Source: Escherichia coli (lineage in GTDB: Bacteria; Pseudomonadota; Gammaproteobacteria; Enterobacterales; Enterobacteriaceae). From it: a stretch of 64,000 nucleotides of DNA. The translations under genes were made by a program, and so were the position numbers. How positions within the stretch are numbered: position 1 is the first letter of the stretch; every line of letters starts with the position of its first letter. Under the pieces are notes generated by a model, which made no database searches, was not told the origin of the DNA, and worked only from the letters and a program-made list of their open reading frames with translations. The stretch lies in NCBI RefSeq assembly GCF_016026235.1, contig NZ_CP065613.1; one strand, given 5' to 3'. Positions 1 through 64,000 of this stretch are shown piece after piece.

Positions 1-724
1 GACGCTTAAACATATTGCCGAACGATTCAGCTGAGGCATAGCCCAGACGATGGGCAATTTTGGTCAACGAATATCCATCATCAAGAAGCGTCACTGCAGA
101 AATAACGTGCATTTGCTGAACCCAGTGGCGAAATGTTAATCCCGTCTCTTTAACAAATAAGCGCATGAGTGTACGGCTACTGACGTTAATTTTATCCGCT
201 AGATTATCCAGTGTTGGCAGATACCCTTGGTTGTTTAGCAAATTCTCACAAAGCTGCTGTAGCCGCTCATCATTTGGCCAAGGGAGTTCAAGTGACATTT
301 TCACCCCCATTTTTATTTCCTGAAGTATCAGTGTCTCGAGGGCTGAAAAACGTAACTGTTGTTTATCTGTGGTACTTTGCGACGGTGGAAGTTGGTTAAT
401 TGCAATTAGTAATTCCCTTAACAGGGGTGAAATACCCGTCATGAAGCAAACTGTTCCCAGCGTTTCACTTTCCGCTTCTGAAACCAGTACGGTTTTTAAA
501 AGTACGTTGCCTGTCGCAACAAACTTATGCGGCATTTGTGGGGGCAGCCAAAGCGCGCTGCTGGCATGGACTCCAGCCCATACACGAACGACTCCTTCAG
601 CCGGGTAAAGCAACTGGGCATAGAGATGTTTATGCCAGGGAACTGTACCTCCATTCAGATGTTCCGAATCCAGTCCGATAATGTGATGCCCTGGTGATGC
701 TTTGGGTTGCAGTATAATTGTCAT
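1..724 (-). CDS. AraC/XylS-family transcriptional regulator; C-terminus cut by the window edge
   Basis: Absent from the ORF track because there is no stop in the window. Manual minus-strand translation from the ATG at 724-722 gives MTIILQPKASPGHHIIGLD...WLPPQMPHKFVATG (cupin-like), then LADKINVSSRTLMRLFVKETGLTFRHWVQQMHV...KIAHRLGYASAESFGNMFKR (AraC HTH). It is divergent from the HlyD/MFS pair. Confidence 0.8.
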   Translation of the reverse strand, partial: MTIILQPKASPGHHIIGLDSEHLNGGTVPWHKHLYAQLLYPAEGVVRVWAGVHASSALWLPPQMPHKFVATGNVLLKTVLVSEAESETLGTVCFMTGISPLLRELLIAINQLPPSQSTTDKQQLRFSALETLILQEIKMGVKMSLELPWPNDERLQQLCENLLNNQGYLPTLDNLADKINVSSRTLMRLFVKETGLTFRHWVQQMHVISAVTLLDDGYSLTKIAHRLGYASAESFGNMFKR

Positions 725-817
725 TTACAGTAGGTATTTTGTCAGAAATCATCAAATAAGCCATGTTAAATTTTAAATATGACGTATGCAAGTTTCCGGA
801 TATATACGGTGTAAAGA

Positions 818-1849
818 GTGATGATAATTTCTAAAAAACAGCTTATTGGGGTGGTAGCGATCGGTATTCTTTTGACTGGCGTTGTCTTTTTTATCTGGTG
901 GGTAAGCAAAGGAAGATTTATACAGACGACGGATGATGCTTACATTGGTGGTAATATCACCACGGTGGCAAGTAAAGTTTCTGGTTATATTTCTGCTATA
1001 GAGGTGCGCGATAATCAGAGCGTAAAAAAAGGCGATATTATCCTGCGTCTCGATGATCGGGATTATCGTGCAAATGTCGCCAGGCTTGAGGCAAAAATAA
1101 AAAGTAGCAAAGCCAATCTCGAAGGCATTCAAGCCACTATTGCGATGCAGCAGTCGATAATTCAAAGTGCCAGTGAAACATGGCAGGCAGTAAAACATGA
1201 GGAGCAAAAGCGCCTGCGAGATACTGAACGTTATGAAAAACTCGCACAATCAGCGGCAATATCGCAACAAATTATTGATAACGCCAGGTTTGACTACCAG
1301 CAGGTCGCAGCAAAGGAGCGCAAAGCCGCGAACGATTTCCTGGTGGAGAAGCAACGGCTGGCAGTTTTATCTGCTCAGGAAGAAAACGTACGTGCGAGTA
1401 TCGAAGAAGTTCAGGCCGCTTTGACTCAGGCACTACTGGATCTGGAATATACCCTTGTGCGTGCGCCGATTGATGGCATTGTCGCAAACCGCAGCGCCCA
1501 TACAGGCAGTTGGGTGGAAGGCGGCACATCGTTAGTTTCACTAGTACCAGTCAGTGAGTTGTGGGTTGATGCAAATTATAAAGAAAACCAAATAGCGGGA
1601 ATGAAGCCAGGAATGAAGGCTGAGATCCGTGCTGATATTCTCAAAGGGGAAGTGTTTCACGGTCACATTGAAAGCCTTTCCCCAGCGACAGGAGCCAGTT
1701 TCAGCTTGATTCCGATAGAAAATGCCACTGGCAATTTCACCAAAATTGTTCAGCGTGTCCCGGTACGGATTGCATTTGACGACGCAAAGGAATTAAAGCA
1801 ACTTCTTCGCCCGGGACTGTCCGTCACCGTCAGTGTTGATGAGAGATGA
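818..1849 (+). CDS. HlyD/EmrA-family membrane-fusion (periplasmic adaptor) protein
   Basis: 343-aa ORF with an N-terminal TM helix, a long coiled-coil middle and EmrA-like motifs (TDDAYIGGNITTVASKVSGYI, RAPIDGIVANR, NFTKIVQRVPVRI). ATGA start/stop overlap with the downstream MFS gene. Confidence 0.85.
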   Translation: MMIISKKQLIGVVAIGILLTGVVFFIWWVSKGRFIQTTDDAYIGGNITTVASKVSGYISAIEVRDNQSVKKGDIILRLDDRDYRANVARLEAKIKSSKANLEGIQATIAMQQSIIQSASETWQAVKHEEQKRLRDTERYEKLAQSAAISQQIIDNARFDYQQVAAKERKAANDFLVEKQRLAVLSAQEENVRASIEEVQAALTQALLDLEYTLVRAPIDGIVANRSAHTGSWVEGGTSLVSLVPVSELWVDANYKENQIAGMKPGMKAEIRADILKGEVFHGHIESLSPATGASFSLIPIENATGNFTKIVQRVPVRIAFDDAKELKQLLRPGLSVTVSVDER

Positions 1850-3359
1850 TGTCTATGCGTAAACATATTGCTTTCGCCAGTATGTGTATGGGATTATTTA
1901 TTGCTCAGCTTGATATTCAAATTGTATCGTCATCCCTAAATGAAATAGGTGGTGGTTTGTCCGCAGGTAAAGACGAAATGGCCTGGCTTCAGACCAGCTA
2001 TTTAATTGCTGAGATTATTGTTATTCCGCTCTCTGGGTGGCTGTCACGGGTATTTTCCACTCGTTGGCTTTTTACTCTATCCGCGGGAATATTTACTTTA
2101 ATGAGTATCGCGTGTGGACTTGCATGGAATATTCAGATCATGATTTTGTTTCGTGCTTTACAGGGAGCTGCTGGCGCATCCATGATCCCTTTAGTTTTCA
2201 CGACGGCGTTTATTTATTACCAGGGTAAAGAGTTGGGGTTGGCTGCTGCGGTAGTCAGTGCGCTGGCCTCACTGTCACCGACGCTAGGGCCAACTCTGGG
2301 GGGCTGGATCACTGATAACCTCGACTGGCGATGGCTATTTTATATCAATATATTACCTGGCATATATTTAGTTTTGAGTATTCCTTTTCTGGTTAATTTT
2401 GATAAACCTGATCTCTCTTTACTGAAAGTTGCTGATTATCCGAGTATTATCCTGTTGGCCATGACTCTGGGATGTCTGGAATATACCCTTGAAGAAGGAG
2501 CGCGCTGGGGATGGCTGGATGATAATACTATTTTGCTGACATCAGTTCTGGCATTGGTGAGTTTTATTTTATTTGCTGCGCGTACACTTACAATATCCAA
2601 TCCGATAATGGATCTTCATGCTTTTAAGGATAAAAATTTCACTCTGGGATGTTTTTTTTCTTTTTCTGGAGGGGTTGGGATATTCTCTACTGTATATTTA
2701 ATACCTGTGTTTTTGGGGCAGATTCGCGGATTAAATGCCGAAGAGATAGGTTTTGCCGTTTGCACAACAGGTATTTTCCAGTTATTTTCTGTTCCCTTTT
2801 ACTTCTGGTTAAGTAAAAAAATAAATCTGCGATGGCTGTTGATGGCGGGGCTGGGCGGATTTGTGTTTTCAATGTATCTTTTTACCCCTATAACCCACGA
2901 ATGGGGATGGCAGGAATTACTGTTTCCACAGGCAATTAGAGGGATTTCGCAGCAGTTTGCGATGGCCCCATCGTAACATTAACGCTAGGGGGAATTCCAA
3001 AAGAACGGCTGAAGTTAGCCTCTGGTGTATTTAATTTAACACGTAATCTTGGGGGCGCGATTGGTATTGCCCTGTGTGGCTCTATTCTCAATAATCGAAC
3101 TAATTTTCATTTTTCGCGAATGGGTGAAAAAATGGTTTCTGTTCCCCATACGGTGAATGACTTCATTTCCAGAAGTGCTTTATTTTTTAATCGCAGTGGA
3201 AGTGACCAGACATCGGAAATACTGGCTTCAACCAAATTATTGAGTCAATTGATGCTGAGGGAGGCGCAAACTATGGCATTTTCGGATACCTTTCTGCTAA
3301 TCAGTGGTCTGTTATTTATCGCATTTTTGTTGGTTCCTGCTATGAATAAATCATCCTGA
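1846..3359 (+). pseudogene. EmrB/QacA-type MFS efflux permease, disrupted by a frameshift
   Basis: Polytopic 376-aa ORF (1846-2976) ends at ...QQFAMAPS*. The protein continues in another frame from 2973 (VTLTLGGIPKERLKLASGVFNLTRNLGGAIGIALCG...) to the stop at 3359. Restoring one C in the C4 run at 2966-2969 joins the two frames. Confidence 0.8.
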
Positions 3360-3553
3360 TCGGAGCCTGTGCTGAATTAAACTCGGGCTAAACTGTTCGA
3401 TACTGCTAACAGGCTAGTATAAAATGCCCCGCCTGCGCAGATACTCACAGGTATGAAGTAGAGTATTGTTTCAATCTGTGAAGGGAACGATGCAGTAAGT
3501 ATGAACAATTAACCCGTCTGAATCACGACGTGTGAAGGTGCATAGGAGGTTAC

Positions 3554-4117
3554 ATGAACCTTGACGACAAATCGCTGTTTCTTGACGCCATGGAAGATGT
3601 CCAGCCGCTGAAACGAGCTACAGATGTCCACTGGCATCCAACGCGTAACCAACGTGCGCCGCAGCGTATCGACACGCTGCAGCTTGATAATTTCCTCACC
3701 ACCGGATTTCTCGACATCATCCCGCTAAGTCAGCCGCTGGAGTTTCGGCGGGAAGGGTTGCAACATGGGGTGCTGGATAAGCTGCGCAGTGGTAAATATC
3801 CGCAACAGGCGAGCCTGAATCTTTTGCGCCAGCCGGTGGAAGAGTGCCGCAAAATGGTGTTCAGTTTCATTCAACAAGCCCTGGCGGATGGTTTGCGTAA
3901 TGTGCTGATTATTCATGGTAAAGGGCGGGAAGATAAATCGCATGCCAATATTGTCCGCAGCTATGTGGCGCGCTGGCTGACCGAATTTGATGATGTTCAG
4001 GCATATTGCACCGCGCTACCGCATCATGGCGGCAGCGGGGCGTGTTACGTCGCACTACGTAAAACGGCGCAGGCGAAGCAAGAAAACTGGGAGCGCCACG
4101 CTAAGCGCAGTCGTTGA
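3554..4117 (+). CDS. smrA: SmrA (YdaL), Smr-domain DNA endonuclease
   Basis: 187-aa ORF MNLDDKSLFLDAMEDVQPLK... with C-terminal Smr motif LIIHGKG. GGAGG RBS 6 nt upstream. Position next to dgcM matches K-12. Confidence 0.9.
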   Translation: MNLDDKSLFLDAMEDVQPLKRATDVHWHPTRNQRAPQRIDTLQLDNFLTTGFLDIIPLSQPLEFRREGLQHGVLDKLRSGKYPQQASLNLLRQPVEECRKMVFSFIQQALADGLRNVLIIHGKGREDKSHANIVRSYVARWLTEFDDVQAYCTALPHHGGSGACYVALRKTAQAKQENWERHAKRSR

Positions 4118-4137
4118 TCTCGAGACGCATCCGCGGC

Positions 4138-5370
4138 TTATGCCGCCAGCACGCGGTTGCGTCCATCATTTTTCGCCCGATACAAAGCATCATCAACGCG
4201 TTTAAACAGTTCATCGATGCTTTCATTTCCTTCGTGATGCGCCACACCAATGCTGACGGTAAAGCGTGGTAAGCCCGAAATACTCACTTTTGCCACGCTT
4301 ACGCGGATAGTTTCAGCCAGCGAAAGCGCGGTATCCAGTGGGGTTCTTGGTAGCAATAAGACAAACTCTTCGCCTCCCCAACGAAACACCAAATCGCCTT
4401 TGCGAGCGCAACTTTCGAGGGTGCGGGCGAGGGCGCATAACACCTCATCACCTTTAGAATGCCCATAGAGATCGTTAATGTGTTTAAAACGATCGGTGTC
4501 GATGAGCAACAAGCTGTAATCCTGAGCGATGGCGAGATGCTGCATTTGGCCTGGCTCGGTAATGTGATAAAACTGTCGCCGATTCAGTAATCCGGTCATC
4601 GCGTCATGGTGAGCAGCATGTTCCAGCTGCTCCTCCAGCCGTTTTTGCTCAGTAATATCATGCACAATACATAACATGAGCTTGTCGCCATAAATTTCAA
4701 TCGGTCCGGCATAGGTCTGCACATGACGAGTAGATCCATCCGCCAGTTTATGAACAAAATTCAAAGGTTTATGACCGCCGGGTAAATGCGAAATTTCATG
4801 CATGATAGGCATGACGCGACGCCCGAGCATATTTATTTCCCAGGTATGTTTCTGGCACATCGTTTCATGGTTATAACCATAGAAATTGAGCGCGGCGAGG
4901 TTAGCATCGACGATTTGTCCATCTCGTGACGGGTCAATCAACAACATTGGTGCAGAGTTAGTCAGAAAAAAGCGCGCATAAAAACCTTGTTTTTTGCGCT
5001 GATAATTTGCCGAGCGACTGGCTTTTAAACCCAGCGTTGCCGGCGCTTCGATACCTTCGAAAATAATCACCGGTTCTGTTTCTGTCAGCTCTCGCAAAAC
5101 AAGCCGACAGCTTAATGCTGTTTCCTCTTCTTTACGCTGAACAGTGAGGATTTCGATAATATCGTGTTGGTTTTGCAGATCGGAGAGGTATTTCGGCAGT
5201 TCTTTTTGTGAGGAGACGGAATAGGGACCGGTTCGTAGCTGACTAAACGTGAGGTCTTGCATCAACAGTCGCGCCGCGCTATTGGCATAAATTAACTGTT
5301 CCTCAAAGGGCGAAACGATCCAGACAGGACTGGTGAGTAAGTCCAGGGTATTGAAGTTGTGCGTAATCAT
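4138..5370 (-). CDS. dgcM: Diguanylate cyclase DgcM (YdaM), PAS-PAS-GGDEF
   Basis: The ORF track gives 430 aa. The remembered K-12 protein starts MITHNFNTLDLL (410 aa), so the start is placed at 5370. GGEEF motif present (RWGGEEFVLLL). Confidence 0.9.
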   Translation of the reverse strand: MITHNFNTLDLLTSPVWIVSPFEEQLIYANSAARLLMQDLTFSQLRTGPYSVSSQKELPKYLSDLQNQHDIIEILTVQRKEEETALSCRLVLRELTETEPVIIFEGIEAPATLGLKASRSANYQRKKQGFYARFFLTNSAPMLLIDPSRDGQIVDANLAALNFYGYNHETMCQKHTWEINMLGRRVMPIMHEISHLPGGHKPLNFVHKLADGSTRHVQTYAGPIEIYGDKLMLCIVHDITEQKRLEEQLEHAAHHDAMTGLLNRRQFYHITEPGQMQHLAIAQDYSLLLIDTDRFKHINDLYGHSKGDEVLCALARTLESCARKGDLVFRWGGEEFVLLLPRTPLDTALSLAETIRVSVAKVSISGLPRFTVSIGVAHHEGNESIDELFKRVDDALYRAKNDGRNRVLAA

Positions 5371-5603
5371 TGAGATCCCATTATTTTTATCAATTTTTGT
5401 TGCTATCCGATCGCAAAAAAGCCACGTCATATGATCAGATAATTCTGATAATGATAGACGCTATTTAACACTTCACACGGTTTGTATACGGAAAAGCATT
5501 TTGCTTTTTGTATTCAATTTAGACAGAATTTTATTAATCATTTCAGGGTAATGGGGTGATGAGATGTTGCGTAACAGGGCCAGAAGGCTAGACTACAAAA
5601 TAA

Positions 5604-6608
<1,005 letters not shown>

Positions 6609-6654
6609 CAAAAGCAATTTTTCCGGCTATCTGTATACAAAAACGCCGCAAAGT

Positions 6655-6668
6655 TTGAGCGAAGTCAA
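6655..6668 (+). promoter_or_regulatory. FNR box (TTGAG-N4-GTCAA) of the fnrS promoter
   Basis: TTGAGCGAAGTCAA is centred about 42 bp upstream of the FnrS 5' end. It matches the TTGAT-N4-ATCAA consensus at 8/10 half-site positions. Confidence 0.75.
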
Positions 6669-6703
6669 TAAACTCTCTACCCATTCAGGGCAATATCTCT
6701 CTT

Positions 6704-6825
6704 GCAGGTGAATGCAACGTCAAGCGATGGGCGTTGCGCTCCATATTGTCTTACTTCCTTTTTTGAATTACTGCATAGCACAATTGATTCGTACGACGCC
6801 GACTTTGATGAGTCGGCTTTTTTTT
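6704..6825 (+). ncRNA. fnrS: FnrS small RNA
   Basis: GCAGGTGAATGCAACGTCAAGCGATGGGCGTTGCGCTCCATATTGTCTTACTTCC...GCCGACTTTGATGAGTCGGCTTTTTTTT matches the remembered 122-nt K-12 FnrS. It ends in an intrinsic terminator and lies between zntB and dbpA. Confidence 0.9.
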
Positions 6826-6882
6826 GCCTGTTATTTATCAGCGTCTACCCTTTAAGAGTCCACCCAATGACCGGAGGGAAAT

Positions 6883-7053
6883 ATGACGACACTTATTTAT
6901 TTGCAAATTCCTGTCCCTGAACCGATTCCTGGCGATCCTGTTCCAGTGCCCGATCCGATCCCTCGCCCGCAACCCATGCCTGACCCACCACCCGATGAAG
7001 AACCGATTAAATTGTCGCATCGTGAGCGTAGATCTGCGAGGATACGCGCCTGA
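6883..7053 (+). CDS. Small proline-rich protein (56 aa), below the ORF-track length cutoff
   Basis: GGAGGG RBS 6 nt upstream of the ATG. Translation: MTTLIYLQIPVPEPIPGDPVPVPDPIPRPQPMPDPPPDEEPIKLSHRERRSARIRA*. Coding status is not proven. Confidence 0.45.
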   Translation: MTTLIYLQIPVPEPIPGDPVPVPDPIPRPQPMPDPPPDEEPIKLSHRERRSARIRA

Positions 7054-7085
7054 TGACTTTGCGTCGATGACCACGAGAATAGATT

Positions 7086-8459
7086 GTGACCGCTTTTTCT
7101 ACCCTGAATGTTTTGCCTCCCGCCCAACTCACGAACCTTAATGAGTTGGGTTATTTAACCATGACGCCGGTGCAGGCCGCCGCGCTTCCGGCGATCCTTG
7201 CCGGAAAAGATGTTCGCGTGCAGGCGAAAACTGGCAGCGGCAAAACGGCGGCTTTTGGCCTCGGCTTGTTACAGCAAATTGATGCGTCGCTATTTCAAAC
7301 CCAGGCTTTAGTGCTGTGTCCTACGCGTGAACTGGCGGATCAGGTGGCAGGTGAATTGCGTCGGCTGGCGCGTTTTCTGCCAAATACCAAAATTTTGACG
7401 TTGTGCGGTGGTCAACCGTTCGGTATGCAGCGTGATTCGTTGCAACATGCGCCGCATATTATCGTGGCAACGCCGGGGCGTTTGCTGGATCACCTGCAAA
7501 AAGGCACGGTATCACTGGATGCGTTGAATACGCTGGTGATGGATGAGGCCGACCGCATGCTGGATATGGGATTTAGCGATGCCATTGATGATGTCATCCG
7601 TTTTGCGCCAGCATCTCGACAGACGCTTCTGTTTTCGGCAACCTGGCCGGAAGCCATCGCTGCAATCAGCGGACGAGTGCAACGCGATCCTTTGGCGATT
7701 GAAATTGACTCAACAGATGCTTTGCCACCCATTGAACAACAATTTTATGAGACATCCAGCAAAGGCAAAATTCCTCTGTTGCAACGGTTATTAAGCTTGC
7801 ATCAGCCATCCTCTTGCGTGGTGTTTTGCAATACCAAAAAAGATTGTCAGGCTGTCTGCGACGCGCTGAATGAAGTAGGGCAAAGTGCATTGTCGTTACA
7901 CGGCGATCTGGAGCAACGCGATCGCGATCAGACCCTGGTACGTTTTGCTAACGGTAGCGCCCGTGTACTGGTCGCGACTGATGTTGCTGCGCGTGGTCTG
8001 GATATAAAATCGCTTGAGCTGGTGGTGAACTTTGAGCTGGCGTGGGACCCTGAAGTTCATGTACATCGCATCGGCCGTACAGCTCGTGCAGGAAATAGCG
8101 GTCTGGCGATCAGTTTCTGTGCTCCGGAAGAAGCACAGCGGGCCAATATCATTTCTGACATGTTGCAGATAAAACTTAACTGGCAAACACCGCCAGTTAA
8201 TAGTTCCATTGTGCCGCTGGAAGCAGAAATGGCAACGTTGTGTATCGATGGCGGGAAAAAAGCCAAAATGCGCCCGGGTGATGTATTAGGTGCACTGACA
8301 GGAGATATCGGGCTTGATGGCGCAGATATTGGCAAAATCGCCGTGCATCCGGCGCATGTCTATGTCGCGGTCCGTCAGGCTGTTGCTCATAAAGCATGGA
8401 AACAGTTACAGGGCGGGAAGATTAAAGGAAAAACGTGCCGGGTGCGGTTATTAAAATAA
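7086..8459 (+). CDS. dbpA: ATP-dependent RNA helicase DbpA (DEAD box)
   Basis: 457-aa ORF with a GTG start. Motifs AKTGSGKT, DEAD (VMDEADRM), SAT and HRIGRTAR, plus a C-terminal RNA-binding domain. Confidence 0.93.
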   Translation: MTAFSTLNVLPPAQLTNLNELGYLTMTPVQAAALPAILAGKDVRVQAKTGSGKTAAFGLGLLQQIDASLFQTQALVLCPTRELADQVAGELRRLARFLPNTKILTLCGGQPFGMQRDSLQHAPHIIVATPGRLLDHLQKGTVSLDALNTLVMDEADRMLDMGFSDAIDDVIRFAPASRQTLLFSATWPEAIAAISGRVQRDPLAIEIDSTDALPPIEQQFYETSSKGKIPLLQRLLSLHQPSSCVVFCNTKKDCQAVCDALNEVGQSALSLHGDLEQRDRDQTLVRFANGSARVLVATDVAARGLDIKSLELVVNFELAWDPEVHVHRIGRTARAGNSGLAISFCAPEEAQRANIISDMLQIKLNWQTPPVNSSIVPLEAEMATLCIDGGKKAKMRPGDVLGALTGDIGLDGADIGKIAVHPAHVYVAVRQAVAHKAWKQLQGGKIKGKTCRVRLLK

Positions 8460-8507
8460 TGAAATGTTGAATTGCCGGGTGCAAGAGTAAACATCTTATT
8501 CGGGATT

Positions 8508-8577
8508 GCCGGATGCGACGCTGGCCGCGTCTTATCCGGCCTCCATAAGAGTAGCCCGATACGCTTGCGCATCGGGC
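8508..8577. repeat. REP/BIME-type extragenic palindromes
   Basis: GCCGGATGCGACGCTGGCCGCGTCTTATCCGGC followed by GCCCGATACGCTTGCGCATCGGGC, between the convergent dbpA and ttcA genes. Confidence 0.8.
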
Positions 8578-8587
8578 GCTATCCTGG

Positions 8588-9523
8588 TTATTTCACTTCA
8601 ACCACATTCAGCCGTAACTCATCCAACTGATTTTCATCTTCTTCTGGCTGCCAGCCCGCCGGTTGTAGTGGGATCTCTTCGCGATCAAACGCCAGATCAC
8701 CCCCGTTAACCACTTCAGAACCGTGGGTGATGCCTTTGAAATCGAACAGGTTGGTATCGCACAGATGCGACGGCACCACATTCTGCATCGCGCTGAACAT
8801 CGTCTCGATACGCCCTGGATAACGTTTATCCCAGTCCCGCAACATGTCAGCAATCACCTGACGTTGCAGGTTAGGCTGTGAACCGCACAGGTTGCACGGA
8901 ATAATCGGGAACGCTTTTGCATCGGCAAATCGCTGAATATCTTTCTCGCGGCAGTAGGCCAGCGGACGAATAACGATATGTTTGCCATCATCGCTCATCA
9001 GTTTCGGAGGCATACCTTTCATCTTGCCGCCGTAGAACATATTTAAGAACAACGTTTGCAGGATATCGTCACGATGGTGGCCCAACGCGATCTTCGTCGC
9101 CCCCAGTTCCGTTGCGGTGCGATAAAGGATACCGCGACGTAGCCGAGAACACAGTGAGCAAGTGGTTTTGCCCTCTGGAATCTTCTCTTTCACGATACCG
9201 TAAGTGTTCTCTTCAACAATCTTGTACTCAACGCCCAGCTTTTCAAGATACTCGGGCAGAACGTGTTCCGGGAAGCCCGGTTGCTTTTGATCGAGGTTAA
9301 CAGCCACCAGCGAAAAATTGATTGGCGCGCTTTGCTGCAAATTGCGCAGAATCTCCAGCATGGTATAGCTGTCTTTACCCCCGGAGAGGCAAACCATGAT
9401 GCGATCGCCTTCTTCAATCATATTGAAGTCAGCAATGGCTTCGCCCACGTTACGACGCAGACGTTTTTGTAATTTGTTCAGATTGTATTGTTCTTTCTTT
9501 GTAATTTGTTGATTTTCTTGCAT
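8588..9523 (-). CDS. ttcA: tRNA 2-thiocytidine(32) synthetase TtcA; first codons supplied by the prophage
   Basis: 311-aa [27 protein letters not shown]...CLSGGKDS (PP-loop). The att core covers roughly codons 9-17. Everything upstream of 9499, including the promoter, is prophage DNA. Confidence 0.92.
9474..9499. repeat. attL core (TTGTTCAGATTGTATTGTTCTTTCTT)
   Basis: Identical 26-mer at 57929-57954. The flanking sequences remain similar but diverged (ttcA 5' end versus the phage-borne mimic). Confidence 0.85.
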
Positions 9524-9547
9524 TATTTCAGTTCTCTGGTACTAAAT

Positions 9548-9566
9548 GGGGCAAATTGGGGGCAAA
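9548..9566 (+). repeat. Two direct GGGGCAAA motifs in the int-proximal att arm (candidate arm-type Int sites)
   Basis: GGGGCAAA at 9548-9555 and 9559-9566, between the ttcA start and the int stop. The same octamer recurs three times near attR. Confidence 0.4.
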
Positions 9567-9574
9567 CTTTGCAA

Positions 9575-10810
9575 CTACGATAACCGCGCATTCAACATGG
9601 CTATCTGTTCGTCGTTCATGTCATCAATCCACATACCGTAAATTTCATACACCATTTGCGCAGTTTCATGCCCCATCTGGCTGGCTATAAATGCCGGGTT
9701 CGCTCCTGCCGTCAACAGCCAGCAGGCAAAAGTATGTCGCGTATGGTACGGATTACGGCGGCGAATACCAGCACGTTTTACTGCTGCATTCCATCTCGCA
9801 CCCAAACTGCTTACCGAGTAATAAGGTTTCTGTTTTCCGTTACACATCCTGGGCATGAAAACAAAATGCAGTTTTTGCTTTTCGGTTCTGCCGTACTCCC
9901 GATGATAAAAAGTGATTTCGCTTTTGCGATGATGCCCGGTCAGTTTGTATTGCTCCTTCAGTGCTTCAAGAGCTGGCTGTAGTAATGTTACCGTCCGGAT
10001 CCCGGCATTTGTTTTTGGGGGACCGAACATATCAAGTATCGTCAGGTTTCTTCTGACATTCACAATTCCCTTCTCGAAATCCACATCCTCCCACGCCAGA
10101 GCTGCCAGTTCCCCGTGACGAAGCCCGGAGTAAACGGCAAATTTCCACAAGTTTTGGCTCTGTCCTTTTTCACTTTCCATTAATGCATTGAATTCTGTTT
10201 TAGATAACGGGTCAGGCTTTATTCTGTTTCGCTGTAATTTTTTTACTCCTTCAAATGGTTTGGTTGATATAAATCCCGACTGATACGCAAAACGTAACAG
10301 CGAACAGAGCAGGGCGATATAGTTATCAACTGTGCGCACGGTTCTTCCTTTTTTGTTGGATCTTGGATTATCCAGGTAAAGCGTTTCTCCATGCAGCAGT
10401 TCATTCCGGTAGTTTAAGATATCGCTATAACGAATATATGATATCGGGGTACTTTCACAAATTATTATTCTGAGTGTTTTTAATTGTGATTTCGTTTTCT
10501 TCATTGTGTTTGTTGTTAACTCTGTCTCTTTAATTTTTGTCCAGATATCACAAAGCTCCCCGAACGTTTTTATGACTCTCGTTGTCACCATTTTTGCCCC
10601 AGTGCTGGACTGGGGAAAACGTCTTAAATACTCAAATTCACCGGAGTTTATTTCATGAACTATCAGCGCTCTTAAATTTCCGGCCTTTTTAATATTACTG
10701 TTTGTAATCTCCCAGCCTTTTAATGTTTCCCGACATCGTTTTCCTCGAAACATGAACCAGATGCGAATGTTTCTACCTCTAATCTCGACACCTGTTGGTA
10801 ATTTAGACAT
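9575..10810 (-). CDS. intR: Tyrosine integrase, Rac IntR-like
   Basis: 411-aa ORF MSKLPTGVEIRGRNIRIWFMFRGKRCRETL... with a C-terminal catalytic region (HGELAALAWEDV, HTRHTFACWLL, MGHETAQMVYEIYG). Adjacent to attL. Confidence 0.88.
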   Translation of the reverse strand: MSKLPTGVEIRGRNIRIWFMFRGKRCRETLKGWEITNSNIKKAGNLRALIVHEINSGEFEYLRRFPQSSTGAKMVTTRVIKTFGELCDIWTKIKETELTTNTMKKTKSQLKTLRIIICESTPISYIRYSDILNYRNELLHGETLYLDNPRSNKKGRTVRTVDNYIALLCSLLRFAYQSGFISTKPFEGVKKLQRNRIKPDPLSKTEFNALMESEKGQSQNLWKFAVYSGLRHGELAALAWEDVDFEKGIVNVRRNLTILDMFGPPKTNAGIRTVTLLQPALEALKEQYKLTGHHRKSEITFYHREYGRTEKQKLHFVFMPRMCNGKQKPYYSVSSLGARWNAAVKRAGIRRRNPYHTRHTFACWLLTAGANPAFIASQMGHETAQMVYEIYGMWIDDMNDEQIAMLNARLS

Positions 10811-10811
10811 A

Positions 10812-11027
10812 TCATGAGTCTTTGATAAACTGATTTATCTTTGGATAGTTGTACCAGATAATCCCTCGTTTGCTGTCTGGCTTACCTAAAGGAGATACTC
10901 GTTTGAAGTGGAAGCCCTCCACCCAACAGTTCTGGCGGTATGCTTCAATTTGTCTGGCCCCCAGACCAGTGCGAAGCATCAGGCCGTATTCAACCATCCA
11001 CTCTTCATTAAAGATTACTTGTGCCAT
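10812..11027 (-). CDS. xisR: Excisionase-like protein (XisR/YdaQ-like)
   Basis: Directly upstream of int. Start placed at [44 protein letters not shown]... (71 aa), the remembered YdaQ length. The ORF track extends 8 codons further. Confidence 0.65.
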
Positions 11028-11126
11028 CGCATCACCTCTGGCAGGCGCCAATGTTAGACTGAAATTGACGCCTGATGTTGATTATTAATAATCAGCTATG
11101 AAGTTCTAATCTGGATATAATGAAAT

Positions 11127-11348
11127 TCACGAGGACTGAAGTTTCTCGCAATTAAAATTTATCAGTTTTACTTTCTGCTCTCTGGAAACGCCTGCTTCTT
11201 TTTCCCCTGAGAGCATTTTTTCGCATTCTGATTTCGTTAGTTTTGTCTTTGAGTATCTTGTCCAGCTGGCAGGAGAACCACCTTCCTTTTCAATAGTGGC
11301 TGTAATTTTATACATGAACACCTCCATTAATATTTTCCCAAAATGCAC
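11127..11348 (-). CDS. Hypothetical small phage protein
   Basis: 73-aa ORF; an internal start MYKITATIEKEGG is possible. It occupies the position of Rac ydaC/rcbA, but I cannot verify similarity. Confidence 0.4.
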   Translation of the reverse strand: MHFGKILMEVFMYKITATIEKEGGSPASWTRYSKTKLTKSECEKMLSGEKEAGVSREQKVKLINFNCEKLQSS

Positions 11349-11354
11349 TTGGTT

Positions 11355-12452
11355 TTACACCGGAATATTCTCATCGTATCCTGCTTGTTGCGTTTCGTTT
11401 TGTGTTTGTGGATCCGGGAATGCATATTCAACGCCTTCCAGTTCAATCCATAGTGCATTACGACCAGCTTTGATTGTCGGCCAGTCCATACCTTTGATTC
11501 TTTCCCATGAGCGGGAGGTGAATGTTTTTTCCAGCAAATCAGCTTTTGCGCGTTTGGCGTCGTTACTGGTGCCCCCATGGTGCTTGTTGAGCAACTCGAT
11601 AATTTCATCAAGTGCGATTTCTTTTGCACGCTTTTCTTTTAGCCATGTCGGTGTACCGTCGTTGGCAAATAATTCACTGTTATCCCGTGAGGTATCGATG
11701 CCGAGGTGTTCACCTCCCAGGTTAAGAAACTCGATATGAGGAAGAAAGTTTTTAAATGTTGGGTTTGAAAATACCTGTCCATCAATACGGGTGGAGCGAT
11801 CTTTTAGTATTCTGGCGGTGCGCCACACCTGACCGGTTTCTATGTTCATTTGCTTCTCCATCTGGATCAGGATGGAGGGTTCATAACCGGTTTCTGTTTC
11901 TGCTTTCATTTTTATACCGGTTTTTGCCAACTGGCGTTTGCCATCATCACCTTCGAAAAAGTCATACTCATATCCTGCACGCCCGCACATAATAATGTGC
12001 GCCTGACTGTTAACAAATCGATCGGTAAAGCGTCGCCACTCCTGTTTGAGCCACGCCCAGTCTGAAAATTCCAGTCCTCGTTTACGGTTTCGGCGTCTGG
12101 CATACTCGTCGCATAATCCGGTCCAGAAGTGACTGATGGAGTCGATGATCATTACGGAACCGCTGCTTTCCGCTTCATTAATGGCTTCAAGCAGATCAAC
12201 AAACGAGCGGGTTTTTGCCGTAAATAATTCGATATTTTCCGCATCAAAGCGGGGTTTAACCCAGTCAGAGCCTGTTTCTGTGTCCAGAAACATTACCGGG
12301 CGGTTACCAGCTTCAATTCCCCGTTGCCGCATAAGCATTACCAGACCAATAGCCAGTTCGCTTGCTGTGTAGGTTTTGCCGTCGCCAGCAAACCCCATAA
12401 TTCCTGCTTTTAGATAGGCCTGTGTGTTTATTGCTCGTTGAAAAAGCGCCAT
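11355..12452 (-). CDS. P-loop ATPase, Sak4/AAA_24-like (RecA-fold phage recombination/annealing ATPase)
   Basis: 365-aa ORF with Walker A GFAGDGKT and Walker B VMIIDSIS. It sits in the recombination-module position downstream of the recE-like gene. Confidence 0.6.
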   Translation of the reverse strand: MALFQRAINTQAYLKAGIMGFAGDGKTYTASELAIGLVMLMRQRGIEAGNRPVMFLDTETGSDWVKPRFDAENIELFTAKTRSFVDLLEAINEAESSGSVMIIDSISHFWTGLCDEYARRRNRKRGLEFSDWAWLKQEWRRFTDRFVNSQAHIIMCGRAGYEYDFFEGDDGKRQLAKTGIKMKAETETGYEPSILIQMEKQMNIETGQVWRTARILKDRSTRIDGQVFSNPTFKNFLPHIEFLNLGGEHLGIDTSRDNSELFANDGTPTWLKEKRAKEIALDEIIELLNKHHGGTSNDAKRAKADLLEKTFTSRSWERIKGMDWPTIKAGRNALWIELEGVEYAFPDPQTQNETQQAGYDENIPV

Positions 12453-12457
12453 AGATT

Positions 12458-12757
12458 TTAGTCCTCCAAATCAATATCAACCTGGTGGTGGGCAATGGTT
12501 TCAGCCATGTACCGGATGTGTTCTGCCATGCGCTCCTGAAACTCAACATCATCATCAAATGCGTGGCTGATTGCCTGTTTATTGGCACCGTGGCGTTGCA
12601 AATGGTCGATGCAGAGCGATTCAAACAGGTGCTGAGGCAGACCTTTTTCCAGGTCGTCCGCCAGTTCCGTTTCTTTTTCTTCACGAACGATCTGCTGGTA
12701 GTGGCGAGCCCATGCCATTTCTTCAATACGATCAAAAATCGGGTAAGCGCTCATCAC
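12458..12757 (-). CDS. Hypothetical acidic phage protein (99 aa)
   Basis: [32 protein letters not shown]..., tightly packed between the recE-like gene and the ATPase. Confidence 0.5.
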
Positions 12758-13105
12758 TGGTCACTCCAAAATTTTCAAGCTTGTTGGCAATCATCATTGC
12801 GATGTCAGGGATTGCAGGCGCATAGGCTATGCACGCAGGATTCGCACATAAACCGTAAACCGCCGCAATCAACACCTGTTTTTTCCAGTTGAGTTCATCT
12901 TCGCCAGTTTCATTATTGCTATCATTATGCTGATCGCTGCCAGCGTTCTCCGGTAACAAATCATCAGCTTTTCCGTTTTCTTCGGCTCTTCTTCCTGTGC
13001 TTCATCTGGTTTTTTTTCGTCAAAAGTTTCCTGATAAGTTGCGTCTCCCATCACCGCGCCACAGTCAGGGCAGTTATCCTCGCCAGTCTGATTGCAGGGT
13101 GTTCC

Positions 13106-14400
13106 CCTGAGGGATCCCCAGAAAATTTAGTAAACCATTATCATATTGGTATACCGTTGCTGTAGAACTTTCAGCCCTGCGTCAAGTGACAGTGTGTTTA
13201 GTATGAGTGGAGAATGTCGAATCACATTCTCCGCCAGTTTTAATAACGAGATGACTCGCCTGTGCTTCACTGTATTTGCCTGATATTTATGATGTATCCC
13301 TTTGTTTTCCAGGCTGAAACCGCTTAACCACATAATGATACTGGCTAATGTTGCGATCAGACTCAATACCGTGACCCGCCCGGATGAATGACTGGCACCA
13401 AACCGTAGTCCAAATCCCCAGCGAGGATTTTTTTCATCCCTGAAATTTTGCTCAATTTGCATTCTACGGCTGTATAATTTCATTACCTGTTTTGGCGAGA
13501 ACTCAGTACTGTTTGTGAAAATAAACCATGGTGATTTCCCGGCAGTACGAGCTTTAGCCGTCACCGATGGTCTGGTTGCTCTTTCCTTCGAGCGTTTAAA
13601 TCTACGACCTTTAGGCTTACTTTTATAAAGATAAAAATGCCCTTCATGTTGTGCATTTTTATCTCGACCCAGCAGGCCTTCACCTAAATAAATTGCTGTC
13701 GTTGATGCTTTTGTGCCTGAGTCCGACACCTTTTCCCAGCCATTACCAACATTGTAATAATGATTGCCCAGTACCCGGCAAATATAGGTCCAGCCACGGG
13801 AGCGGAGCTGTTGGAACCATCGCCCCTGAAAACCGGCATCTGTAATAACAATGACATCAGTCCCGGGGGAAAAGCACTCAGCAAGCGATTCCAGAAAACG
13901 CTCATGTACATCTGCATTCGCTGTCTGTGATGATGGAACGACACAACTCATCAACGGTAAAGAACGCCCGTCACATGCCAGGCTTGCCCGCAAAAGCTGA
14001 AAACGAGAGGCATGATAAGCACTCCAGTCAATGAGTATCACAACACGAGACATTCCCCGCGTAATCTTTTGGGTAATTCGCTGAAAAATGGTGGAAACCT
14101 CATTTTGCAAATGTCGATTCCCCAACAGTCGATCCACCCGCTTTATTTTGTTTTTAACTGATGCCGTACCGGTTAAATGACGCCCGATACTGGTAAGTGT
14201 GAGGGAAGCGCCATTTATTACAGCATTAGTTGCGTCAATCAGTGATTTTTGACGGTAAAGATGCAAAGGGGCCAGTATGTTGTTAAGGAAATTTTGGCAT
14301 AATGAACGTGCAGGCATAGTGGTGATCTCCTTGAAATTGTTAGCACAATCAATTAGATCACATCTCACTATGCCTGTCTTGTTTTCTGGGGATTCCTCAG
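13106..14400. mobile_element. IS4-family, IS10-like insertion sequence (~1.3 kb)
   Basis: Terminal inverted repeats CTGAGGGATCCCCAGAAAA (left) and CTGAGGAATCCCCAGAAAA (right, reverse complement) resemble IS10 ends. Flanked by the direct repeat GGGTGTTCCC (13096-13105 and 14401-14410; 9-10 bp target duplication). Confidence 0.85.
13127..14368 (-). CDS. IS4-family (IS10-like) DDE transposase
   Basis: 413-aa ORF with KRVDRLLGNRHL, VITDAGF and the YSRRMQIEQNFRDEK (Y-2-R-3-E-6-K) signature. Collinear with the remembered IS10 transposase. The true start may be the internal MPARSL (14317). Confidence 0.85.
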   Translation of the reverse strand: MRCDLIDCANNFKEITTMPARSLCQNFLNNILAPLHLYRQKSLIDATNAVINGASLTLTSIGRHLTGTASVKNKIKRVDRLLGNRHLQNEVSTIFQRITQKITRGMSRVVILIDWSAYHASRFQLLRASLACDGRSLPLMSCVVPSSQTANADVHERFLESLAECFSPGTDVIVITDAGFQGRWFQQLRSRGWTYICRVLGNHYYNVGNGWEKVSDSGTKASTTAIYLGEGLLGRDKNAQHEGHFYLYKSKPKGRRFKRSKERATRPSVTAKARTAGKSPWFIFTNSTEFSPKQVMKLYSRRMQIEQNFRDEKNPRWGFGLRFGASHSSGRVTVLSLIATLASIIMWLSGFSLENKGIHHKYQANTVKHRRVISLLKLAENVIRHSPLILNTLSLDAGLKVLQQRYTNMIMVY

Positions 14401-15998
14401 GGGTGTTCCCTCCTCCGGTTCGCTGTTCTGGTGCTGTTTATCTTCAGTCTGTCGCACTTCATTTTCCGTTTTTTTGACTTCATTTGAGGAGATATGATGA
14501 CCGGGAATCCATTTCGGATCATTCGGGTCGCTAATCCCTTCAACAAATTCTCCGCGAGAGGCAGCCAGTAATTTGTCTGCATCGACAGGATTTTTGGGCG
14601 GAATGTTTTTCCGGGCTTCATGGAGTTCTGCCCGCAGTTCCTGATATTTCTCATCAACAGCATTTACCTGTGACTGAGCATCCAGCGGCTGCGTGTCCTG
14701 ATGATGTTCAGTTGCATCCGGTTCCACTGTTTCAGCCGTTGCCTGTTCATCTGCCATTGCGCAAGATGGTTGCGGTTTTTCTTCATCATCCTGTTTTCCT
14801 TCTTCTGTTACTCGCTGCGGCATCGGGGCAGAGGAGCGACCGCAGGCAATATCCACGATTTCCGGATCAGGGTTGGCATGATCGGTTTCAGTCAGTACCT
14901 TGTTCAGATATTCAGTGACGTGCGCGGGGATGACCTCGATACCAATCGGTGCTTCTTTCACTGACGCAACCACGATGGCGCGGGAATAATCCATCCCGCC
15001 AGGCATGGTGATGAATTTGTCGCGGAAAACAGAAAAGGGCGGTTTATTTTCAGTGATAATTTCCTCAATGCGTTTAGCGTGTGCCGGATGAAGATTATAA
15101 ATATCCACGTCCATTGAACGGGCCAGTACGCCAGTGGCTACGTCGCGCGCCAGCGACGTCAGATCGTGGACGAAACCTTCGCCGCGATCGGTGAGGTTCC
15201 CGCCGCCAGCATTAGCACCGGAAGCCGTGCGAGTGATACGCGAAACACGATTTCCTTTCATCCACTCTTTTGTCAGCAGACCGCGATCGGTGTAGTTGGC
15301 ATCCAGATATGCTTCGAAAAAAGCAGTCATCAGTCCCAGATTTGAATTGCCAGGATTAGGGAAAACTTTGTCAGTATCACGCACGAGTTTGTGGAGGTCG
15401 CGAATCTCCAGCGGGTCGAGCAGACTGGTTTTATGCGAAACAGCCAGAGCAGTAACAGCCGGTAGTTCTTCATCCCGAGCAATGTGTAATGCCTGGAGTT
15501 CGTCGCGTGAAACGTGCGTTACCGGTTTTTCGCTGCCGTGTTGCGCAAGCCAACGAATGGGCAGTTCCTGACCGGAAACTGGCAGGAGCATGTTCTCCTC
15601 AATTTCTGTCATGTCTTCGCCGTTGACGTTGGTATTGTCAGTGCTGGCTGGTTTGTCCTGAACAGAGGGAGAAGATGCGATAAATACCATTGTGATGCCA
15701 TCTTCCCCGCCTTTTTCGTAACGGTTGCAGAATTCCGTATCAAACACGCCTTCTGGTGGGAGGTCATCAACAACGGGCAAATTGACGCGAACAGGTTTTT
15801 TAAAGTCATCTTCATCGTAGCCAGCATCGTCAATCGCAACAGCACCACGGGAGATGGCAATGGATAATTTTTTCGCTTCAGCCCAGTAAAAACCGCCTTT
15901 AATACCGAGGCGTTTTCTTACTTTGTCATTTTTTGCTTCGTAATACAGTGGGTAAACTTGTTTATCGGTGCTCATTGTTTTTTAACCTCAACTCATAT

Positions 15999-16295
15999 TC
16001 AGATTGCATAAAAGAAACGAACTGATGATGCGATATGAGAGAGTTCTTTCAGTCGTTGATAACTGATACCGTATTTCTTGTCAGCCTCTTCAATGCGAGC
16101 TGTGAGTAATGCAATTTCTTTAATGGCACATACACAACAATCAAATGTTCCCAGAACGTAACCGTCATCAATAATTACCGTGACGTTTTCTTTTTGGGAA
16201 ATCTGAATGAAACTATGTAATGTATTCCCACATTTAAATTCGGCGAGAGAATCGTTAATAACATCAAGTTCAATTTCACATTCAATAATGCTCAT
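15999..16295 (-). CDS. Hypothetical protein (98 aa) in an AT-rich moron-like segment
   Basis: Start moved to MSIIECEIELDV..., preceded by AAGGAAACAGCA. Local GC is visibly lower than in the flanks. Confidence 0.45.
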   Translation of the reverse strand: MSIIECEIELDVINDSLAEFKCGNTLHSFIQISQKENVTVIIDDGYVLGTFDCCVCAIKEIALLTARIEEADKKYGISYQRLKELSHIASSVRFFYAI

Positions 16296-16369
16296 TGCTG
16301 TTTCCTTTTTTAAGGTTGAGTGAATCCCTGCCATTGCTGGCATAAATTCAGTTTCGAATATTCAGTTAA

Positions 16370-16657
16370 TTAAAGTTCGTGTGCCATCTTGTCTTTTTCG
16401 GCACAAGCTGCACTGCAATATTTTCGTTTCTTTCTGGCAATCATGTTTCCATGCATATAAATAAGCTCGCCAGTAAAAGCTTTTTCAGGTAAAAACTGTT
16501 TATTGCAGAGATGGTAATCACATTGTATTAAATCCAGGTCACCTTTTTGCTGGAGAATTTTTCTGATTCTCCACAGCCATTTTTTAATCCCGGTATGACT
16601 GATGGTCTGCCTGAGGGCAGGTGTAAAACAATAATCAAGCATGGGGTTCATATCCAT
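16370..16657 (-). CDS. Hypothetical Cys-containing small protein (95 aa)
   Basis: GGAG RBS. Cysteine pairs C..C / C..C (CDYHLCNKQF...YCSAACAEKD) suggest a zinc-binding fold. Confidence 0.45.
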   Translation of the reverse strand: MDMNPMLDYCFTPALRQTISHTGIKKWLWRIRKILQQKGDLDLIQCDYHLCNKQFLPEKAFTGELIYMHGNMIARKKRKYCSAACAEKDKMAHEL

Positions 16658-16667
16658 AGCTCCATTT

Positions 16668-17213
16668 TTATTTTAAGGAAAGCAACTGCTCTACGGTCAT
16701 GTTTTTAATTGCGCCCCGGTTTACAAGAGTCCAGCCCTGTTTTTCCAGATAAAACCGGAAAGTCTCCAGGGTACAGACCAGTGCGCCATCAGGAACGGTT
16801 TCGGTGAATTCGACATTGCCGAATTTGTCGAAGTGAACAACCAGAGTGCGACCATCACCCGGAATCATCTTGTCAGCAGGTGGGGTGTTATTCTGGCGCA
16901 GTTCGGCCTCCATGCGGTCGAACTCAGCAATGTAGGCTTCCTTGAATGTGGCGGCTTTTTTGCCCGTGAAGCCCATCACCAGGAAAACGAAGCCGTTTTT
17001 GGTGATTTGGTAGGCGTTATAAGAATTGCCGCGGTGTTCGAATTTAACCCGCGAAAAGTTGCTGGTTAAAAATAGTTCAGAACATTCGAGGGATTCTATT
17101 TTTTGAACAACATGGTGATGCTGCTTGCCAAAAAACTCAGCAATCGAAATAGAAGTAGTGACGGCGCGACCATTTTCGATGGTTACGTCAGGGTGAGAAA
17201 GGGTAGTAGCCAT
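16668..17213 (-). CDS. Rha-family phage regulatory protein (antirepressor-like)
   Basis: Start placed at MATTLSHPDVTIENGRAVTTSISIAEFFGKQHHHVVQKIESL...YQITKNGFVFLVMGFTGKKAATFKEAYIAEFDRME (pRha domain), with a GAGGA SD 7 nt upstream. The 98 upstream codons of the track ORF cover a promoter, a terminator and RNA structures. Confidence 0.75.
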   Translation of the reverse strand: MATTLSHPDVTIENGRAVTTSISIAEFFGKQHHHVVQKIESLECSELFLTSNFSRVKFEHRGNSYNAYQITKNGFVFLVMGFTGKKAATFKEAYIAEFDRMEAELRQNNTPPADKMIPGDGRTLVVHFDKFGNVEFTETVPDGALVCTLETFRFYLEKQGWTLVNRGAIKNMTVEQLLSLK

Positions 17214-17268
17214 AATGACATCCTCAAGTGATAAGTTAATTAACTCACCAGCAGAGGTGCTAATCTCA

Positions 17269-17350
17269 TGGGTGGTGAGACGCACAGGGTTAGCACTACC
17301 GGTCACTCGAGAACCCGGCCAGCCTTGCGGCTGCCCCGCACGCCTCACCA
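17269..17350 (-). ncRNA. Candidate C4-like antisense RNA (P1/P7 immI type) with a tRNA-acceptor-like closing stem
   Basis: 10-bp terminal stem UGGUGAGGCG/CGUCUCACCA followed by CCCA. Internal CAGCC-GCAA-GGCUG hairpin. Loop-displayed CUCGAGUGAC and single-stranded GUGCUAACCC are complementary to two sense motif pairs, one upstream and one over the rha RBS. Confidence 0.5.
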
Positions 17351-17379
17351 TAATTTGAATGTGGCTGTGCATTACGCAT

Positions 17380-17402
17380 AAAAAAACCGCTTCAGCGCGG
17401 TT
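17380..17402 (-). terminator. Intrinsic terminator downstream of the a1/b1 motif unit
   Basis: Minus strand AACCGCGCTGAAGCGGTTTTTTT: GC stem followed by a T7 run. Confidence 0.65.
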
Positions 17403-17462
17403 ATGCGCTCGAGTAACTTTCGGGGTGCTAATCCCGGCACCCGTTTTATGAGGTGCAGGTGC

Positions 17463-17491
17463 ACTATAATTCCACCCGTTCTGGTTTTCAA
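17463..17491 (-). promoter_or_regulatory. Sigma70-like promoter TTGAAA-17 nt-TATAGT
   Basis: Minus strand TTGAAAaccagaacgggtggaatTATAGT. It would start transcription near 17456, upstream of the a1/b1 motifs. Confidence 0.5.
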
Positions 17492-17529
17492 TAGCTACAT
17501 TCAACATTTTCTCTTTCCTTTCATCACCG

Positions 17530-17684
17530 AAGTGAATTTTGTGATGCGGTGCCTGGTGCCTCCAGGTGACGTTAACCAGTTAACAATTACAGTCGGCTTT
17601 CCCACCCAAAACAATAAGGACTAACATGACTTTTAACTGTGCCGCGTGCGCTTAGCCGCATTCACCGCATCACAAAATTCACTT
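17530..17684. repeat. Perfect 22-bp inverted repeat (AAGTGAATTTTGTGATGCGGTG) with a 111-bp spacer
   Basis: 17530-17551 is the exact reverse complement of 17663-17684. On the minus-strand transcript this forms a 22-bp perfect duplex immediately 3' of the DicF-like terminator. Confidence 0.9.
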
Positions 17685-17685
17685 T

Positions 17686-17742
17686 AAAAAGGGCGGACAT
17701 CAGCCAGCAATTAAACCGATGCCGCCAACTGGTACTTCACAC
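17686..17742 (-). ncRNA. dicF: DicF-like small RNA
   Basis: Minus strand ...GAAGTACCAGTTGGCGGCATCGGTTTAATTGCTGGCTGATGTCCGCCCTTTTT aligns with the remembered K-12 DicF (..GACGTTTGGCGGTATCAGTTTTACTCCGTGACTGCTCTGCCGCCCTTTTT). It shares the following AAAGTGAATTTTGTGATG.GGTGAATGCGGCT.AGCGCACGCGG. It lies downstream of the ydfA-like gene as in Qin. The 5' end is approximate. Confidence 0.65.
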
Positions 17743-17914
17743 AGCAATGTCGTTATTTACAACCGGAAGCGCACTCCCACCATTTAAATTTCACAGACAA
17801 GACCGACTCTTTATGAATACCGGAAATGCGCCTTCGTGTTGTGCCCGGTTTTATTTCACCACCTCCGGGCTTTGGTGGTATCTTTACTGAAGTTCTCACA
17901 CAACCAGTAAGGAA

Positions 17915-18238
17915 ATGAATATGCCAACGTATCTCGCCAGAGTAGAACTATATAATGCTGAGCCAGAGGATTACGAAGGGCTTCATAAATATATGCTCTC
18001 ACTAGGATTCAGGAGAACGATCCCCCATGGAGATGGTTCGTATAATCAACTCCCGGACGGAACTTATGTTTCCGAAAAGGGCGGTGATATTTATCAAATT
18101 CGCAGCCAGATATCTGACTATGCAGACCGACTATCCGGGTATCGCGCGTCTGTTTTGTTTGCGAATTCAGTCAATGCGCATGGTATTTATACCCCGCCAA
18201 GACCCGGTGAATATCCTGCACGGCCTTCTGCTTTGTAG
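17915..18238 (+). CDS. Hypothetical protein (105-107 aa), opposite orientation to the surrounding operon
   Basis: AAGGAA RBS. Translation MNMPTYLARVELYNAEPEDYEGLHKYMLSLGFRRTIPHGDGSYNQLPDGTYV... The 3' end overlaps the convergent 18187-18390 ORF by about 50 nt. Confidence 0.5.
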   Translation: MNMPTYLARVELYNAEPEDYEGLHKYMLSLGFRRTIPHGDGSYNQLPDGTYVSEKGGDIYQIRSQISDYADRLSGYRASVLFANSVNAHGIYTPPRPGEYPARPSAL

Positions 18239-18390
18239 AAGGCTTCTTCGCTATCATAATCGCCAGATTCCAGCGCTTCTTTAGCCAGCCAGATGCGTGC
18301 CCCAGTGCCTGCATTTGGCTCCAGTTGCTGGAGGCGTTTTGCATCTTCTAGGAGTAGAGCGATAACGTGTTTTAATTCTGTCTCGTTCAT
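18187..18390 (-). CDS. Hypothetical small protein of the dicB-like operon
   Basis: MNETELKHVIALLLEDAKRLQQLEPNAG... The start sits next to the ydfA-like stop (GGTGAGTAAAATG). It is the positional equivalent of Qin ydfB/ydfC. Confidence 0.5.
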   Translation of the reverse strand: MNETELKHVIALLLEDAKRLQQLEPNAGTGARIWLAKEALESGDYDSEEAFYKAEGRAGYSPGLGGV

Positions 18391-18391
18391 T

Positions 18392-18547
18392 TTACTCACC
18401 TGAATGTCTTCCCAACCAACGACGTGCGCCAGCTTCGGTTTTAAACGTTTTGCTTTTGGTATACGTCATGGCGGTGAATGTGCCGTCTTGATTGGGAAAC
18501 ACGCCACATACCAGAGATTCGTTGTTGCCAAGATCGATAGTATTCAT
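18392..18547 (-). CDS. ydfA: YdfA-like protein (DUF1391)
   Basis: MNTIDLGNNESLVCGVFPNQDGTFTAMTYTKSKTFKTEAGARRWLGRHSGE (51 aa) closely resembles the remembered Qin YdfA. Confidence 0.7.
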   Translation of the reverse strand: MNTIDLGNNESLVCGVFPNQDGTFTAMTYTKSKTFKTEAGARRWLGRHSGE

Positions 18548-18726
18548 GTTGACCCCATTTCCCCTTAACGCCGGGTGGCGGAACGTTTTATCTACTGCGC
18601 TTTGTATCAATCAACAACTGCCGTCATGTTCGTATGCCTCAGGCTGGCTACTTAGCCCTGTTCAGTGACTGGATAACTCGAGGTATTGTCCTGCCGTTCT
18701 CTGGTGGGGCGTTGTTTGGATATGCT

Positions 18727-18755
18727 TATTAAACACAATTTGTTTTCTTATGTCA
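18727..18755 (-). promoter_or_regulatory. Promoter of the ydfA-DicF (dicB-like) operon, TTGACA-17 nt-TTTAAT
   Basis: Minus strand TTGACAtaagaaaacaaattgtgTTTAAT. It overlaps the partial palindrome AAACAAATTGTGTTT, a candidate operator. Confidence 0.5.
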
Positions 18756-18798
18756 ACACGTAATGTGTTTTATGGTGGGTGTCATATGATGATGCTAC

Positions 18799-18821
18799 AA
18801 AAAAGCCCGCTGATAGCGGGC
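18799..18821 (-). terminator. Intrinsic terminator after the repressor gene
   Basis: Minus strand AGCCCGCTATCAGCGGGCTTTTTT. Confidence 0.7.
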
Positions 18822-18852
18822 TGATTGGCATATTACTGTGATAGCAAGATCA

Positions 18853-19272
18853 TTATTCCGGTGGGGGATTATCTTTAATCCTGCCTCTCAAATATTTTTC
18901 TACATACTCATCGATTTCTTTTAGCCGGACTTCAAATAGCTCAATCATTCGTTGTTGTTCTGAGCCCGGTAGCTGGTTAAACAACTCAAGAAGTTTTCGT
19001 TGGGATTCATTTAACCACAATTCAGAAGATTCCTGTTCTCCAAAGAGGAGCTCAGGAGGAGATATGCCAAGTGCCTTTCCCAATACGACAGCGTCATGTA
19101 CTCCAACATTTCTGCTGCCCGCCTCATAGTTACCTATACGCGATTGCGTCCATCCGCAGATTTCAGCAAGTTTTCCTTGAGATAAACCAAGCTTCTGCCT
19201 GCGCTCTTTAAGACGCATTGCAATTTTGTCATTGAGCCTACTAGCGGCAATTTTTTCGTTTTCTTTTTCCAT
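18853..19272 (-). CDS. DicA/CI-like HTH (XRE family) prophage repressor
   Basis: 139-aa ORF with HTH LGLSQGKLAEICGWTQSRIGNYEAG and a C-terminal LLELFNQLPGSEQQRMIELFE resembling DicA LELFNALPESEQ. Divergent from the Cro-like gene. Confidence 0.75.
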   Translation of the reverse strand: MEKENEKIAASRLNDKIAMRLKERRQKLGLSQGKLAEICGWTQSRIGNYEAGSRNVGVHDAVVLGKALGISPPELLFGEQESSELWLNESQRKLLELFNQLPGSEQQRMIELFEVRLKEIDEYVEKYLRGRIKDNPPPE

Positions 19273-19283
19273 TGCATCCTTGT

Positions 19284-19344
19284 ATCACGAATCGTGATTT
19301 ACATAAAACACAAAACAGCTTGACTATATAACACAAGGTGTGTT
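19284..19344. promoter_or_regulatory. Divergent promoter/operator region with two palindromes
   Basis: Perfect palindrome ATCACGAATCGTGAT (19284-19298) and AACACAAGGTGTGTT (19330-19344). The latter overlaps TTGACT (19320-19325) and a TTTAAA/TAAAAT -10 for the Cro-like gene. Confidence 0.55.
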
Positions 19345-19368
19345 TAAAATTGTCATCGGAGGTTTTCA

Positions 19369-19611
19369 ATGAACAAAATTTCAACATATCGAAAACAGCT
19401 TGGGCTGTCTCAAAGACAACTTGCTGTTCAGTTAGGGTGGATACAAAGCCGACTGGCAAATTACGAAGCAAATTTTCGTACCCCTGGACTAGAGGAGTGC
19501 AGAAAAATTGTTTCTACCCTTAATCGGCTTGGCGCTCATTGTGGACTTGACGATGTATTCCCCCCAGACGGTAAGCATAGCGAAAACAGCATAGGAGCGG
19601 TTGATTCATGA
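19369..19611 (+). CDS. Cro/DicC/YdaS-like HTH protein
   Basis: 80-aa ORF with GGAGG RBS and HTH LGLSQRQLAVQLGWIQSRLANYE. Confidence 0.7.
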   Translation: MNKISTYRKQLGLSQRQLAVQLGWIQSRLANYEANFRTPGLEECRKIVSTLNRLGAHCGLDDVFPPDGKHSENSIGAVDS

Positions 19612-20030
19612 AAATCAGGCATGAGCACATCGAATCAGTGTTGTTAGCCCTGGCAGCCGAAAAAGGGCAGGCGTGGGTCGCTAACGCAATTACTGAAGAA
19701 TATCTGCGCCAGGGGGGAGGTGAATTGTCTCTGACACCAGGCAAGGACTGGAATAATCAGCAGAACATCTATCATCGTTGGTTAAAAGGTGAAACGAAAG
19801 CGCAAAGGGAAAAAATTCAGAAACTGATCCCTGCGGTTCTGGCAATTCTTCCGCGCGAGCTGCGTCACCGACTCTGCATCTTCGATACCCTGGAACGCCG
19901 TGCATTACTGGCGGCGCAGGAAGCGTTGAGTACGGCAATTGATGCGCATGATGATGCAGTCCAGGCCGTTTACCGGAAAGCGCATTTCAGCGGCGGCGGG
20001 TCTTCCGACGATTCTGTCATTGTTCATTAA
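19608..20030 (+). CDS. YdaT-like (CII-type regulatory) protein
   Basis: 140-aa ORF MKIRHEHIESVLLALAAEKGQAWVANAITEEYLRQGGGEL... matches the remembered Rac YdaT. ATGA overlap with the upstream gene. Confidence 0.7.
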   Translation: MKIRHEHIESVLLALAAEKGQAWVANAITEEYLRQGGGELSLTPGKDWNNQQNIYHRWLKGETKAQREKIQKLIPAVLAILPRELRHRLCIFDTLERRALLAAQEALSTAIDAHDDAVQAVYRKAHFSGGGSSDDSVIVH

Positions 20031-20093
20031 GCAAAAGTTTCCATGCTGTTTGTGCTTATTCTAAGCAACCGGGCAGCATCATACGGGGCAATT

Positions 20094-21242
20094 ATGGCCG
20101 CATTACCATACATGCAACTGTACATAGCTGATTACCTGGCTGACACCATGCATTTGTCAGCAGAGGAGCACGGCGCGTATTTGTTGCTGATGTTCAATTA
20201 CTGGCAAACAGGAAAGCCAATACCCAAAAACAGGTTGGCAAAAATTGCCCGTCTGACTAACGAGCGATGGGTTGATGTTGAACCATCCTTGCGGGAGTTT
20301 TTTTGTGATAACGGCGACGAATGGATGCATCTTCGGATTGAGGAAGATCTGGCATCTGTCAGAGAAAAATTAACCAAAAAATCAGCCGCAGGAAAAGCAT
20401 CTGTTCAGGCCAGAAGAAGCAGAAAGGAAGCAGATGTTCAAACAAAACAAGAGAGAAATTTAACAGGTGTTCAAACAGATGTTGGAGTGATGTTCGAACA
20501 TGATGCCAACACAAAGGCAACTAATAAAGATACAGATAAAGATCTAAAAACAGATCTAACCCATCCCAAACCCTTCCCTTCCGGAAGGGAGTTTCGGGAT
20601 TTTGTGGCTGGAGTGCTTGAGGGGAGATTATCTGGCGGTACTGCAGCGGAATTTTGTAATTCTGCGGTGGTTGCGTTGCAGGCTGCTGGCCTGGATGTCT
20701 GTCGTGAGTATCCGGTGCCAGAGCGTGGTGACGGTTGCGGAGGGCGGATTGATATCGTCGTGACTGACAGGAACGGTGTCCGGTGTGGGATCGAGCTTGA
20801 CCGAAATTCTCCGCGACAGAAATCACTGCTCAAAATCGGTGCTGTTGAAACCGGGATATGTGTCTTGCGGCGCAGTGATATCGCAAGGCACACCGAGCAG
20901 GGAATTCTGGTTATCGGTGGGGCTGTTCGCCAGAAAAAATTTGACCCGTTGTCAGTTGATCTGCCCGACTGGTTGCCAGAAACACTCTGGCATGAGTGGG
21001 TCCAGTTCAGGCAGGCATTGCGAAAACCGATTCGAACGGAGCAGGGCGCTAACGGGGCGATACGGGAACTGGAAAAATTCCGTCAGCAGGGTTTTACACC
21101 TGAGCAGGTGATTCGACACAGCATCGCCAATGAATACCAGGGTCTGTTCGCGCCGAAAGGTGTTCGGCCTGAGACGTTGCTCCGACAGGTTAACACCGTC
21201 TCGTTGCCGGACAGTGCGATCCCGCCAGGCTTCAGGGGGTAA
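20094..21242 (+). CDS. DUF1376 (YdaU-like) replication-initiation protein with a central nuclease-like insert
   Basis: Start placed at MAALPYMQLYIADYLADTMHLSAEEHGAYLLLMFNYWQTGKP (DUF1376 N-terminus). The middle segment GRIDIVVTDRNGVRCGIELDRNSPRQK resembles a PD-(D/E)xK / DUF559-type motif. Confidence 0.65.
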   Translation: MAALPYMQLYIADYLADTMHLSAEEHGAYLLLMFNYWQTGKPIPKNRLAKIARLTNERWVDVEPSLREFFCDNGDEWMHLRIEEDLASVREKLTKKSAAGKASVQARRSRKEADVQTKQERNLTGVQTDVGVMFEHDANTKATNKDTDKDLKTDLTHPKPFPSGREFRDFVAGVLEGRLSGGTAAEFCNSAVVALQAAGLDVCREYPVPERGDGCGGRIDIVVTDRNGVRCGIELDRNSPRQKSLLKIGAVETGICVLRRSDIARHTEQGILVIGGAVRQKKFDPLSVDLPDWLPETLWHEWVQFRQALRKPIRTEQGANGAIRELEKFRQQGFTPEQVIRHSIANEYQGLFAPKGVRPETLLRQVNTVSLPDSAIPPGFRG

Positions 21243-21248
21243 CAGACC

Positions 21249-21995
21249 ATGAAAAATATTGCGACAGGAGGCGTTCTGGAGCGTATCCGCAGACTGACCC
21301 CACCACATGTAACCGCCCCATTCAGAACGGTTGCGGAGTGGCGCGAGTGGCAACTTGCTGAAGGCCAGAAACGTTGCGAGGAGATCAACCGCCTGAATCG
21401 TCAGTTGCGGGTGGAAAAAATCCTGAACCGCTCCGGCATCCAGCCGTTGCACCGGAAGTGTTCGTTTGCGAATTACCGGGCGCAGAACGACGGTCAGCGA
21501 CATGCACTGAGTCAGGCGAAATCCATAGCTGACGAACTGATGACAGGCTGTACGAATTTTGTGTTCAGCGGTAAGCCCGGCACCGGAAAAAATCATCTTG
21601 CAGCCGCGATTGGCAACCGGCTGATGGCGAAGGGGCGTAGCGTGATTATCGTCACCGTGTCCGATGTCATGAGCGTGTTGCATGAGAGCTACGACAACGG
21701 CAAATCCGGTGAAAAATTTTTACAGGAGCTTTGTGGTGTTGACCTGCTGGTCCTGGATGAAATTGGCATGCAGCGGGATACGAAAAACGAGCAGGTGGTA
21801 CTGAACCAGATTGTTGATCGCCGGACGGCATCGTTACGCGGTGTGGGGATGCTGACAAATATTAACCATGCAGCGATGAATACACTTCTCGGCGAGCGGG
21901 TGATGGATCGCATGGTCATGAACGGCGGGCGCTGGGTGAATTTTAACTGGGAGAGCTGGCGTCCGAATGTTAGCCATTCGAGGGTTGTTAAGTAG
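21249..21995 (+). CDS. DnaC/IstB-like helicase-loader ATPase (YdaV-like)
   Basis: 248-aa ORF with Walker A GKPGTGKNHLAAAIG and Walker B LLVLDEIG. Confidence 0.8.
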   Translation: MKNIATGGVLERIRRLTPPHVTAPFRTVAEWREWQLAEGQKRCEEINRLNRQLRVEKILNRSGIQPLHRKCSFANYRAQNDGQRHALSQAKSIADELMTGCTNFVFSGKPGTGKNHLAAAIGNRLMAKGRSVIIVTVSDVMSVLHESYDNGKSGEKFLQELCGVDLLVLDEIGMQRDTKNEQVVLNQIVDRRTASLRGVGMLTNINHAAMNTLLGERVMDRMVMNGGRWVNFNWESWRPNVSHSRVVK

Positions 21996-22009
21996 TTTCA
22001 GGAGGATTT

Positions 22010-22432
22010 ATGGCGAAACCTTTTACTCCCGAACAGCGGGAAGAACTGAAGACGCGAATTGTGGAACTCGTGCATCAGGACGGTCGGGTCACGATTCGGC
22101 AGTTGTCAGATGAAACAGGTATCAGTCGTGCGTCTGTCGGTCGCTTATGCATGGAACTGGTCGCAAGTGGTGATGTATATAATTCTGGCTACGGGGTATT
22201 TCCCTCTGAACAGGCTCATAAAGACTGGCAAAACGCCCGCAAAAAGCTATCGAGGGTAAAGGTGAAGAAACCGGTTGTGGTTGATCCTGACCTTATCTGG
22301 TCATTACCAGACGGAGAAATACGCCGCTACGACAGGCGCCTGAATATAATCTGTCGCGAGTGCCGGAAGAGCGAAGCTATGCAGCGCGTGCTGGCGTTTT
22401 ATCAGGGGAAATTTCAGGAGGCGGTACTGTGA
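22010..22432 (+). CDS. Hypothetical winged-helix-like phage protein (140 aa)
   Basis: GGAGG RBS. Segment RVTIRQLSDETGISRASVGRLCMELVASGDV looks like a wHTH. Confidence 0.5.
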   Translation: MAKPFTPEQREELKTRIVELVHQDGRVTIRQLSDETGISRASVGRLCMELVASGDVYNSGYGVFPSEQAHKDWQNARKKLSRVKVKKPVVVDPDLIWSLPDGEIRRYDRRLNIICRECRKSEAMQRVLAFYQGKFQEAVL

Positions 22433-22475
22433 GTAAAATTAGCTATGAAGTGGTCAACAAAAACTGGCCACCGAG

Positions 22476-23623
<1,148 letters not shown>

Positions 23624-23742
23624 TATGGCACCTGTGTTGTTCTGAGGTGAGCATATCACCTCTGTTCAGGTGGCCAAATTCAGTAAACCACTTCACTATC
23701 AGGCTTCAATTACCGCTGGTATTCGCATCAAAGGAGAGGAGC

Positions 23743-24099
23743 ATGGAAATAAAACCAGAAGATGAGTTAAGCAATATCGTTTTATTTCCGGTAAAAGAGG
23801 ATGACCCACGTAATCAGGTTAATTTTCTTTATGAACCATCGGAAAGACCATATTGCCATCACGCCTCTGTCCGGGTTGACGAAAAAGAGCGTCAGGTCCG
23901 CTGTAAAATCTGCGGTGCGGTTGTGGAGCCGTTTGACTGGATGCTCTCTGTGGCAAAAAGAGAAACCAGACTGGCAGATGATGTAAGGCTATTGCGCCAG
24001 GAGGAACAGGAAAGGCGGAGAAATATAGAAAAGCTGATACAGATTGAGCGTAACGCGAAAGCGCGGATACGCAGGGCGACAAAATCCAGAACTGAATAA
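23743..24099 (+). CDS. Hypothetical zinc-ribbon/coiled-coil protein (118 aa)
   Basis: AGGAGAGGAG RBS. CHH...C..C motif (YCHHASVRVDEKERQVRCKICGAVVEPF) followed by a basic coiled coil. Confidence 0.5.
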   Translation: MEIKPEDELSNIVLFPVKEDDPRNQVNFLYEPSERPYCHHASVRVDEKERQVRCKICGAVVEPFDWMLSVAKRETRLADDVRLLRQEEQERRRNIEKLIQIERNAKARIRRATKSRTE

Positions 24100-24191
24100 T
24101 TAAATTTAGCACTGTTAAAAATTTAATCCTTAACCGGAGGGATTTCTGCACCCTCAAATCATCAGGAGACCGCCCGAAAGGGCGGTAATGA

Positions 24192-24410
24192 ATGGTTACA
24201 TTATTTAGAAAAAAATATCCGCGAAAGAGTAGAACAACAGAATTCCTGTTTCTCATTCTGTTTATCGTGTTGATGACACCGATATCCCCACTAATTTTTG
24301 TCTGGATAATCGGAAAAATAATTGAGCCAGTTATTGAATTGTATAACGACGTGGTATGGGCGTCATTCAACACACTGCACAATAAAATTAATCCGTATAA
24401 GGAAAGCTGA
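24192..24410 (+). CDS. Hypothetical small membrane protein (72 aa)
   Basis: One strongly hydrophobic helix (FLFLILFIVLMTPISPLIFVWIIG). No clear RBS. Confidence 0.35.
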   Translation: MVTLFRKKYPRKSRTTEFLFLILFIVLMTPISPLIFVWIIGKIIEPVIELYNDVVWASFNTLHNKINPYKES

Positions 24411-24411
24411 T

Positions 24412-24777
24412 ATGGCACTGACGAAAAAACAACGTGCAGAACTGCGCATGAAGTTCGGTGGTCGCTGCGCTTATTGCGGCTGCGAACTTGGCGAAAAGTG
24501 GCATGCAGACCATGTAAAACCGGTCATTCGTTTTGATGGAAATATGCTTCACCAGGAACGTGACGATATATCCAACATGGTACCAGCATGCCACCCATGC
24601 AATCTGCACAAGCATTGCAGTAGCCTGGAAGATTATCGACGAATTATCAGTGATGGTCGTCGTGAATTCCTTGCGTCCGGGAAAGGCAAAGCGCTGGTTC
24701 GTATGGGATTGGTTGAAATGAAATCTGACCCGGTTGTGTTCTGGTTTGAAAAATATCAAGAAGGGGCTACGGCATGA
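24412..24777 (+). CDS. HNH endonuclease
   Basis: Start at MALTKKQRAELRMKFGGRCAYCGCELGEKWHADHVKPV...NMVPACHPCNLHK (CxxC...H-N-H...CxxC). Confidence 0.8.
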   Translation: MALTKKQRAELRMKFGGRCAYCGCELGEKWHADHVKPVIRFDGNMLHQERDDISNMVPACHPCNLHKHCSSLEDYRRIISDGRREFLASGKGKALVRMGLVEMKSDPVVFWFEKYQEGATA

Positions 24778-25439
24778 CCACTATTACCAAAGAGCGACTG
24801 CAATGGCTGGCTAACATTTCTGGCCGCGATGATATTGACGATATAGACGGCGGTGAAATTCGTGAACTGGCGCTTATCGCTCTGGCATCACTGGAAGCAG
24901 AGCCTGTAGCGGAATGCATTGTTGAAGATGGGGGCATGTGTATTGACGGGTTCGGTGAGTATGTGGGTCACTCGCTGCCTGATGGAATGCATGAGCTTTA
25001 TGCTGCCCCGCGAATGCGACAACCTGATGGATGGAAAGCCGTAGCTGTAGCGTGGAAGGTGACGTTTACTCAAGTTGACCAGGAATCTAATACGTTCACT
25101 GCTATATATTTTGACAAAGCGGAAGTTGAGCGTTGGGTACGACTGCATAAAGCATGTGATTTTCGGGCAGATATAACACCGCTTTACGCAGCGCCGGCAG
25201 TGCCGGTTGCAGTAAACGACGACATGGCTTACGCATTCCATCACGCACTGTCAGATTCATCGCTTGGCTCTGATGAAATCGAAGAAATTAAAACCGGTTT
25301 GCGTGCTGCCTTTGCCAACGTCACTATCCAACCAGAGCCGATAGTGCCGGATGAAATCGGGCCAAACGATAGTAATACGTTTGATTATGTTGATGGCTGG
25401 AACGCCTGCCGCGCTGCCATGCTTAAGGGAGATAAATAA
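24774..25439 (+). CDS. Hypothetical nin-region protein (221 aa)
   Basis: ATGA overlap with the HNH gene. Acidic protein ending GWNACRAAMLKGDK. Confidence 0.5.
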   Translation: MTTITKERLQWLANISGRDDIDDIDGGEIRELALIALASLEAEPVAECIVEDGGMCIDGFGEYVGHSLPDGMHELYAAPRMRQPDGWKAVAVAWKVTFTQVDQESNTFTAIYFDKAEVERWVRLHKACDFRADITPLYAAPAVPVAVNDDMAYAFHHALSDSSLGSDEIEEIKTGLRAAFANVTIQPEPIVPDEIGPNDSNTFDYVDGWNACRAAMLKGDK

Positions 25440-25804
25440 TGATTAATCGAACCAAACTGGAGCACATTCTCGAATATGCCAGGCAGCAGAAATGTATTGG
25501 GCAACTTTGTAAAATTCCACCAGGAGATATGGTTGAAATCGTGGAAATGGCCATGCGTAAGGCTGGCAACTCTCCGGTAACTCCGGCTGGCTGGATAAGC
25601 TGTAGTGATGCAGTTCCTGCTGAATATTGCGATGTGATTCTTCTCGATGATCTCGGGAATGTATTCCCCGGTTCCTGGGATAAGGTTTTTTGCCCCACTC
25701 GTGGCGGGAATAAGATGGCTTTTGTGGACAAAGACGGCGTTGAAGTAGAGAGCTCAACTCACTGGATGCCGCTACCGGAACCACCGCAGGAGGTGAATCA
25801 ATGA
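25439..25804 (+). CDS. DUF551-like phage protein
   Basis: 121 aa. The C-terminal HWMPLPEPP is typical of DUF551. Confidence 0.55.
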   Translation: MINRTKLEHILEYARQQKCIGQLCKIPPGDMVEIVEMAMRKAGNSPVTPAGWISCSDAVPAEYCDVILLDDLGNVFPGSWDKVFCPTRGGNKMAFVDKDGVEVESSTHWMPLPEPPQEVNQ

Positions 25805-25884
25805 CCTGGCCTGAGGCATTCACCACGGTAGGAATTGCGATGGCGGTGGCGCTGGTGGTGTATTCGATTTGCCGTTGGGGTTAA
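25801..25884 (+). CDS. Possible 27-aa membrane peptide
   Basis: ATGA overlap with the upstream gene. Translation MTWPEAFTTVGIAMAVALVVYSICRWG*, followed directly by a terminator. Below the ORF-track cutoff. Confidence 0.3.
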   Translation: MTWPEAFTTVGIAMAVALVVYSICRWG

Positions 25885-25890
25885 CAAACA

Positions 25891-25920
25891 AAAACCCCGG
25901 ATTGATGGTCCGGGGTTTTT
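25891..25920 (+). terminator. Intrinsic terminator
   Basis: AAAACCCCGGATTGATGGTCCGGGGTTTTT. Confidence 0.8.
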
Positions 25921-26090
25921 GAAGGAAACAAAACAGAAACAGCAATTGCCGTTACCTGTTGTTACCATGGCAAGTAAACGTATCTCAGGCGAGCGCATTG
26001 CGCCGTTCTGACGCAGATAAACTAGCCTGGATAGATGGTGCTGGCAATAAAAAATAGCGTTTTCTTATCGGTGTCGGTAAGATTGCTGCG

Positions 26091-26258
26091 GGTGCTTGAG
26101 GCTGTCTGCCTCGGGCATGTCACTGTAAGGCAGACAGAGAAAAGCCCCAGTTAACATTACGCGTCCTGCAAGACGCTTAACATTAATCTGAGGCCCAATC
26201 TATGTCTCACAAATGTAGGTTAGCCTCTTACGTGCCGAAAGGCAAGGAGAAGCAGGCT
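26091..26258 (+). promoter_or_regulatory. hok mRNA leader with mok reading frame and 5' tac element
   Basis: GGTGCTTGAGGCTGTCTGCCTCGGG... parallels the remembered 5' end of R1 hok mRNA (GGCGCUUGAGGCUUUCUGCCUC). The 3' segment CCTCAACGCACC (about 26466-26477) can pair with the 5' end (fbi-like). The mok ORF starts at 26202. Confidence 0.6.
26155..26215 (-). ncRNA. Putative Sok-like antisense RNA (coordinates approximate)
   Basis: Expected antisense partner of the mok leader. Hairpin GCGTCTTGCAGGACGC on the minus strand and a weak TTGCCT-17-TAACCT promoter upstream. Not independently verifiable here. Confidence 0.3.
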
Positions 26259-26414
26259 ATGAAGCAGCAAAAGGCGATGTTAATCGCCCTGATCGTCATC
26301 TGTTTAACCGTCATTGTGACGGCACTGGTAACGAGGAAAGACCTCTGCGAGGTACGAATCCGAACCGGCCAGACGGAGGTCGCTGTCTTCGTAGACTACG
26401 AATCTAGAGAGTAA
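26259..26414 (+). CDS. Hok-family type I toxin (HokD/RelF-like)
   Basis: MKQQKAMLIALIVICLTVIVTALVTRKDLCEVRIRTGQTEVAVFVDYESRE (51 aa), with AAGGAG RBS. Near-identical to the remembered HokD. Confidence 0.85.
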   Translation: MKQQKAMLIALIVICLTVIVTALVTRKDLCEVRIRTGQTEVAVFVDYESRE

Positions 26415-26692
26415 GAGTGACCAGGCGGGAGAGTAATCTCCCGCCACCTTTGATGTGTCAGGCATCCTCAACGCACCCGCACTTAACCCGTTTCGGCGGT
26501 TTTTTTTGTTGCGTGCTGAATACGCAGGGTGAAAAATAACCATATATTTGATTATATACACAACAAAAAATAAAAGTCATTGTACTTGCACATTAAACAA
26601 TCAAATATACGGCGTGAAATAAATGTTTTTCAGATTAATATTTTTGTCTCTATGTGGATATAACCGTTTGTACTTATAAACCTGGAGGCATC

Positions 26693-26905
26693 GTGGAAAA
26701 AATAAAGAAACTATTTAGTAGCAAATACGCAGTCATACGTCGTGATGACCTGTCAGTTATAGTCGAAATGGATTACTTCCCTGAAACCCCAAAATCAATA
26801 ATGTATCGTAATGGTCGAAAGGCAATTTTTTTACCGATGAGGGTAAGTGACATTATGGGAAATGATAAACTGCTGGATGAATTGCGAGTCAGAGCATCCT
26901 GTTAG
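26693..26905 (+). CDS. Hypothetical small protein (70 aa from GTG; 83 aa from the track start)
   Basis: GGAGG 5 nt upstream of the GTG at 26693. AT-rich upstream region. Position between hok and DUF1367 corresponds to rem in Qin (from memory); similarity not verified. Confidence 0.4.
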   Translation: MEKIKKLFSSKYAVIRRDDLSVIVEMDYFPETPKSIMYRNGRKAIFLPMRVSDIMGNDKLLDELRVRASC

Positions 26906-26976
26906 TATTGGCATTAATTCTGGTATACTACATAACGGGCTGAACACCCATTCTACTGCGCCAGCGGAGAACTACG

Positions 26977-27576
26977 ATGGCGCATATACAACTGGTCAAA
27001 CAAACCTCTTCCGGATTACTTCTCCCGGCGACGCCGGAGAGTTGCGATTTTTTGCATCAAATCAAAATAGGTGAGTGGATACACGCAGACTTTAAGCGTG
27101 TGCGTAACTACGCATTCCACAAGCGTTTTTTCAAACTCCTGCAACTGGGATTTGATTACTGGACTCCGGTCGGTGGGGCGATCACGCCTCGCGAACGAAA
27201 ACTGGTATCAGGCTTCGTTGATTACCTGTGCGAATCAGTAGGTCGGGAACACACTCCAGCCCTGAGTGATGCCGCAGAGCAATACCTTAATACAGTTGCG
27301 ACATGCAGAACCCGGGATACGGCATTGCTAAAGTCGTTTGACGCTTTCCGCGAGTGGGTAACCATTCAGGCCGGATTTTACACCGAGCATATTTATCCTG
27401 ATGGTAGTCGTGGGCGCAGGGCAAAATCTATCGCATTTGCGAACATGGACGAAACCGAGTTTCAGCAGGTTTATAAATCTGTACTGAATGTGCTGTGGAA
27501 CTGGATCCTGTTCCGTAAATTTTCCTCTCCGGAACAAGTCGAAAATGTGGCCGCGCAGCTACTGGAGTTTGCGTAA
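26977..27576 (+). CDS. DUF1367-family phage protein (YdfU-like)
   Basis: 199 aa, MAHIQLVKQTSSGLLLPATPESCDFLHQIKIGEWIHADFKRVRNYAFHKRFFKLL... Confidence 0.6.
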   Translation: MAHIQLVKQTSSGLLLPATPESCDFLHQIKIGEWIHADFKRVRNYAFHKRFFKLLQLGFDYWTPVGGAITPRERKLVSGFVDYLCESVGREHTPALSDAAEQYLNTVATCRTRDTALLKSFDAFREWVTIQAGFYTEHIYPDGSRGRRAKSIAFANMDETEFQQVYKSVLNVLWNWILFRKFSSPEQVENVAAQLLEFA

Positions 27577-27866
27577 TGGTGGATTTACGTAAAGCGGCGC
27601 GGGGGCAGATGTGCACCGTCAGAATTCCTGGCTACTGCAATCACGATCCGGAAACGTCTGTGCTGGCGCATTACCGACTGGCGGGAACGTGCGGAACAGC
27701 GACAAAACCACACGATATGCAGGCGGCGATTGCCTGTAGCTCATGCCACGATTTAATCGACGGGCGGGTAAAAACAAGCGATTACACCAAAGAAGAATTA
27801 CGCCTGATACATGCAGAAGGTGTTTTTCGCACGCAAGAAATCTGGAGAAAGGAAGGTTATTTATGA
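27576..27866 (+). CDS. DUF1364 / YbcO-like putative nuclease
   Basis: 96 aa. Cys/His ligand pattern CTVRIPGYCNHD...CSSCHDLIDG. ATGG overlap with the upstream gene. Confidence 0.6.
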   Translation: MVDLRKAARGQMCTVRIPGYCNHDPETSVLAHYRLAGTCGTATKPHDMQAAIACSSCHDLIDGRVKTSDYTKEELRLIHAEGVFRTQEIWRKEGYL

Positions 27867-28417
27867 TTTACCCAACAAATACAGGCAAAAGCGGGGAACA
27901 CCTTCGTCTCACCACGCTGGAAAGTGTCTGGATTCAGGGAAAACTGCGCATGTGGGGGCGCTGGTCGTATATTGGCGGCGGTAAGACGGGGAATATGTTC
28001 AACCAGTTGTTGGCCTCTAAAAAGCTGACAAAAACGGCAATTAACGAGGCGCTCCGGAGGATGAAAAAAGCAGGTCTGGACAAACCTGAACTTGAGGCTT
28101 TTTTGCGGGATATGATCAACGGCAAGCAAAAAAGCTGGCTGGTGCATTGTACTGACGCAGAGGCGTTATGCATTGATCGGGTGATTAGTGAAGTGCTGGC
28201 AGAACACCCAGGATTGATTTGTATCCTCCGGCAACGATATGAAGGGAGTGGGATGACTAAGCGAAAAATGGCTGAATTGCTGAATGATTCACACCCTGAG
28301 TGGTGTTATCGGACGTGTTGCAGTCGGGTTGATGTATGGCTAAATCTTGCTGAATATATGCTCTATCTACCGATGCGTGATGCATTCTCTTCCGGGGATC
28401 TAAAAACCGTCTGTTGA
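27863..28417 (+). CDS. Late-gene antiterminator Q
   Basis: Start at MIYPTNTGKSGEHLRLTTLESVWIQGKLRMWGRWSYIGGGKTGNMF (184 aa). Overlaps the upstream stop (ATGA). Followed by a strong promoter and terminator, as for lambdoid PR'-tR'. Confidence 0.7.
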   Translation: MIYPTNTGKSGEHLRLTTLESVWIQGKLRMWGRWSYIGGGKTGNMFNQLLASKKLTKTAINEALRRMKKAGLDKPELEAFLRDMINGKQKSWLVHCTDAEALCIDRVISEVLAEHPGLICILRQRYEGSGMTKRKMAELLNDSHPEWCYRTCCSRVDVWLNLAEYMLYLPMRDAFSSGDLKTVC

Positions 28418-28443
28418 CTCAATCTGTTATCCGGGGCTATATT
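28414..28443 (+). promoter_or_regulatory. Candidate late promoter PR' (TTGACT-18 nt-TATATT)
   Basis: Overlaps the end of Q. About 60 nt downstream lies an intrinsic terminator, the canonical Q-antitermination arrangement. Confidence 0.55.
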
Positions 28444-28505
28444 CCTCACGCGCCAGCAAAATCTGGCGTCGGGATTGGCGTCCCGGATGTTTACGGAGCG
28501 ATATG

Positions 28506-28527
28506 AGACGCGCCCGCGTCTTTTTTC
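28506..28527 (+). terminator. tR'-like intrinsic terminator
   Basis: GAGACGCGCCCGCGTCTTTTTTC. Confidence 0.7.
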
Positions 28528-28689
28528 ATATCGTTTGCACAGTCTCATTCGCGATTTATGGCGGGCTGTGTGGGGGAGCCGAAAGGCTCGCCGGTTTCCG
28601 TACCCGGTTACGCCAACCCTGCACAGTTCGCCACCAGTTCGATTGGCGTCGTCGGTGGCGATAATTTCCAAATGTACGGAGTTATCGTT

Positions 28690-29247
28690 ATGACCACTCA
28701 AATCTCTGTTGAAACTCTCTCCCCGATCACCCATAACCAGATTCCTGTTATTACCACCGAACTTTTGGCGCAGCTTTACGGCACTGAGCCGGTGCGTATT
28801 CGCCAGAATCATCATGAGAACAAAGTACGCTTCGTTGAAGGGAAACACTTTTTCAAAGTTGTTGGTAATGACCTTAAAGAATTGCGGGTAGCTTTAAACT
28901 ACTCACAAAATCCCATCTCTCCCAAAGCCCGCTCCCTCATCCTCTGGACAGAACGAGGCGCAGCACGCCACGCCAAAATGCTCGAAACCGATCAGGCGTG
29001 GGATGTGTTCGAAAAACTGGAAGACTGCTATTTCAGTCAAAAGGATCCGTCAACGCCAGTTTCATGCCAGAAAAGTTACGACACGCGAGTTCTCTGTTAT
29101 CAGAGAGGCGGTGTCACTGTTTCCACAATTCAGTTACGGGATGATGATATTGTTATTTCCCTTGAGTCATGGCTGGAACTGGCGAGAGCCAATGGTTGGT
29201 TTGTTGTTCGCAGAGATAAACTGGTGGAAAGGTTGATGCAGCTTTAA
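28690..29247 (+). CDS. ORF6N-domain (KilA-N-related/antirepressor-like) protein
   Basis: Start at MTTQISVETLSPITHNQIPVITTELLAQLYGTEPVRIRQNHHENKVRFVEGKHFFKV...LWTERGAARHAKMLETDQAWDVFEKLEDCYF (185 aa). Confidence 0.65.
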   Translation: MTTQISVETLSPITHNQIPVITTELLAQLYGTEPVRIRQNHHENKVRFVEGKHFFKVVGNDLKELRVALNYSQNPISPKARSLILWTERGAARHAKMLETDQAWDVFEKLEDCYFSQKDPSTPVSCQKSYDTRVLCYQRGGVTVSTIQLRDDDIVISLESWLELARANGWFVVRRDKLVERLMQL

Positions 29248-29343
29248 AAAAGTTCTTGCATTTTTGCACATAAACTGCTTCAATTCCGGTAAGCTTCGCA
29301 AAGCTGTATCGCGAGGCGAATAGCAGACATGGACATTTGAAAG

Positions 29344-29367
29344 AGCCCGCTTTATGCGGGTTTTTTT
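29344..29367 (+). terminator. Intrinsic terminator
   Basis: AGCCCGCTTTATGCGGGTTTTTTT. Confidence 0.75.
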
Positions 29368-29455
29368 ATACCTGAAAAACGGCACAGGACGTTAAACGTG
29401 CTGGTGGTCAGATGAGTTTGCAGATGTGATGACATATGGTTATTATTCTGCCTCC

Positions 29456-29532
29456 GGCCCTTTAGCTCAGTTGGTCAGAGCGAGCGACTCATAATCGCCA
29501 GGTCGCTGGTTCAAGTCCAGCAAGGGCCACCA
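29456..29532 (+). tRNA. tRNA with CAU anticodon, ileX-like (Ile2 via lysidine, or Met)
   Basis: Cloverleaf with acceptor GGCCCTT/AAGGGCC, anticodon loop CTCATAA, T-loop GGTTCAAGTCC and encoded CCA. Resembles the remembered E. coli ileX. Confidence 0.85.
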
Positions 29533-29533
29533 A

Positions 29534-29610
29534 CCACCACTAGCTCATCCGGATAGAGCATCAACCTTCTAAGTTGACGGTGCGAGGTTCGAGTCCTCGG
29601 TGGTGGGCCA
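29534..29610 (+). tRNA. tRNA-Arg (UCU)
   Basis: Acceptor CCACCAC/GTGGTGG, anticodon stem-loop TCAAC-CTTCTAA-GTTGA, T-arm CGAGG-TTCGAGT-CCTCG and encoded CCA. Confidence 0.85.
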
Positions 29611-29612
29611 GC

Positions 29613-29688
<76 letters not shown>

Positions 29689-29691
29689 TAT

Positions 29692-29766
<75 letters not shown>

Positions 29767-30058
29767 GTCAGAGTCTTTCAGTCTGCGATGATGGGAAATC
29801 CCGGAGTGACTGAAAGACGTTTAAGTTATGAATGATCGCCTTTTTTTGCAAAATTGCTGTGCAGAAATACTAACCTTCGGGCGTGCGATCATTCATAAGC
29901 ACTCTGCTTTTATTCCGATTAACTGTGGGTGGTTTGTTGGATAGAGTGCTTTCCTTACTGTATATATCGTTTCGCCCGCTTTTGCGTTTTTTTCTTTTCA
30001 AATCCCTTTCATTTCTCAGTGTAAAACTACGCCATCCGTTATTTGCGGAGGTGAGGCT

Positions 30059-30274
30059 ATGAAATCCATGGACAAAATTTCAACGGGCATTGCCTACGGC
30101 ACCTCCGCCGGCAGTGCCGGCTACTGGTTTTTGCAGTGGTTGGATCAGGTCAGTCCATCACAGTGGGCTGCGATTGGTGTGCTGGGAAGTCTGCTTCTGG
30201 GGCTTCTGACTTATCTGACGAATCTGTATTTCAAAATAAGAGAAGACAAGCGTAAGGCTGCACGGGGAGAGTAA
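30059..30274 (+). CDS. Phage 21 S-type class II holin (pinholin), dual-start
   Basis: [71 protein letters not shown] (71 aa). The M1/M4 dual start is as in S21. GGAGG RBS. Confidence 0.85.
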
Positions 30275-30277
30275 ATA

Positions 30278-30907
30278 ATGAAGCATGAAGAAATGAATCA
30301 GCGATTCAATCACCTGGAAAATGAAATCACTGAGCTTAATAAAAAATTGTCGGCGTTGGTGAGTTCTGAAGATGAAAACAAACGCCGCGATGAGCATTAT
30401 GCGGCGATTTACGATTACTGCCACAAAGTCGCTCACGAGACTTTTATGAAGTTTTTGCAGGAAAAGTTTTTACCGGCCGCATTGTCAGAAAAAGAGGCGG
30501 CTTACCTGCGGCCTGAGTACGTCATTACGGTTAACAGTGCCGGAGAGGAAGAGCATAAAAGTGATTTTATTGCGTCTGCACCGGATAAAGACCAGGAACC
30601 CCGTCGGCCTTTCAGGGTTTCCTGTGAAGAGGGTGAGTTCGTCGTTTATGAGAACGGAAAACCTGTCCGGGCATCGCATCATCACTGCCTGAAAATTATT
30701 AATCTCGCTATCAGATGCCTGAAAGACGAAAACACCAGAGTTATGAAACGCATTGGCCGTTGCATGGGGTATTTGCAGGTGGCGGCAGAGATTGAAGCAC
30801 TTGCCAGTGGTGCAGACATGGATGCTGCGGTGCGGGAGGCTCTTCTTCGTGATTTCAATACTCCCCCTTTAAGAAAGAGCCTGATGACTGGATCCAGCCG
30901 GGGCTGA
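30278..30907 (+). CDS. Hypothetical 209-aa protein inserted between holin and endolysin
   Basis: Starts 3 nt after the holin stop. N-terminal coiled coil (NQRFNHLENEITELNKKLSAL). No family recognised. Confidence 0.5.
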   Translation: MKHEEMNQRFNHLENEITELNKKLSALVSSEDENKRRDEHYAAIYDYCHKVAHETFMKFLQEKFLPAALSEKEAAYLRPEYVITVNSAGEEEHKSDFIASAPDKDQEPRRPFRVSCEEGEFVVYENGKPVRASHHHCLKIINLAIRCLKDENTRVMKRIGRCMGYLQVAAEIEALASGADMDAAVREALLRDFNTPPLRKSLMTGSSRG

Positions 30908-30972
30908 CTTATCTTAAAAGGCGTATATAAGTTGGCTCGTTATTTGTTGCCGATAAATCCTGATAAATATCC

Positions 30973-31506
30973 ATGAGCGCAAAAATCAAATACGGCCTGT
31001 CGGCTGCTGTTCTGGCGCTGATTGCCGCAGGCGCGTCTGCTCCCCAGATACTTGACCAGTTTCTGAACGAAAAAGAGGGTAATCACACAACGGCATACCG
31101 TGATGGTTCTGGCATATGGACCATCTGTCGTGGTGCCACAATGGTGGATGGTAAGCCTGTCATACCGGGAATGAAGCTGTCGAAGGAAAAATGTGACCAG
31201 GTTAACGCTATTGAACGTGATAAGGCGCTGGCATGGGTGGAGCGCAATATTAAAGTACCTCTGACCGAACCACAAAAAGCGGGTATAGCGTCATTTTGCC
31301 CCTATAACATTGGCCCCGGTAAGTGTTTCCCGTCGACGTTTTATAAGCGGCTGAATGCCGGTGATCGTAAGGGCGCATGCGAGGCGATTCGCTGGTGGAT
31401 AAAAGATGTTGGGCGCGATTGCCGCATACGTTCAAATAACTGCTATGGACAGGTTATTCGTCGTGACCAGGAAAGCGCATTAGCCTGTTGGGGGATAGAT
31501 CAATGA
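30973..31506 (+). CDS. SAR endolysin (GH24 lysozyme, RrrQ-like)
   Basis: 177 aa. N-terminal signal-anchor-release segment [17 protein letters not shown]. Catalytic E-8-D-5-T pattern ([16 protein letters not shown]). Confidence 0.85.
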
Positions 31507-31970
31507 GCAGAGTCACCGCGATTATCTCCGCTCTGGTTATCTGCATCATCGTCTGCCTGTCATGGGCTGTTAATCATTACCGTGATAACGCCATTACCTA
31601 CAAAGAGCAGCGCGACAAAAACGCAAGAGAACTGAAGCTGGCGAACGCAACCATTACTGACATGCAGCAGCGCCAGCGTTCTGTTGATGCACTCGATGCT
31701 AAATACACGAAGGAGTTAGCTGATGCGAAAGCTGAAAATGATGCTCTTCGGCGCAAGCTTGATAATGGTGGTCGGGTGCTCGTCAAAGGAAAATGCCCTG
31801 TGCCAGCCTCAGCCAAAACCTCCAGCGCCTCCGGCATGGGCAATGATGCCACCGTCGAACTCTCTTCAGTTGCTGGACGAAACGTTCTCGGTATCCGGGA
31901 CGGAATTATCCGCGACCAAACAGCACTGAGAACGCTTCAGGAATACATCAATACGCAATGCCTGAATTAA
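31503..31970 (+). CDS. i-spanin Rz
   Basis: ATGA overlap with the endolysin. N-terminal TM ([20 protein letters not shown]) followed by a coiled-coil periplasmic domain. Confidence 0.8.
31723..31929 (+). CDS. o-spanin Rz1, embedded in Rz in the +1 frame
   Basis: Lipobox LIMVVGC and a proline-rich mature part ([18 protein letters not shown]). Confidence 0.75.
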
Positions 31971-32011
31971 TCCCTCTGTATCAAAAACGAACTCAATTTG
32001 TTGGATAGTGA

Positions 32012-32323
32012 ATGAAAATTTATATTGCCGGGCCAATGACGGGATATGAGAACTTTAATCGTGACGCCTTTAATAAAGAGGCAGATCGTTTGTCACGACA
32101 TGGTCACTCTGTCTTGAATCCAGCCACTTTGCCTAATGGTCTGACACAACGTGAATACATGGATATTTGCTTTGCAATGCTTCGTTGTGCGGATGCTATT
32201 TTGATGCTTCCTGGCTGGAAAGCGTCTGCTGGAGCAACTGCTGAGTATCATTACGCATACAAGATGGAGATGCCGGTATTCACTACGCTGAATTACCCGC
32301 CAGCTTGTTCCTCTGCAGTATAA
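32012..32323 (+). CDS. DUF4406-like / nucleoside 2-deoxyribosyltransferase-fold protein
   Basis: 103 aa, MKIYIAGPMTGYENFNRDAFNKEADRLSRHGHSVLNPATLP...ADAILMLPGWKASAGATAEYHYA. Family assignment is from memory of the motif pattern. Confidence 0.5.
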   Translation: MKIYIAGPMTGYENFNRDAFNKEADRLSRHGHSVLNPATLPNGLTQREYMDICFAMLRCADAILMLPGWKASAGATAEYHYAYKMEMPVFTTLNYPPACSSAV

Positions 32324-32683
32324 AAATCTCTTTGTTTCTCGTGTGCGATCGTGGTCGCTCGCTAAATTCCGCGCTGCATCGTCGCCGTATTTCCGCATTA
32401 ACTATGACCGTAGCCCGACGGGGAACTCCTTCTGCGCGAGTGTGCGGGAATAATCAAAAACGATGCACACCGGGTTTTTACCGCGTTTATGGTTCGCGGG
32501 TTTGTCCCTCATGCTCGCCAGTCCTGTGCGGGGGTGGAAGAAACAGGACACTTACACTGATTCTTGTGGGTACGATGCTATTCCTTTCTGGATTATCCCG
32601 ATGTCATTCATGCAGGGCGCTGTATCAGACGTTCGTCATGGCTGTCAGGCTGACGGGTCCTCCCGGTGGGGTGGCCTGCCACG

Positions 32684-32695
32684 GGGCGGGAGCGG
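32684..32695. other. Candidate cosN cohesive-end site (GGGCGGGAGCGG)
   Basis: GACGGGTCCTCCCGGTGGGGTGGCCTGCCACG|GGGCGGGAGCGG|CGCGG aligns with the remembered lambda ends GACGGGTCCTTTCCGGTGATCCGACAGGTTACG|GGGCGGCGACCT|CGCGGG. An AT-rich cosB-like region follows, upstream of terS. Confidence 0.5.
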
Positions 32696-32869
32696 CGCGG
32701 AAAAAGGCTAGTTTTTGAAATTTCATTCGTCATCACCACTACTGTAATGTATTGATATTACAGTGGTTTTATTTTTGTGCTGTCGGTTTTGATTGTTTTT
32801 TGTTCATCACTAACACCGTTTGCCTAAAGTTGTTCGCAAGATGCATGTTTAAAACATTCTGGAGCGGGT

Positions 32870-33363
32870 ATGGATCGAGAGTTAAAAAATCTGACGCTGA
32901 ATATCAGTCAACTGGCGGCACTGTCAGGTGTACATCGCCAGACTGCTGCGGCAAGGCTGCAAAATCTACCCGTTGCAGGGGGCATGAAAGCAACCTCAAG
33001 CTTTATCGGGTGGTTGATATTGTGTCGGCATTTCTGGCATTACCACCGCCGGTTGCAGAAGGCGAAATGGACGCGCATGAGCGCAAAGCCTGGTATCAGT
33101 CTGAACGTGAGCGTCTTAAGTTCGAACAGGAAACGGCACAACTCATTCCGGCCAGTGATGTCAGACGGGAGTTTGCCATCTGGGCAAAAGCGGTCGTGCA
33201 GGTGCTGGAGACATTACCGGATATTCTTGAACGTGACTGCGGTCTGCAGCCTGCCGCTGTGAGCCGTGTTCAGTCCATTATTGATGATCTGCGCGATCAG
33301 ATAGCCCTGCGGGTGACTGAAGCAGGTGCGGATGATGAGGAGGAATTACAGCAGGAGGAGTAA
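32870..33363 (+). pseudogene. Terminase small subunit (Nu1-like), frameshifted at a G5 run
   Basis: N-terminal frame MDRELKNLTLNISQLAALSGVHRQTAAARLQNLPVAGG. The C-terminal frame continues HESNLKLYRVVDIVSAF...DDEEELQQEE*. Adding one G at 32978-32982 joins them, paralleling Nu1 GMPVLRGGGKGNEVLYDSAAVIKW. Confidence 0.75.
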
Positions 33364-35443
33364 TGCTGAATCAGGAAACCGCAAAGGCAGCACGAACCGA
33401 TTCAGGTTATATCCTTCGCGCACCAAGACGAATGCGGGTTGCTGATGCCGTTGCTCAGTATATGCGGGTGCCCATGGGGCAGGGAACTCAGTCCCGTGGG
33501 ATCCGCTGGTGGCACCGTATGTTATTGAGCCGATGAACTGCCTGGCCTCGCGTGAATACGACGCAGTGATATTTGTTGGCCCGGCACGAACCGGCAAGAC
33601 TATCGGCCTGATTGACGGCTGGGTGATTTACAACGTGATTTGCGATCCTGCTGATATGCTGATCATTCAGATGACGGAGGAAAAAGCCCGCGAACACTCC
33701 AAAAAACGACTCGCCAGAACGTTTCGCGTCAGCCCGGAAGTGGTCAGTCGCCTGAGTCCGAACAAAAATGACAACAACGTTTATGACAGAACATTCCTTG
33801 CTGGCAACTACCTGAAAATCGGCTGGCCGTCAGTCAATATCATGTCCTCATCAGATTATAAATGCGTCGCGCTGACGGATTATGACCGTTTTCCGGAAGA
33901 TATTGATGGTGAGGGGGATGCTTTCTCTCTTGCCTCAAAACGTACCACAACATTTATGTCCAGTGGTATGACGCTGGTGGAGAGTTCCCCCGGCAGGGAT
34001 GTGAAGGATGTGAAATGGCGACGGACTTCACCGCATGAGGCTCCACCAACCACGGGGATACTGTCGCTCTATAACCGTGGCGATCGCCGTCGCTGGTACT
34101 GGCCCTGTCCACACTGTGGTGAGTATTTTCAGCCCTGCGGCGATGTGGTTGCTGGTTTCCGTGATATTGCCGATCCCGTGCTGGCAAGTGAGGCGGCTTA
34201 TATTCAGTGTCCTTCCTGTTCAGGACGGATTATGCCTGAACAAAAACGTGAGCTGAACGGACGTGGGGTCTGGTTGCGGGATGGTGAATCCATCAATGCG
34301 GATGGCAGTCGTTATGGTGATCCCAGGCGTTCACGTATTGCGTCATTCTGGATGGAGGGTCCGGCAGCTGCTTACCAGACACTCTCGCAACTCGTTTACA
34401 AACTGCTTACTGCAGAACAGGAATACGAGACAACCGGAAGTGAAGAAACACTCAGGGCGGTTATCAACACCGACTGGGGATTACCTTATCTTCCCCGCGC
34501 CAGCATGGAGCAACGAAAAAGTGAACTGCTTGAGCAGCGGGCAGAGCCTGTTCCTCCCCGCTGCGTGCCGGATGGTGTTAATTTCCTGGCGGCGACAGTG
34601 GATGTGCAGGCGGGACGTCATCGCCGTTTTGTGGTTCAGGTAACGGGTTATGGTTGCCGTGGCGAACGCTGGATTATTGATCGTTACAACATCACGCAGT
34701 CATTGCGTTGTGACAACAACGGAGAAAGCCTGCGAATTGATCCTGCTGGTTATCCTGAGGACTGGGATGTCCTGCTGACGGATGTTTTTCATAAAAGCTG
34801 GCCGTTGGCCTCCGATCCTTCTCAACAAATGCGACTGATGGCAATGGCGGTGGACTCCGGCGGTGAAGACGGGGTCACTGATAATGCCTATAAATTCTGG
34901 CGTCGTTGCCGTCGTGATGGCCTTGGTAAACGTATTTACCTGTTTAAGGGCGACAGCATCCGGCGCGCAAAACTGATCACCCGTACATTCCCTGATAACA
35001 CCGGACGAACGGGCCGACGGGCGCAGGCCGCAGGTGATGTGCCGCTCTGGCTTCTTCAGACGGATGCCCTGAAAGACCGGGTGAATAACGCGTTATGGCG
35101 TGACTCGCCAGGTCCCGGCTATGTGCATTTCCCTGACTGGCTGGGGAGCTGGTTTTACGACGAACTGACGTATGAAGAGCGGAGCAGTGACGGGAAATGG
35201 AGTAAGCCGGGTCGAGGTGCCAACGAAGCTTTTGACCTGATGGTGTATGCCGAGGCTCTGGTCATTCTGCATGGTTACGAGAAAATTCAGTGGCCGGATG
35301 CGCCGGAATGGGCATGCAGGGAAACCTGGCTGGAGCGTGTCAGGGACGATGCCGGACTGTCAGCCTCGCCGGAGCCGGTATCCGTGTCCGTTAAAAAAAG
35401 AAACGAAAAAAAGTGGTGCCTGATGAAGAAAACCCATGGGTGA
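33363..35443 (+). pseudogene. Terminase large subunit (GpA family), frameshifted near the N-terminus and possibly again near the C-terminus
   Basis: TAATG coupling to terS gives the start at 33363 (MLNQETAKAARTDSGYILRAPRRMRVADAVAQYMRVPMG..). The main frame resumes ..GNSVPWDPLVAPYVIEPMNCLAS...GPARTGKT...WYWPCPHCGEYF. One extra G at 33476-33479 joins them. One extra A at 35406-35412 would give ...EKKVVPDEENPWVTSGGWL* ending in a GTGA overlap with gpW. Confidence 0.8.
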
Positions 35444-35453
35444 CTTCCGGAGG

Positions 35454-35672
35454 ATGGTTGTGAACCAGAATGATATTGAAGCCATGATCCATCGTTATAT
35501 CAATGCGGAAATGGCAGTGCTGGACGGAAAGTCCATTACTTTTAATGGTCAGCAGATGACCATGGAAAACTTATCCGAGATCCGACAGGGGCGGCAGGAG
35601 TGGGAACGTCGCCTTGCGACTCTGGCTGCGCGGCGACGGGGGACGCCGGGCTATAAACTGGCGAGGTTCTGA
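35454..35672 (+). CDS. Head-tail joining protein gpW-like
   Basis: ..NQNDIEAMIHRYINAEMAVLDGKSITFNGQQMTMENLSEIRQGRQEWERRLATLAARRRGTPGYKLARF. The C-terminus is like lambda W (..RRRGPAGFYV). The start could be ATG 35454 or GTG 35460. Confidence 0.7.
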   Translation: MVVNQNDIEAMIHRYINAEMAVLDGKSITFNGQQMTMENLSEIRQGRQEWERRLATLAARRRGTPGYKLARF

Positions 35673-37176
35673 TGGCAATTCTTGATGATGTGATTGGTGT
35701 TTTTTCACCTGGCTGGAAAGCTGCGAGATTGCGCTCAAGGGCATTAATTCGTGCCTATGAGGCAGTGAAGCCTACTCGTACACATAAAGCCCGGCGGGAA
35801 AATCGTTCTGCCGACCAGCTCAGTAAGTACGGTGCAGTTTCCCTGCGGGAGCAGGCTCGTTTTCTGGACATCAATCATGATCTGGTAATCGGTGTTTTCG
35901 ACAAACTTGAGGAACGGGTGATTGGTGCAAAAGGGATCGTTGTCGAACCCCAGCCATTACTGAAGAACGGTGATATAGCCACAGAGCTGGCAATGATTAT
36001 CCGTCGCTTGTGGGTGGAATGGTCTGTCAGTCCGGATGTGACCGGGCAGTATACGCGCCCCATGCTCGAGCGTCTGCTGCTGCGTACCTGGTTACGTGAT
36101 GGTGAAGTGTTTGCCCAGCTGGTTCGTGGTGCCGGCGGCGGGCTGGTGCGGACTGCTGGCGTGCCTTTCTGGATCGAGGCAATGGAGCCGGATTTTGTGC
36201 CCATGCTCAGTGATGAATCTGTGGGGTTGAATCAGGGTGTTTTTCTGGATGACTGGGGCAGACCGAAAAAATACCTGGTTTATAAAAATCATCCGACTAC
36301 CGGGCGGCTGAGTGATACCAAAGAGATCGTTGCCGAAAATATGGTGCATCTGAAATTTACCCGTCGTCTGCATCAGACGCGTGGTACATCCATGTTGTCA
36401 GGTGTGCTGATGCGGATCAGTGCGCTTAAGGAATATGAAGATGCTGAGCTGACAGCGGCGCGTGTTGCTGCGGCTCTGGGGCTGTATATCCGTAAAGGAG
36501 ATGGGCAGGATTATGAAGACGCCACGATAAATAAAGATAATGACCGGGAACTGCATATCACCCCTGGCATTATTTATGACGATTTGCGCAAGGGGAAGAT
36601 ATTGGCATGGTCAAATCTGATCGGCCCAATCCTAACCTTGAAACTTTTCGTAACGGGCAGCTGCGTGCGGTGGCCGCAGGCAGTCGTATGAGTTTTTCCA
36701 GTGCGGCGCGCAATTACAACGGTACCTACAGCGCTCAGCGACAGGAGCTGGTCGAGTCCACTGACGGGTATCTGATCCTGCAGGACTGCTTTATTGGTGC
36801 TGTAACCCGTCCCGTGTACCGGACGTGGCTGAACATGGTGGTAGCAGCAGGTCTGCTGAAAATCCCGTCGGATGTGGATATGAAAACGTTGTGTAACGCA
36901 ACATATTCCGGTCCGGTCATGCCGTGGATTGATCCGGTTAAGGAGGCTGAGGCCTGGAAAATCCAGATTCGCGGTGGAGCGGCGACAGAATCAGACTGGG
37001 TGCGAGCAGGTGGGCGTAATCCGGATGATGTCAAACGTCGGCGCAAGGCTGAAATTGATGAAAACCGCAAGCTGGGTCTGATATTTGATACCGATCCGGC
37101 CAGTGATAAAGGAGGCAGCAGTGTCGCAACGAAACGACAGGAGCCGCAGCACACCGACGGCCAGTCCGAAGAATAA
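35672..37176 (+). pseudogene. Portal protein (lambda gpB family), frameshifted at a G4 run
   Basis: ORF 35672-36691 and ORF 36607-37176 are the two halves. One extra G at 36592-36595 reads ..DDLRKGEDIGMVKSDRPNPNLETFRNGQLRAVAAG.. Confidence 0.8.
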
Positions 37177-39180
37177 TTCCTGGTTCAGGATGCAGGCAGG
37201 TCACCAGAGTGACGCGGATATTTATATTTATGACGAGATTGGTTTCTGGGGTGTTACGGCGAAGCAGTTTATCAGCGATCTGAATGCACTGGGCGATATC
37301 ACCCACATTAATCTCCATATCAATTCACCGGGTGGCGATGTCTTTGAAGGCATCGCCATTTTTAATGCACTGAAAACACATGGTGCGTCCATTACCGTTT
37401 ATGTCGACGGTGTGGCGGCATCAATGGCGTCGGTCATTGCGATGGTGGGAAACCCGGTCATTATGCCGGAAAACACCTTCATGATGATTCATAAACCATT
37501 TGGCTTTACGGGCGGTGATGCGGAGGACATGCGCACCTATGCCGACCTGCTCGATAAAGTTGAGGCGGTTCTGTTACCCGCTTATGCACAGAAAACCGGG
37601 AAAACCACCGATGAAGTTGCTGCCATGCTGGCGGATGAGACCTGGATGTCCGGTGCCGAATGTCTGGCACATGGATTTGCTGATCAGGTGACGCCAGCCG
37701 TTAAGGCAATGGCATGTATTCAGTCAAAACGTACAGAGGAATTTAAAAAGATGCCGGAATCCATTCGAAACATGATTACTCCGCCACGCAACAGTGCAAC
37801 GCGTGAACCTGAAAACAAAAATACTGCATCTCAGACACAGGAGCAGACTACGGCTCAGGTTGCCACAACCGCGACCACCACAAATGCACCTTCCGCAGAT
37901 GAAAGCAGTATCCGTGCGCAGGTACTGGCAGAGCAAAAAGCACGTGTGAGTGGTATTAATGAACTGTTTGGTATGTTTGGCGGGCGTTATCAGACATTGC
38001 AGGCCAGTTGTCTTTCCGATCCGGAGTGCTCGCTTGAGCAGGCCCGTGAGAAATTACTTAACGAAATGGGTAAGGAATTTTCACCATCAAATAAAAATAC
38101 CCCGGCCCATATTTATGCCGGAAACGGTAATTTTGTGGGGGACGGGATCCGCCAGGCGCTGATGGCGCGTGCCGGGTTTGAAAAAACTGAACGTGATAAT
38201 GTCTACAACGGGATGACCCTGCGTGAATATGCCCGTATGTCACTGACTGAACGGGGTATTGGGGTTTCCGGTTATAACCCGATGCAGATGGTCGGGGCAG
38301 CGTTCACACACAGTACGTCTGACTTCGGTAATATTCTGCTGGATGTTGCGAACAAAGCCATTCTGCAGGGCTGGGAAGATGCCCCTGAAACCTATGAACA
38401 GTGGACGCGGAAAGGTCAGCTGTCTGATTTTAAAATTGCCCATCGTGTGGGTATGGGGGCTTCAGTGCTCTGCGTCAGGTGCGTGAAGGAGCGGAATATA
38501 AATACGTTACTACCGGAGATAAACAGGCCACGATTGCACTGGCGACCTATGGTGAACTGTTCAGTATCACCCGTCAGGCCATTATCAACGATGATCTGAA
38601 TATGCTGACCGATGTCCCGATGAAACTGGGCCGTGCGGCAAAATCCACTATTGCCGATCTGGTTTATGCCATTCTGACGTCTAACCCGAAAATCTCCACA
38701 GATAATGTAAGTCTGTTCGATAAAGCGAAACATGCAAACGTACTGGAGAGCGCTGCAATGGACGTGGCATCGCTGGATAAAGCCCGCCAGTTGATGCGTG
38801 TTCAGAAAGAGGGTGAGCGTCATCTGAATATTCGTCCTGCGTTCGTACTGGTACCGACGGCGATGGAGTCTGTTGCTAACCAGGTCATTCGCTCCTCAAG
38901 TGTCAAGGGGGCTGACATTAACGCCGGTATTATTAACCCGGTGAAAGATTTTGCGACCGTTATTGCAGAGCCTCGTCTTGATGATAACAGCCAGACCACC
39001 TTCTACCTGGCTGCGTCCAAAGGCTCCGATACGATTGAAGTGGCTTATCTCAACGGTGTGGATACGCCATATATTGATCAGATGGAGGGCTTCAGTGTGG
39101 ATGGCGTGACAACGAAAGTGCGTATTGACGCTGGTGTCGCGCCAGTTGATCACCGCGGTCTGGTGAAATGTACGGCGTAA
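37121..39180 (+). pseudogene. ClpP/S49-type prohead protease fused to scaffold and major capsid protein (Gifsy-2 type), frameshifted at a G5 run
   Basis: GTG start after AAGGAGG. Protease motifs INSPGGDVFEGIAIFNAL..VDGVAASMASVIAMVG. The capsid part is ..GFSALRQVREGAEYKYVTTGDKQATIALATYGELFSITRQAIINDD. One extra G at 38455-38459 joins the frames. Confidence 0.8.
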
Positions 39181-39203
39181 ACGTCGCAGATAACAACTCT
39201 GAT

Positions 39204-39223
39204 GGCCCGTAAGGGCTTTTTTT
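39204..39223 (+). terminator. Intrinsic terminator after the capsid gene
   Basis: GGCCCGTAAGGGCTTTTTTT. Confidence 0.7.
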
Positions 39224-39266
39224 GTACCTGAAATCAGCCCCTGAACGGGGCTGTGCGGAGACAGTT

Positions 39267-39590
39267 ATGGCAAAGAATTTTGTAGAAGAAGGGAAAACGG
39301 TGGCGATTGTTGCCAGTGCAGCCATCAGCAGCGGAGATCTGGTGCAGGTGGGTGATGTTTTTGCGGTGGCGCTGACCGATATTCCACAGGGTGAAACAGG
39401 CGACGGCCTGACCGAAGGTGTGTTTATGCTGCCTAAGCTGAAAACGGATGACATGAAAACGGGTAAGAAGGTTTTTCTGAAGTCCGGAAAAGTTCAGCTG
39501 ACTAACAGCGGCTCTGATCCGCTGGTCGGGGTTGTCTGGGCAGATGCCGGAGCTGGTGCAGAAGAAGTGCCGGTAAAACTCAATGTCTGA
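39267..39590 (+). CDS. DUF2190-type head decoration/cement protein
   Basis: MAKNFVEEGKTVAIVASAAISSGDLVQVGDVFAVALTDIPQGETGDGLTEGVFMLPK.. (107 aa), with GGAG RBS. Confidence 0.65.
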   Translation: MAKNFVEEGKTVAIVASAAISSGDLVQVGDVFAVALTDIPQGETGDGLTEGVFMLPKLKTDDMKTGKKVFLKSGKVQLTNSGSDPLVGVVWADAGAGAEEVPVKLNV

Positions 39591-39858
39591 TCCCTTTTCC
39601 CGGCTGGCAGCGCGTATGGATGCGATCACGGTCAGAAAGATGGGAAAGATGGCCTCGATTAATGATGTTTATATGCCTGTGCTCCCGGGAGAAACTCTGG
39701 CAGAGCTGAACGCTCTGTCCGGACCGGCGGTCTCTCTGGTGGTGTTTTCTTCGGGATACCGCCCACGGCGCGGGGACCGCGTTGTTTATGACGGACAACA
39801 ATGGACGGTCACACGGCATGAACGCTTTAACGGTAAACCAATGATCTTTATTGAGTAA
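39583..39858 (+). CDS. Head-tail connector/head completion protein
   Basis: 91 aa, overlapping the upstream gene. Assigned from its position between the decoration protein and gpZ. Confidence 0.5.
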   Translation: MSDPFSRLAARMDAITVRKMGKMASINDVYMPVLPGETLAELNALSGPAVSLVVFSSGYRPRRGDRVVYDGQQWTVTRHERFNGKPMIFIE

Positions 39859-39869
39859 AGAGGTGTGGG

Positions 39870-40454
39870 ATGAAGGGGCTTGAGAATGCCATCCGTAATC
39901 TGAACAGCCTCGATACCCGCATGGTGCCACAGGCCAGCGCATGGGCGGTAAACCGTGTGGCGGCAAAGATTATTTCTGTCGCCACACGGCAGGTTGCGCA
40001 GAATACCGTTGCCGGGGATAACCAGGTGAAAGGTATTCCCCTGAAAACGGTCAGGGAGCGTGTCAGGCTGCTTAAAGCCAGCCCCTCAGGAAAAATGTAT
40101 GCCCGCATGCGTGTTAACCGGGGTAACCTGCCCGCCATTAAGCTGGGTACCGCACAGGTCAGACTGGCCCGCTCCCGGCATGGCAGCAACTCACGTCATC
40201 GTGGCAGCGTACTGAAAGTGGGGAAATACCTTTTCCGGGATGCGTTTATTCAGCAACTGGCGAATGGTCGCTGGCATGTGATGCGGCGTATTGACGGCAA
40301 AAATCGTTACCCCATTGATGTGGTGAAAATCCCGCTGTCCGGACCGCTGACACAGGCATTTGAAGATGCCCGCGACCGCATCATTGCTGCGGAAATGCCG
40401 AAACAGCTGGGGTATGCACTGAAACAACAACTGAGGTTATGGCTGACCCGATGA
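39870..40454 (+). CDS. Minor tail protein Z (tail completion)
   Basis: 194 aa, similar in size and position to lambda gpZ. ...NGRWHVMRRIDGKNRYPIDVVKIPL. Confidence 0.7.
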   Translation: MKGLENAIRNLNSLDTRMVPQASAWAVNRVAAKIISVATRQVAQNTVAGDNQVKGIPLKTVRERVRLLKASPSGKMYARMRVNRGNLPAIKLGTAQVRLARSRHGSNSRHRGSVLKVGKYLFRDAFIQQLANGRWHVMRRIDGKNRYPIDVVKIPLSGPLTQAFEDARDRIIAAEMPKQLGYALKQQLRLWLTR

Positions 40455-40852
40455 ACCGACATACACAGATCCGCCAGGTCGTACTGGCACGCCTTCGGGA
40501 ACAGTGTGGAGACAGCGCCACGTTTTTTGACGGGCTTCCGGCATTTGTTGATGCGCAGGAACTGCCTGCCGTGGCGGTGTGGCTGAGTGATGCTCAGTAC
40601 ACCGGAAAAATGACGGATGAAGATGACTGGCAGGCTGTTCTGCATATTGCTGTCTTCATCCGGGCACAGGCACCGGATTCAGAGCTGGATATGTGGATGG
40701 AGAGCACCATTTTCCCGGCCCTGAATGATGTACCGGCACTTTCCGGACTCATCGACACCATGAACCCACTCGGTTTTAACTATCAACGTGATAATGAGAT
40801 GGCCACCTGGGCGATGGCGGAAATCACGTACCAGATCACGTACACGAATTAA
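40451..40852 (+). CDS. Tail terminator protein U
   Basis: MNRHTQIRQVVLARLREQCGDSATFFDGLPAFVDAQELPAVAVWLSDAQYTG...PDSELDMWMES aligns with the remembered lambda gpU. ATGA overlap with Z. Confidence 0.85.
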   Translation: MNRHTQIRQVVLARLREQCGDSATFFDGLPAFVDAQELPAVAVWLSDAQYTGKMTDEDDWQAVLHIAVFIRAQAPDSELDMWMESTIFPALNDVPALSGLIDTMNPLGFNYQRDNEMATWAMAEITYQITYTN

Positions 40853-40862
40853 GGAGGTGGCA

Positions 40863-41603
40863 ATGACCACACCAAATCCACTGGCAAAAACGAAAGGTGC
40901 GGGAACGACGTTCTGGATGTACACCGGCAAGGGCGATGCGTTTGCGAACCCTTTGTCGGACACTGACTGGCTGCGTCTTGCGATGGTGAAGGATCTGCAA
41001 CCTGGCGAAATGACCGCTGATGCAGAAGATGACACTTATCTCGATGATGAAGATGCAGACTGGAAAACGACAACCCAGGGGCAGAAATCCGTCGGTGATA
41101 CTTTGGCGACGCTGGCCTGGCGTCCGGGTGACAGCGGGCAGAAAAAACTGGTTCAGTTGTTCGATTCCGGTGAAGTCTGCGCGTTTCGTATCAAATACCC
41201 CAACGGTACGGTTGATGTTTTCCGTGGCTGGCTGAGTTCACTGGGTAAAACCATTACCTCAAAAGAGGTGATGACCCGTACTGTAAAAATCAGCGGTGTG
41301 GGGCGTCCGTATCTGGCAGAGGAGGGCGCTGAAACCGTGGGTGTTACCGGACTGACGGTGGCACCGGCATCTGTCAGTGTCAAAGCGGGAGCAACCACCA
41401 CACTGACCTTTACAGTAAAACCTGACGGGGCCAGTGACAAAGCGATCAGTGTGCATTCGTCAGATCCTCAGACTGCTTCGGTGACCCTGAGCGGGCTTGT
41501 GGCCACGGTGAAAGGCGTGAAGCAGGGCAGTGTCAGCATCGTGGGCATGACCTCTGACGGAGAGTTTGTGGCAGTGGCTGCGGTGACCGTCAGCGCACCA
41601 TAA
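40863..41603 (+). CDS. Major tail protein V with C-terminal Big_2 Ig-like domain
   Basis: 246 aa from MTTPNPLAKTKGAGTTFWMY.., with GGAGG RBS. C-terminal segment VTGLTVAPASVSVKAGATTTLTFTVKP. Confidence 0.85.
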   Translation: MTTPNPLAKTKGAGTTFWMYTGKGDAFANPLSDTDWLRLAMVKDLQPGEMTADAEDDTYLDDEDADWKTTTQGQKSVGDTLATLAWRPGDSGQKKLVQLFDSGEVCAFRIKYPNGTVDVFRGWLSSLGKTITSKEVMTRTVKISGVGRPYLAEEGAETVGVTGLTVAPASVSVKAGATTTLTFTVKPDGASDKAISVHSSDPQTASVTLSGLVATVKGVKQGSVSIVGMTSDGEFVAVAAVTVSAP

Positions 41604-41622
41604 CAGGACGATACTCATCATT

Positions 41623-41645
41623 GCCCCGGTTATCCGGGGCTTTTT
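41623..41645 (+). terminator. Intrinsic terminator after V
   Basis: GCCCCGGTTATCCGGGGCTTTTT. Confidence 0.75.
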
Positions 41646-41658
41646 GCATCCGGAGAAC

Positions 41659-42048
41659 ATGATGTTTCTGAAACAGGATACGTTTAATTATGAAAAACAG
41701 TCCGTGGTGCTCAGTGAGCTGTCCGGGCTGCAGAGAATTGAATATCTGACGTTTGTTCAGCAGCGAACGGCAAAGTTTGATGCACAGGAGGGAGAACTGC
41801 CGGAGGCTGAACGACAGATTGCTTTTCTGCGTATGGGAATGGATATCAATGCCTGGCTGGTTTCCCGCTCACTGTGGAATGCTGAGCAGTCTCAGGATGT
41901 TGAGACGCTTTGCGCATCCATTATGACAACATGGTCGTATGATGCGCTGGGCGCGGGGGCGGAGAGGGTTCTGTCGCTGAGCGGTATGGGGACCATTGAG
42001 AATGCCGGGGATGATGATCATGAGGCGCTGACGCCGGAAAAGTCCTGA
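41659..42048 (+). CDS. Tail assembly chaperone G
   Basis: MMFLKQDTFNYEKQSVVLSELSGLQRIEYL.. parallels lambda G MFLKTESFEHNGVTVTLSELSALQRIEHL. Confidence 0.8.
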   Translation: MMFLKQDTFNYEKQSVVLSELSGLQRIEYLTFVQQRTAKFDAQEGELPEAERQIAFLRMGMDINAWLVSRSLWNAEQSQDVETLCASIMTTWSYDALGAGAERVLSLSGMGTIENAGDDDHEALTPEKS

Positions 42049-42386
42049 CGCGGGAAATGCAGTTTGTCATGCGGCTTGCCCGGGAGTTCCGGCGGGCAGA
42101 CTGGCGGCGGATGCTGTCGGAAATGTCGGCCACTGAGCTTGGTGAGTGGGGCGATTATTTCCGGATGCAGAGCTTCAGTGATGTGTGGATGGATGCGCAG
42201 TTTGCCTCGCTGAAGGCATTGATCGTGAGAATGGTGTCCGGCAGCAGCGATGCTGCGGTGGCTGATTTCAGCCTTTTACCGGAAGAGAACGGGATACCGG
42301 AGCGAACGGACGAAGAACTGATGCATCTTGGGGAAGGTATTTCCGGAGGTGTGCGTTATGGACCAGATAGCCAACCTGGTCATTGA
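41659..42386 (+). CDS. Tail assembly chaperone G-T fusion via programmed -1 frameshift
   Basis: The T frame (..FVMRLAREFRRADWRRMLSEMSATE..GISGGVRYG) is -1 relative to G. Candidate slip site G GAA AAG at 42036-42042 is less canonical than lambda G GGA AAG. Confidence 0.6.
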
Positions 42387-45300
42387 TTTGGGGATTGATG
42401 CGGCAGAGTTTAAAAATGAAATTCCCCGTATCAAAAACCTTCTGAATGGTGCAGCCAGCGATGCAGAACGGTCTTCTGCCCGTATGCAGCGTTTTATGGA
42501 GCGTCAGACTCAGGCCGCCCGGCAGACAACGCAGGCGGCTTCTTCGGCTGCAACAGCCGCATCCGTCCATGCGCAGACGGTGGAGAAGAACGCACAGGCT
42601 CATGAACGCATGGCCCGCGAGGTGGAGAAAACCCGCCAGCGCATGGAGGCGCTGAGCCAGAAAATGCGCGAGGAACAGGCGCAGGCCAGGGCACTGGCGG
42701 AGGCGCAGGATAAAGCGGCTGCCGCCTTTTATCGCCAGATTGACAGTGTGAAACAGGCCGGTGCGGGGCTTCAGGAATTACAGCGTATTCAGCAGCAGAT
42801 CCGACAGGCCAGAAACAGTGGCGGGGTTGGTCAGCAGGATTATCTGGCGCTGATTTCGGAGATCACGGCGAAAACCCGTGCCCTGACGCAGGCAGAGGAA
42901 CAGGCCACCCGGCAGAAAGCGGCGTTTATCCGCCAGCTTAAAGAGCAGGCAACCCGCCAGAATCTGTCGTCTTCTGAGTTGCTTCGCGCCAGGGCGGCTC
43001 AGCTGGGGGTAAGCAGTGCTGCAGAAGTGTATATCCGCAAAATGGAGCGGGCAGGAAAAGCCACACATTCGCTGGGGCTGAAAAGTGCGGCAGCCCGGCG
43101 GGAGCTGGGGGTGTTAATCAGTCAGATGGCGCGCGGCAATTTTGGTGCGCTGAGGGGATCCGGGATAACGCTGGCTAACCGTGCCGGATGGACAGGCGCA
43201 CTGATGTCGCCGAAAGGCATGATGACTGGCGGCGTTATTGGCGGACTTGTCGCGGCGGTCCTGGGTCTGGGTAAAGCCTGGCATGACGGCCGGAAGGAGG
43301 GCGAGGAATTTAACCGTCAGCTGGCGCTGACGGGACATTATGCCGGTGTCACTGTCGGGCAGTTGTGGAAACTCAGCCGGGCCATATCCGGGAATGGTAT
43401 CACGCAACATGCGGCAGCCGGTGCGCTGGCACAGGTGGTGGGCAGTGGGGCATTTCATGGAAACGATATTGGTATGGTGGCGAAAGCTGCCGCACAGATG
43501 GAGCGATCGGTTGGCCAGTCGGTCAGCGATACCATAAATCAGTTTAAGCGGCTGAAGGATGATCCTGTAAATGCCGCGAAGGCGCTGGACAATGCGCTGC
43601 ATTTTTTGACTGCCACTCAGCTTGAGCAGATACGCGTCCTTGGGGAGCAGGGGCGGTCCAGTGATGCGGCCCGGATCGCCATGTCTGCGCTGGCAGAGGA
43701 AACCGGTAAACGCACATCTGATATTGATAATAATCTCAATGCGCTGGGTAGTACGCTGCAAACCTTGTCTGACTGGTGGAAGCAGTTCTGGGATGCGGCC
43801 ATGAATATTGGTCGTGAAGACTCGCTGGATGCGCAGATTGATGCGTTACAGGAAAAAATTCAGCGCGCGAAAAAATATCCGTGGACAAACGCCTCCACAC
43901 AGGTGGAGTACGATCAGCAGCGTCTTAACGATCTTCAGGAGAAAAAACGCCGGAAGGATTTGCAGGATGCAAAAGCGCAGGCAGAACGGAATTACCAGGA
44001 GCAACAGAAACGCCGGAATGCTGAAAATGCCGCGCTGAACCGGATGAATGAAACGGAAGCTGCACGACATCAGCGGGAAATTGCGCGTATTAATGCCATG
44101 CAGTACGCCGACCAGGCTGTCAGGGATGCGGCGATACAGCGTGAAAATGAACGTTACGAAAAAGCCATTAAGAAAAATACACGGGCAACCCGTAATGATG
44201 AGGCCACCCGGTTATTGCTGCAGTACAGTCAGCAGCAGGCACAGGTGGAAGGGCAGATTGCTGCTGCCAGACAGTCAGCAGGCATTGCCACTGAAAGGAT
44301 GACTGAAGCGCATAAACAGCTTCTGGCCCTGCAGCAGCGCATCAGCGACCTGGGCGGGAAAAAGCTGACGGCAGATGAAAAGAGTGTGCTGGCCCGTAAG
44401 AATGAGCTGATTCAGGCGCTGACGCTGCTGGATGTGAAACAGCAGGAGCTGCAGAAACAGACAGCGCTTAACGACCTGAGAAAAAAAACGGTTCAGCTGA
44501 CCAGCCAGCTGGCAGACAAAGAACGTGCACTGCGTGAGCAGCACAATCTGGATATTGCCACTGCAGGTATGGGGATAAGCAGCGGCAGCGCTACCAGGCA
44601 CAGTTGCGCATCCGGCAGGAATACCGGCAACAGTTGCAACAGCTTGAGAATGACAGTCGCCAGAAAGGCACTTACGGGACGGAGGACTACCGGAGGGCTG
44701 AGGAGGTGCTGAAGGGGAGCCTGAAGCGACAACTGAATGAAAACAAACGCTACTGGCAGGAACTGGAAGTGGCGCAGGGCGACTGGAAAAACGGTGCCAT
44801 GCGGGCGTTTCAGAATTTTACGGCGGATGCGGATAATGCGGCGGGAACGGCAGAACAGATGTTTACAGTGGCATTCAGCAGTGCCGGTAATGCACTGGCG
44901 ACATTCTGTACCACCGGTAAGCTGAATTTTAAATCCTTTACCTCTTCCCTGTTGTCAGATATGGCCAGAATTATGGCACAGATGGCCATGATGCAGGCGG
45001 TAAAGGGCGTCGGTTCTTTATTCGGCTTCACGACTAATGCTGATGGCGGTGTTTACCAGTCTGCTGATTTGAGTCGCTACAGTGGCACGGTGGTTAACCG
45101 TCCGACGTTTTTTGCTTTTGCAAAAGGCGCGGGTGTGATGGGGGAAGCGGGACCTGAAGCCATTCTGCCACTGCGTCGCGGTGCTGATGGTAAGCTGGGG
45201 GTTGTGGCGGATACTGGTGGTTCAGGCATGGTGATGTTTGCCCCGCAGTACAACATTGAGATCAATAACGATGGCACGAACGGGCAGATAGGTCCGGCTG

Positions 45301-45398
45301 CCCTGAAGGTGGTTTATGACCTCGGGAAAAAAGCGGCCGCGGACTTTATGCAACAGCAGGCCCGTGATGGTGGCCGGTTAAGTGGAGCATACCGGTAA
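42358..45398 (+). pseudogene. Tape measure protein H, frameshifted at a G4 run
   Basis: Start MDQIANLVIDLGIDAAEF after GGAGG. One extra G at 44571-44574 reads ..AGMGDKQRQRYQAQLRIRQEYRQQLQQLEND.. and joins ORFs 42328-44712 and 44604-45398. Confidence 0.8.
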
Positions 45399-45727
45399 TG
45401 GAGACGTTTCACTGGAAAGTGCGCCCGGATATGAATGTGGTATCAGAGCCGAAAGTGGTGACAGTGAAGCTGGGCGATGGTTATGAACAGCGTCGTGCGG
45501 CGGGACTGAATAACCAGTTGTCGACTTACAGCGTGACGATACGTGTTCGTAAAGGTGAACACCCATCTTTAAAAGCCTTTCTGGAACGGCACGGTGGCGT
45601 CCGCGCATTTCAGTGGACGCCACCTTATGACTGGAAGCCGATCAGGGTGGTTTGTCGTAAATGGTCGGCAAGCGTGGGGGCGTTGTGGGTAACCATAACG
45701 GCAGATTTTGAACAGGTCGTGGCATAG
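45398..45727 (+). CDS. Minor tail protein M
   Basis: METFHWKVRPDMNVVSEPKVVTVKLGDGYEQR.. aligns with lambda gpM (109 aa). Confidence 0.88.
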   Translation: METFHWKVRPDMNVVSEPKVVTVKLGDGYEQRRAAGLNNQLSTYSVTIRVRKGEHPSLKAFLERHGGVRAFQWTPPYDWKPIRVVCRKWSASVGALWVTITADFEQVVA

Positions 45728-45736
45728 GAGTCTCTG

Positions 45737-46435
45737 ATGCAGGATATTCCACAGGAAACACATCATGAGACGACACGCCTCACTCAGTCAGCCCAGGTGG
45801 TGCTCTGGGAAATCGATCTGACAGTGGTCGGTGGAGAACGTTATTTTTTCTGTAATGAGCAGAACGATAAAGGTGAGCCGGTCACCTGGCAGAGGCGACA
45901 GTATCAGGCGTATCCCATTCAGGGGACGGGATTTGAACTGAACGGCAAAGGCAGTGCTGCCCGTCCGACACTGACGGTTTCTAACCTGCACGGCATGGTC
46001 ACCGGGATGGCGGAAGACCTGCAGAGTCTGGTCGGAGGAACGGTGGTCCGGCGTAAGGTTTACGCCCGTTTTCTGGATGCGGTGAACTTCGTCAACGGAA
46101 ACAGTGACGCCGATCCGGAGCAGGAGGTGATCAGCCGCTGGCGCATCGAGCAGTGCAGCGAACTGAGCGCGGTGAGTGCCTCTTTTGTACTGTCCACGCC
46201 GACGGAAACGGACGGCGCTGTTTTTCCGGGGCGCATCATGCTGGCTAATACCTGCACCTGGACCTATCGCGGTGATGAGTGCGGTTATCACGGTCCGGCG
46301 GTCGCGGATGAATATGACCAGCCGACCTCCGATATCACGAAGGATAAATGCAGCAAATGCCTGAGCGGCTGTAAGTTTCGCAATAACGTCGGCAACTTTG
46401 GCGGCTTCCTTTCCATTAACAAACTTTCGCAGTGA
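45737..46435 (+). CDS. Minor tail protein L
   Basis: 232 aa, lambda gpL-like, with the C-terminal Cys cluster (CGYHG..CSKCLSGCKFR). Confidence 0.88.
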   Translation: MQDIPQETHHETTRLTQSAQVVLWEIDLTVVGGERYFFCNEQNDKGEPVTWQRRQYQAYPIQGTGFELNGKGSAARPTLTVSNLHGMVTGMAEDLQSLVGGTVVRRKVYARFLDAVNFVNGNSDADPEQEVISRWRIEQCSELSAVSASFVLSTPTETDGAVFPGRIMLANTCTWTYRGDECGYHGPAVADEYDQPTSDITKDKCSKCLSGCKFRNNVGNFGGFLSINKLSQ

Positions 46436-47184
46436 ATCCCATGACAGAGACAGAATCAGCGATTCTGGCGCACGCCCGGCGATGTGCGCCAGCGGAGTCG
46501 TGCGGCTTCGTGGTGAGAACACCGGAGGGGGAAAGATATTTTCCCTGCGTGAATATCTCCGGTGAGCCGGAGGAGTATTTCCGGATGTCGCCGGAGGACT
46601 GGCTGCGGGCAGAGATGCAGGGTGAGATTGTGGCGCTGGTCCACAGCCACCCCGGTGGTCTGCCCTGGCTGAGTGAGACCGACCGGCGGCTGCAGGTGCA
46701 GAGTGATTTGCCGTGGTGGCTGGTTTGCCGGGGGGCGATTCACAAGTTCCGCTGTGTGCCACATCTTTCCGGGCGGCGCTTTGAGCACGGGGTGACGGAC
46801 TGTTACACGCTGTTCCGGGATGCTTACCATCTGGCGGGGATTGAGATGCCGGATTTTCATCGCGAGGATGACTGGTGGCGTAACGGTCAGAATCTCTATC
46901 TGGATAATCTGGAGGCCACAGGGCTGTATCAGGTGCCGTTGTCAGCGGCGCAGCCGGGCGATGTGCTGCTGTGCTGTTTTGGTTCATCGGTGCCGAATCA
47001 TGCCGCCATTTACTGTGGTGACGGCGAGCTGCTGCACCATATTCCTGAACAACTGAGCAAACGAGAGAGGTACACCGACAAATGGCAGCGACGCACACAC
47101 TCCCTCTGGCGTCACCGGGCATGGCACGCATCTGCCTTTACGGGGATTTACAACGATTTGGCCGCCGCATCGACCTTCGAGTGA
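46432..47184 (+). CDS. Tail tip assembly protein K (MPN/JAB + NlpC/P60)
   Basis: ..HSHPGG.. (JAMM) and ..DCYTLFRDAYH.. (NlpC/P60 Cys). The C-terminus ..QLSKRERYTDKWQRRTHSLWRHRAW is as in lambda K. Confidence 0.85.
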   Translation: MNPMTETESAILAHARRCAPAESCGFVVRTPEGERYFPCVNISGEPEEYFRMSPEDWLRAEMQGEIVALVHSHPGGLPWLSETDRRLQVQSDLPWWLVCRGAIHKFRCVPHLSGRRFEHGVTDCYTLFRDAYHLAGIEMPDFHREDDWWRNGQNLYLDNLEATGLYQVPLSAAQPGDVLLCCFGSSVPNHAAIYCGDGELLHHIPEQLSKRERYTDKWQRRTHSLWRHRAWHASAFTGIYNDLAAASTFE

Positions 47185-47729
47185 AAACGGGGTCCGAAGC
47201 CATCCGGGCGCTGGCCATGCAGATCCCGGCGTTTCGTCAGAAACTGAGCGACGGCTGGTACCAGGTACGCATTGCCGGGCGTGATGCAGGTGAAACCGAA
47301 TTGTCTGCCCGTCTTAATGAGCCGCTGGCAAATGGTGCCGTGATCCACATCGTGCCGCGTCTGGCGGGAGCTAAAAGTGGCAGTGTGTTTCAGGTGGTGC
47401 TGGGGGTGGCGCTGATTGCGGTGGCATGGTGGAACCCTGTGGGCTGGCTGGGTGCCGCGGCTGTATCGGGCATGTATGCGGCAGGGGCCAGTATGATCCT
47501 GGGCGGAGTGGCGCAGATGCTGGCACCGAAAGCCAGGACGCCCACGGCAGCAAGTACAGATAACGGCAAACAGAACACCTATTTCTCCTCACTGGATAAC
47601 ATGGTTGCCCAGGGCAATGTTCTGCCCGTTCTGTACGGTGAAATGCGCGTGGGGTCGCGGGTGGTCTCTCAGGAGATCCGCACGGCAGACGAAGGGGATG
47701 GTGGTCAGGTTGTGGTGATTGGTCGCTGA
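47082..47729 (+). CDS. Tail tip assembly protein I
   Basis: MAATHTLPLASPGMARICLYGDLQRFGRRIDLRVKTG.. and C-terminal ..VVSQEIRTADEGDGGQVVVIGR match the remembered lambda gpI. Confidence 0.88.
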   Translation: MAATHTLPLASPGMARICLYGDLQRFGRRIDLRVKTGSEAIRALAMQIPAFRQKLSDGWYQVRIAGRDAGETELSARLNEPLANGAVIHIVPRLAGAKSGSVFQVVLGVALIAVAWWNPVGWLGAAAVSGMYAAGASMILGGVAQMLAPKARTPTAASTDNGKQNTYFSSLDNMVAQGNVLPVLYGEMRVGSRVVSQEIRTADEGDGGQVVVIGR

Positions 47730-47786
47730 TGAAAAACGTTTTATGTGAAACCGCCTCCGGGCGGTTTTGTCGTTTATGGAGCGTGA

Positions 47787-51198
<3,412 letters not shown>

Positions 51199-51218
51199 AA
51201 TTGTTATAACCCATATAA

Positions 51219-51244
51219 GGGCACCAGAAATGGTGCCTTTTTTA
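51219..51244 (+). terminator. Intrinsic terminator after J
   Basis: GGGCACCAGAAATGGTGCCTTTTTT. Confidence 0.75.
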
Positions 51245-51267
51245 TTGCAGAAAAGCGAGAGGTAATT

Positions 51268-51867
51268 ATGCGTAAACTTTATGCCGCCATTTTGTCCGCA
51301 GCCATTTGTCTGGCCGTATCCGGTGCGCCTGCATGGGCATCTGAACATCAGTCCACGCTGAGCGCGGGGTATCTTCATGCCTCGACGAACGTTCCCGGCA
51401 GCGATGATCTTAACGGGATTAACGTGAAATACCGTTATGAGTTTACGGACACACTGGGGCTGGTGACGTCATTCAGCTATGCAGGAGACAAGAATCGCCA
51501 GCTTACCCGTTACAGCGATACCCGCTGGCATGAAGATTCCGTGCGTAACCGCTGGTTCAGCGTGATGGTGGGGCCGTCTGTGCGCGTGAATGAATGGTTC
51601 AGCGCGTATGCGATGGCGGGTATGGCTTACAGCCGTGTGTCGACTTTCTCCGGGGATTATCTCCGCGTAACTGACAACAAGGGGAAAACGCACGACGTGC
51701 TGACCGGAAGTGATGACGGTCGCCACAGCAACACGTCTCTGGCGTGGGGAGCTGGCGTGCAGTTTAACCCGACCGAATCCGTGGCCATTGACCTTGCTTA
51801 TGAAGGTTCCGGCAGTGGCGACTGGCGCACTGACGGTTTCATCGTGGGTGTCGGTTATAAGTTCTGA
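51268..51867 (+). CDS. lom: Lom-like outer-membrane beta-barrel protein (Ail/Lom/PagC family)
   Basis: 199 aa with signal peptide ..AVSGAPAWA and a terminal ..[10 protein letters not shown]. Confidence 0.88.
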
Positions 51868-51893
51868 TTAGCCAGGTAACACAGTGTTATGAC

Positions 51894-51919
51894 AGCCCGC
51901 TGGTTCAGGCGGGCTTTTT
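51894..51919 (+). terminator. Intrinsic terminator after lom
   Basis: AGCCCGCTGGTTCAGGCGGGCTTTTT. Confidence 0.75.
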
Positions 51920-51930
51920 GTGGGGTGAAT

Positions 51931-53343
51931 ATGGCAGTAAAGATTTCAGGTGTACTGAAAGATGGGGCGGGTAAACCTGTCGTAAATTGTGCGATTGAAC
52001 TGCGGGCCAGAAGAACCAGTCCGACCGTTGTGGCACACGTTGTTGCCACTTGCGTGACGGACAATAACGGTGCTTATGTGATTGAGGCTGAGCCGGGGTA
52101 TTACGAGGTTGCGCTTCACTGTAACGGCTGGCAGCCAACCCGTGTCGGGGATATTGATGTGGCACCGACTGATGCACCGGGGACACTGAACGCGTTTCTG
52201 AATGCACCAAAGGATGGTGATTTACGTCCGGAGGTGATGAAGCGCTTTGAGGAAATGGTGGCGCAGGCGCAGCAGAGTGCCGGGGCTGCAGCCGGAAACG
52301 CACAGCAGACGGCGCAGAATGTGGCGGCAGCCGCAACGGCCCGTGATGATGCACAACGTTTTGCGGAGAATGCCAGACAGGATGCAGTTGCCACTGCAGA
52401 GGACAGAAAGGCCACTGCGGAAGACGTGAAAAGCACGGGGAAAAACGCCGTCTTATCCGGTCAGCGTGCACAGGCAGCCGCAGGTTATGCCCGCGCAGCA
52501 GAACAGGCCAAAAATGACATTGATGCTGCGCTGACCGGCACTCTGAAAACGGCTAACCATCTGTCAGAAATCGCAGCAGCAGGCGAAAAGGCACAACAGA
52601 AGTCCCGGGATAATCTGGGGCTGAAAAGTGCGGCCACGATGGAAGCACAGAGCGACATTTACGACCGGACAAAAGGCCGTCTGGCGATACCCGGCGCATT
52701 CGGCTTTGGGTGTGCTTTTCTGCCTGAAGATGTTATCCGTTTTGACACTAAGAGTGATTTCCTGGCCTGGGTAAGGAATGCGCTGCCAGGTGAGTATTCC
52801 GTTGCTGGCCGCCTGGGCATCATACCCGACACACGGTTTGAAGGGGTGCTCAGCATCCGGTGGACTGATGCACGCCCTGAGACAACAGAACCGCGGTACA
52901 GAGCCAAATCCCTTACTTTTTACGGCATTAACGGCCCCATTTATCACACCCGCTACTGCTACTGGCCCATATCCAGACTGACTGACTGGGTGAAAATAAA
53001 TATAACCACAGAAGATATTATTTACAGAATCGTGGCGAGCTCTGTCTGCAACAGATGGGGAGACCCTGACATTGGCGGGCTGATTATTGCTGCGTACCAG
53101 GGAGAAGCTGACGGTGATAAAGTCATCAGACTTGTCAGGGGGCAGTCATACAGAGGCTCACGACTGGGACCGGTGGGGATTTCAGTGCCCAGTACTCCCA
53201 CCGGAACGCATATAGCATACCCACAATTTTTCATTACGGGATGTTCAGAGCATTCATTACCGGGGTCATATTGCGCCCTGTCCGGGGTGCCGGATGCACA
53301 TGTCTCTGGCGCAATGCCCGGGCTTTTTATTCGCACATCGTGA
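51931..53343 (+). CDS. Side tail fibre (Stf-like) with a divergent C-terminal domain
   Basis: N-terminus MAVKISGVLKDGAGKPVVNCAIELRARRTS.. matches the remembered lambda Stf/orf-401. Ala/Gln-rich coiled middle. The last ~230 aa are unrecognised. Confidence 0.8.
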   Translation: MAVKISGVLKDGAGKPVVNCAIELRARRTSPTVVAHVVATCVTDNNGAYVIEAEPGYYEVALHCNGWQPTRVGDIDVAPTDAPGTLNAFLNAPKDGDLRPEVMKRFEEMVAQAQQSAGAAAGNAQQTAQNVAAAATARDDAQRFAENARQDAVATAEDRKATAEDVKSTGKNAVLSGQRAQAAAGYARAAEQAKNDIDAALTGTLKTANHLSEIAAAGEKAQQKSRDNLGLKSAATMEAQSDIYDRTKGRLAIPGAFGFGCAFLPEDVIRFDTKSDFLAWVRNALPGEYSVAGRLGIIPDTRFEGVLSIRWTDARPETTEPRYRAKSLTFYGINGPIYHTRYCYWPISRLTDWVKINITTEDIIYRIVASSVCNRWGDPDIGGLIIAAYQGEADGDKVIRLVRGQSYRGSRLGPVGISVPSTPTGTHIAYPQFFITGCSEHSLPGSYCALSGVPDAHVSGAMPGLFIRTS

Positions 53344-53353
53344 GGAATGCACC

Positions 53354-53917
53354 GTGGAAATTAAAAAAATCATTAATCCCCGTTATACCGAAAGTGGCGC
53401 AGTAGACTGTGACGTTTTTTTTGACGACAGGGACCAGGCAGTTCCCTACACAGCCACCGCTGATGATGTCGCACCGACGGGTCAGCAAATCTGGCAGGAA
53501 CTGCAAAGTGGCAAATGGGGTGAGATAGCCCCATTCACTGTGACACCAGAAATGCTGGAAGCGGCCAGAGAGGCCAGACGTCAGGAAATTGAAGCATGGC
53601 GCGCAGAACAGGAGGCGAAGCCGTTCACGTTTGAATGGAACGGTCGTATCTGGAATGCTGGTCCCGACTCACTGGGCCGCCTGTCCCCGGTAGTCATGCT
53701 GGCAAAATCTGTCACAGCACAAACACATATGGCGTGGAGCGATGCCGATAATCAGCAGGTGAAACTGTCGATGCCGGAACTGGAAGAACTGGCGGCAGCA
53801 ATGGTGCAGGCGCAGGTCGATCGCAACGATGAGATTTATCGCCGTCAGCGGGAGCTGAAGGAAGAGCTGAATAGTCTGAAGGATTTGAATTCGGTTAGGA
53901 ATTTTATCGTGGAATAA
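53354..53917 (+). CDS. Tail fibre assembly/chaperone-like protein
   Basis: GTG start after GAGGAA; 187 aa. Assigned by its position after stf and a C-terminal coiled coil (..ELEELAAAMVQAQVDRNDEIYRRQRELKEEL). Confidence 0.55.
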   Translation: MEIKKIINPRYTESGAVDCDVFFDDRDQAVPYTATADDVAPTGQQIWQELQSGKWGEIAPFTVTPEMLEAAREARRQEIEAWRAEQEAKPFTFEWNGRIWNAGPDSLGRLSPVVMLAKSVTAQTHMAWSDADNQQVKLSMPELEELAAAMVQAQVDRNDEIYRRQRELKEELNSLKDLNSVRNFIVE

Positions 53918-54117
53918 CAGAAGCTGCGGCACGTCGTATGCAGGAACGTGCCGCGGTTGGCTGGTAAACTTTCGATAGTGCGAGTATTGAATGATTTCTA
54001 GGCGTTATCGATTTTACGTATTTTTTGCATGATAGAATTCGTACCTCCTCCCAACGACCTTCCATGGCTTTCCGGACTTCTGTAGGCTGGCGGACGATGC
54101 TGTCCTCGGATGTTGTG

Positions 54118-54975
54118 CTAATTGGGTGATAACAGATCCTGTGTATGGGCGTTTCCCTTTGTGCGTGCGTTGATGCTGGTAACGGTAAACGTCATGATGA
54201 ACACGACCGCGAATAAGACGACAATCGTCGGAGCTGGTGCGCTGTCGATAAAAAAGGACAGCCAGACACCAGTCATTGACACTATTACCGATATGCCAGT
54301 CGCCAGTAGGAGCGCAATATGAAAGCGTTGTGTCAGGAGTACTGCAATGGCGCCAGGCGCAATGAGCAGAGAAATAGAGAGAATGATACCTACTGCTTTC
54401 AGCGTCGCCACAATGGTCAGGGAAACCATGCACAGCAGCCCATAATGCAGCCATCTCGTATGCAAACCGCTTACCTGCGCCTGTTGATAATCAAAGCTGA
54501 ACAGCAAAAAATCCCGCCATTTTACGCTAATAACAAGTGTAACCAGCCCGGCAATAATCACCGTCTGGATTATATCGCCGATGGTTATCCCGAGCATGTC
54601 GCCGAAAAGAATATGGTCAAGATGTACGTCTGGTTTGATTGCAATATACAAGATCAGACCTGCGGCAAACATGCCAGAAAAAACAATCCCCATAACTGTA
54701 TCTTGCTTGATTCGGCTGTTGTCTTTCAGGTATCCCGTCGCCACCGCGCAGAATACTCCGGCGACGAATGCCCCTGTAGCCAGAGGTAACCCCAGAATCC
54801 AGGTAAGCACGATGCCAGGAAAAACCGCATGACTCATCGCGTCACCCATCAGTGCCCAACCTTTCAGGACCAGAAAGACCGACAGCAGCGCACAGGGTAT
54901 GGAAACTACCAGTGAAATCAGCAGTGCGTGACTCATAAAGGTGAACTGCAGTGGCTCCAGTAATAATGCCATCAT
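54118..54975 (-). CDS. sitD: Mn/Fe ABC transporter permease SitD
   Basis: 285-aa polytopic ABC-3 family permease, last gene of a four-gene operon with overlapping starts and stops. Confidence 0.88.
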   Translation of the reverse strand: MMALLLEPLQFTFMSHALLISLVVSIPCALLSVFLVLKGWALMGDAMSHAVFPGIVLTWILGLPLATGAFVAGVFCAVATGYLKDNSRIKQDTVMGIVFSGMFAAGLILYIAIKPDVHLDHILFGDMLGITIGDIIQTVIIAGLVTLVISVKWRDFLLFSFDYQQAQVSGLHTRWLHYGLLCMVSLTIVATLKAVGIILSISLLIAPGAIAVLLTQRFHIALLLATGISVIVSMTGVWLSFFIDSAPAPTIVVLFAVVFIMTFTVTSINARTKGNAHTQDLLSPN

Positions 54976-55829
54976 GAGCGATCCTCCAGCGCTTTATGCG
55001 CACGCCGACGATTTGCCAAAAGTCCATGGGTGGGCGCAAATACAAATGCTAAAAGAAACAGCAGTGTCTGCGCCACCACGATGATTCCACCTGTCGCGCC
55101 GTCCAGAAAGTAACTGACCCACGCGCCGAGGAAACTGGTTACACTGCCAATAGTTACAGCAATTATGAGCAGGCGGGGAAAACGATCGGTTAACAACCAT
55201 GCTGTTGCACCGGGAGTCACCACCAGACAGATCACCAGAAAGGCACCAACCGTTTGCAGCGCCGCAACGGTCGAAACCGACAGCAGGGTGAAGAAGAGGA
55301 TTTTTAATCTGCCCGGATGTAATCCAATAGCACGGGCGTGATTCTCGTCGAAAAAGGTCACCATAAGATCTTTCCATTTGAAAAAAAGCACGATGATCGA
55401 GAGAATGCCAATGATAGTGAGTTGCAGGATATCCGCCGGATCGATTGCCAGAATATTGCCCAGGACGATGGTCTGAATGTTCACGGATGTCGGGTTCAAT
55501 GACACCATAAACAGCCCCAGGCCAAAAAAGGACGAGAAGATCAGGCCGATGATGGCATCTTCTTTTAAGCGGGTGCGTTGGTTAAGAAACAGCATGCTGC
55601 CCGCTGCCAGTCCGCCGGAAAAGAAGGCTCCCAGAGAAAACGGAAGCCCCAGCATATATGCCCCCGCAACACCCGGGACAATAGAGTGCGACAGCGCATC
55701 GCCAATCAGCGACCAGCCTTTTAGCATCAGATAGCATGACAGGAAAGCGCAGAGACCGCCGACCATTGCCGAGACCCACATCGCATTGAGCATATATTCA
55801 TAGCTGAAGGGTTCCAGTAGCACGTTCAT
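54972..55829 (-). CDS. sitC: Mn/Fe ABC transporter permease SitC
   Basis: 285-aa ABC-3 family permease. Confidence 0.88.
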
Positions 55830-56653
55830 CTTGCTTCCCTCTGCACCGCTGACGGTCGATGTGCCACAAAAGGGCGTTCATCGTCAGTAATAATGCTTTC
55901 TTCCGAGCCGTTAAGTGTGACATGGCGCAGTACGCCGCTAAAAGCCAGCTCCAGGTTCTCGGCTGTAAAAGTGGTGTCTGTCGGCCCGCTTGCCAGGACG
56001 GTGCCTTTGACCATGACCGTATAATCGCAAAATGTCGTGACTGAGCCGAGATTGTGCGTTGAGACAAGCATCGTTTTGCCTTCCGCGCGTAACTCCCTCA
56101 ACAGGCTGATGATTTTCGCTTCGGTTTTCACATCAACGCCGGTAAAAGGTTCATCCAGCAGGATCACATCACCCTGCTGTGCAATCGCTCTCGCCAGAAA
56201 GACGCGTTTCTTTTGTCCACCGGAAAGCTCGCCGATTTGACGATGGCGAAAATCCACCATATCGACACGTTCCAGCGCATCGGTGACAATCTGACGATCC
56301 CTCTTTTTGGCTATACGCAACATACCCATATGCCCATAGCGGCCCATCATCACCACATCTTCCACCAGTACAGGAAATGACCAGTCAACCTCTTCTGACT
56401 GAGGGACGTAGGCAACCAGGTTTTTCTGTAGCGCCTGTCGCGTGGGAATACCCAGAACAGATATCTTTCCGCTGGTCAGACGCACAAATCCCATAATCGC
56501 TTTAAACAACGTCGATTTTCCGGAACCGTTTACCCCAACCAGAGCGGCAATAGATCCACTTGGTACTGTGAAGGATGCATCGCGCAGTGCTGTGTGCCCG
56601 TTACGCCAGGTGACAGTAACATCATTAACGACAATGCCTGCAGATTGCATCAT
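55826..56653 (-). CDS. sitB: Mn/Fe ABC transporter ATPase SitB
   Basis: 275 aa with Walker [10 protein letters not shown], signature LSGGQKKR and Walker B ILLDEP. Confidence 0.9.
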
Positions 56654-57567
56654 TATTTCTCCCTTTTCCCGGCTTTAATTCCCTGTACCAGCGTACTGGT
56701 AGTAACCTTAAGAAGGTCGATATACGTAGGTACCGGGCCGTTTTCTGTGCTCAGGGAATCGACATAGAGCACACCGCCGTAGTGTGCGCCGGTTTCACGC
56801 GCAACCTGACGCGCTGGTTTATCGGAAATCGTACTCTCGCTAAAGACTGCCGGGATATGATTTTTCTTAACTATATCAACAACCTTACGTACCTGCTGCG
56901 GTGTTCCTTGTTGATCGGCATTAATCGGCCACAGATAAAGCTCTTTTAGCCCCAAATCGCGTGCGAGATAAGAAAAAGCCCCTTCACTGGTGACCATCCA
57001 TCGCTGATTCTCAGGGAGTTCCGTAATCTGCTTACGCAGGGGGGCAAGGGTTTGGGTAATCTTGGCTTTATAAGTATCGGCATTACGTTGGTAGGTTTGT
57101 GCATTTGCCGGATCGTATTTTATCAACGCATCACGAATATTATCGACGTAAATCAGAGCATTATCTGGCGACATCCATGCATGGGGATTAGGTTTGCCCT
57201 CATAGGGTCCTTCGGTGATCCCTACTGGCGTCACACCCGAAGAGACAATTACTTCTGGAACCCCATTGAGATGCTGGTAAAAGCGTTGGAACCACAATTC
57301 CAGATTCATACCATTGGCGAGAATCAGTTGTGCCCCCTGCGCACGTTTAATATCGCCAGGGGTAGGCTGATACTCATGAATTTCTGCACCAGGCTTGGTT
57401 ATGGATGAGACTTCTGCAGCATCTCCAGCCACGTTTTTGGCCATATCCGCGATGATGGTAAATGTTGTAATGACCTTGAATTTTTCAGTTGCACTTGCCT
57501 GAAATGCGATCGAGCAGGTGAGGGCGAGGCACCCCAAGAGCATGGTTACTTTTTTTATTGAGTGCAT
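56653..57567 (-). CDS. sitA: Periplasmic Mn/Fe-binding protein SitA (cluster A-I SBP)
   Basis: 304 aa with a signal peptide; ZnuA/PsaA-type fold motifs (..[10 protein letters not shown].., ..NPHAWMSP..). Confidence 0.9.
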
Positions 57568-57599
57568 AATTTAGTACCTATAGTGAGCAAAATTAGAAC

Positions 57600-57621
57600 A
57601 AACATAGCAACGGCTATGTTT
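57600..57621 (-). promoter_or_regulatory. MntR box upstream of sitA
   Basis: Perfect palindrome AAACATAGC-CGTT-GCTATGTTT, the same half-sites as the remembered E. coli mntH MntR site. Confidence 0.75.
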
Positions 57622-57640
57622 TATAGCATAACCTATACAA

Positions 57641-57659
57641 AATGAAAATAATTATCATT
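57641..57659 (-). promoter_or_regulatory. Fur box upstream of sitA
   Basis: Minus strand AATGATAATTATTTTCATT against the consensus GATAATGATAATCATTATC. Confidence 0.65.
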
Positions 57660-57785
57660 AACAGCTTTGAGGCCTAAAACAGGGATTAGGTTGTTTCCTG
57701 CTGGCGACATGATATTGAGGAAAAAAGTAGAGCAGCTATTAGGCTTTGAAATGACTTTATGAGGAAAATTGTTGATGGCAAAAAT

Positions 57786-57823
57786 GGGGCAAAACGCTGT
57801 AGAAGGGGCAAAAAAGGGGCAAA
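57786..57823 (+). repeat. Three direct GGGGCAAA motifs in the attR-proximal arm
   Basis: GGGGCAAA at 57786-57793, 57805-57812 and 57816-57823, plus an inverted GGGCAAAAA at 57916-57924 next to the core. Confidence 0.4.
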
Positions 57824-57924
57824 AAAAGAGTGGGTTATCGTAGCTTATTGTTGTCGCTGATAATGTTTAACATATTGAAAAATAAATAAAATACTTATGA
57901 GTCAGATAGTTGTGATTTTTGCCC

Positions 57925-57978
57925 TTACTTGTTCAGATTGTATTGTTCTTTCTTGCTAATTTCTTGATTTTGCGACAT
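57925..57978 (-). pseudogene. ttcC: Displaced original 5' end of ttcA (ttcC-like remnant)
   Basis: Minus strand ATGTCGCAAAATCAAGAAATTAGCAAGAAAGAACAATACAATCTGAACAAGTAA = [17 protein letters not shown]. Compare the TtcA N-terminus [17 protein letters not shown]. Confidence 0.8.
57929..57954. repeat. attR core (TTGTTCAGATTGTATTGTTCTTTCTT)
   Basis: Identical to 9474-9499. Confidence 0.85.
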
Positions 57979-58121
57979 TTAAAAGCGACTCAATTCGTTA
58001 TATGGCATCAGAAGAGTATGCGTCATGCCGGAACGCCCAGCATAAGAAATCTGATATAAAAACTGTGGCGTGTATGGTACGGATTAGAGGGGAAAATGTC
58101 AGCACATTTGCGAAATGAATC

Positions 58122-58146
58122 AAAAAGCCCGCAGCAATGTGCGGGC
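58122..58146 (-). terminator. Intrinsic terminator after uspF
   Basis: Minus strand GCCCGCACATTGCTGCGGGCTTTTT. Confidence 0.75.
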
Positions 58147-58153
58147 GTTAGTG

Positions 58154-58669
<516 letters not shown>

Positions 58670-58695
58670 TTAGATCAAAGGAGGAAGAATAAGCA

Positions 58696-58719
58696 GAAAA
58701 AGCCCGCCATAACAGCGGG
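58696..58719 (-). terminator. Intrinsic terminator after ompN
   Basis: Minus strand GCCCGCTGTTATGGCGGGCTTTTT. Confidence 0.75.
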
Positions 58720-58728
58720 CAGGAGGAT

Positions 58729-59862
58729 TTAGAACTGATAAACCAGACCTAAAGCGACAATATCATCGGTAGAGATGCCGTTGGCAGCGTAGAAACTGTC
58801 ATCTTCATCCAACAGGTTGATTTTATAGTCAACATAAGTGGACATGTTTTTATTGAAATAGTAAGTCGCGCCAACATCGGCGTATTTAACCAGATCTTTA
58901 TCATCAACACCTGCCGGGTTGTCTGCACCACCGGCAGCGTGCAGGTCACGGCCTTTAGACATCAGGAAAGAGACTGCCGGACGCAGACCAAAATCAAACT
59001 GGTACTGTGCAGTGACTTCAAAGTTCTGGGTTTTGTTTGCAACAGCATAATCGCTGTCGCCAAACGGGGTCATATTACGCGTTTCTGAATACATGGTTGC
59101 CAAGTAAATATTGTTAGCATCGTATTTTAGCCCAGCAGTCCACGCGTCTGCTTTATCACCACCCGCCGCAGTATGGTTAACCTGGTCATTGGTGCGGTCA
59201 GAAGAGGTGTATGCCGCACCAGCGCTAAAGCCCATGCCTAAATCATATGTTGTGGAAAGACCCCAGCCGTCACCGTTTTCATGGCGAACATCACGTCCGT
59301 TGTTGGTGCCTTCCTGACCATTACTGGCACCTTCGTTGTTACCTTGATACTGCACCGCGAAGTTCAGACCATTTACCAGACCGAAGAAATCAGTATTACG
59401 ATAAGTCGCGACGCCATTGGCACGACCAGTCATAAAGTTGTCTGCATTGGTATAAGAGTCACCGCCAAATTCAGGCAGCATATCGGTCCAGCCTTCGATG
59501 TCGTACATTACGCCATAATTACGTCCGTAATCGAAAGAACCGTAATCTGAAAATTTCAGTCCGGCAAATGCCAGACGGGTCCATGACTGGTTTTTTGAAG
59601 ATTCAGTGTTGTTTGCCTGAATATTGTATTCCCATTGACCGTAGCCAGTAAGTTGATCGTTAATTTGGGTTTCGCCTTTAAAACCCAGACGCGCATAGCT
59701 CTGGTCGCCATCTTTCGCTGAATTATCAGAAAAATAATGCAGGCCATCAACTTTGCCATACAGATCTAATTTGTTGCCGTCTTTATTATAAACTTCGGCT
59801 GCATGTGCAGCACCTGCGCCGAGCAGGGCAGGAATTAAAAGTGCCAGTACTTTGCTTTTCAT
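58729..59862 (-). CDS. ompN: Outer-membrane porin OmpN
   Basis: 377 aa with signal peptide [21 protein letters not shown], general porin motifs and a terminal ..LGLVYQF. Confidence 0.9.
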
Positions 59863-60089
59863 TGAATAAATCCTTTAGTTATTTTATTTGCCTTTTATCC
59901 CCATTTCGGGGAGTGAAAACATCCTAAAGGAGAAGTTCAGTTAGCCGATAAATATCATTTGTTACGCCTTAAGTAAAACCTTAATCAAAAAATTCCTCTG
60001 AAATGATAATAAGTCTGGTGAATGTATCGAAGATAATACATACAAAATAAAAATTATACTTTTAATTTTCTATACGTTATTCTGCGCGG

Positions 60090-60198
60090 GTTATATGCCT
60101 TTATTGTCACAGATTTTATTTTCTGTTGGGCCATTGCATTGCCACTGATTTTCCAACATATAAAAAGACAAGCCCGAACAGTCGTCTGGGCTTTTTTT
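60090..60198 (+). ncRNA. micC: MicC small RNA
   Basis: GTTATATGCCTTTATTGTCACAGATTTTATTTTCTGTTGGGCCATTGCATTGCCACTGATTTTCCAACATATAAAAAGACAAGCCCGAACAGTCGTCTGGGCTTTTTTT matches the remembered K-12 MicC. Located in the ompN-ydbK intergenic region. Confidence 0.9.
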
Positions 60199-60227
60199 TA
60201 GAATTGGATAATCCTTATCCAGAGCAT

Positions 60228-63200
60228 TTAATCGGTGTTGCTTTTTTCCGCTTTTCCGGCCATTTGTGCCAGGAAGTCATAGCGTTTTTGCAAATCAGCT
60301 GCAGCATCTTTCCATAACTGTTCTGCCACTTCTGGCTGCTGAGAATTCAGACGACGGAAACGTTGCTCGTGAAGTAACGTTTCTTCCAGTGCTTCTGACG
60401 GCGGGCGTGAATCCAGCGCCAGCGGCAGTTTGCCTTCATCGGCACGACGCGGATCGAAGCGATATAGCGGCCAGAAGCCGGTAGCTGTGAGTTGGCGCAT
60501 CTGGTCATGGCTGAGTGCCAGATCGTAACCATGCTCTTCACACGGGCTATAAGCAATGATCAGCGATGGTCCCGGATACGCTTCCGCTTCCTGAATCGCT
60601 TTCACCGTCTGGTTCAGTTGCGCGCCGAGAGAAATCTGCGCCACATAAACATGACCGTACATCATCATACTGACGCCAAGATCTTTACGCGCTTTACGTT
60701 TGCCGTGCTCGCCAAATTTAGTTACTGCACCCAGCGGTGTCGCTTTCGACGCCTGACCACCGGTGTTGGAATAGCATTGCGTATCCAGCACCAGAATGTT
60801 GACGTTTTCCGTCAAACTCAATACATGATCCAGACCGCCAAAGCCGATATCGTAAGCCCAGCCGTCGCCACCAATCAGCCAGATTGATTTTTCTACCAGT
60901 GCATCTGCGTCACGCAGCAGTTCATGTGCTTCGGCAACATCGTTGAGTTGCTGGCGTAAAGCTGCAACCTGTTCACGACGAACCTCTGGCGTGGCGTCTG
61001 ATTTCAACGCAGTCAGTAATTCCGCCGGGATTTTATCGGCAAATTGATCCAGCAGACGCAGCACGCGGACACGGTGTTGATCGACCGTCAGGCGGAAACC
61101 AAGGCCAAATTCGGCATTATCTTCAAATAGAGAGTTCGCCCATGCCGGCCCACGACCGTTGGCATCGGTGGTATACGGTGTAGAGGGCAGGTTACCGCCA
61201 TAAATTGAAGAACAGCCGGTGGCGTTAGCGATCAACATCCGGTCGCCATAGAGCTGAGTCAGCAATTTAATATACGGCGTCTCGCCACAACCGGAGCAAG
61301 CACCGGAATATTCAAACAGCGGTGTAATCAGCTGCGATGTACGAATATCAATACGTTCCAGTTTGCTACGGTCGATTTCTGGCAGGTTGAGGAAGAAATC
61401 GTAATTGATTTTCTCTTCTTCGACATGTTCCAGGCGCGACATCATATTGATGGCTTTAATCTCTGGATTCTGACGGTCTTTCGCCGGGCAAACTTCGACG
61501 CACAGGTTACAACCGGTGCAATCTTCCGGAGCCACCTGCAAGACATATTTCTGCCCGCGCATATCACGCGATTTCACATCCAGCGAATGCAGGCTGGCAG
61601 GGGCGTTTTCCATCGCTTCAGGCGGTACCACTTTTGCGCGAATAGCTGAGTGTGGGCAAGCGGCGACGCAGTGGTTACATTGGGTACAGAGTTCCTCTTT
61701 CCAGATGGGGATCTCTTCGGCGATATTGCGTTTTTCCCAGCGAGTGGTGCCCATCGGCCAGGTGCCGTCTGGCGGCAGCGCCGAAACGGGGAGGGCATCA
61801 CCAAGCCCGGCGAGCATCGCAGCGGTTACGGTTTTCACGAAATCAGGGGCGGCATCGGAAACCACTGGCGGTCGATTGGCGCTGTGCGGATTTACCGGTT
61901 GCAACGGAACTTCTTCTACGGATTCACGCGCCAGCGCCAGAGCCTGCCAGTTGCGTTCCACCAGATCCTGACCTTTGCTGCTGTAACTTTTGGCAATCGC
62001 ACCCTGCAATTCTGCGAGGGCGCTATCGCCAGGCAGAATTTGTGTCAGATGGAAAAAAGCCATCTGCATGACGGTATTAATACGGGCCGCCAGGCCACAT
62101 TCGCGGGCGATTTTCGCCGCGTTAATCACATAGAAGCGCGCTTTTTTCTGATTTAGCACGGCCTGAACTTCCTGCGGCAAGCGCGACCACACTTCATCTG
62201 CGCTGTACGGCGTGTTGAGCAGGAAAATGCCGCCAGGTTTTAAACGCTCAGCCATCTGATATTTATCGATAAACTGCAACTGGTGGCAGCCAACAAAATC
62301 AGCCTGGGAAATGAGATAAGCGGAACGAATCGGCTGTTCGCTCACGCGAAGGTGAGAAACCGTCAGGCCGCCCGCCTTTTTGGAGTCGTAAACAAAATAG
62401 CCCTGTGCGTACCACGGCGTGGAATTACCGATAATCTTGATATTGTTTTTGGTCGCGGAAACGCTGCCATCACTACCAAGGCCATAAAACAAGGCTTCCA
62501 GTTTCGCCGAGTTTGGCAGGGTGTTTTCCGGCAACGGCAGTGACAGATTGGTCACATCATCGTAAATACCAACCGTAAAGCGCGCTTTCGGTTTAGCCGC
62601 GTTGAGCTCGGCAAATACCGCCAGTACACAGTCCGGGCCAAATTCTTTGGATGAAAGACCATAGCGCCCACCAATGATACGGGGCAGAGTTTCGCGCTCG
62701 CCATTATTAAAGGCTTCTGCCAGTGCGGTCATTACATCCAGATAGAGCGGTTCTGCCTGGGCACTGGGTTCTTTGGTTCTGTCCAGTACCGCCACGCTGC
62801 GTACGGATCCCGGCAGAGCTTGCAGCAAGTGTTTGGCGGAGAAGGGACGGTACAGGCGAACTTTCAGCACGCCAACTTTTTCGCCACGGGTTAGCAATTC
62901 ATCAACCACTTCTTCACAGGTGCCAATGGCAGAGCCCATCAGGATAATCACCCGTTCCGCTTGCGGATGCCCGTAATATTCAAACGGCTGATACTGACGA
63001 CCTGTCGCGGCAGAGAAATCATTCATCGCCTGTTCAACATGGTCATAGACCGCGTTGTACCATGGGTTGGTGGCTTCGCGAGACTGGAAATAAGTGTCAG
63101 GATTCGCGGACGTACCGCGGATCACCGGATGTTCCGGGTTGAGTGCCCGGGCGCGATGAGCATCAATTTCGGCCTGCGGCATGAGATCAAGAATCGTGTC

Positions 63201-63752
63201 ATCGGCCAGCGGGACAATTTTGTTGATTTCGTGGGACGTGCGGAAACCATCAAAGAAATGAATAAATGGCACGCGGCTCTTCAGCGTCGCGATGTGCGAA
63301 ATGAGAGCAAAGTCTTGCGCTTCCTGGACGTTTGCTGCACACAACATCGCGCAACCCGTCTGGCGCACCGCCATGACGTCGGAATGATCGCCAAAAATAG
63401 AGAGTGCATGTGTGGCAACGGTACGTGCCGCTACATGCAGGACAAACGGTGTGAGTTCGCCTGCCAGTTTGTACAGCGTCGGGATCATCAGCAGCAAACC
63501 CTGCGATGACGTAAACGATGTTGAAAGGGCACCCGTCTGCAAAGCGCCATGCACGGTAGCGATAGCACCCGCTTCCGACTGCATTTCAACCACGCGTGGT
63601 GTGTCTCCCCAAACGTTCTTCAAGCCGTTTCCGGCCCAGGCATCAGCCTGTTCTGCCATCGTGGAACTGGGGGTAATAGGGTAGATGGCGATAACTTCAC
63701 TGGTGCGAAACGCCACCGAAGCAACCGCGCCATTACCGTCAATAGTAATCAT
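60228..63752 (-). CDS. ydbK: Pyruvate:flavodoxin/ferredoxin oxidoreductase YdbK (NifJ-like)
   Basis: Intact 1174-aa ORF with two 4Fe-4S ferredoxin motifs (CTQCNHCVAACP, CTGCNLCVEVCP) and a TPP-binding C-terminal domain (GGDGWAYDIG). Confidence 0.93.
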   Translation of the reverse strand: MITIDGNGAVASVAFRTSEVIAIYPITPSSTMAEQADAWAGNGLKNVWGDTPRVVEMQSEAGAIATVHGALQTGALSTSFTSSQGLLLMIPTLYKLAGELTPFVLHVAARTVATHALSIFGDHSDVMAVRQTGCAMLCAANVQEAQDFALISHIATLKSRVPFIHFFDGFRTSHEINKIVPLADDTILDLMPQAEIDAHRARALNPEHPVIRGTSANPDTYFQSREATNPWYNAVYDHVEQAMNDFSAATGRQYQPFEYYGHPQAERVIILMGSAIGTCEEVVDELLTRGEKVGVLKVRLYRPFSAKHLLQALPGSVRSVAVLDRTKEPSAQAEPLYLDVMTALAEAFNNGERETLPRIIGGRYGLSSKEFGPDCVLAVFAELNAAKPKARFTVGIYDDVTNLSLPLPENTLPNSAKLEALFYGLGSDGSVSATKNNIKIIGNSTPWYAQGYFVYDSKKAGGLTVSHLRVSEQPIRSAYLISQADFVGCHQLQFIDKYQMAERLKPGGIFLLNTPYSADEVWSRLPQEVQAVLNQKKARFYVINAAKIARECGLAARINTVMQMAFFHLTQILPGDSALAELQGAIAKSYSSKGQDLVERNWQALALARESVEEVPLQPVNPHSANRPPVVSDAAPDFVKTVTAAMLAGLGDALPVSALPPDGTWPMGTTRWEKRNIAEEIPIWKEELCTQCNHCVAACPHSAIRAKVVPPEAMENAPASLHSLDVKSRDMRGQKYVLQVAPEDCTGCNLCVEVCPAKDRQNPEIKAINMMSRLEHVEEEKINYDFFLNLPEIDRSKLERIDIRTSQLITPLFEYSGACSGCGETPYIKLLTQLYGDRMLIANATGCSSIYGGNLPSTPYTTDANGRGPAWANSLFEDNAEFGLGFRLTVDQHRVRVLRLLDQFADKIPAELLTALKSDATPEVRREQVAALRQQLNDVAEAHELLRDADALVEKSIWLIGGDGWAYDIGFGGLDHVLSLTENVNILVLDTQCYSNTGGQASKATPLGAVTKFGEHGKRKARKDLGVSMMMYGHVYVAQISLGAQLNQTVKAIQEAEAYPGPSLIIAYSPCEEHGYDLALSHDQMRQLTATGFWPLYRFDPRRADEGKLPLALDSRPPSEALEETLLHEQRFRRLNSQQPEVAEQLWKDAAADLQKRYDFLAQMAGKAEKSNTD

Positions 63753-64000
63753 ATGACACCCTTACATTGCGCAAATGAGGGGCGCACGAAATTGCTGCGC
63801 GCCCAGTAGTAATCCTTCAATTTTAGCAAATGGCTTTCTTCTGCATTTTCGCTTTTGTGTCCCCCACATCAGCGTAATGAATGTTTTGATCAAACAGAGG
63901 GCAAAAAAATAGCCATAAAAAAGTAAAAATGCGGGGCAACGCGCAGGACAGCTCTCGACGCCGCCCTCTGTGCTGCCTATTATTTATGGCGGTGTCGTTT

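Follow-up and report, generated by a model that had tools for sequence, protein, structure and literature searches.

The minus-strand region upstream of rha, in the 64,000-nucleotide stretch of Escherichia coli DNA that we analysed (the window), is an intact but not annotated example of an RNA switch that is well known from prophages, of the type represented by P1 c4, P4 CI and Salmonella IsrK. It is an element of a known kind, correctly identified by an earlier sequence-only reading, and not a new sort of element. We consider it highly probable that it constitutes a complete c4-type RNA immunity module, with the proposed processing of an antisense RNA (C4), a block by C4 and competition by a second RNA (a1b1). 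The host element is a Rac-like lambdoid prophage, in whose early-left operon the module has the repressor-side genes on one side and the recE-like genes on the other; the previous description of the module as grafted onto a Qin/dicB-type operon needs softening to this setting, as a dicB pseudogene fragment is found directly upstream only in relatives, and the 64-kb window holds neither an Rfam DicF match nor a dicB ORF. The prophage carries IS insertions, one of which adjoins a truncated recE-like ORF.

All motifs reported before were recovered at their minus-strand positions, beginning with a sigma-70-type promoter (TTGAAA-17-TATAGT, 17463-17491) that matches the consensus at 10 of 12 bases and is the sole promoter-like site returned by a consensus scan of 17100-18300. 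The predicted transcription start lies near 17456, and the match to the Rfam IsrK model (RF01394) begins 7 nt past the -10 hexamer. Words common to 17440-17620 and the repressor/cro intergenic region, where a shared repressor operator was sought, amount to one 10-mer outside the core promoter, and this comparison gives no evidence of repressor control. A repressor of 139 aa is encoded at 18853-19272. The separate unit of about 77 nt with a terminator at its end, recognised earlier from the letters, corresponds to the full-length IsrK match at 17456-17380 (68.5 bits, gathering score 50), while the c4-a1b1 model (RF03163) scores 23.8 bits on it, under its cutoff. This leader RNA (17378-17456) folds into a first hairpin, a second one with the a1 core in its loop, a linker with b1, and an intrinsic terminator. 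The a1 box, GGGATTAGCAC (RNA GGGAUUAGCAC), occupies 17425-17435, with its core UUAGCAC at 17431-17425, and the b1 box, GTTACTCGAG (RNA GUUACUCGAG), 17408-17417. The terminator (17378-17402), with the stem AACCGC/GCGGUU and a U7 tract, was called by a terminator scan (stem 17402-17385, then T7) and also forms the 3' part of the IsrK match; both promoter and terminator of an IsrK-type unit are present at the level of sequence.

That a C4-family antisense RNA follows is strongly confirmed by the Rfam C4 model (RF01695), which matches 17268-17355 on the minus strand over all 87 model positions (1-87) with 78.6 bits (gathering score 45). The element (82-87 nt) folds with -46.9 kcal/mol (z = -3.8), and its minimum-free-energy, centroid and consensus folds coincide, including the GCAA tetraloop. 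Both the CAGCC-GCAA-GGCUG hairpin and the display of b' in a hairpin loop, as previously proposed, are found in this fold, the b' loop measuring 12 nt; the closing stem is likewise present, but it is 17 bp long and not 10. The b' word, CTCGAGTGAC, lies at 17311-17302, and together the loop GUUCUCGAGUGA and the first C of its stem span 17302-17314; the a' word, GTGCTAACCC or GUGCUAA(CCC) (17287-17296), falls in an 8-nt unpaired junction. Each of the three C4 helices shows 100% pairing across 34 relatives, where a total of 13 pairs covary, and the 5' AUGG and 3' CC are invariant. Because the P1 record annotates the ends of c4, a processing site can be predicted by analogy, which would give a mature C4 of about 17349-17271; as hallmarks of an RNase P substrate, the element has a terminal helix of 7 bp, and both the U|G at the predicted cleavage site and the 3' CC are invariant. 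ARAGORN finds no tRNA or tmRNA at this acceptor-like end.

Downstream of C4, the a2 box, GAGATTAGCAC (RNA GAGAUUAGCAC), is located at 17257-17267 and the b2 box, TCACTTGAG, at 17231-17223. In its extended form, UCACUUGAGGAU (17220-17231), b2 contains the Shine-Dalgarno sequence GAGGA of rha (17225-17221), as the earlier reading had claimed, and it ends 9 nt ahead of the start codon (ATG at 17213). The 9/9 pairing described for b' and b2 holds and extends further, to 12 bp with 3 G-U pairs between GUUCUCGAGUGA and UCACUUGAGGAU, which cover the whole Shine-Dalgarno sequence with a duplex energy of -16.5 kcal/mol. The additional GGG/CCC match between a1 and a' is complementary too, but lies inside intramolecular stems on both partners and would be usable only if these open. 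The putative regulated cargo, rha (16668-17213, minus strand), encodes a 181-aa antirepressor-like protein whose assignment to the Rha family is upheld by Pfam (PF09669, E 2.9e-26, residues 19-102), and its MAT... start right behind b2 is kept in relatives. A C4-type RNA in front of a Rha gene is not an unusual arrangement, as phage records already annotate Rha and antirepressor genes behind homologous modules.

In the 64-kb window, GATTAGCAC occurs twice against 0.41 expected, and the bipartite motif GATTAGCAC-N(5-30)-YAYTYGAG occurs exactly twice, both times at the rha locus, against 0.00 in 100 shuffles. A pattern search of viral contigs gave 111 distinct hits, of which 73 carry the exact complement of their own a' 7-mer both upstream and downstream at fixed offsets, with a non-cognate control rate of 0.0001, and the exact a2 7-mer is present downstream in 82 of the 111 (unfiltered set); an 8-mer extended by the unpaired base that follows CCGGU found almost no matches, marking the 7-mer as the correct register. 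In 34 aligned modules, a1:a' is 100% paired, with 5 of 7 pairs covarying, and b1:b' 92.5%, with 9 of 9 covarying; jointly they are 95.8% paired, against 67.6% when shuffled and at most 49% when slid, and 14 of 16 pairs are changed on both sides. For a2:a' the figure is 91%, with 5 covarying pairs. In the same MAFFT alignment b2:b' is just 47.8% paired, with its best value at a slide of -2, because the register varies between modules, and support for this pairing rests on an alignment-free longest-run test with non-cognate controls, in which cognate runs average 9.56 nt and non-cognate ones 6.28 (57 modules). In nearly all of these 57 modules b2 lies on the Shine-Dalgarno sequence, typically ending 6-11 nt before the ATG. 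A calculation that ignores intramolecular structure does not clearly separate full-length C4-target duplexes from shuffles (z from -0.7 to -2.2); short-segment duplexes and covariation were used in their place. The sequence of the module, its fold, its family membership and the covariation of all four pairings are established directly.

The Rfam models that match the rha module also match the characterised loci of P1, P4 and Gifsy-1, and their order is the same. In P1, whose record annotates a1, b1, c4, a2 and b2, the C4, c4-a1b1 and IsrK models score 68.8, 51 and 35 bits. The P1/P7 c4 RNA of immI (RF01695, RF03163) shares the three helices, the placement of b' in a hairpin loop and of a' in a junction, and the AU|GG 5' and ACC 3' ends. 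The layout of the rha locus, with a1b1, the antisense copy and a2b2 on the ribosome-binding site, was likened before to P1 immI, and its order and spacing indeed agree with the annotated P1 region: promoter, a1, b1, terminator-like hairpin, C4, a2, b2 and start codon follow each other in both, each has 7 nt between a1 and b1, and the distance from b2 to the ATG is 10 nt in P1 and 9 nt here. The two differ in their a/b words, in the C1 operator of P1, of which no counterpart is recognisable at the rha-module promoter, in their hosts (a plasmid prophage and a lambdoid one) and in their cargo, since P1 has a c4-icd-ant1/ant2 operon with icd coupled to ant, whereas here the Rha ORF comes right after b2, without ant1/ant2. 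No icd-like ORF was found at the rha module, and P1 Icd has no Pfam family for comparison.

The isrK-orf45/STnc1160-anrP locus of Gifsy-1 (IsrK 79.3 bits, C4 69 bits) is related through both RNAs: the upstream unit of the rha module passes the IsrK model, and Gifsy-1 itself has a C4 match between isrK and anrP, with a2/b2 on the anrP Shine-Dalgarno sequence. Its a/b words differ, its cargo is of the ORF6N type and not Rha, and its position after Q is not the early-left one of the rha module. The published compensatory mutants G28-C162 and G31-C159 of IsrK (PMC4825925, Table 1D) affect, when numbered from the Rfam IsrK 5' end, the a1 core (G28, G31) and a' (C162, C159), and therefore test exactly the a1:a' pairing. 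IsrK supplied in trans raised anrP translation about 140-fold, which was explained by alternative folds and translational coupling via orf45 and not by relief of C4 from a2b2, and constitutive STnc1160 left IsrK toxicity unblunted (PMC4825925). In P4 (C4 74.9, IsrK 60.8 bits), the CI RNA of seqA-cI/seqB-seqC is likewise a processed small RNA that pairs with one upstream and one downstream site. P22 sar is also a small RNA that blocks translation initiation of an antirepressor (ant), but it is a true cis-antisense RNA from the opposite strand and not a processed same-strand RNA with bipartite words and a decoy.

By comparison with these systems, we infer how C4 is processed, that it acts in trans, in which direction it regulates and what biological role Rha has. 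Transcription from the promoter at 17491-17463 would initiate near 17456 and mostly halt at the intrinsic terminator (17402-17378), releasing a sRNA of about 77 nt with a1 in a hairpin loop and b1 just behind. Read-through transcripts would hold the C4 RNA of about 80 nt (17349-17271), which RNase P may excise by a cut between U17350 and G17349, as in P1, whose C4 is a documented RNase P substrate (PMC11143913). With b' in its 12-nt loop and a' in its junction, C4 would then bind the rha leader at a2 (17263-17257) and b2 (17231-17220), cover the Shine-Dalgarno sequence and keep Rha from being translated; transcription further downstream might be lost as a polar effect. The a1b1 RNA, in cis or as a free sRNA, would bind the same a'/b' surfaces and act as a competitor that lifts the block. 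This decoy or sponge role, also suggested by the sequence-only reading, is an old proposal of Citron and Schuster (1990), which the supplement of PMC2864571 summarises, and by analogy the Gifsy-1 IsrK experiments fit it.

The same complementarities could instead operate purely in cis, with a single mRNA toggling between a1b1:a'b' and a2b2:a'b', and between the C4 stem and an alternative hairpin at 17244-17279 (minus strand), folds that would uncover or mask the start region, and with no C4 released, a scheme that we regard as possible but unlikely. Every pairing partner is indeed on a single transcript, and in Gifsy-1 regulation was attributed to two alternative structures, A and B, that the read-through transcript can adopt (PMC4825925). 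The rha locus also has the competing helix this requires: CUCACCA (17279-17273), in the 3' strand of C4, pairs with UGGUGAG (17250-17244), shows a2 in the loop and is mutually exclusive with the C4 closing stem, and in 34 modules this hairpin is 98.7% paired, with 4 pairs changed on both sides and slid controls at or below 64%. Overlapping hairpins of this type were noted by Weinberg et al. (PMC2864571). Against a purely cis mode stand the RNase P excision and trans action of P1 c4, the accumulation of a processed STnc1160 of about 80 nt in Salmonella, an invariant 5' AUGG and a 3' end of the ACC type, which suit a processing substrate, and the action of IsrK in trans, although cis and trans modes are not exclusive.

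More doubtful is an immunity of the P4 type, where C4 pairing would mainly cause premature termination of the operon, as CI does with seqA and seqC, and block translation only secondarily. The C4 and IsrK models do match the CI and seqA regions of P4 above their cutoffs, the analogy with P4 was drawn in the IsrK paper itself (PMC4825925), and a U/A-rich tract follows the hairpin 17279-17244, with UUUU in some relatives. At the rha locus, however, this tract (UUAAUUAAC) makes a poor terminator that the scan did not call, and the downstream site is a ribosome-binding site directly before the cargo, whereas P4 CI terminates transcription of a replication operon; the near-universal position of b2 on the Shine-Dalgarno sequence points to ribosome occlusion, and in P1 the loss of transcription follows from the translational block.

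It is improbable that the region serves as protein-coding sequence, namely as an "Ash"-type N-terminal extension of Rha, in the form either of the 279-aa protein that RefSeq annotates from ATG 17507 or of a 227-aa orf45-Rha fusion beginning at ATG 17351. The frame is open from both ATGs into rha, with 98 stop-free codons in the frame of rha, which makes a longer protein formally possible; Pfam Phage_ASH (PF10554) matches residues 14-105 with E 1.6e-16, and orf45 of Gifsy-1 is translated. Yet the -35 element of the module itself is downstream of ATG 17507, the ORF contains an intrinsic terminator, and neither 17351 nor 17507 is preceded by a good Shine-Dalgarno sequence, unlike ATG 17213. Substitutions follow no codon periodicity (0.68/0.59/0.72 and 0.73/0.73/0.72 over the three positions), and variation tracks RNA pairing. 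In Gifsy-1, orf45 ends on the anrP start codon, whereas here the frame from ATG 17351 enters rha without a stop; of 53 relatives, only 22 keep an open and in-frame stretch from the C4 AUG, and in 22 it is interrupted. The first 98 codons of the 279-aa "Rha family" call in fact consist of two small RNA genes with a promoter and a terminator, and Phage_ASH matches a conceptual translation at this locus and not a translated domain. In P4, the sequence that belongs to PF10554 is the former "cI" CDS, which overlies the CI RNA. The family, which has served as a P4 epsilon marker (PMC8628076), seems to model translations of such RNA modules.

Chance complementarity, or a decayed and functionless duplication, is effectively refuted by covariation, for although the prophage has IS insertions and the CTCGAG palindrome, a caveat already raised, does make part of the b pairing trivial in the rha copy, the bipartite motif is expected zero times in shuffles, all elements are intact, and dozens of relatives stay complementary with other, non-palindromic b words, which removes the caveat.

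A second, heterospecific module is found, complete and with its own Rfam matches, at 28414-28703 on the plus strand of the same window. It comprises a promoter (TTGACT-18-TATATT, 28414-28443), an IsrK match (28450-28526) with a1 at 28473-28481 and b1 at 28490-28498, a C4 match (28554-28638) with the b' loop at 28595-28603 and a' at 28610-28616, a2 at 28641-28649 and b2 at 28674-28681, followed by an ORF6N gene as cargo (ATG 28690; Pfam ORF6N, E 2.6e-20). This copy is located after Q and before the ORF6N gene, tRNAs and lysis genes, the genomic position of the Gifsy-1 locus, while the rha module is not directly downstream of Q. Between the two copies the a and b words differ in all three partners at once. 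Cognate duplexes are predicted at -9 to -16.5 kcal/mol and non-cognate ones at -1.8 to -9.8, the strongest of the latter being that of the rha-module a' with a1 of the second copy. These modelled energies suggest that the a/b words determine the specificity of immunity, such that the different words of the second module would gate another antirepressor-like gene; limited one-way cross-talk is conceivable, as the rha-module a' can pair with the a boxes of the second copy through G-U pairs.

We tentatively extend this reading beyond the window, as a conjecture with some merit: IsrK-type sRNAs might in general be the a1b1 decoys of c4 modules and STnc1160 a C4 RNA, IsrK might activate anrP mainly by titrating C4 off a2/b2, and reassorting a/b words might form a two-part address code for insulated switches. 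The published IsrK-anrP study did not consider titration of a C4 block (PMC4825925). If the conjecture is true, the a/b words are hypervariable and freely reassorting, and one prophage, or several in a cell, could run several insulated RNA-gated switches that control different antirepressor, derepression or anti-defence genes; here, one would act early-left on Rha and one behind Q on ORF6N. The two heterospecific modules of this window are a ready-made natural test of such specificity. The rha locus joins the literatures on P1 c4, P4 CI and Salmonella IsrK, which are still listed separately in accessible reviews. Of 5426 complete E. coli genomes, 971 (about 18%) contain related sequence, as do many Stx phages, and RNA-gated antirepressors in such elements could affect both the induction of prophages and the release of toxin.

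The minus-strand stretch in front of rha (copy 1, ~17213-17491) matches the Rfam C4 model (RF01695) over all 87 positions (17355-17268, 78.6 bits against a gathering score of 45), in line with the P1 c4-like layout recognised in the sequence-only reading. The separate ~77-nt upstream unit with its own terminator, also claimed there, is a full-length match to the IsrK model (RF01394; 17456-17380, all 77 positions, 68.5 bits against a gathering score of 50); on it the c4-a1b1 model (RF03163) reaches 23.8 bits, under threshold. On this strand, promoter hexamers (TTGAAA-17-TATAGT, 17491-17463, 10/12 matches), the sole promoter-like site found by consensus scan within 17100-18300, are followed by the sense boxes a1 (17435-17425) and b1 (17417-17408), a terminator stem (17402-17385) and T run, likewise from the consensus scan, the complementary words b' (17311-17302) and a' (17296-17287) inside the C4 RNA, and the sense boxes a2 (17267-17257) and b2 (17231-17223) at the Shine-Dalgarno sequence (17225-17221) and ATG (17213) of rha. 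A check of the sequence found every motif where it had been placed; the bipartite sense pattern, GATTAGCAC-N(5-30)-YAYTYGAG, occurs exactly twice in the 64-kb window vs 0 times in 100 shuffles, and the 9-mer common to a1 and a2 has two sites there, both in copy 1.

The same Rfam models were run on three characterised elements. The GenBank record of P1 annotates a1, b1, a 77-nt c4 RNA, a2, b2 and icd, an order shared with the window, and the spacings agree (a1-b1 gap 7 nt in both; a2-b2 gap 22 nt in P1 and 25 nt in the window; b2 end to ATG 10 and 9 nt); it scores 68.8 bits with C4, 51 bits with c4-a1b1 and 35 bits with IsrK, and, the IsrK match being full length, the a1b1 leader of P1 is homologous to IsrK, terminator-like hairpin included. 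Gifsy-1 scores 79.3 bits with IsrK and 69 bits with C4, the latter lying between isrK and anrP, an antirepressor-like gene; this is where STnc1160 ("orf45'"), a ~80-nt processed RNA, maps (PMC4825925). In P4, C4 matches over the CI RNA region (74.9 bits) and IsrK upstream of it (60.8 bits). These matches assign the window element to a single, widespread type of module: a promoter, an a1b1 sRNA with terminator, a C4/CI RNA, a2b2 on a ribosome-binding site, and a cargo gene.

The MFE structure of the C4 element is also its centroid structure (-46.9 kcal/mol, z = -3.8) and agrees with the fold first described. The closing stem spans 17 bp, one hairpin reads CAGCC-GCAA-GGCUG, the b' word occupies a 12-nt loop, and a' lies in a junction whose 8 nt are unpaired. 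The pairing of b' with the rha leader extends to 12 consecutive bases (17231-17220, 3 G-U), including the whole Shine-Dalgarno sequence. A further GGG/CCC pairing proposed between a1 and a' holds as complementarity, but its bases are already held in stems in both the a1 unit and C4.

We scanned viral contigs once with a pattern built from invariant C4 bases and obtained 111 distinct hits, 73 of which have the exact complement of their a' 7-mer at a fixed offset on either side, upstream as well as downstream (non-cognate rate 0.0001). Across the 111, no fewer than 13 distinct a' words combine with dozens of b' loops; the two reassort, one b' loop occurring with three different a' words. In a MAFFT alignment of 34 modules with a 12-nt b' loop, the window being row 1, the C4 helices are 100% paired (13 covarying pairs), a1:a' is paired in 100% of cells (covariation in 5/7 pairs), b1:b' in 92.5% (9/9) and a2:a' in 91% (5 covarying pairs); a1:a' and b1:b' jointly reach 95.8% vs 67.6% when shuffled and at most 49% when slid, with covariation in 14/16 pairs. 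There b2:b' is misregistered, so that its 47.8% pairing and its covariation are not reliable; in an alignment-free test of 57 modules, the longest run has a mean of 9.56 nt for cognate and 6.28 nt for non-cognate loops, and b2 ends 6-11 nt ahead of the ATG in most of them. It is chiefly the recognition words that vary (entropy 1.1-1.4 bits vs 0.53 in paired C4 columns). The covariation and alignment-free results across relatives remove the initial caveat that the self-complementarity of b makes its pairing partly trivial. As judged from sequence comparison, selection acts on all four pairings, and the parts and fold of the module are likewise established.

A further helix covaries. CUCACCA (17279-17273), the 3' side of the C4 closing stem, can instead pair with UGGUGAG (17250-17244), which repeats the 5' side further downstream; the resulting alternative hairpin (17244-17279, minus strand) carries a2 in its loop. 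Across the 34 modules 98.7% of this helix is paired and both partners have changed in four of its pairs; slid controls reach at most 64%. It is incompatible with the closing stem, and the unprocessed transcript thus has alternative folds; Weinberg et al. described hairpins that overlap the closing stem in its 3' half (PMC2864571 supplement).

A second complete module (copy 2) lies on the plus strand at 28414-28703, with promoter, IsrK (75.6 bits; c4-a1b1 52.2 bits), C4 (77.6 bits) and a2/b2 in order; its promoter sits directly behind a Q-type antiterminator gene, and an ORF6N-domain gene (module and gene, 28414-29247) has a2 and b2 on its Shine-Dalgarno sequence, with four tRNA genes and lysis genes further downstream. 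The Gifsy-1 isrK locus occupies the same position, after a Q-type gene and before an ORF6N-domain gene. The words of the two copies differ in all three partners at once (a word UUAGCAC in copy 1, UUGGCGU in copy 2; b' loop GUUCUCGAGUGA and UUUCCGUAC). In short duplexes, the copy 1 b' pairs with its cognate b1 / b2 at -15.5 / -16.5 kcal/mol (non-cognate -3.3 to -6.2) and a' with a1 / a2 at -13.9 / -9.0 kcal/mol (non-cognate -1.8 to -9.8). Gene order (repressor, cro-like, replication, nin-type, Q, lysis) suggests that both copies reside in one lambdoid prophage.

On identical sequence, RefSeq (PGAP) annotates a 279-aa Rha protein (16668-17507, minus strand) whose frame covers the module promoter, both RNAs and the terminator, and Pfam PF10554 (Phage_ASH) matches its N-terminal extension (E 1.6e-16, residues 14-105, window 17193-17468, minus strand). 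A minor dual use of the stretch, as RNA and for translation, is conceivable: translation of orf45 from the C4 AUG was demonstrated in Gifsy-1 (PMC4825925). A protein extension of Rha from ATG 17507 is unlikely, since this ATG is upstream of the module -35, the terminator lies inside the ORF, no codon periodicity was found in substitutions, the frame from the C4 AUG is open and in frame in just 22 of 53 relatives, and in P4 (8330-8521) PF10554 matches an obsolete "cI gene product" CDS over the CI RNA. True P4 epsilon matches PF25738, yet PF10554 has served to mark epsilon (PMC8628076); what this family models is probably the translation of an RNA gene. The more likely start of Rha is ATG 17213 (181 aa), judged by its domain and a good Shine-Dalgarno sequence.

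In P1, C4 is excised by RNase P (PMC11143913) and blocks translation at a2/b2. By analogy with such characterised relatives, copy 1 transcription most likely starts near 17456 and would mostly stop at 17378-17402, yielding the a1b1 sRNA; read-through would supply C4, cut at U17350|G17349 and with a 3' end near 17271, which would pair with a2/b2 and block Rha synthesis until a1b1 RNA lifts the block. The decoy role suggested for a1b1 in the sequence-only reading matches an earlier proposal of a1b1 as competitor for C4, as summarised in the PMC2864571 supplement, and the trans effect in Gifsy-1, where IsrK raises anrP translation ~140-fold (PMC4825925). Numbered from the Rfam IsrK 5' end, Gifsy-1 G28 and G31 fall in the a1 core UUGGCGU (26-32) and C159 and C162 in a' ACGCCAA (158-164), so the compensatory mutants of that study test a1:a' itself. 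The Gifsy-1 locus (34076-34130, minus strand) also has an a2 (AUUGGCGU) and a b2 (AUCACCGGAGG) of its own at the Shine-Dalgarno sequence of anrP, sites not discussed in the IsrK paper (PMC4825925); the partial rather than full restoration in its double mutants would, we infer, fit weakened a':a2 pairing.

Two complete E. coli genomes match the module at 100% identity over 411 nt, and related sequence occurs in 971 of 5426; among phage records, 153 have copy-1-type and 281 copy-2-type sequence, mostly Stx phages. FnrS (6704-6821), RalA (11131-11309), a hok/sok-type locus (26090-26414), a Met, Arg, Thr and Gly tRNA cluster (29456-29766) and MicC (60087-60207) place the window in the Rac/ompN region of E. 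coli, together with a large lambdoid prophage. Copy 1 has Rac-type neighbours (a recE-like ORF, ydaE-like, DUF1391, HTH repressor and ydaT-like genes). At 13127-15975 (minus strand), an IS4-family transposase ORF (413 aa) directly adjoins the 535-aa recE-like ORF, which suggests truncation of the exonuclease gene by the insertion. The site just ahead of the module holds a dicB pseudogene fragment in relatives. In the window it holds an inverted repeat with perfect 22-nt arms (17530-17551 / 17663-17684, 111 nt apart), which adjoins the promoter on its upstream side and may be an inversion scar or a small insertion.

Cargo genes behind related modules encode Rha, ORF6N, Bro-N, P4-epsilon-like Derepression and Tad2-like proteins; the viral contigs L016 (1770-2300), L026 and L015/L055/L103/L118 supply the Tad2-like (Thoeris anti-defence), Derepression and Bro-N cases and several family-less small ORFs. 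L054, L028 and L092 hold two or three modules each, every one with its own a'/b' words; in L054, three tandem units 656 nt apart (78-87% identical) each precede a short (~120 aa) Rha-like ORF.

The sequence-only reading was thus right in both observation and interpretation: copy 1 is a textbook-type c4 module, found by existing Rfam models, in a genomic setting that is new and with recognition words of its own. Modest value is added by the heterospecific copy 2, by the alternative helix with its covariation, which that reading did not list, by the apparent equivalence of IsrK with a1b1 and of STnc1160 with C4, still listed apart in accessible reviews, and by the mis-annotation as protein.

Follow-up and report, generated by a model that had tools for sequence, protein, structure and literature searches.

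Results

Gene content of the region

The window (the whole stretch of E. coli DNA analysed, 64 kb in length) includes an element bounded by 43-nt att-like repeats at 9474-9516 and 57929-57971. The element adjoins ttcA and an integrase, and RalA is present; repeats, ttcA, integrase and RalA together mark the element as a prophage, about 48 kb long, in the Rac site of the E. coli chromosome. The prophage is missing from the closest E. coli chromosome, that of FDAARGOS_943, the Rac locus of which is empty. The genes next to the site described below are the following:

30973-31506, plus strand: lysozyme (Pfam)
31488-31970, plus strand: Rz (Pfam)
32012-32323, plus strand: DUF4406 protein (Pfam)
32870-33364, plus strand: small terminase gene (TerS, DUF1441), its frame broken at 32978, where a G-run has lost 1 nt
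33363-35466, plus strand: large terminase gene (TerL, gpA family), interrupted where 1 nt is missing, at 33476 and at about 35399; its end is approximate, being projected from mEp460_4F5

Upon repair of the frame, TerS is a protein of 164 aa, 100% identical to the TerS of phage 569R4, and matches the DUF1441 family of Pfam (PF07278, E=2.7e-41). It is not a Nu1 protein, and gave no match to the Pfam family Phage_Nu1 (PF07471). Comparison of the TerS and Nu1 profiles by hhalign yielded a collinear alignment of 140 columns, statistically weak (probability 15%, E=0.0017), which includes the N-terminal helix-turn-helix, followed by a wing-like stretch of the type '..P V..G....LY'. A PDB sequence search with the TerS profile returned nothing significant, and NCBIfam has no model for the TerS or the TerL found here.

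TerL matches both GpA_ATPase (PF05876, E=5.7e-70) and GpA_nuclease (PF20454, E=6.2e-84) in Pfam, and is 24% identical to lambda gpA (E=3e-18). A W-like ORF, of the size of W, and a lambda-type portal gene are located downstream of TerL. Large terminases of the gpA type are tied to 5' cos ends in published terminase groupings (PMC12315714). Headful-type features were not found at the locus, where TerL is of the gpA type and a complete cosQ-cosN is present.

A lambda-like cos sequence

A lambda-like cos had been placed at 32640-32760 by the first-pass annotation. The elements of cosQ and cosN that can be assigned are:

32655-32661, plus strand: proposed cosQ, the packaging-termination subsite, GGGTCCT, the same 7 bp as in the cosQ annotations of phages 21 and 434, and also found in lambda
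32682-32697, plus strand: proposed cosN, CG/GGGCGGGAGCGG/CG, which aligns with lambda CG/GGGCGGCGACCT/CG
32684-32695, plus strand: predicted 12-nt 5' cohesive end GGGCGGGAGCGG, based on homologous phage record ends and on conservation

The order of lysis genes, cos and terminase genes is as in lambda. The DNA reads GACGGGTCCTCCCGGTG at 32652-32668, CCACG at 32679-32683, GGGCGGGAGCGG at 32684-32695, and CGCGG at 32696-32700; GCTGACGGGTCCTCCCGGTGGGGTGGCCTGCCACG ends at 32683, and CGCGGAAAAAGG begins at 32696, directly 3' of GGGCGGGAGCGG. The termini of lambda, as found in the fetched record, are ...TTTACGGGTCCTTTCCGGTGATCCGACAGGTTACG/GGGCGGCGACCT/CGCGGGTTTTCGCTA..., the right flank being CGCGGG. 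The lambda termini given in the earlier annotation were correct overall, except for the first base, which is T, not G. The GC content is 0.80 over 32640-32700 vs. 0.35 over 32701-32869, and the AT-rich segment said to follow the cohesive end is thus real.

The pattern GGGTCCT-N15-25-CGGGGCGG has one match in the two strands of the 64-kb window, and none of 100 dinucleotide-preserving shuffles matched it. The cos is also the sole match in the window to ACGGGGCGG-N6-CGCGG when up to two mismatches are allowed. When the lambda cos (-40 to +70) was slid along the window by gapped local alignment, the best score (21) fell on the cos; two further segments, at 54041 (score 19) and at 7321 (score 17), were discarded as chance matches on inspection. 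The alignment score discriminates poorly, and reliance is therefore placed on the motif test and on homologous records. Direct alignment with the cos regions of lambda, phage 21 and Gifsy-1, the check proposed at first pass, bore the assignment out, cosQ, cosN and spacer being collinear; base for base, the window is collinear with the cos of lambda, 21, 434 and Gifsy-1. All five share GGGTCCT, ACG/GGGCGG, the CG after base 12, and a GCTA..TTT.TGAAA.TTT spacer. No RNA family was found by an Rfam scan of 32000-33000.

CG dinucleotides flank both predicted nicks (32682-32683 and 32696-32697). By homology, nicks are predicted at 32683/32684 in the top strand and at 32695/32696 in the bottom strand. 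The predicted cohesive end is identical to lambda GGGCGGCGACCT at 7/12 positions, including bases 1-6 in full. Four differences from lambda had been claimed, but five are counted: 7 C>G, 8 G>A, 9 A>G, 11 C>G, and 12 T>G. Natural variation of cosN has reportedly been surveyed by Vahanian et al. in 2017. According to Feiss et al. (PMC4669245), the flanking CG and bases 1-6 are conserved in lambda-like phages and, as cosQ, are under selection, bases 7-12 being free to vary; all five differences fall in this tolerant half. A full-text literature search for GGGCGGGAGCG matched only G-quadruplex and unrelated papers.

Gifsy-1, a Salmonella phage ranked by Feiss et al. among the lambda-like cos phages, with an end that differs from lambda at positions 8, 9 and 11 (PMC4669245), has the cohesive end GGGCGGCAGCGT, in agreement with that description. 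It shares with the window the AGCG of the end's right half and an identical cosQ, and differs at bases 7 and 12, in the Nu1-family TerS and in R sequences that are lambda/21-like. The distance from the last base of cosQ to the top-strand nick also sets the two groups apart. It is 22 bp in the window, cdtI, Tritos and LLS, which make up the DUF1441 group, and 23 bp in lambda, 21, 434 and Gifsy-1, which make up the Nu1 group.

Open reading frames across the site

Two plus-strand ORFs, 32305-32718 (137 aa) and 32463-32711 (82 aa), lie in the GC-rich stretch upstream of and over the nick, and the region bears 'hypothetical protein' features in automatically annotated related phages. It is nevertheless extremely improbable that the resemblance to cos is due to chance, or to the coding sequence of these ORFs. 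Neither ORF has a Pfam match, and in 79 relatives the longest ORF across the nick is between 21 and 155 aa long; conservation goes with the cos subsites and not with codon structure, and the cos motif is unique in the window and unmatched in the shuffles. The ORFs are by-products of a GC-rich non-coding stretch, as had been suspected at first pass for the ORFs over 32305-32718.

Conservation in viral contigs and E. coli genomes

The site was monitored in 80 viral contigs encoding a TerS identical to the frame-repaired TerS of the window. The cosN element between ACG and CGCGG measures 12 nt in 80/80 contigs, and its sequence falls into few types:

64/80 contigs: cohesive-end 12-mer GGGCGGGAGCGT, ending in GCGT
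13/80 contigs: cohesive-end 12-mer GGGCGGGAGCGG, ending in GCGG, the allele of the window
3/80 contigs: single-base variants of the cohesive end

Base 12 is accordingly T in most relatives with an identical TerS, vs. G in the window. The exact 59-nt cosQ-cosN core of the window was found in 9/80 contigs. Sequences left of cosQ, and between cosQ and cosN, are variable (examples around cosQ are CCCGGTGGGGTGGCCTGCC, CCCGGTGGGGGCCCCTGCC and TCTGATGACCTGAGCTCTC); despite this, cosQ GGGTCCT is kept in 79/80 contigs. CACG/GGGCGG and the right-hand CG are nearly invariant, exceptions to the flanking CG being one contig with TG (L062) and two with CGTGG. Conservation across the 80 relatives matches the functional subsites of cos.

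Among 5426 complete E. coli genomes, 1166 hold 80% or more of the 1-kb region, and the prophage late region is repeated within genomes, in up to six places per genome. The 1-kb region is 94-98% identical in phages 569R4, mEp460, phi458 and Ayreon, and the TerS of these phages, as that of many E. coli prophages, is identical or 99% identical to the TerS of the window.

Ends of related phage genomes

In three public records the genome's left end is set at the homologous G. The cdtI record (AB285204) starts with GGGCGGGAGCGTCGCGGAAAAAGG (12-mer GGGCGGGAGCGT) at the homologue of 32684 and ends with ...GGGTCCTTCCGGTGGGGTGGCCTGCCACG (CCACG); the Tritos record (OV696610) starts with GGGCGGGAGCGT at the same homologous position and ends with ...GGGTCCTCCCGGTGGGGGCCCCTGCCACG (CCACG). 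The LLS record (PQ299149) carries at 1-12 the feature '5' extended single-strand cohesive site GGGCGGCGCGCT'. The LLS end was inferred from the terminase type and the putative mEp213 cos, and the ends of both LLS and mEp213 are explicitly inferred (PMC12315714). The record ends of cdtI, Tritos and LLS show an expert consensus on position, as distinct from measured ends.

cdtI and Tritos resemble the window in cosQ and its 22-bp spacing, in CCACG/GGGCGGGAGCG, in the CGCGGAAAAAGGCTAGTTTTT spacer, and in encoding a DUF1441 TerS and a gpA-type TerL. Base 12 is T instead of G, and their TerS proteins are about 40% identical to that of the window and feature a different recognition helix, HRDTVKKRL. 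Beyond +35 their cosB is unrelated to that of the window, being made up by GGCGGCGGC and TTTTCACCTG repeats, and packaging specificity is therefore probably different. mEp213 and LLS (putative cos GGGCGGCGCGCT) are similar to the window in the DUF1441 TerS (57-58% identical, 58% in LLS), cosQ, 22-bp spacing, flanks, and TCATCATCATCA at the R3 position. They differ at bases 7-12, which read CGCGCT, and in a shorter cosB, which spans 129 bp from nick to ATG and has no perfect IHF match.

Some observations leave room for a genuine cos in which the cuts are shifted, or the overhang is shorter than homology to lambda predicts. TerL is only 24% identical to gpA, TerS belongs to a different family, and cosQ lies 22 bp from the nick vs. 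23 bp in lambda. Moreover, 9 nt in the mEp460_4F5 record and 11 nt in the VT1-Sakai record separate the conserved flanks, and the length of the overhang may thus not be fixed in the DUF1441-TerS family. Cr-LKS3, a distant phage with a DUF1441-like TerS, is reported to have 5' cohesive ends of 9 nt, flanked on either side by the two bases found there in lambda (PMC9303873). The flanking bases being kept in the Cr-LKS3 ends, cutting appears to follow the flanks. The left CG/GGG and the right CG are exactly 12 nt apart in the window as in 80/80 contigs with an identical TerS, and the three phage records agree on the left end. We regard shifted or shortened cuts as very unlikely. The start of the mEp460_4F5 record, 5 nt left of the predicted nick and with 9 nt between flanks, 3 nt being deleted, was considered as counter-evidence and set aside, since mEp460 itself and 80/80 contigs have 12 nt.

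Proposed organization of cosB

The distance from cosN to the terS start is 186 bp in the window vs. 190 bp in lambda. In both, the start of the small terminase gene thus follows cos at a distance of about 186-190 bp, and a gpA-family TerL is encoded. The following elements were recognized in this interval:

32696-32723, plus strand: cosN-cosB spacer CGCGGAAAAAGGCTAGTTTTTGAAATTT, homologous to lambda bp 13-40 and aligned with lambda CGCGGGTTTTCGCTATTTATGAAAATTT
32726-32739 (+43 to +56), plus strand: candidate R3-like TerS site TTCGTCATCACCAC, in a position analogous to R3 of lambda and 21 (+50 to +65)
32741-32764, no strand: inverted repeat with the arms ACTGTAAT at 32741-32748 and ATTACAGT at 32757-32764; it brackets the IHF consensus, and a T-run comes after it
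32745-32757 (+62 to +74), minus strand: IHF consensus site, perfect match, equivalent of lambda I1
32785-32814, plus strand: candidate R2-like element GGTTTTGATTG (inverted, degenerate) and candidate R1-like element TTGTTCATCACTAAC, both proposed from alignment to Fels-1 and VT1-Sakai

The spacer is almost invariant in relatives and is common to cdtI, Tritos and LLS. The IHF site reads TAATGTATTGATA on the plus strand and TATCAATACATTA on the minus strand, the latter fitting the consensus WATCAANNNNTTR. Its orientation is that of I1 in lambda and 21 (phages 21 and 434 have I1 annotations at +74 to +86), and cdtI and Tritos have a perfect IHF consensus at +64. Across 81 sequences, variation is found in the N positions of the site, TAAT and TTGATA being fixed. 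IHF may well bind at 32745-32757.

Motifs of the TCATCAC type are found in the window at +43 to +56 (R3-like) and at +117 to +131 (R1-like), the TCATCAC cores being at about 32730-32736 and 32804-32810. Fels-1 and VT1-Sakai feature CATCATCAT and an IHF-like site, then GATGATGATT in inverted and TTGTTCATCATC in direct orientation, an order which equals R3-I1-R2-R1 of lambda. The window aligns to these two phages with a weak R2-like element, which is poor in its group as well, and the R2-like stretch of the window has two private substitutions relative to relatives. Phages in which TerS has a HRQT(A/V)..R. recognition helix (VT1-Sakai, Fels-1, mEp213, LLS) carry TCATCATCATCA, with TCATCA, at the R3 position; cdtI and Tritos, the TerS of which has the helix HRDTVKKRL, carry GGCGGCGGC instead. 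By sequence comparison, the R3- and R1-like motifs thus track the TerS recognition helix across phages, in support of the R3 assignment, and the site at 32726-32739 would be a candidate for TerS binding.

Relative to lambda, the window shows the same cosQ GGGTCCT, ACG/GGGCGG, flanking CGs and orientation of the IHF site, and a homologous right spacer. The IHF site starts at +62 vs. +74 in lambda, and cosQ is at 22 vs. 23 bp; TerS is a DUF1441 protein vs. Nu1 in lambda, and TerL has diverged from gpA to the extent reported above. The R sequences are unrelated, the core being TCATCAC in the window and CGTTTCC in lambda. The IHF and R3-like sites both lie nearer to cosN than the I1 and R3 annotated for lambda, 21 and 434, by 12 bp and about 7 bp, respectively. 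Since TerS is outside the Nu1 family and the profile match is weak, cosB assignments cannot be transferred from lambda.

An inverted repeat had been noted at first pass at about 32752-32773; the repeat exists, but is found about 10 nt to the left. Repeat and T-run might be taken for an intrinsic terminator, or for a palindromic TerS site, rather than for an IHF site. A consensus scan marks the sequence as terminator-like (13 pairs, then TTTATTTTTG), and the repeat sits in the cosB position, where a palindrome could be bound by a dimeric helix-turn-helix protein. However, only 3/13 pairs are G-C. Changes in the arms found in relatives are one-sided and uncompensated, and the repeat was accordingly rejected as a structural element upheld by arm covariation. 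Relatives keep the defined bases of the IHF consensus and vary at its N positions. In cdtI and Tritos the TerS helix is different, yet an IHF match is found at the same distance. Lambda late transcription reads through cos into the head genes, and here too late transcription must pass through cos to reach them. Both the terminator and the palindromic site appear unlikely. Given the fixed consensus bases, the N-position variation and the uncompensated arms, we take the repeat to belong to the IHF site, or to be incidental to it, rather than to be a hairpin or the main TerS site.

State of the prophage copy

Single-base homopolymer deletions relative to 569R4 were found at 32978 in terS, at 33476 and 35399 in terL, and at 38455, 40851, 41621, 41641, 50237, 51217 and 51915. 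In the ORF list, the portal, tape-measure and J genes are split. Whether or not this copy is defective, its cos sequence is intact and of a common allele.

The cos could be genuine but a relic, residing in a defective prophage with frameshifted TerS, TerL, portal, tape-measure and J genes; it would then be cut only with terminase and capsids from another phage of equal TerS specificity, co-resident or superinfecting. The ten deletions, two of the affected genes being terS and terL, and the split genes speak for this. So does the host flank: 58000-64000 aligns with the FDAARGOS_943 chromosome 6001:6001 at 99.9% identity and with no indel, and deletions are therefore unevenly spread across the window. 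On the other side, in nearly all unpaired indels a homopolymer run is one base short, the signature of long-read error, and late regions, repeated as they are in E. coli (up to six places per genome), often escape short-read polishing. The frame-repaired TerS is 100% identical to that in a phage record (569R4), and the cos core is identical in nine other viral contigs. The losses being one-directional and confined to homopolymers, the pattern suggests unpolished long-read errors in DNA repeated among prophages. That the prophage is a relic is a real possibility, which we hold to be somewhat doubtful. Were the deletions real, this copy would be unable to package itself.

Discussion

The uniqueness of the motif, the gene context, the ends of public records, and conservation across 80 relatives all agree with the lambda-like cos proposed at first pass. 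Very probably, the lambdoid prophage at the E. coli Rac/ttcA locus, about 48 kb in size, has its cos site at 32655-32814, and we are equally confident in the nicks and the 12-nt 5' overhang GGGCGGGAGCGG predicted for this site. The site is of an ordinary, already known kind, with a cosQ-cosN-cosB array, a gpA-family TerL and a DUF1441 TerS; cos sites of this type are widespread in E. coli prophages and have been used to linearise public phage genomes.

The nick positions, as well as IHF and TerS binding, are inferred from the present analysis, and the following sequence of events would account for packaging. The DUF1441 TerS would bind cosB on concatemeric DNA through its N-terminal helix-turn-helix, as suggested by homology with lambda, cosB being composed of the R3-like site near +43 to +56 and of weaker R2- and R1-like sites. 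IHF would bend the DNA at the +62 to +74 consensus. The gpA-family TerL would thereby be positioned to introduce two staggered nicks in cosN, at 32683/32684 in the top and at 32695/32696 in the bottom strand, and the 12-nt 5' overhang GGGCGGGAGCGG would form the left end of the virion chromosome. cosQ (32655-32661) would be needed for the terminating cut, when the translocating terminase reaches the next cos.

Beyond correct annotation, the identification adds little. The position of cos would fix the ends and the gene order of the virion chromosome, and explains why the GC-rich ORFs over 32305-32718 should stay unannotated as genes. Candidates for cross-packaging this element are co-resident phages with the same small terminase.

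A wider reading, for and against which we see about equal chances, is that DUF1441-type TerS proteins define at least one packaging-specificity class, experimentally uncharacterised, in which the cosQ and cosN of lambda are almost unchanged and a different cosB is read. This cosB would be marked by R sites of the TCATCAY type about 7 bp, an IHF site 12 bp, and a cosQ 1 bp closer to cosN. Experimental study of DUF1441-type cosB and of the specificity classes appears to be absent so far. If the reading is true, the G/T polymorphism at base 12 among phages with an identical TerS would lead to mismatched cohesive ends upon recombination or cross-packaging, and the family would amount to a natural experiment, in which a conserved nuclease site has been re-coupled to a non-homologous, or very distant, DNA-recognition subunit.

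Prophage boundaries and accessory features

The prophage is an element of about 48.4 kb, located at the ttcA/Rac site and bounded by a 43-nt att-like direct repeat.

Features of the prophage
9474-9516 and 57929-57971: 43-nt att-like direct repeat, copies 93% identical
11131-11309: RalA antitoxin sRNA, within the prophage
17268-17456, minus strand: C4 antisense RNA and isrK pair, copy one
26090-26264: sok antitoxin RNA, within the prophage
28437-28638, plus strand: C4 antisense RNA and isrK pair, copy two
29456-29766: four clustered tRNA genes (Met-CAT, Arg-TCT, Thr-TGT, Gly-TCC), in the part of the late region that precedes the lysis genes
32012-32323: DUF4406 gene (nucleoside 2-deoxyribosyltransferase-like), the final gene ahead of cos
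54118-57567, minus strand: four ORFs inside the att-like repeats

The four minus-strand ORFs may be cargo. The C4 antisense RNA/isrK pairs resemble the antirepressor-control modules of the P1/P7 type; the two copies are oppositely oriented, and a c4-a1b1 target element accompanies one of them.

Deletions in late genes

Single bases are missing from homopolymer runs at 32978, 33476, 35399, 38455, 40851, 41621, 41641, 50237, 51217 and 51915, relative to the related phage 569R4, which encodes a small terminase (TerS) identical to the frame-repaired product of the window. The losses split terS, terL (large terminase), the portal, tape-measure and J genes, and other late genes. No indels were found in the host flank (58000-64000) upon comparison with a 99.9% identical chromosome. 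The homopolymer losses reflect either real decay of the prophage, or errors left by unpolished long reads in repeated prophage DNA.

Variation in the spacing of cos elements

The distance from cosQ to the nick correlates with the type of small terminase, being 22 bp in the window (32655-32683), cdtI, Tritos and LLS, which have a DUF1441 TerS, and 23 bp in lambda, 21, 434 and Gifsy-1, which have a Nu1 TerS. The sequence separating the cosN flanks also varies in length. The ACG-to-CGCGG interval is 12 nt long in mEp460 and in the 80 viral contigs encoding a TerS identical to the repaired one, but only 9 nt (GGGCGGGAG) in mEp460_4F5. The first base of this phage's record (LR595868.1; L001, 1-30, and the end of L002) lies 5 nt to the left of where the nick is predicted. 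Either a true 3-nt deletion or faulty assembly of the genome end may account for the short interval.

In the Stx1 prophage VT1-Sakai (AP000400.1; L009, about 1500-1560), CACG and CGCGG are separated by 11 nt (GGGCGGGCGGG), and cosQ lies 24 nt from the nick. Because of both distances, the cohesive end of this prophage may differ in length or register. In the Salmonella prophage Gifsy-2, despite its DUF1441 TerS, an unusual 14-nt stretch (GGTGGCTTCGGGCT) separates CACG and CGCGGG (L095, 500-560). The same region of Gifsy-2 features a degenerate cosQ, AGGTACT, found also in Fels-1, a second Salmonella prophage (L010, about 1470-1530). In the viral contig IMGVR_UViG_3300007109_000117 (L054), cosN and cosB are kept 5' of terS and cosQ is absent, unrelated GC-rich DNA being substituted left of cosN.

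The segment left of cosQ

Where the window carries the DUF4406 gene, lambda features bor and unnamed ORFs before cos. Neither a convincing gene nor an Rfam match was found in the 180 nt at 32371-32549. This segment is 96-97% identical to DNA that lies some 120-300 nt inside the right genome end of 2B8, 4A7 and Lambda_4C10, lambda-like phages with a Nu1-type cos. The similarity suggests a mosaic joint immediately left of cosQ.

Follow-up and report, generated by a model that had tools for sequence, protein, structure and literature searches.

A probable accessory sitABCD cassette at the right end of a decayed Rac-type prophage in Escherichia coli ttcA

The 64-kb stretch of Escherichia coli DNA analysed here (64,000 nucleotides, hereafter the window) is best explained, with a probability that we put at about 0.9, as containing a decayed Rac-type prophage of about 48 kb that is integrated in the 5' end of ttcA and carries the metal-uptake operon sitABCD as a 3.7-kb accessory cassette. 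The cassette comprises the complete operon preceded by about 190 bp of native promoter DNA, and it lies in the short non-coding stretch from the last tail-fibre gene to attP, corresponding to the lambda "b region". For annotation, this means that the prophage ends at 57954 rather than at the tail-fibre genes, and that sit is part of the prophage. A sequence-only reading of the window had already assigned the operon to the element, with the tail-fibre genes on one side of it and attR on the other, and the core repeat, the attachment arm, the empty site and the comparison with phage Rac-SA53 all bear this placement out.

Attachment sites and limits of the cassette

The element is bounded by an exact 26-bp direct repeat, TTGTTCAGATTGTATTGTTCTTTCTT, equal in length to the annotated att site of Rac-SA53. 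The features that define its two ends are as follows (coordinates, strand, description).

8588-9523, minus: ttcA, with the attL core inside its 5' coding end
9474-9499, no strand: attL core, 26-bp exact repeat of the attR core, within the 5' coding end of ttcA
9548-9566, plus: GGGGCAAA twice, next to attL; candidate arm-type integrase sites
9575-10810, minus: intR, Rac-type tyrosine integrase, 411 aa, intact; homologue annotated intR in E. coli O121
51889-53343, plus: tail-fibre protein with prophage tail-fibre N-terminal domain, 484 aa (PF08400, 163 bits)
53294-53917, plus: last late-operon ORF, DUF4376 tail-fibre-associated protein, 207 aa (PF14301, annotation, neighbours)
53922-53958, no strand: GC-rich hairpin that immediately follows the late operon and, seen from sitD, lies about 160 nt downstream
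54005-57777, minus: sit cassette, an insert delimited by comparison with Rac-SA53, a Rac-type phage without sit
57778-57928, no strand: right phage att arm, with GGGGCAAA repeats at 57786, 57805 and 57816
57929-57954, no strand: attR core, exact repeat of the attL core
57955-57978, minus: displaced original 5' end of ttcA, ATG at 57978-57976; equivalent of the K-12 pseudogene ttcC

A tyrosine integrase adjoins ttcA and an att core stands at both ends, as in a Rac-type prophage. The left end, from the core through the left arm to intR (9474-10810), matches the integrase region in five phage records, Rac-SA53 among them, at 96-98% DNA identity, and a replacement start codon for ttcA, at 9523, is supplied from the phage side. 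The right arm shares 98% identity with its counterpart at the right end of K-12 Rac and 96% with that of Rac-SA53. The repeat GGGGCAAA occurs nine times in the window against 3.2 expected, and five of these copies lie in the two att arms, on one strand. In empty-site genomes ttcA is joined to uspF, the alignment starting exactly at 57929. Since both the att core and the phage att arm lie to the right of sit, these comparisons support the placement of the operon within the integrated element and not in the flanking chromosome.

In place of the 3.77 kb at 54005-57777, Rac-SA53 holds 75 bp, so that sit is an insert in a short spacer reaching from the tail-fibre genes to attP. The part of the cassette held in common with phage 21 is slightly shorter (54098-57764), and in K-12 Rac the homologue of the hairpin lies 37 bp from the att arm. 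Neither IS elements nor scars were found at the cassette edges in the window. The position had been read as that of a moron, and it recurs with the same orientation in phage records that include phage 21 and Perceval; sit lies between the att sites, in a phage genome, and its presence in some and absence from other, otherwise collinear phages indicates that the phage can dispense with it. About one quarter of the genomes with a Rac att arm at uspF carry sit, a rough extrapolation from an evenly spaced sample of matches.

As had been proposed, the operon is antiparallel to the late genes, sit being on the minus strand and the late ORFs on the plus strand. The ORF ending at 53917 had been taken for a tail fibre assembly gene, a label that we replace: it encodes a DUF4376 protein and not a canonical Caudo_TAP. 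The hairpin that follows it (-27.4 kcal/mol, z = -4.1, plus strand) is kept in K-12 Rac and Rac-SA53, has no clear U tract, and is a possible bidirectional terminator. Only about 20 bp lie beyond the sitD stop within the shared cassette block, and no convincing intrinsic terminator belonging to the cassette itself was found, the nearest hairpin being this one without a U tract. An Rfam search returned nothing above threshold and a single sub-threshold match, to CssrB, on the same hairpin.

Transporter genes and their upstream region

The four sit genes had been described as intact, and they are: all four ORFs are full length, with lengths equal to those of RefSeq SitA-D, and 53918-57954 has 100% DNA identity with the sitABCD locus annotated in E. 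coli O121 201805972, where the genes are equally long. Genes and upstream sites are listed below, with the basis of each assignment in brackets.

54118-54975, minus: sitD, permease, 285 aa (ORF list, annotation, Pfam)
54972-55829, minus: sitC, permease, 285 aa (ORF list, annotation, Pfam)
55826-56653, minus: sitB, ATPase, 275 aa (ORF list, annotation, NF011630, Pfam)
56653-57567, minus: sitA, periplasmic binding protein, 304 aa (ORF list, annotation, Pfam)
57600-57621: MntR-box palindrome AAACATAGC-AACG-GCTATGTTT, 33-54 nt upstream of the sitA ATG (motif scan)
57620-57648, minus: candidate sigma-70 promoter (hexamers read by eye)
57644-57662, minus: Fur box GTTAATGATAATTATTTTC, 16/19 to consensus, 77-95 nt upstream of the sitA ATG

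Pfam domains span the whole of each protein, assigning SitA to ZnuA (PF01297), SitB to ABC_tran (PF00005) and both SitC and SitD to ABC-3 (PF00950), and SitB, at 594 bits, clears the cut-off of the NCBIfam Mn/Fe ATPase equivalog NF011630 (393 bits). One operon thus encodes a binding protein of the ZnuA fold, one ABC ATPase and a pair of ABC-3 permeases, the set that characterizes a SitABCD/YfeABCD-type importer. By analogy with the Shigella, APEC and Salmonella homologues (PMC3852070), it would transport Mn2+ and Fe2+. SitA would bind the metal in the periplasm, SitC and SitD would form the channel and SitB would hydrolyse ATP. The GC content of sit (47-56%) resembles that of both flanks and drops to 34-40% only in the promoter and att region; the discontinuity at the cassette edges for which the sequence-only reading had suggested looking is absent from the profile, which gives no sign of foreign origin.

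The MntR palindrome, proposed as perfect, is so, and it is the sole match in the 64-kb window even when up to three mismatches are allowed (expected 0.04). Of 17 E. coli copies from phages, prophages and plasmids, 14 have it without change, and its core, ATAGC-N4-GCTA, occupies an equal position in 20 other Enterobacterales sit loci. These 20 chromosomal loci come from the matches listed in a SitA search of species-representative genomes, among which there was no E. coli or Shigella locus. A Fur-like site does stand upstream, as had been noticed, with 16 of 19 positions in agreement, but its placement at 57641-57659 was 3 nt out of register and the site belongs at 57644-57662. No other match to the Fur consensus occurs in the window (expected 0.01), and the site is kept with zero to two changes across the 17 E. 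coli copies; the spacing from Fur box to MntR box is 44 nt in 16 of them and 42 nt in the remaining one, a ColV-type plasmid copy.

Between these sites we read by eye a candidate -35 (TTTTCA, 57648-57643) and a candidate -10 (TATAAA, 57625-57620) separated by a 17-nt spacer, the former overlapped by the Fur box and the latter by the MntR box. The consensus scan does not list this candidate, its rule being a T at position 6 of the -10; the counts of the promoter and terminator scan were no better than those from shuffled sequence, and it scored the MntR palindrome as a "terminator". The review PMC3852070 describes the sit operons of Salmonella and Shigella (S. flexneri) as repressed by MntR and Fur. 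Together with the conserved sites, this suggests that the present copy is also under MntR and Fur control. It would be read from its own promoter, antiparallel to the late operon, with host Fe-Fur and Mn-MntR shutting it off when metal is plentiful and releasing it under metal limitation or oxidative stress, independently of the state of the phage repressor. Because equally placed sites occur upstream of chromosomal sit in other Enterobacterales, the Fur and MntR sites came with the operon.

Origin, spread and decay

The sit region is present in 2,335 of 5,426 complete E. coli genomes, and the junction sitA-attR-uspF in 492 of these 5,426. If sit were ancestral chromosomal DNA adjoining uspF, beside which a prophage integrated, its place as the last segment before the chromosome and its host-like GC would fit. 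The att core, however, lies to the right of sit, a phage att arm separates the two, and empty-site genomes fuse ttcA to uspF without sit. In none of the 5,426 genomes does sitD come closer than about 3.2 kb to the ttcA att core, and none has sit near ttcA without prophage DNA in between, the arrangement that had been named in advance as telling against a prophage location. Nor does any of them have sit at uspF in the absence of an att arm, core repeat or phage genes. The 20 other Enterobacterales chromosomal sit loci likewise have no ttcA, uspF or intR nearby. Judged on the empty-site and arm comparisons, we regard an ancestral location beside uspF as refuted.

That sit entered a prophage which was by then resident and decaying, coming from a plasmid of the ColV type or by IS recombination, and was never packaged with a ttcA-type phage, seems to us very unlikely. 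The operon is common on plasmids, 1,013 plasmid records covering at least 80% of the region. At least 80% of it is also found in 27 phage records, including phage 21 and Perceval, but among the 25 matches listed the ttcA-type att arm is absent from every sit-carrying phage record except that of Salmonella phage SPF_0923, which reaches this arm and includes flanking host genes. Rac-SA53, the only phage record with a ttcA-type integrase whose right end was inspected, is without sit, and a 127-bp segment, here called S, flanks sit on opposite sides in ttcA-type and icd-type phages, which shows recombination around the cassette. What weighs against such late entry is that the cassette edges in the window are free of IS elements and scars, that equal junctions recur in the 492 genomes, whose tail modules are varied and mosaic and several of which appear intact, and that the position equals the one in icd-type phage genome records. 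Divergence is greater in the plasmid copy that was examined (97% identity), and the MntR box of this copy is damaged. A further question concerns origin only, and its answer is compatible with the accessory-cassette explanation: sit may have been picked up by aberrant excision, as in specialised transduction, from a host in which it adjoined an att site, and later passed among phages by module exchange. Such pick-ups end directly beside attP, and the operon brought its native promoter and operators with it; yet an intact att arm between sit and the core indicates that the event was not at this att site, and 0 of the 20 examined chromosomal loci adjoins ttcA, uspF or an integrase. We consider this origin a minor possibility.

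On the accessory-cassette explanation, sit spreads as a passenger of temperate phages and through recombination among the mosaic genomes of these phages, and the cassette is found with both ttcA-type and icd-type integration modules and on ColV-type plasmids. Transfer of sit in virions is supported by the phage records for the icd/21 type; for the ttcA type it may be presumed, as may the past mobility of this particular copy. The ends of the block are nearly equal (about 54098 and about 57764) in three unrelated settings, namely the ttcA-type spacer, the icd-type b region and ColV plasmids. That the block is a discrete unit moved by an unrecognised, site-preferring recombination, and not only by mosaic phage exchange, nevertheless strikes us as improbable.

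The prophage itself is broken, as the sequence-only reading had judged of many structural genes: compared with intact homologues, 6 of the 19 virion genes tested have a change of reading frame (terS, terL, portal, protease/capsid, tape measure and gpJ), and the set of virion genes is thus incomplete. In the nearest locus, JAALAC010000002, which is 99.98% identical over 51262-63917, gpJ and the tape measure gene are intact; a look-up of the truncated gpJ protein found no identical protein on record. Particle formation has probably been lost, and sit would for that reason now be in effect a fixed chromosomal fitness gene. The locus would offer a textbook-quality case of a temperate phage that carries a fitness factor for metal uptake, regulated by the host and longer-lived than the phage itself, and it is useful for tracing the spread of sit through E. 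coli, Shigella and ColV plasmids.

Comparison with known systems

Carriage of sit by phages, the Fur box, expression in lysogens and a role in virulence have already been published and are not new here; the sit locus opens no new question. Of infant-gut lambda phages, 70% carry sitABCD, which is preceded by a Fur box and classed as a moron (PMC6969025), and in the LF82 lysogen transcription of the Perceval sit genes exceeds the prophage background 4-13 fold (PMC9928086). Our literature search found no paper linking "phage 21" with sitABCD.

PMC7545054, summarising Fisher et al. 2009, portrays the "PAI sit" known from Shigella flexneri, EIEC and E. coli as a rearrangement-prone sitABCD island with phage-derived and IS sequences that occupies several sites on Shigella and E. 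coli chromosomes. In a similar way, the closest DNA matches to the sit region of the window include O121 and other human isolates with IS-riddled remnants. The four-gene architecture is shared by the chromosomal loci of Enterobacterales, among them that in SPI-1 of Salmonella, and by Yersinia yfeABCD, with an MntR-type palindrome and an AT-rich Fur-like box upstream of sitA. These loci differ in that their SitA proteins are only 74-86% identical to that of the window and that ttcA, uspF, intR and the tail-fibre genes of the window are absent within 8 kb.

The sit of ColV/ColBM plasmids such as pAPEC-O2-ColV is an equivalent cassette with about 97% identity, flanked by IS1 and Tn3 fragments and aerobactin genes, and in the one copy examined its MntR box has two mismatches. 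In pAPEC-O2-ColV sit is joined to an intact ttcA-type attP, which, if real, would mean that a virulence plasmid captured phage DNA in its excised form. We place no reliance on this junction as an instance of phage-to-plasmid capture: it is unique among 72,556 plasmids, and a run of N and pGEM-T polylinker sequence follow it in the record.

K-12 Rac and Rac-SA53 (KU052037) resemble the window in integrase type, the 26-bp core in ttcA, the right arm and ttcC. At the position of sit, K-12 Rac has pinR, ynaE and ynaM and no sit, and Rac-SA53 has its 75-bp spacer, also without sit. A close parallel for the cassette is found in the lambdoid sit phages, namely phage 21, Perceval of AIEC LF82 (OV696612) and the ev/Lambda_* infant-gut phages of Mathieu et al. 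2020, which carry sit in the same tail-fibre/attP position and antiparallel orientation. The annotated order in phage 21 is tail fibre, antiparallel sit, attP and int, and icd-site prophages have an equal layout; the 3.67-kb sit cassette of phage 21 (OL657228) is 98% identical in DNA to 54098-57764 of the window, and about 25 other phage records have the cassette in this position. The MntR box is unchanged in phage 21 and the icd-type prophages examined, and their Fur box is off by one or two bases. The integration module is of the ttcA/Rac type here and of the icd type in the phage 21 group, segment S is found on the opposite flank of sit, and unlike the phage 21 group, the present copy resides in a prophage with six frameshifted virion genes.

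Borders and state of the element

The 26-bp sequence TTGTTCAGATTGTATTGTTCTTTCTT is present as an exact direct repeat at 9474-9499 and 57929-57954, and in E. coli genomes without a prophage at this site the alignment to the window begins exactly at 57929, with ttcA running directly into the uspF side. The prophage element thus extends from 9474 to 57954, and the sit genes are inside it, as the sequence-only reading had placed them, rather than in the flanking chromosome. The left border is made up of:

9474-9499: attL core copy, within the 5' end of ttcA (8588-9523, minus strand)
9575-10810: full-length tyrosine integrase of 411 aa, next after the left att copy

The integrase region is 96-98% identical to Rac-SA53, a Rac-type phage without sit, and to four other deposited phages, and the annotation of Rac-SA53 has its att site, also 26 bp long, in the corresponding position. 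To the right of the attR core, the displaced start of ttcA ('ttcC' remnant of K-12) is followed by uspF, ompN and ydbK, in the same order as in K-12. Homology between the att sites outlasts the exact core (9500-9523 and 57955-57978). The start codon and first 8 codons of ttcA (MQENQQIT...) now come from the phage, as presumably does a new promoter. What used to be the 5' end of the gene (MSQNQEIS...) has been left behind at attR as 17 codons, corresponding to ttcC of K-12. Farther left, two plus-strand ORFs of 343 and 376 aa (818-2976) lie upstream of smrA; at the equivalent place in E. coli O121, abgR is interrupted by IS1, and the left flank of the window is unlike that genome.

Gene integrity was assessed against the proteins of an intact relative, that of E. 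coli LH85-a, where sit is likewise at uspF. Frame switches affect terS, terL, portal, protease/capsid, tape measure and gpJ, and 13 other structural genes are whole, in line with the earlier impression that many phage structural genes are broken. Because the host genes and sit are intact in the same window, these switches look like decay rather than sequencing noise, and the prophage is unlikely to form particles on its own.

The sit operon and its operators

Four minus-strand ORFs of 285, 285, 275 and 304 aa, overlapping or abutting, occupy 54118-57567. Strain 201805972 of E. coli O121 has an annotated sitD-sitC-sitB-sitA locus with 100% DNA identity to the stretch 53918-57954 and equal gene lengths. 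Pfam families cover the proteins in full (ZnuA for SitA, ABC_tran for SitB, ABC-3 for SitC and SitD), and SitB exceeds the NCBIfam equivalog threshold for a manganese/iron ABC ATPase. The sitABCD operon is therefore intact, as had been claimed from the sequence alone. The check that had been proposed, for a GC discontinuity at the cassette edges, showed none, and GC content is uninformative.

Upstream of sitA, the perfect MntR palindrome that had been reported, AAACATAGC-AACG-GCTATGTTT at 57600-57621, is borne out as the sole match in the window at ≤3 mismatches (expected 0.04). The Fur-box-like site is also present, matching the consensus at 16/19 positions on the minus strand and unique in the window (expected 0.01); its coordinates are 57644-57662, 3 nt from those first assigned. 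A plausible candidate sit promoter on the sit strand combines TTTTCA, a 17-nt spacer and TATAAA; it was not listed by a consensus promoter scan. The Fur box overlaps the candidate -35 and the MntR box the candidate -10.

Both boxes are kept in 17 further copies from E. coli phages, prophages and plasmids, with an identical MntR box in 14 of the 17 and a Fur-MntR spacing of 44 nt in 16, the ColV-type plasmid copy having 42 nt. On that plasmid (NZ_CP160109.1), the right half of the palindrome is mismatched at two positions (AAACATAGCAACTACTATGTTT), and manganese regulation may be weakened there. In other Enterobacterales, 20 sit loci on the chromosome carry an ATAGC-N4-GCTA core upstream of sitA, at a distance of 41-82 nt, often accompanied by an AT-rich Fur-like box at ~95 nt. 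The operators therefore belong to the ancestral make-up of the operon and were carried along with it.

The cassette as an insert in the phage

The 150 bp between the sit upstream region and the core (57778-57928) are 98% identical to the K-12 Rac right end and 96% to Rac-SA53; they are the phage's own att arm. This right arm holds three GGGGCAAA repeats and a further two lie beside attL, on one strand throughout; the whole window of 64 kb has 9 copies versus 3.2 expected, 5/9 of them inside the two att arms. In Rac-SA53, the stretch from the last tail-fibre gene through a hairpin into the beginning of the spacer aligns to 53340-54004, and the arm aligns from 57778, such that the gap between the two aligned blocks is 75 bp there versus 3,773 bp in the window. 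In K-12 Rac, the hairpin homologue sits 37 bp from the att arm. By these alignments, sit is an insert in the phage and no edge of the chromosome. The arrangement held to speak against phage cargo, sit at ttcA-uspF without a prophage, was sought with a chimeric ttcA + sit query in 5,426 complete E. coli genomes, and in none of them (0/5,426) did sitD lie within ~3.2 kb of the ttcA att core.

A 127-bp segment (53945-54071), which takes in the 3' half of the hairpin behind the tail-fibre genes as well as a short ORF (MQKIRK...), is found on the downstream side of sitD in the window and on the upstream side of sitA in phage 21 (9656-9781) and an icd-site prophage (L007, 10100-10225), at ~81% identity. 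The ORF is frameshifted in the window and annotated as hypothetical CPT_21_29 in phage 21. Despite the opposite side of this segment, the cassette ends are equal in the window and in these two phages. The same hairpin, together with the end of the DUF4376 gene, is spanned by a sub-threshold Rfam match (53900-53955, plus strand; 30 bits versus a gathering score of 76) to CssrB (RF02799), a chromosome-encoded Shigella sRNA; the match probably reflects only the hairpin.

In plasmid pAPEC-O2-ColV (NC_007675.1, 4001-7932), sit is followed by a full ttcA-type attP, with right arm, core and left arm, and then by the final 14 codons of intR, which is how an excised phage is arranged. The junction may be a gap-closure or assembly chimera, since no other of the 72,556 plasmids shows it and a run of N and pGEM-T polylinker (cloning-vector) sequence directly follow the attP-intR' piece.

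Distribution and known systems

The region is present at ≥80% coverage in 27 phage records and in 2,335 of 5,426 complete E. coli genomes. The sitA-attR-uspF junction occurs in 492 of those 2,335; in other genomes the region is at the icd site, adjoining tail-fibre genes, and it has more than 1,000 places on plasmids, typically near aerobactin genes and IS fragments. The nearest locus found to the right part of the window is 99.98% identical over 51262-63917. The DUF4376-sit-uspF arrangement follows lambda-like tails as well as baseplate-type tails, which shows the right end as a constant module in otherwise different prophages, with mosaic exchange around it. In CP125938 and CP065611, the DUF4376-sitDCBA-attR-uspF right end is joined to Baseplate_J, Phage_Wedge1 and sheath initiator modules; in four other loci (L094, L097-L099) it is joined to lambda-like siphovirus tails. 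Rac-type att genes or the window's tail-fibre genes were absent within 8 kb of 20 sit loci of other Enterobacterales.

Phage 21, isolated from a Paris sewer in the 1950s, has the order tail fibre, two small ORFs, sitDCBA (antiparallel), spacer, icd' with attP, and int, and shares with the window the block 54098-57764 at 98% identity. Among lambda-type phages that E. coli of the infant gut released, 70% carried sitABCD in the study of Mathieu et al. (2020; PMC6969025), who saw a Fur box upstream in every case and classed the operon as a moron. Misson et al. (2023; PMC9928086) showed that, in the LF82 lysogen, transcription of the sit genes on prophage Perceval is 4-13 fold over the prophage background. 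Reviews describe repression of sit by MntR and Fur in Salmonella and Shigella and its contribution to virulence (PMC3852070), as well as a 'PAI sit', which occupies several positions on Shigella and E. coli chromosomes and is unstable via recombination (PMC7545054). The observation is confirmed and its interpretation supported, and the kind of thing is already known: published work and deposited annotations cover each part of the sequence-only reading, so nothing in it is new. To these known systems the window copy adds solely its integration module, which is of the ttcA/Rac type.
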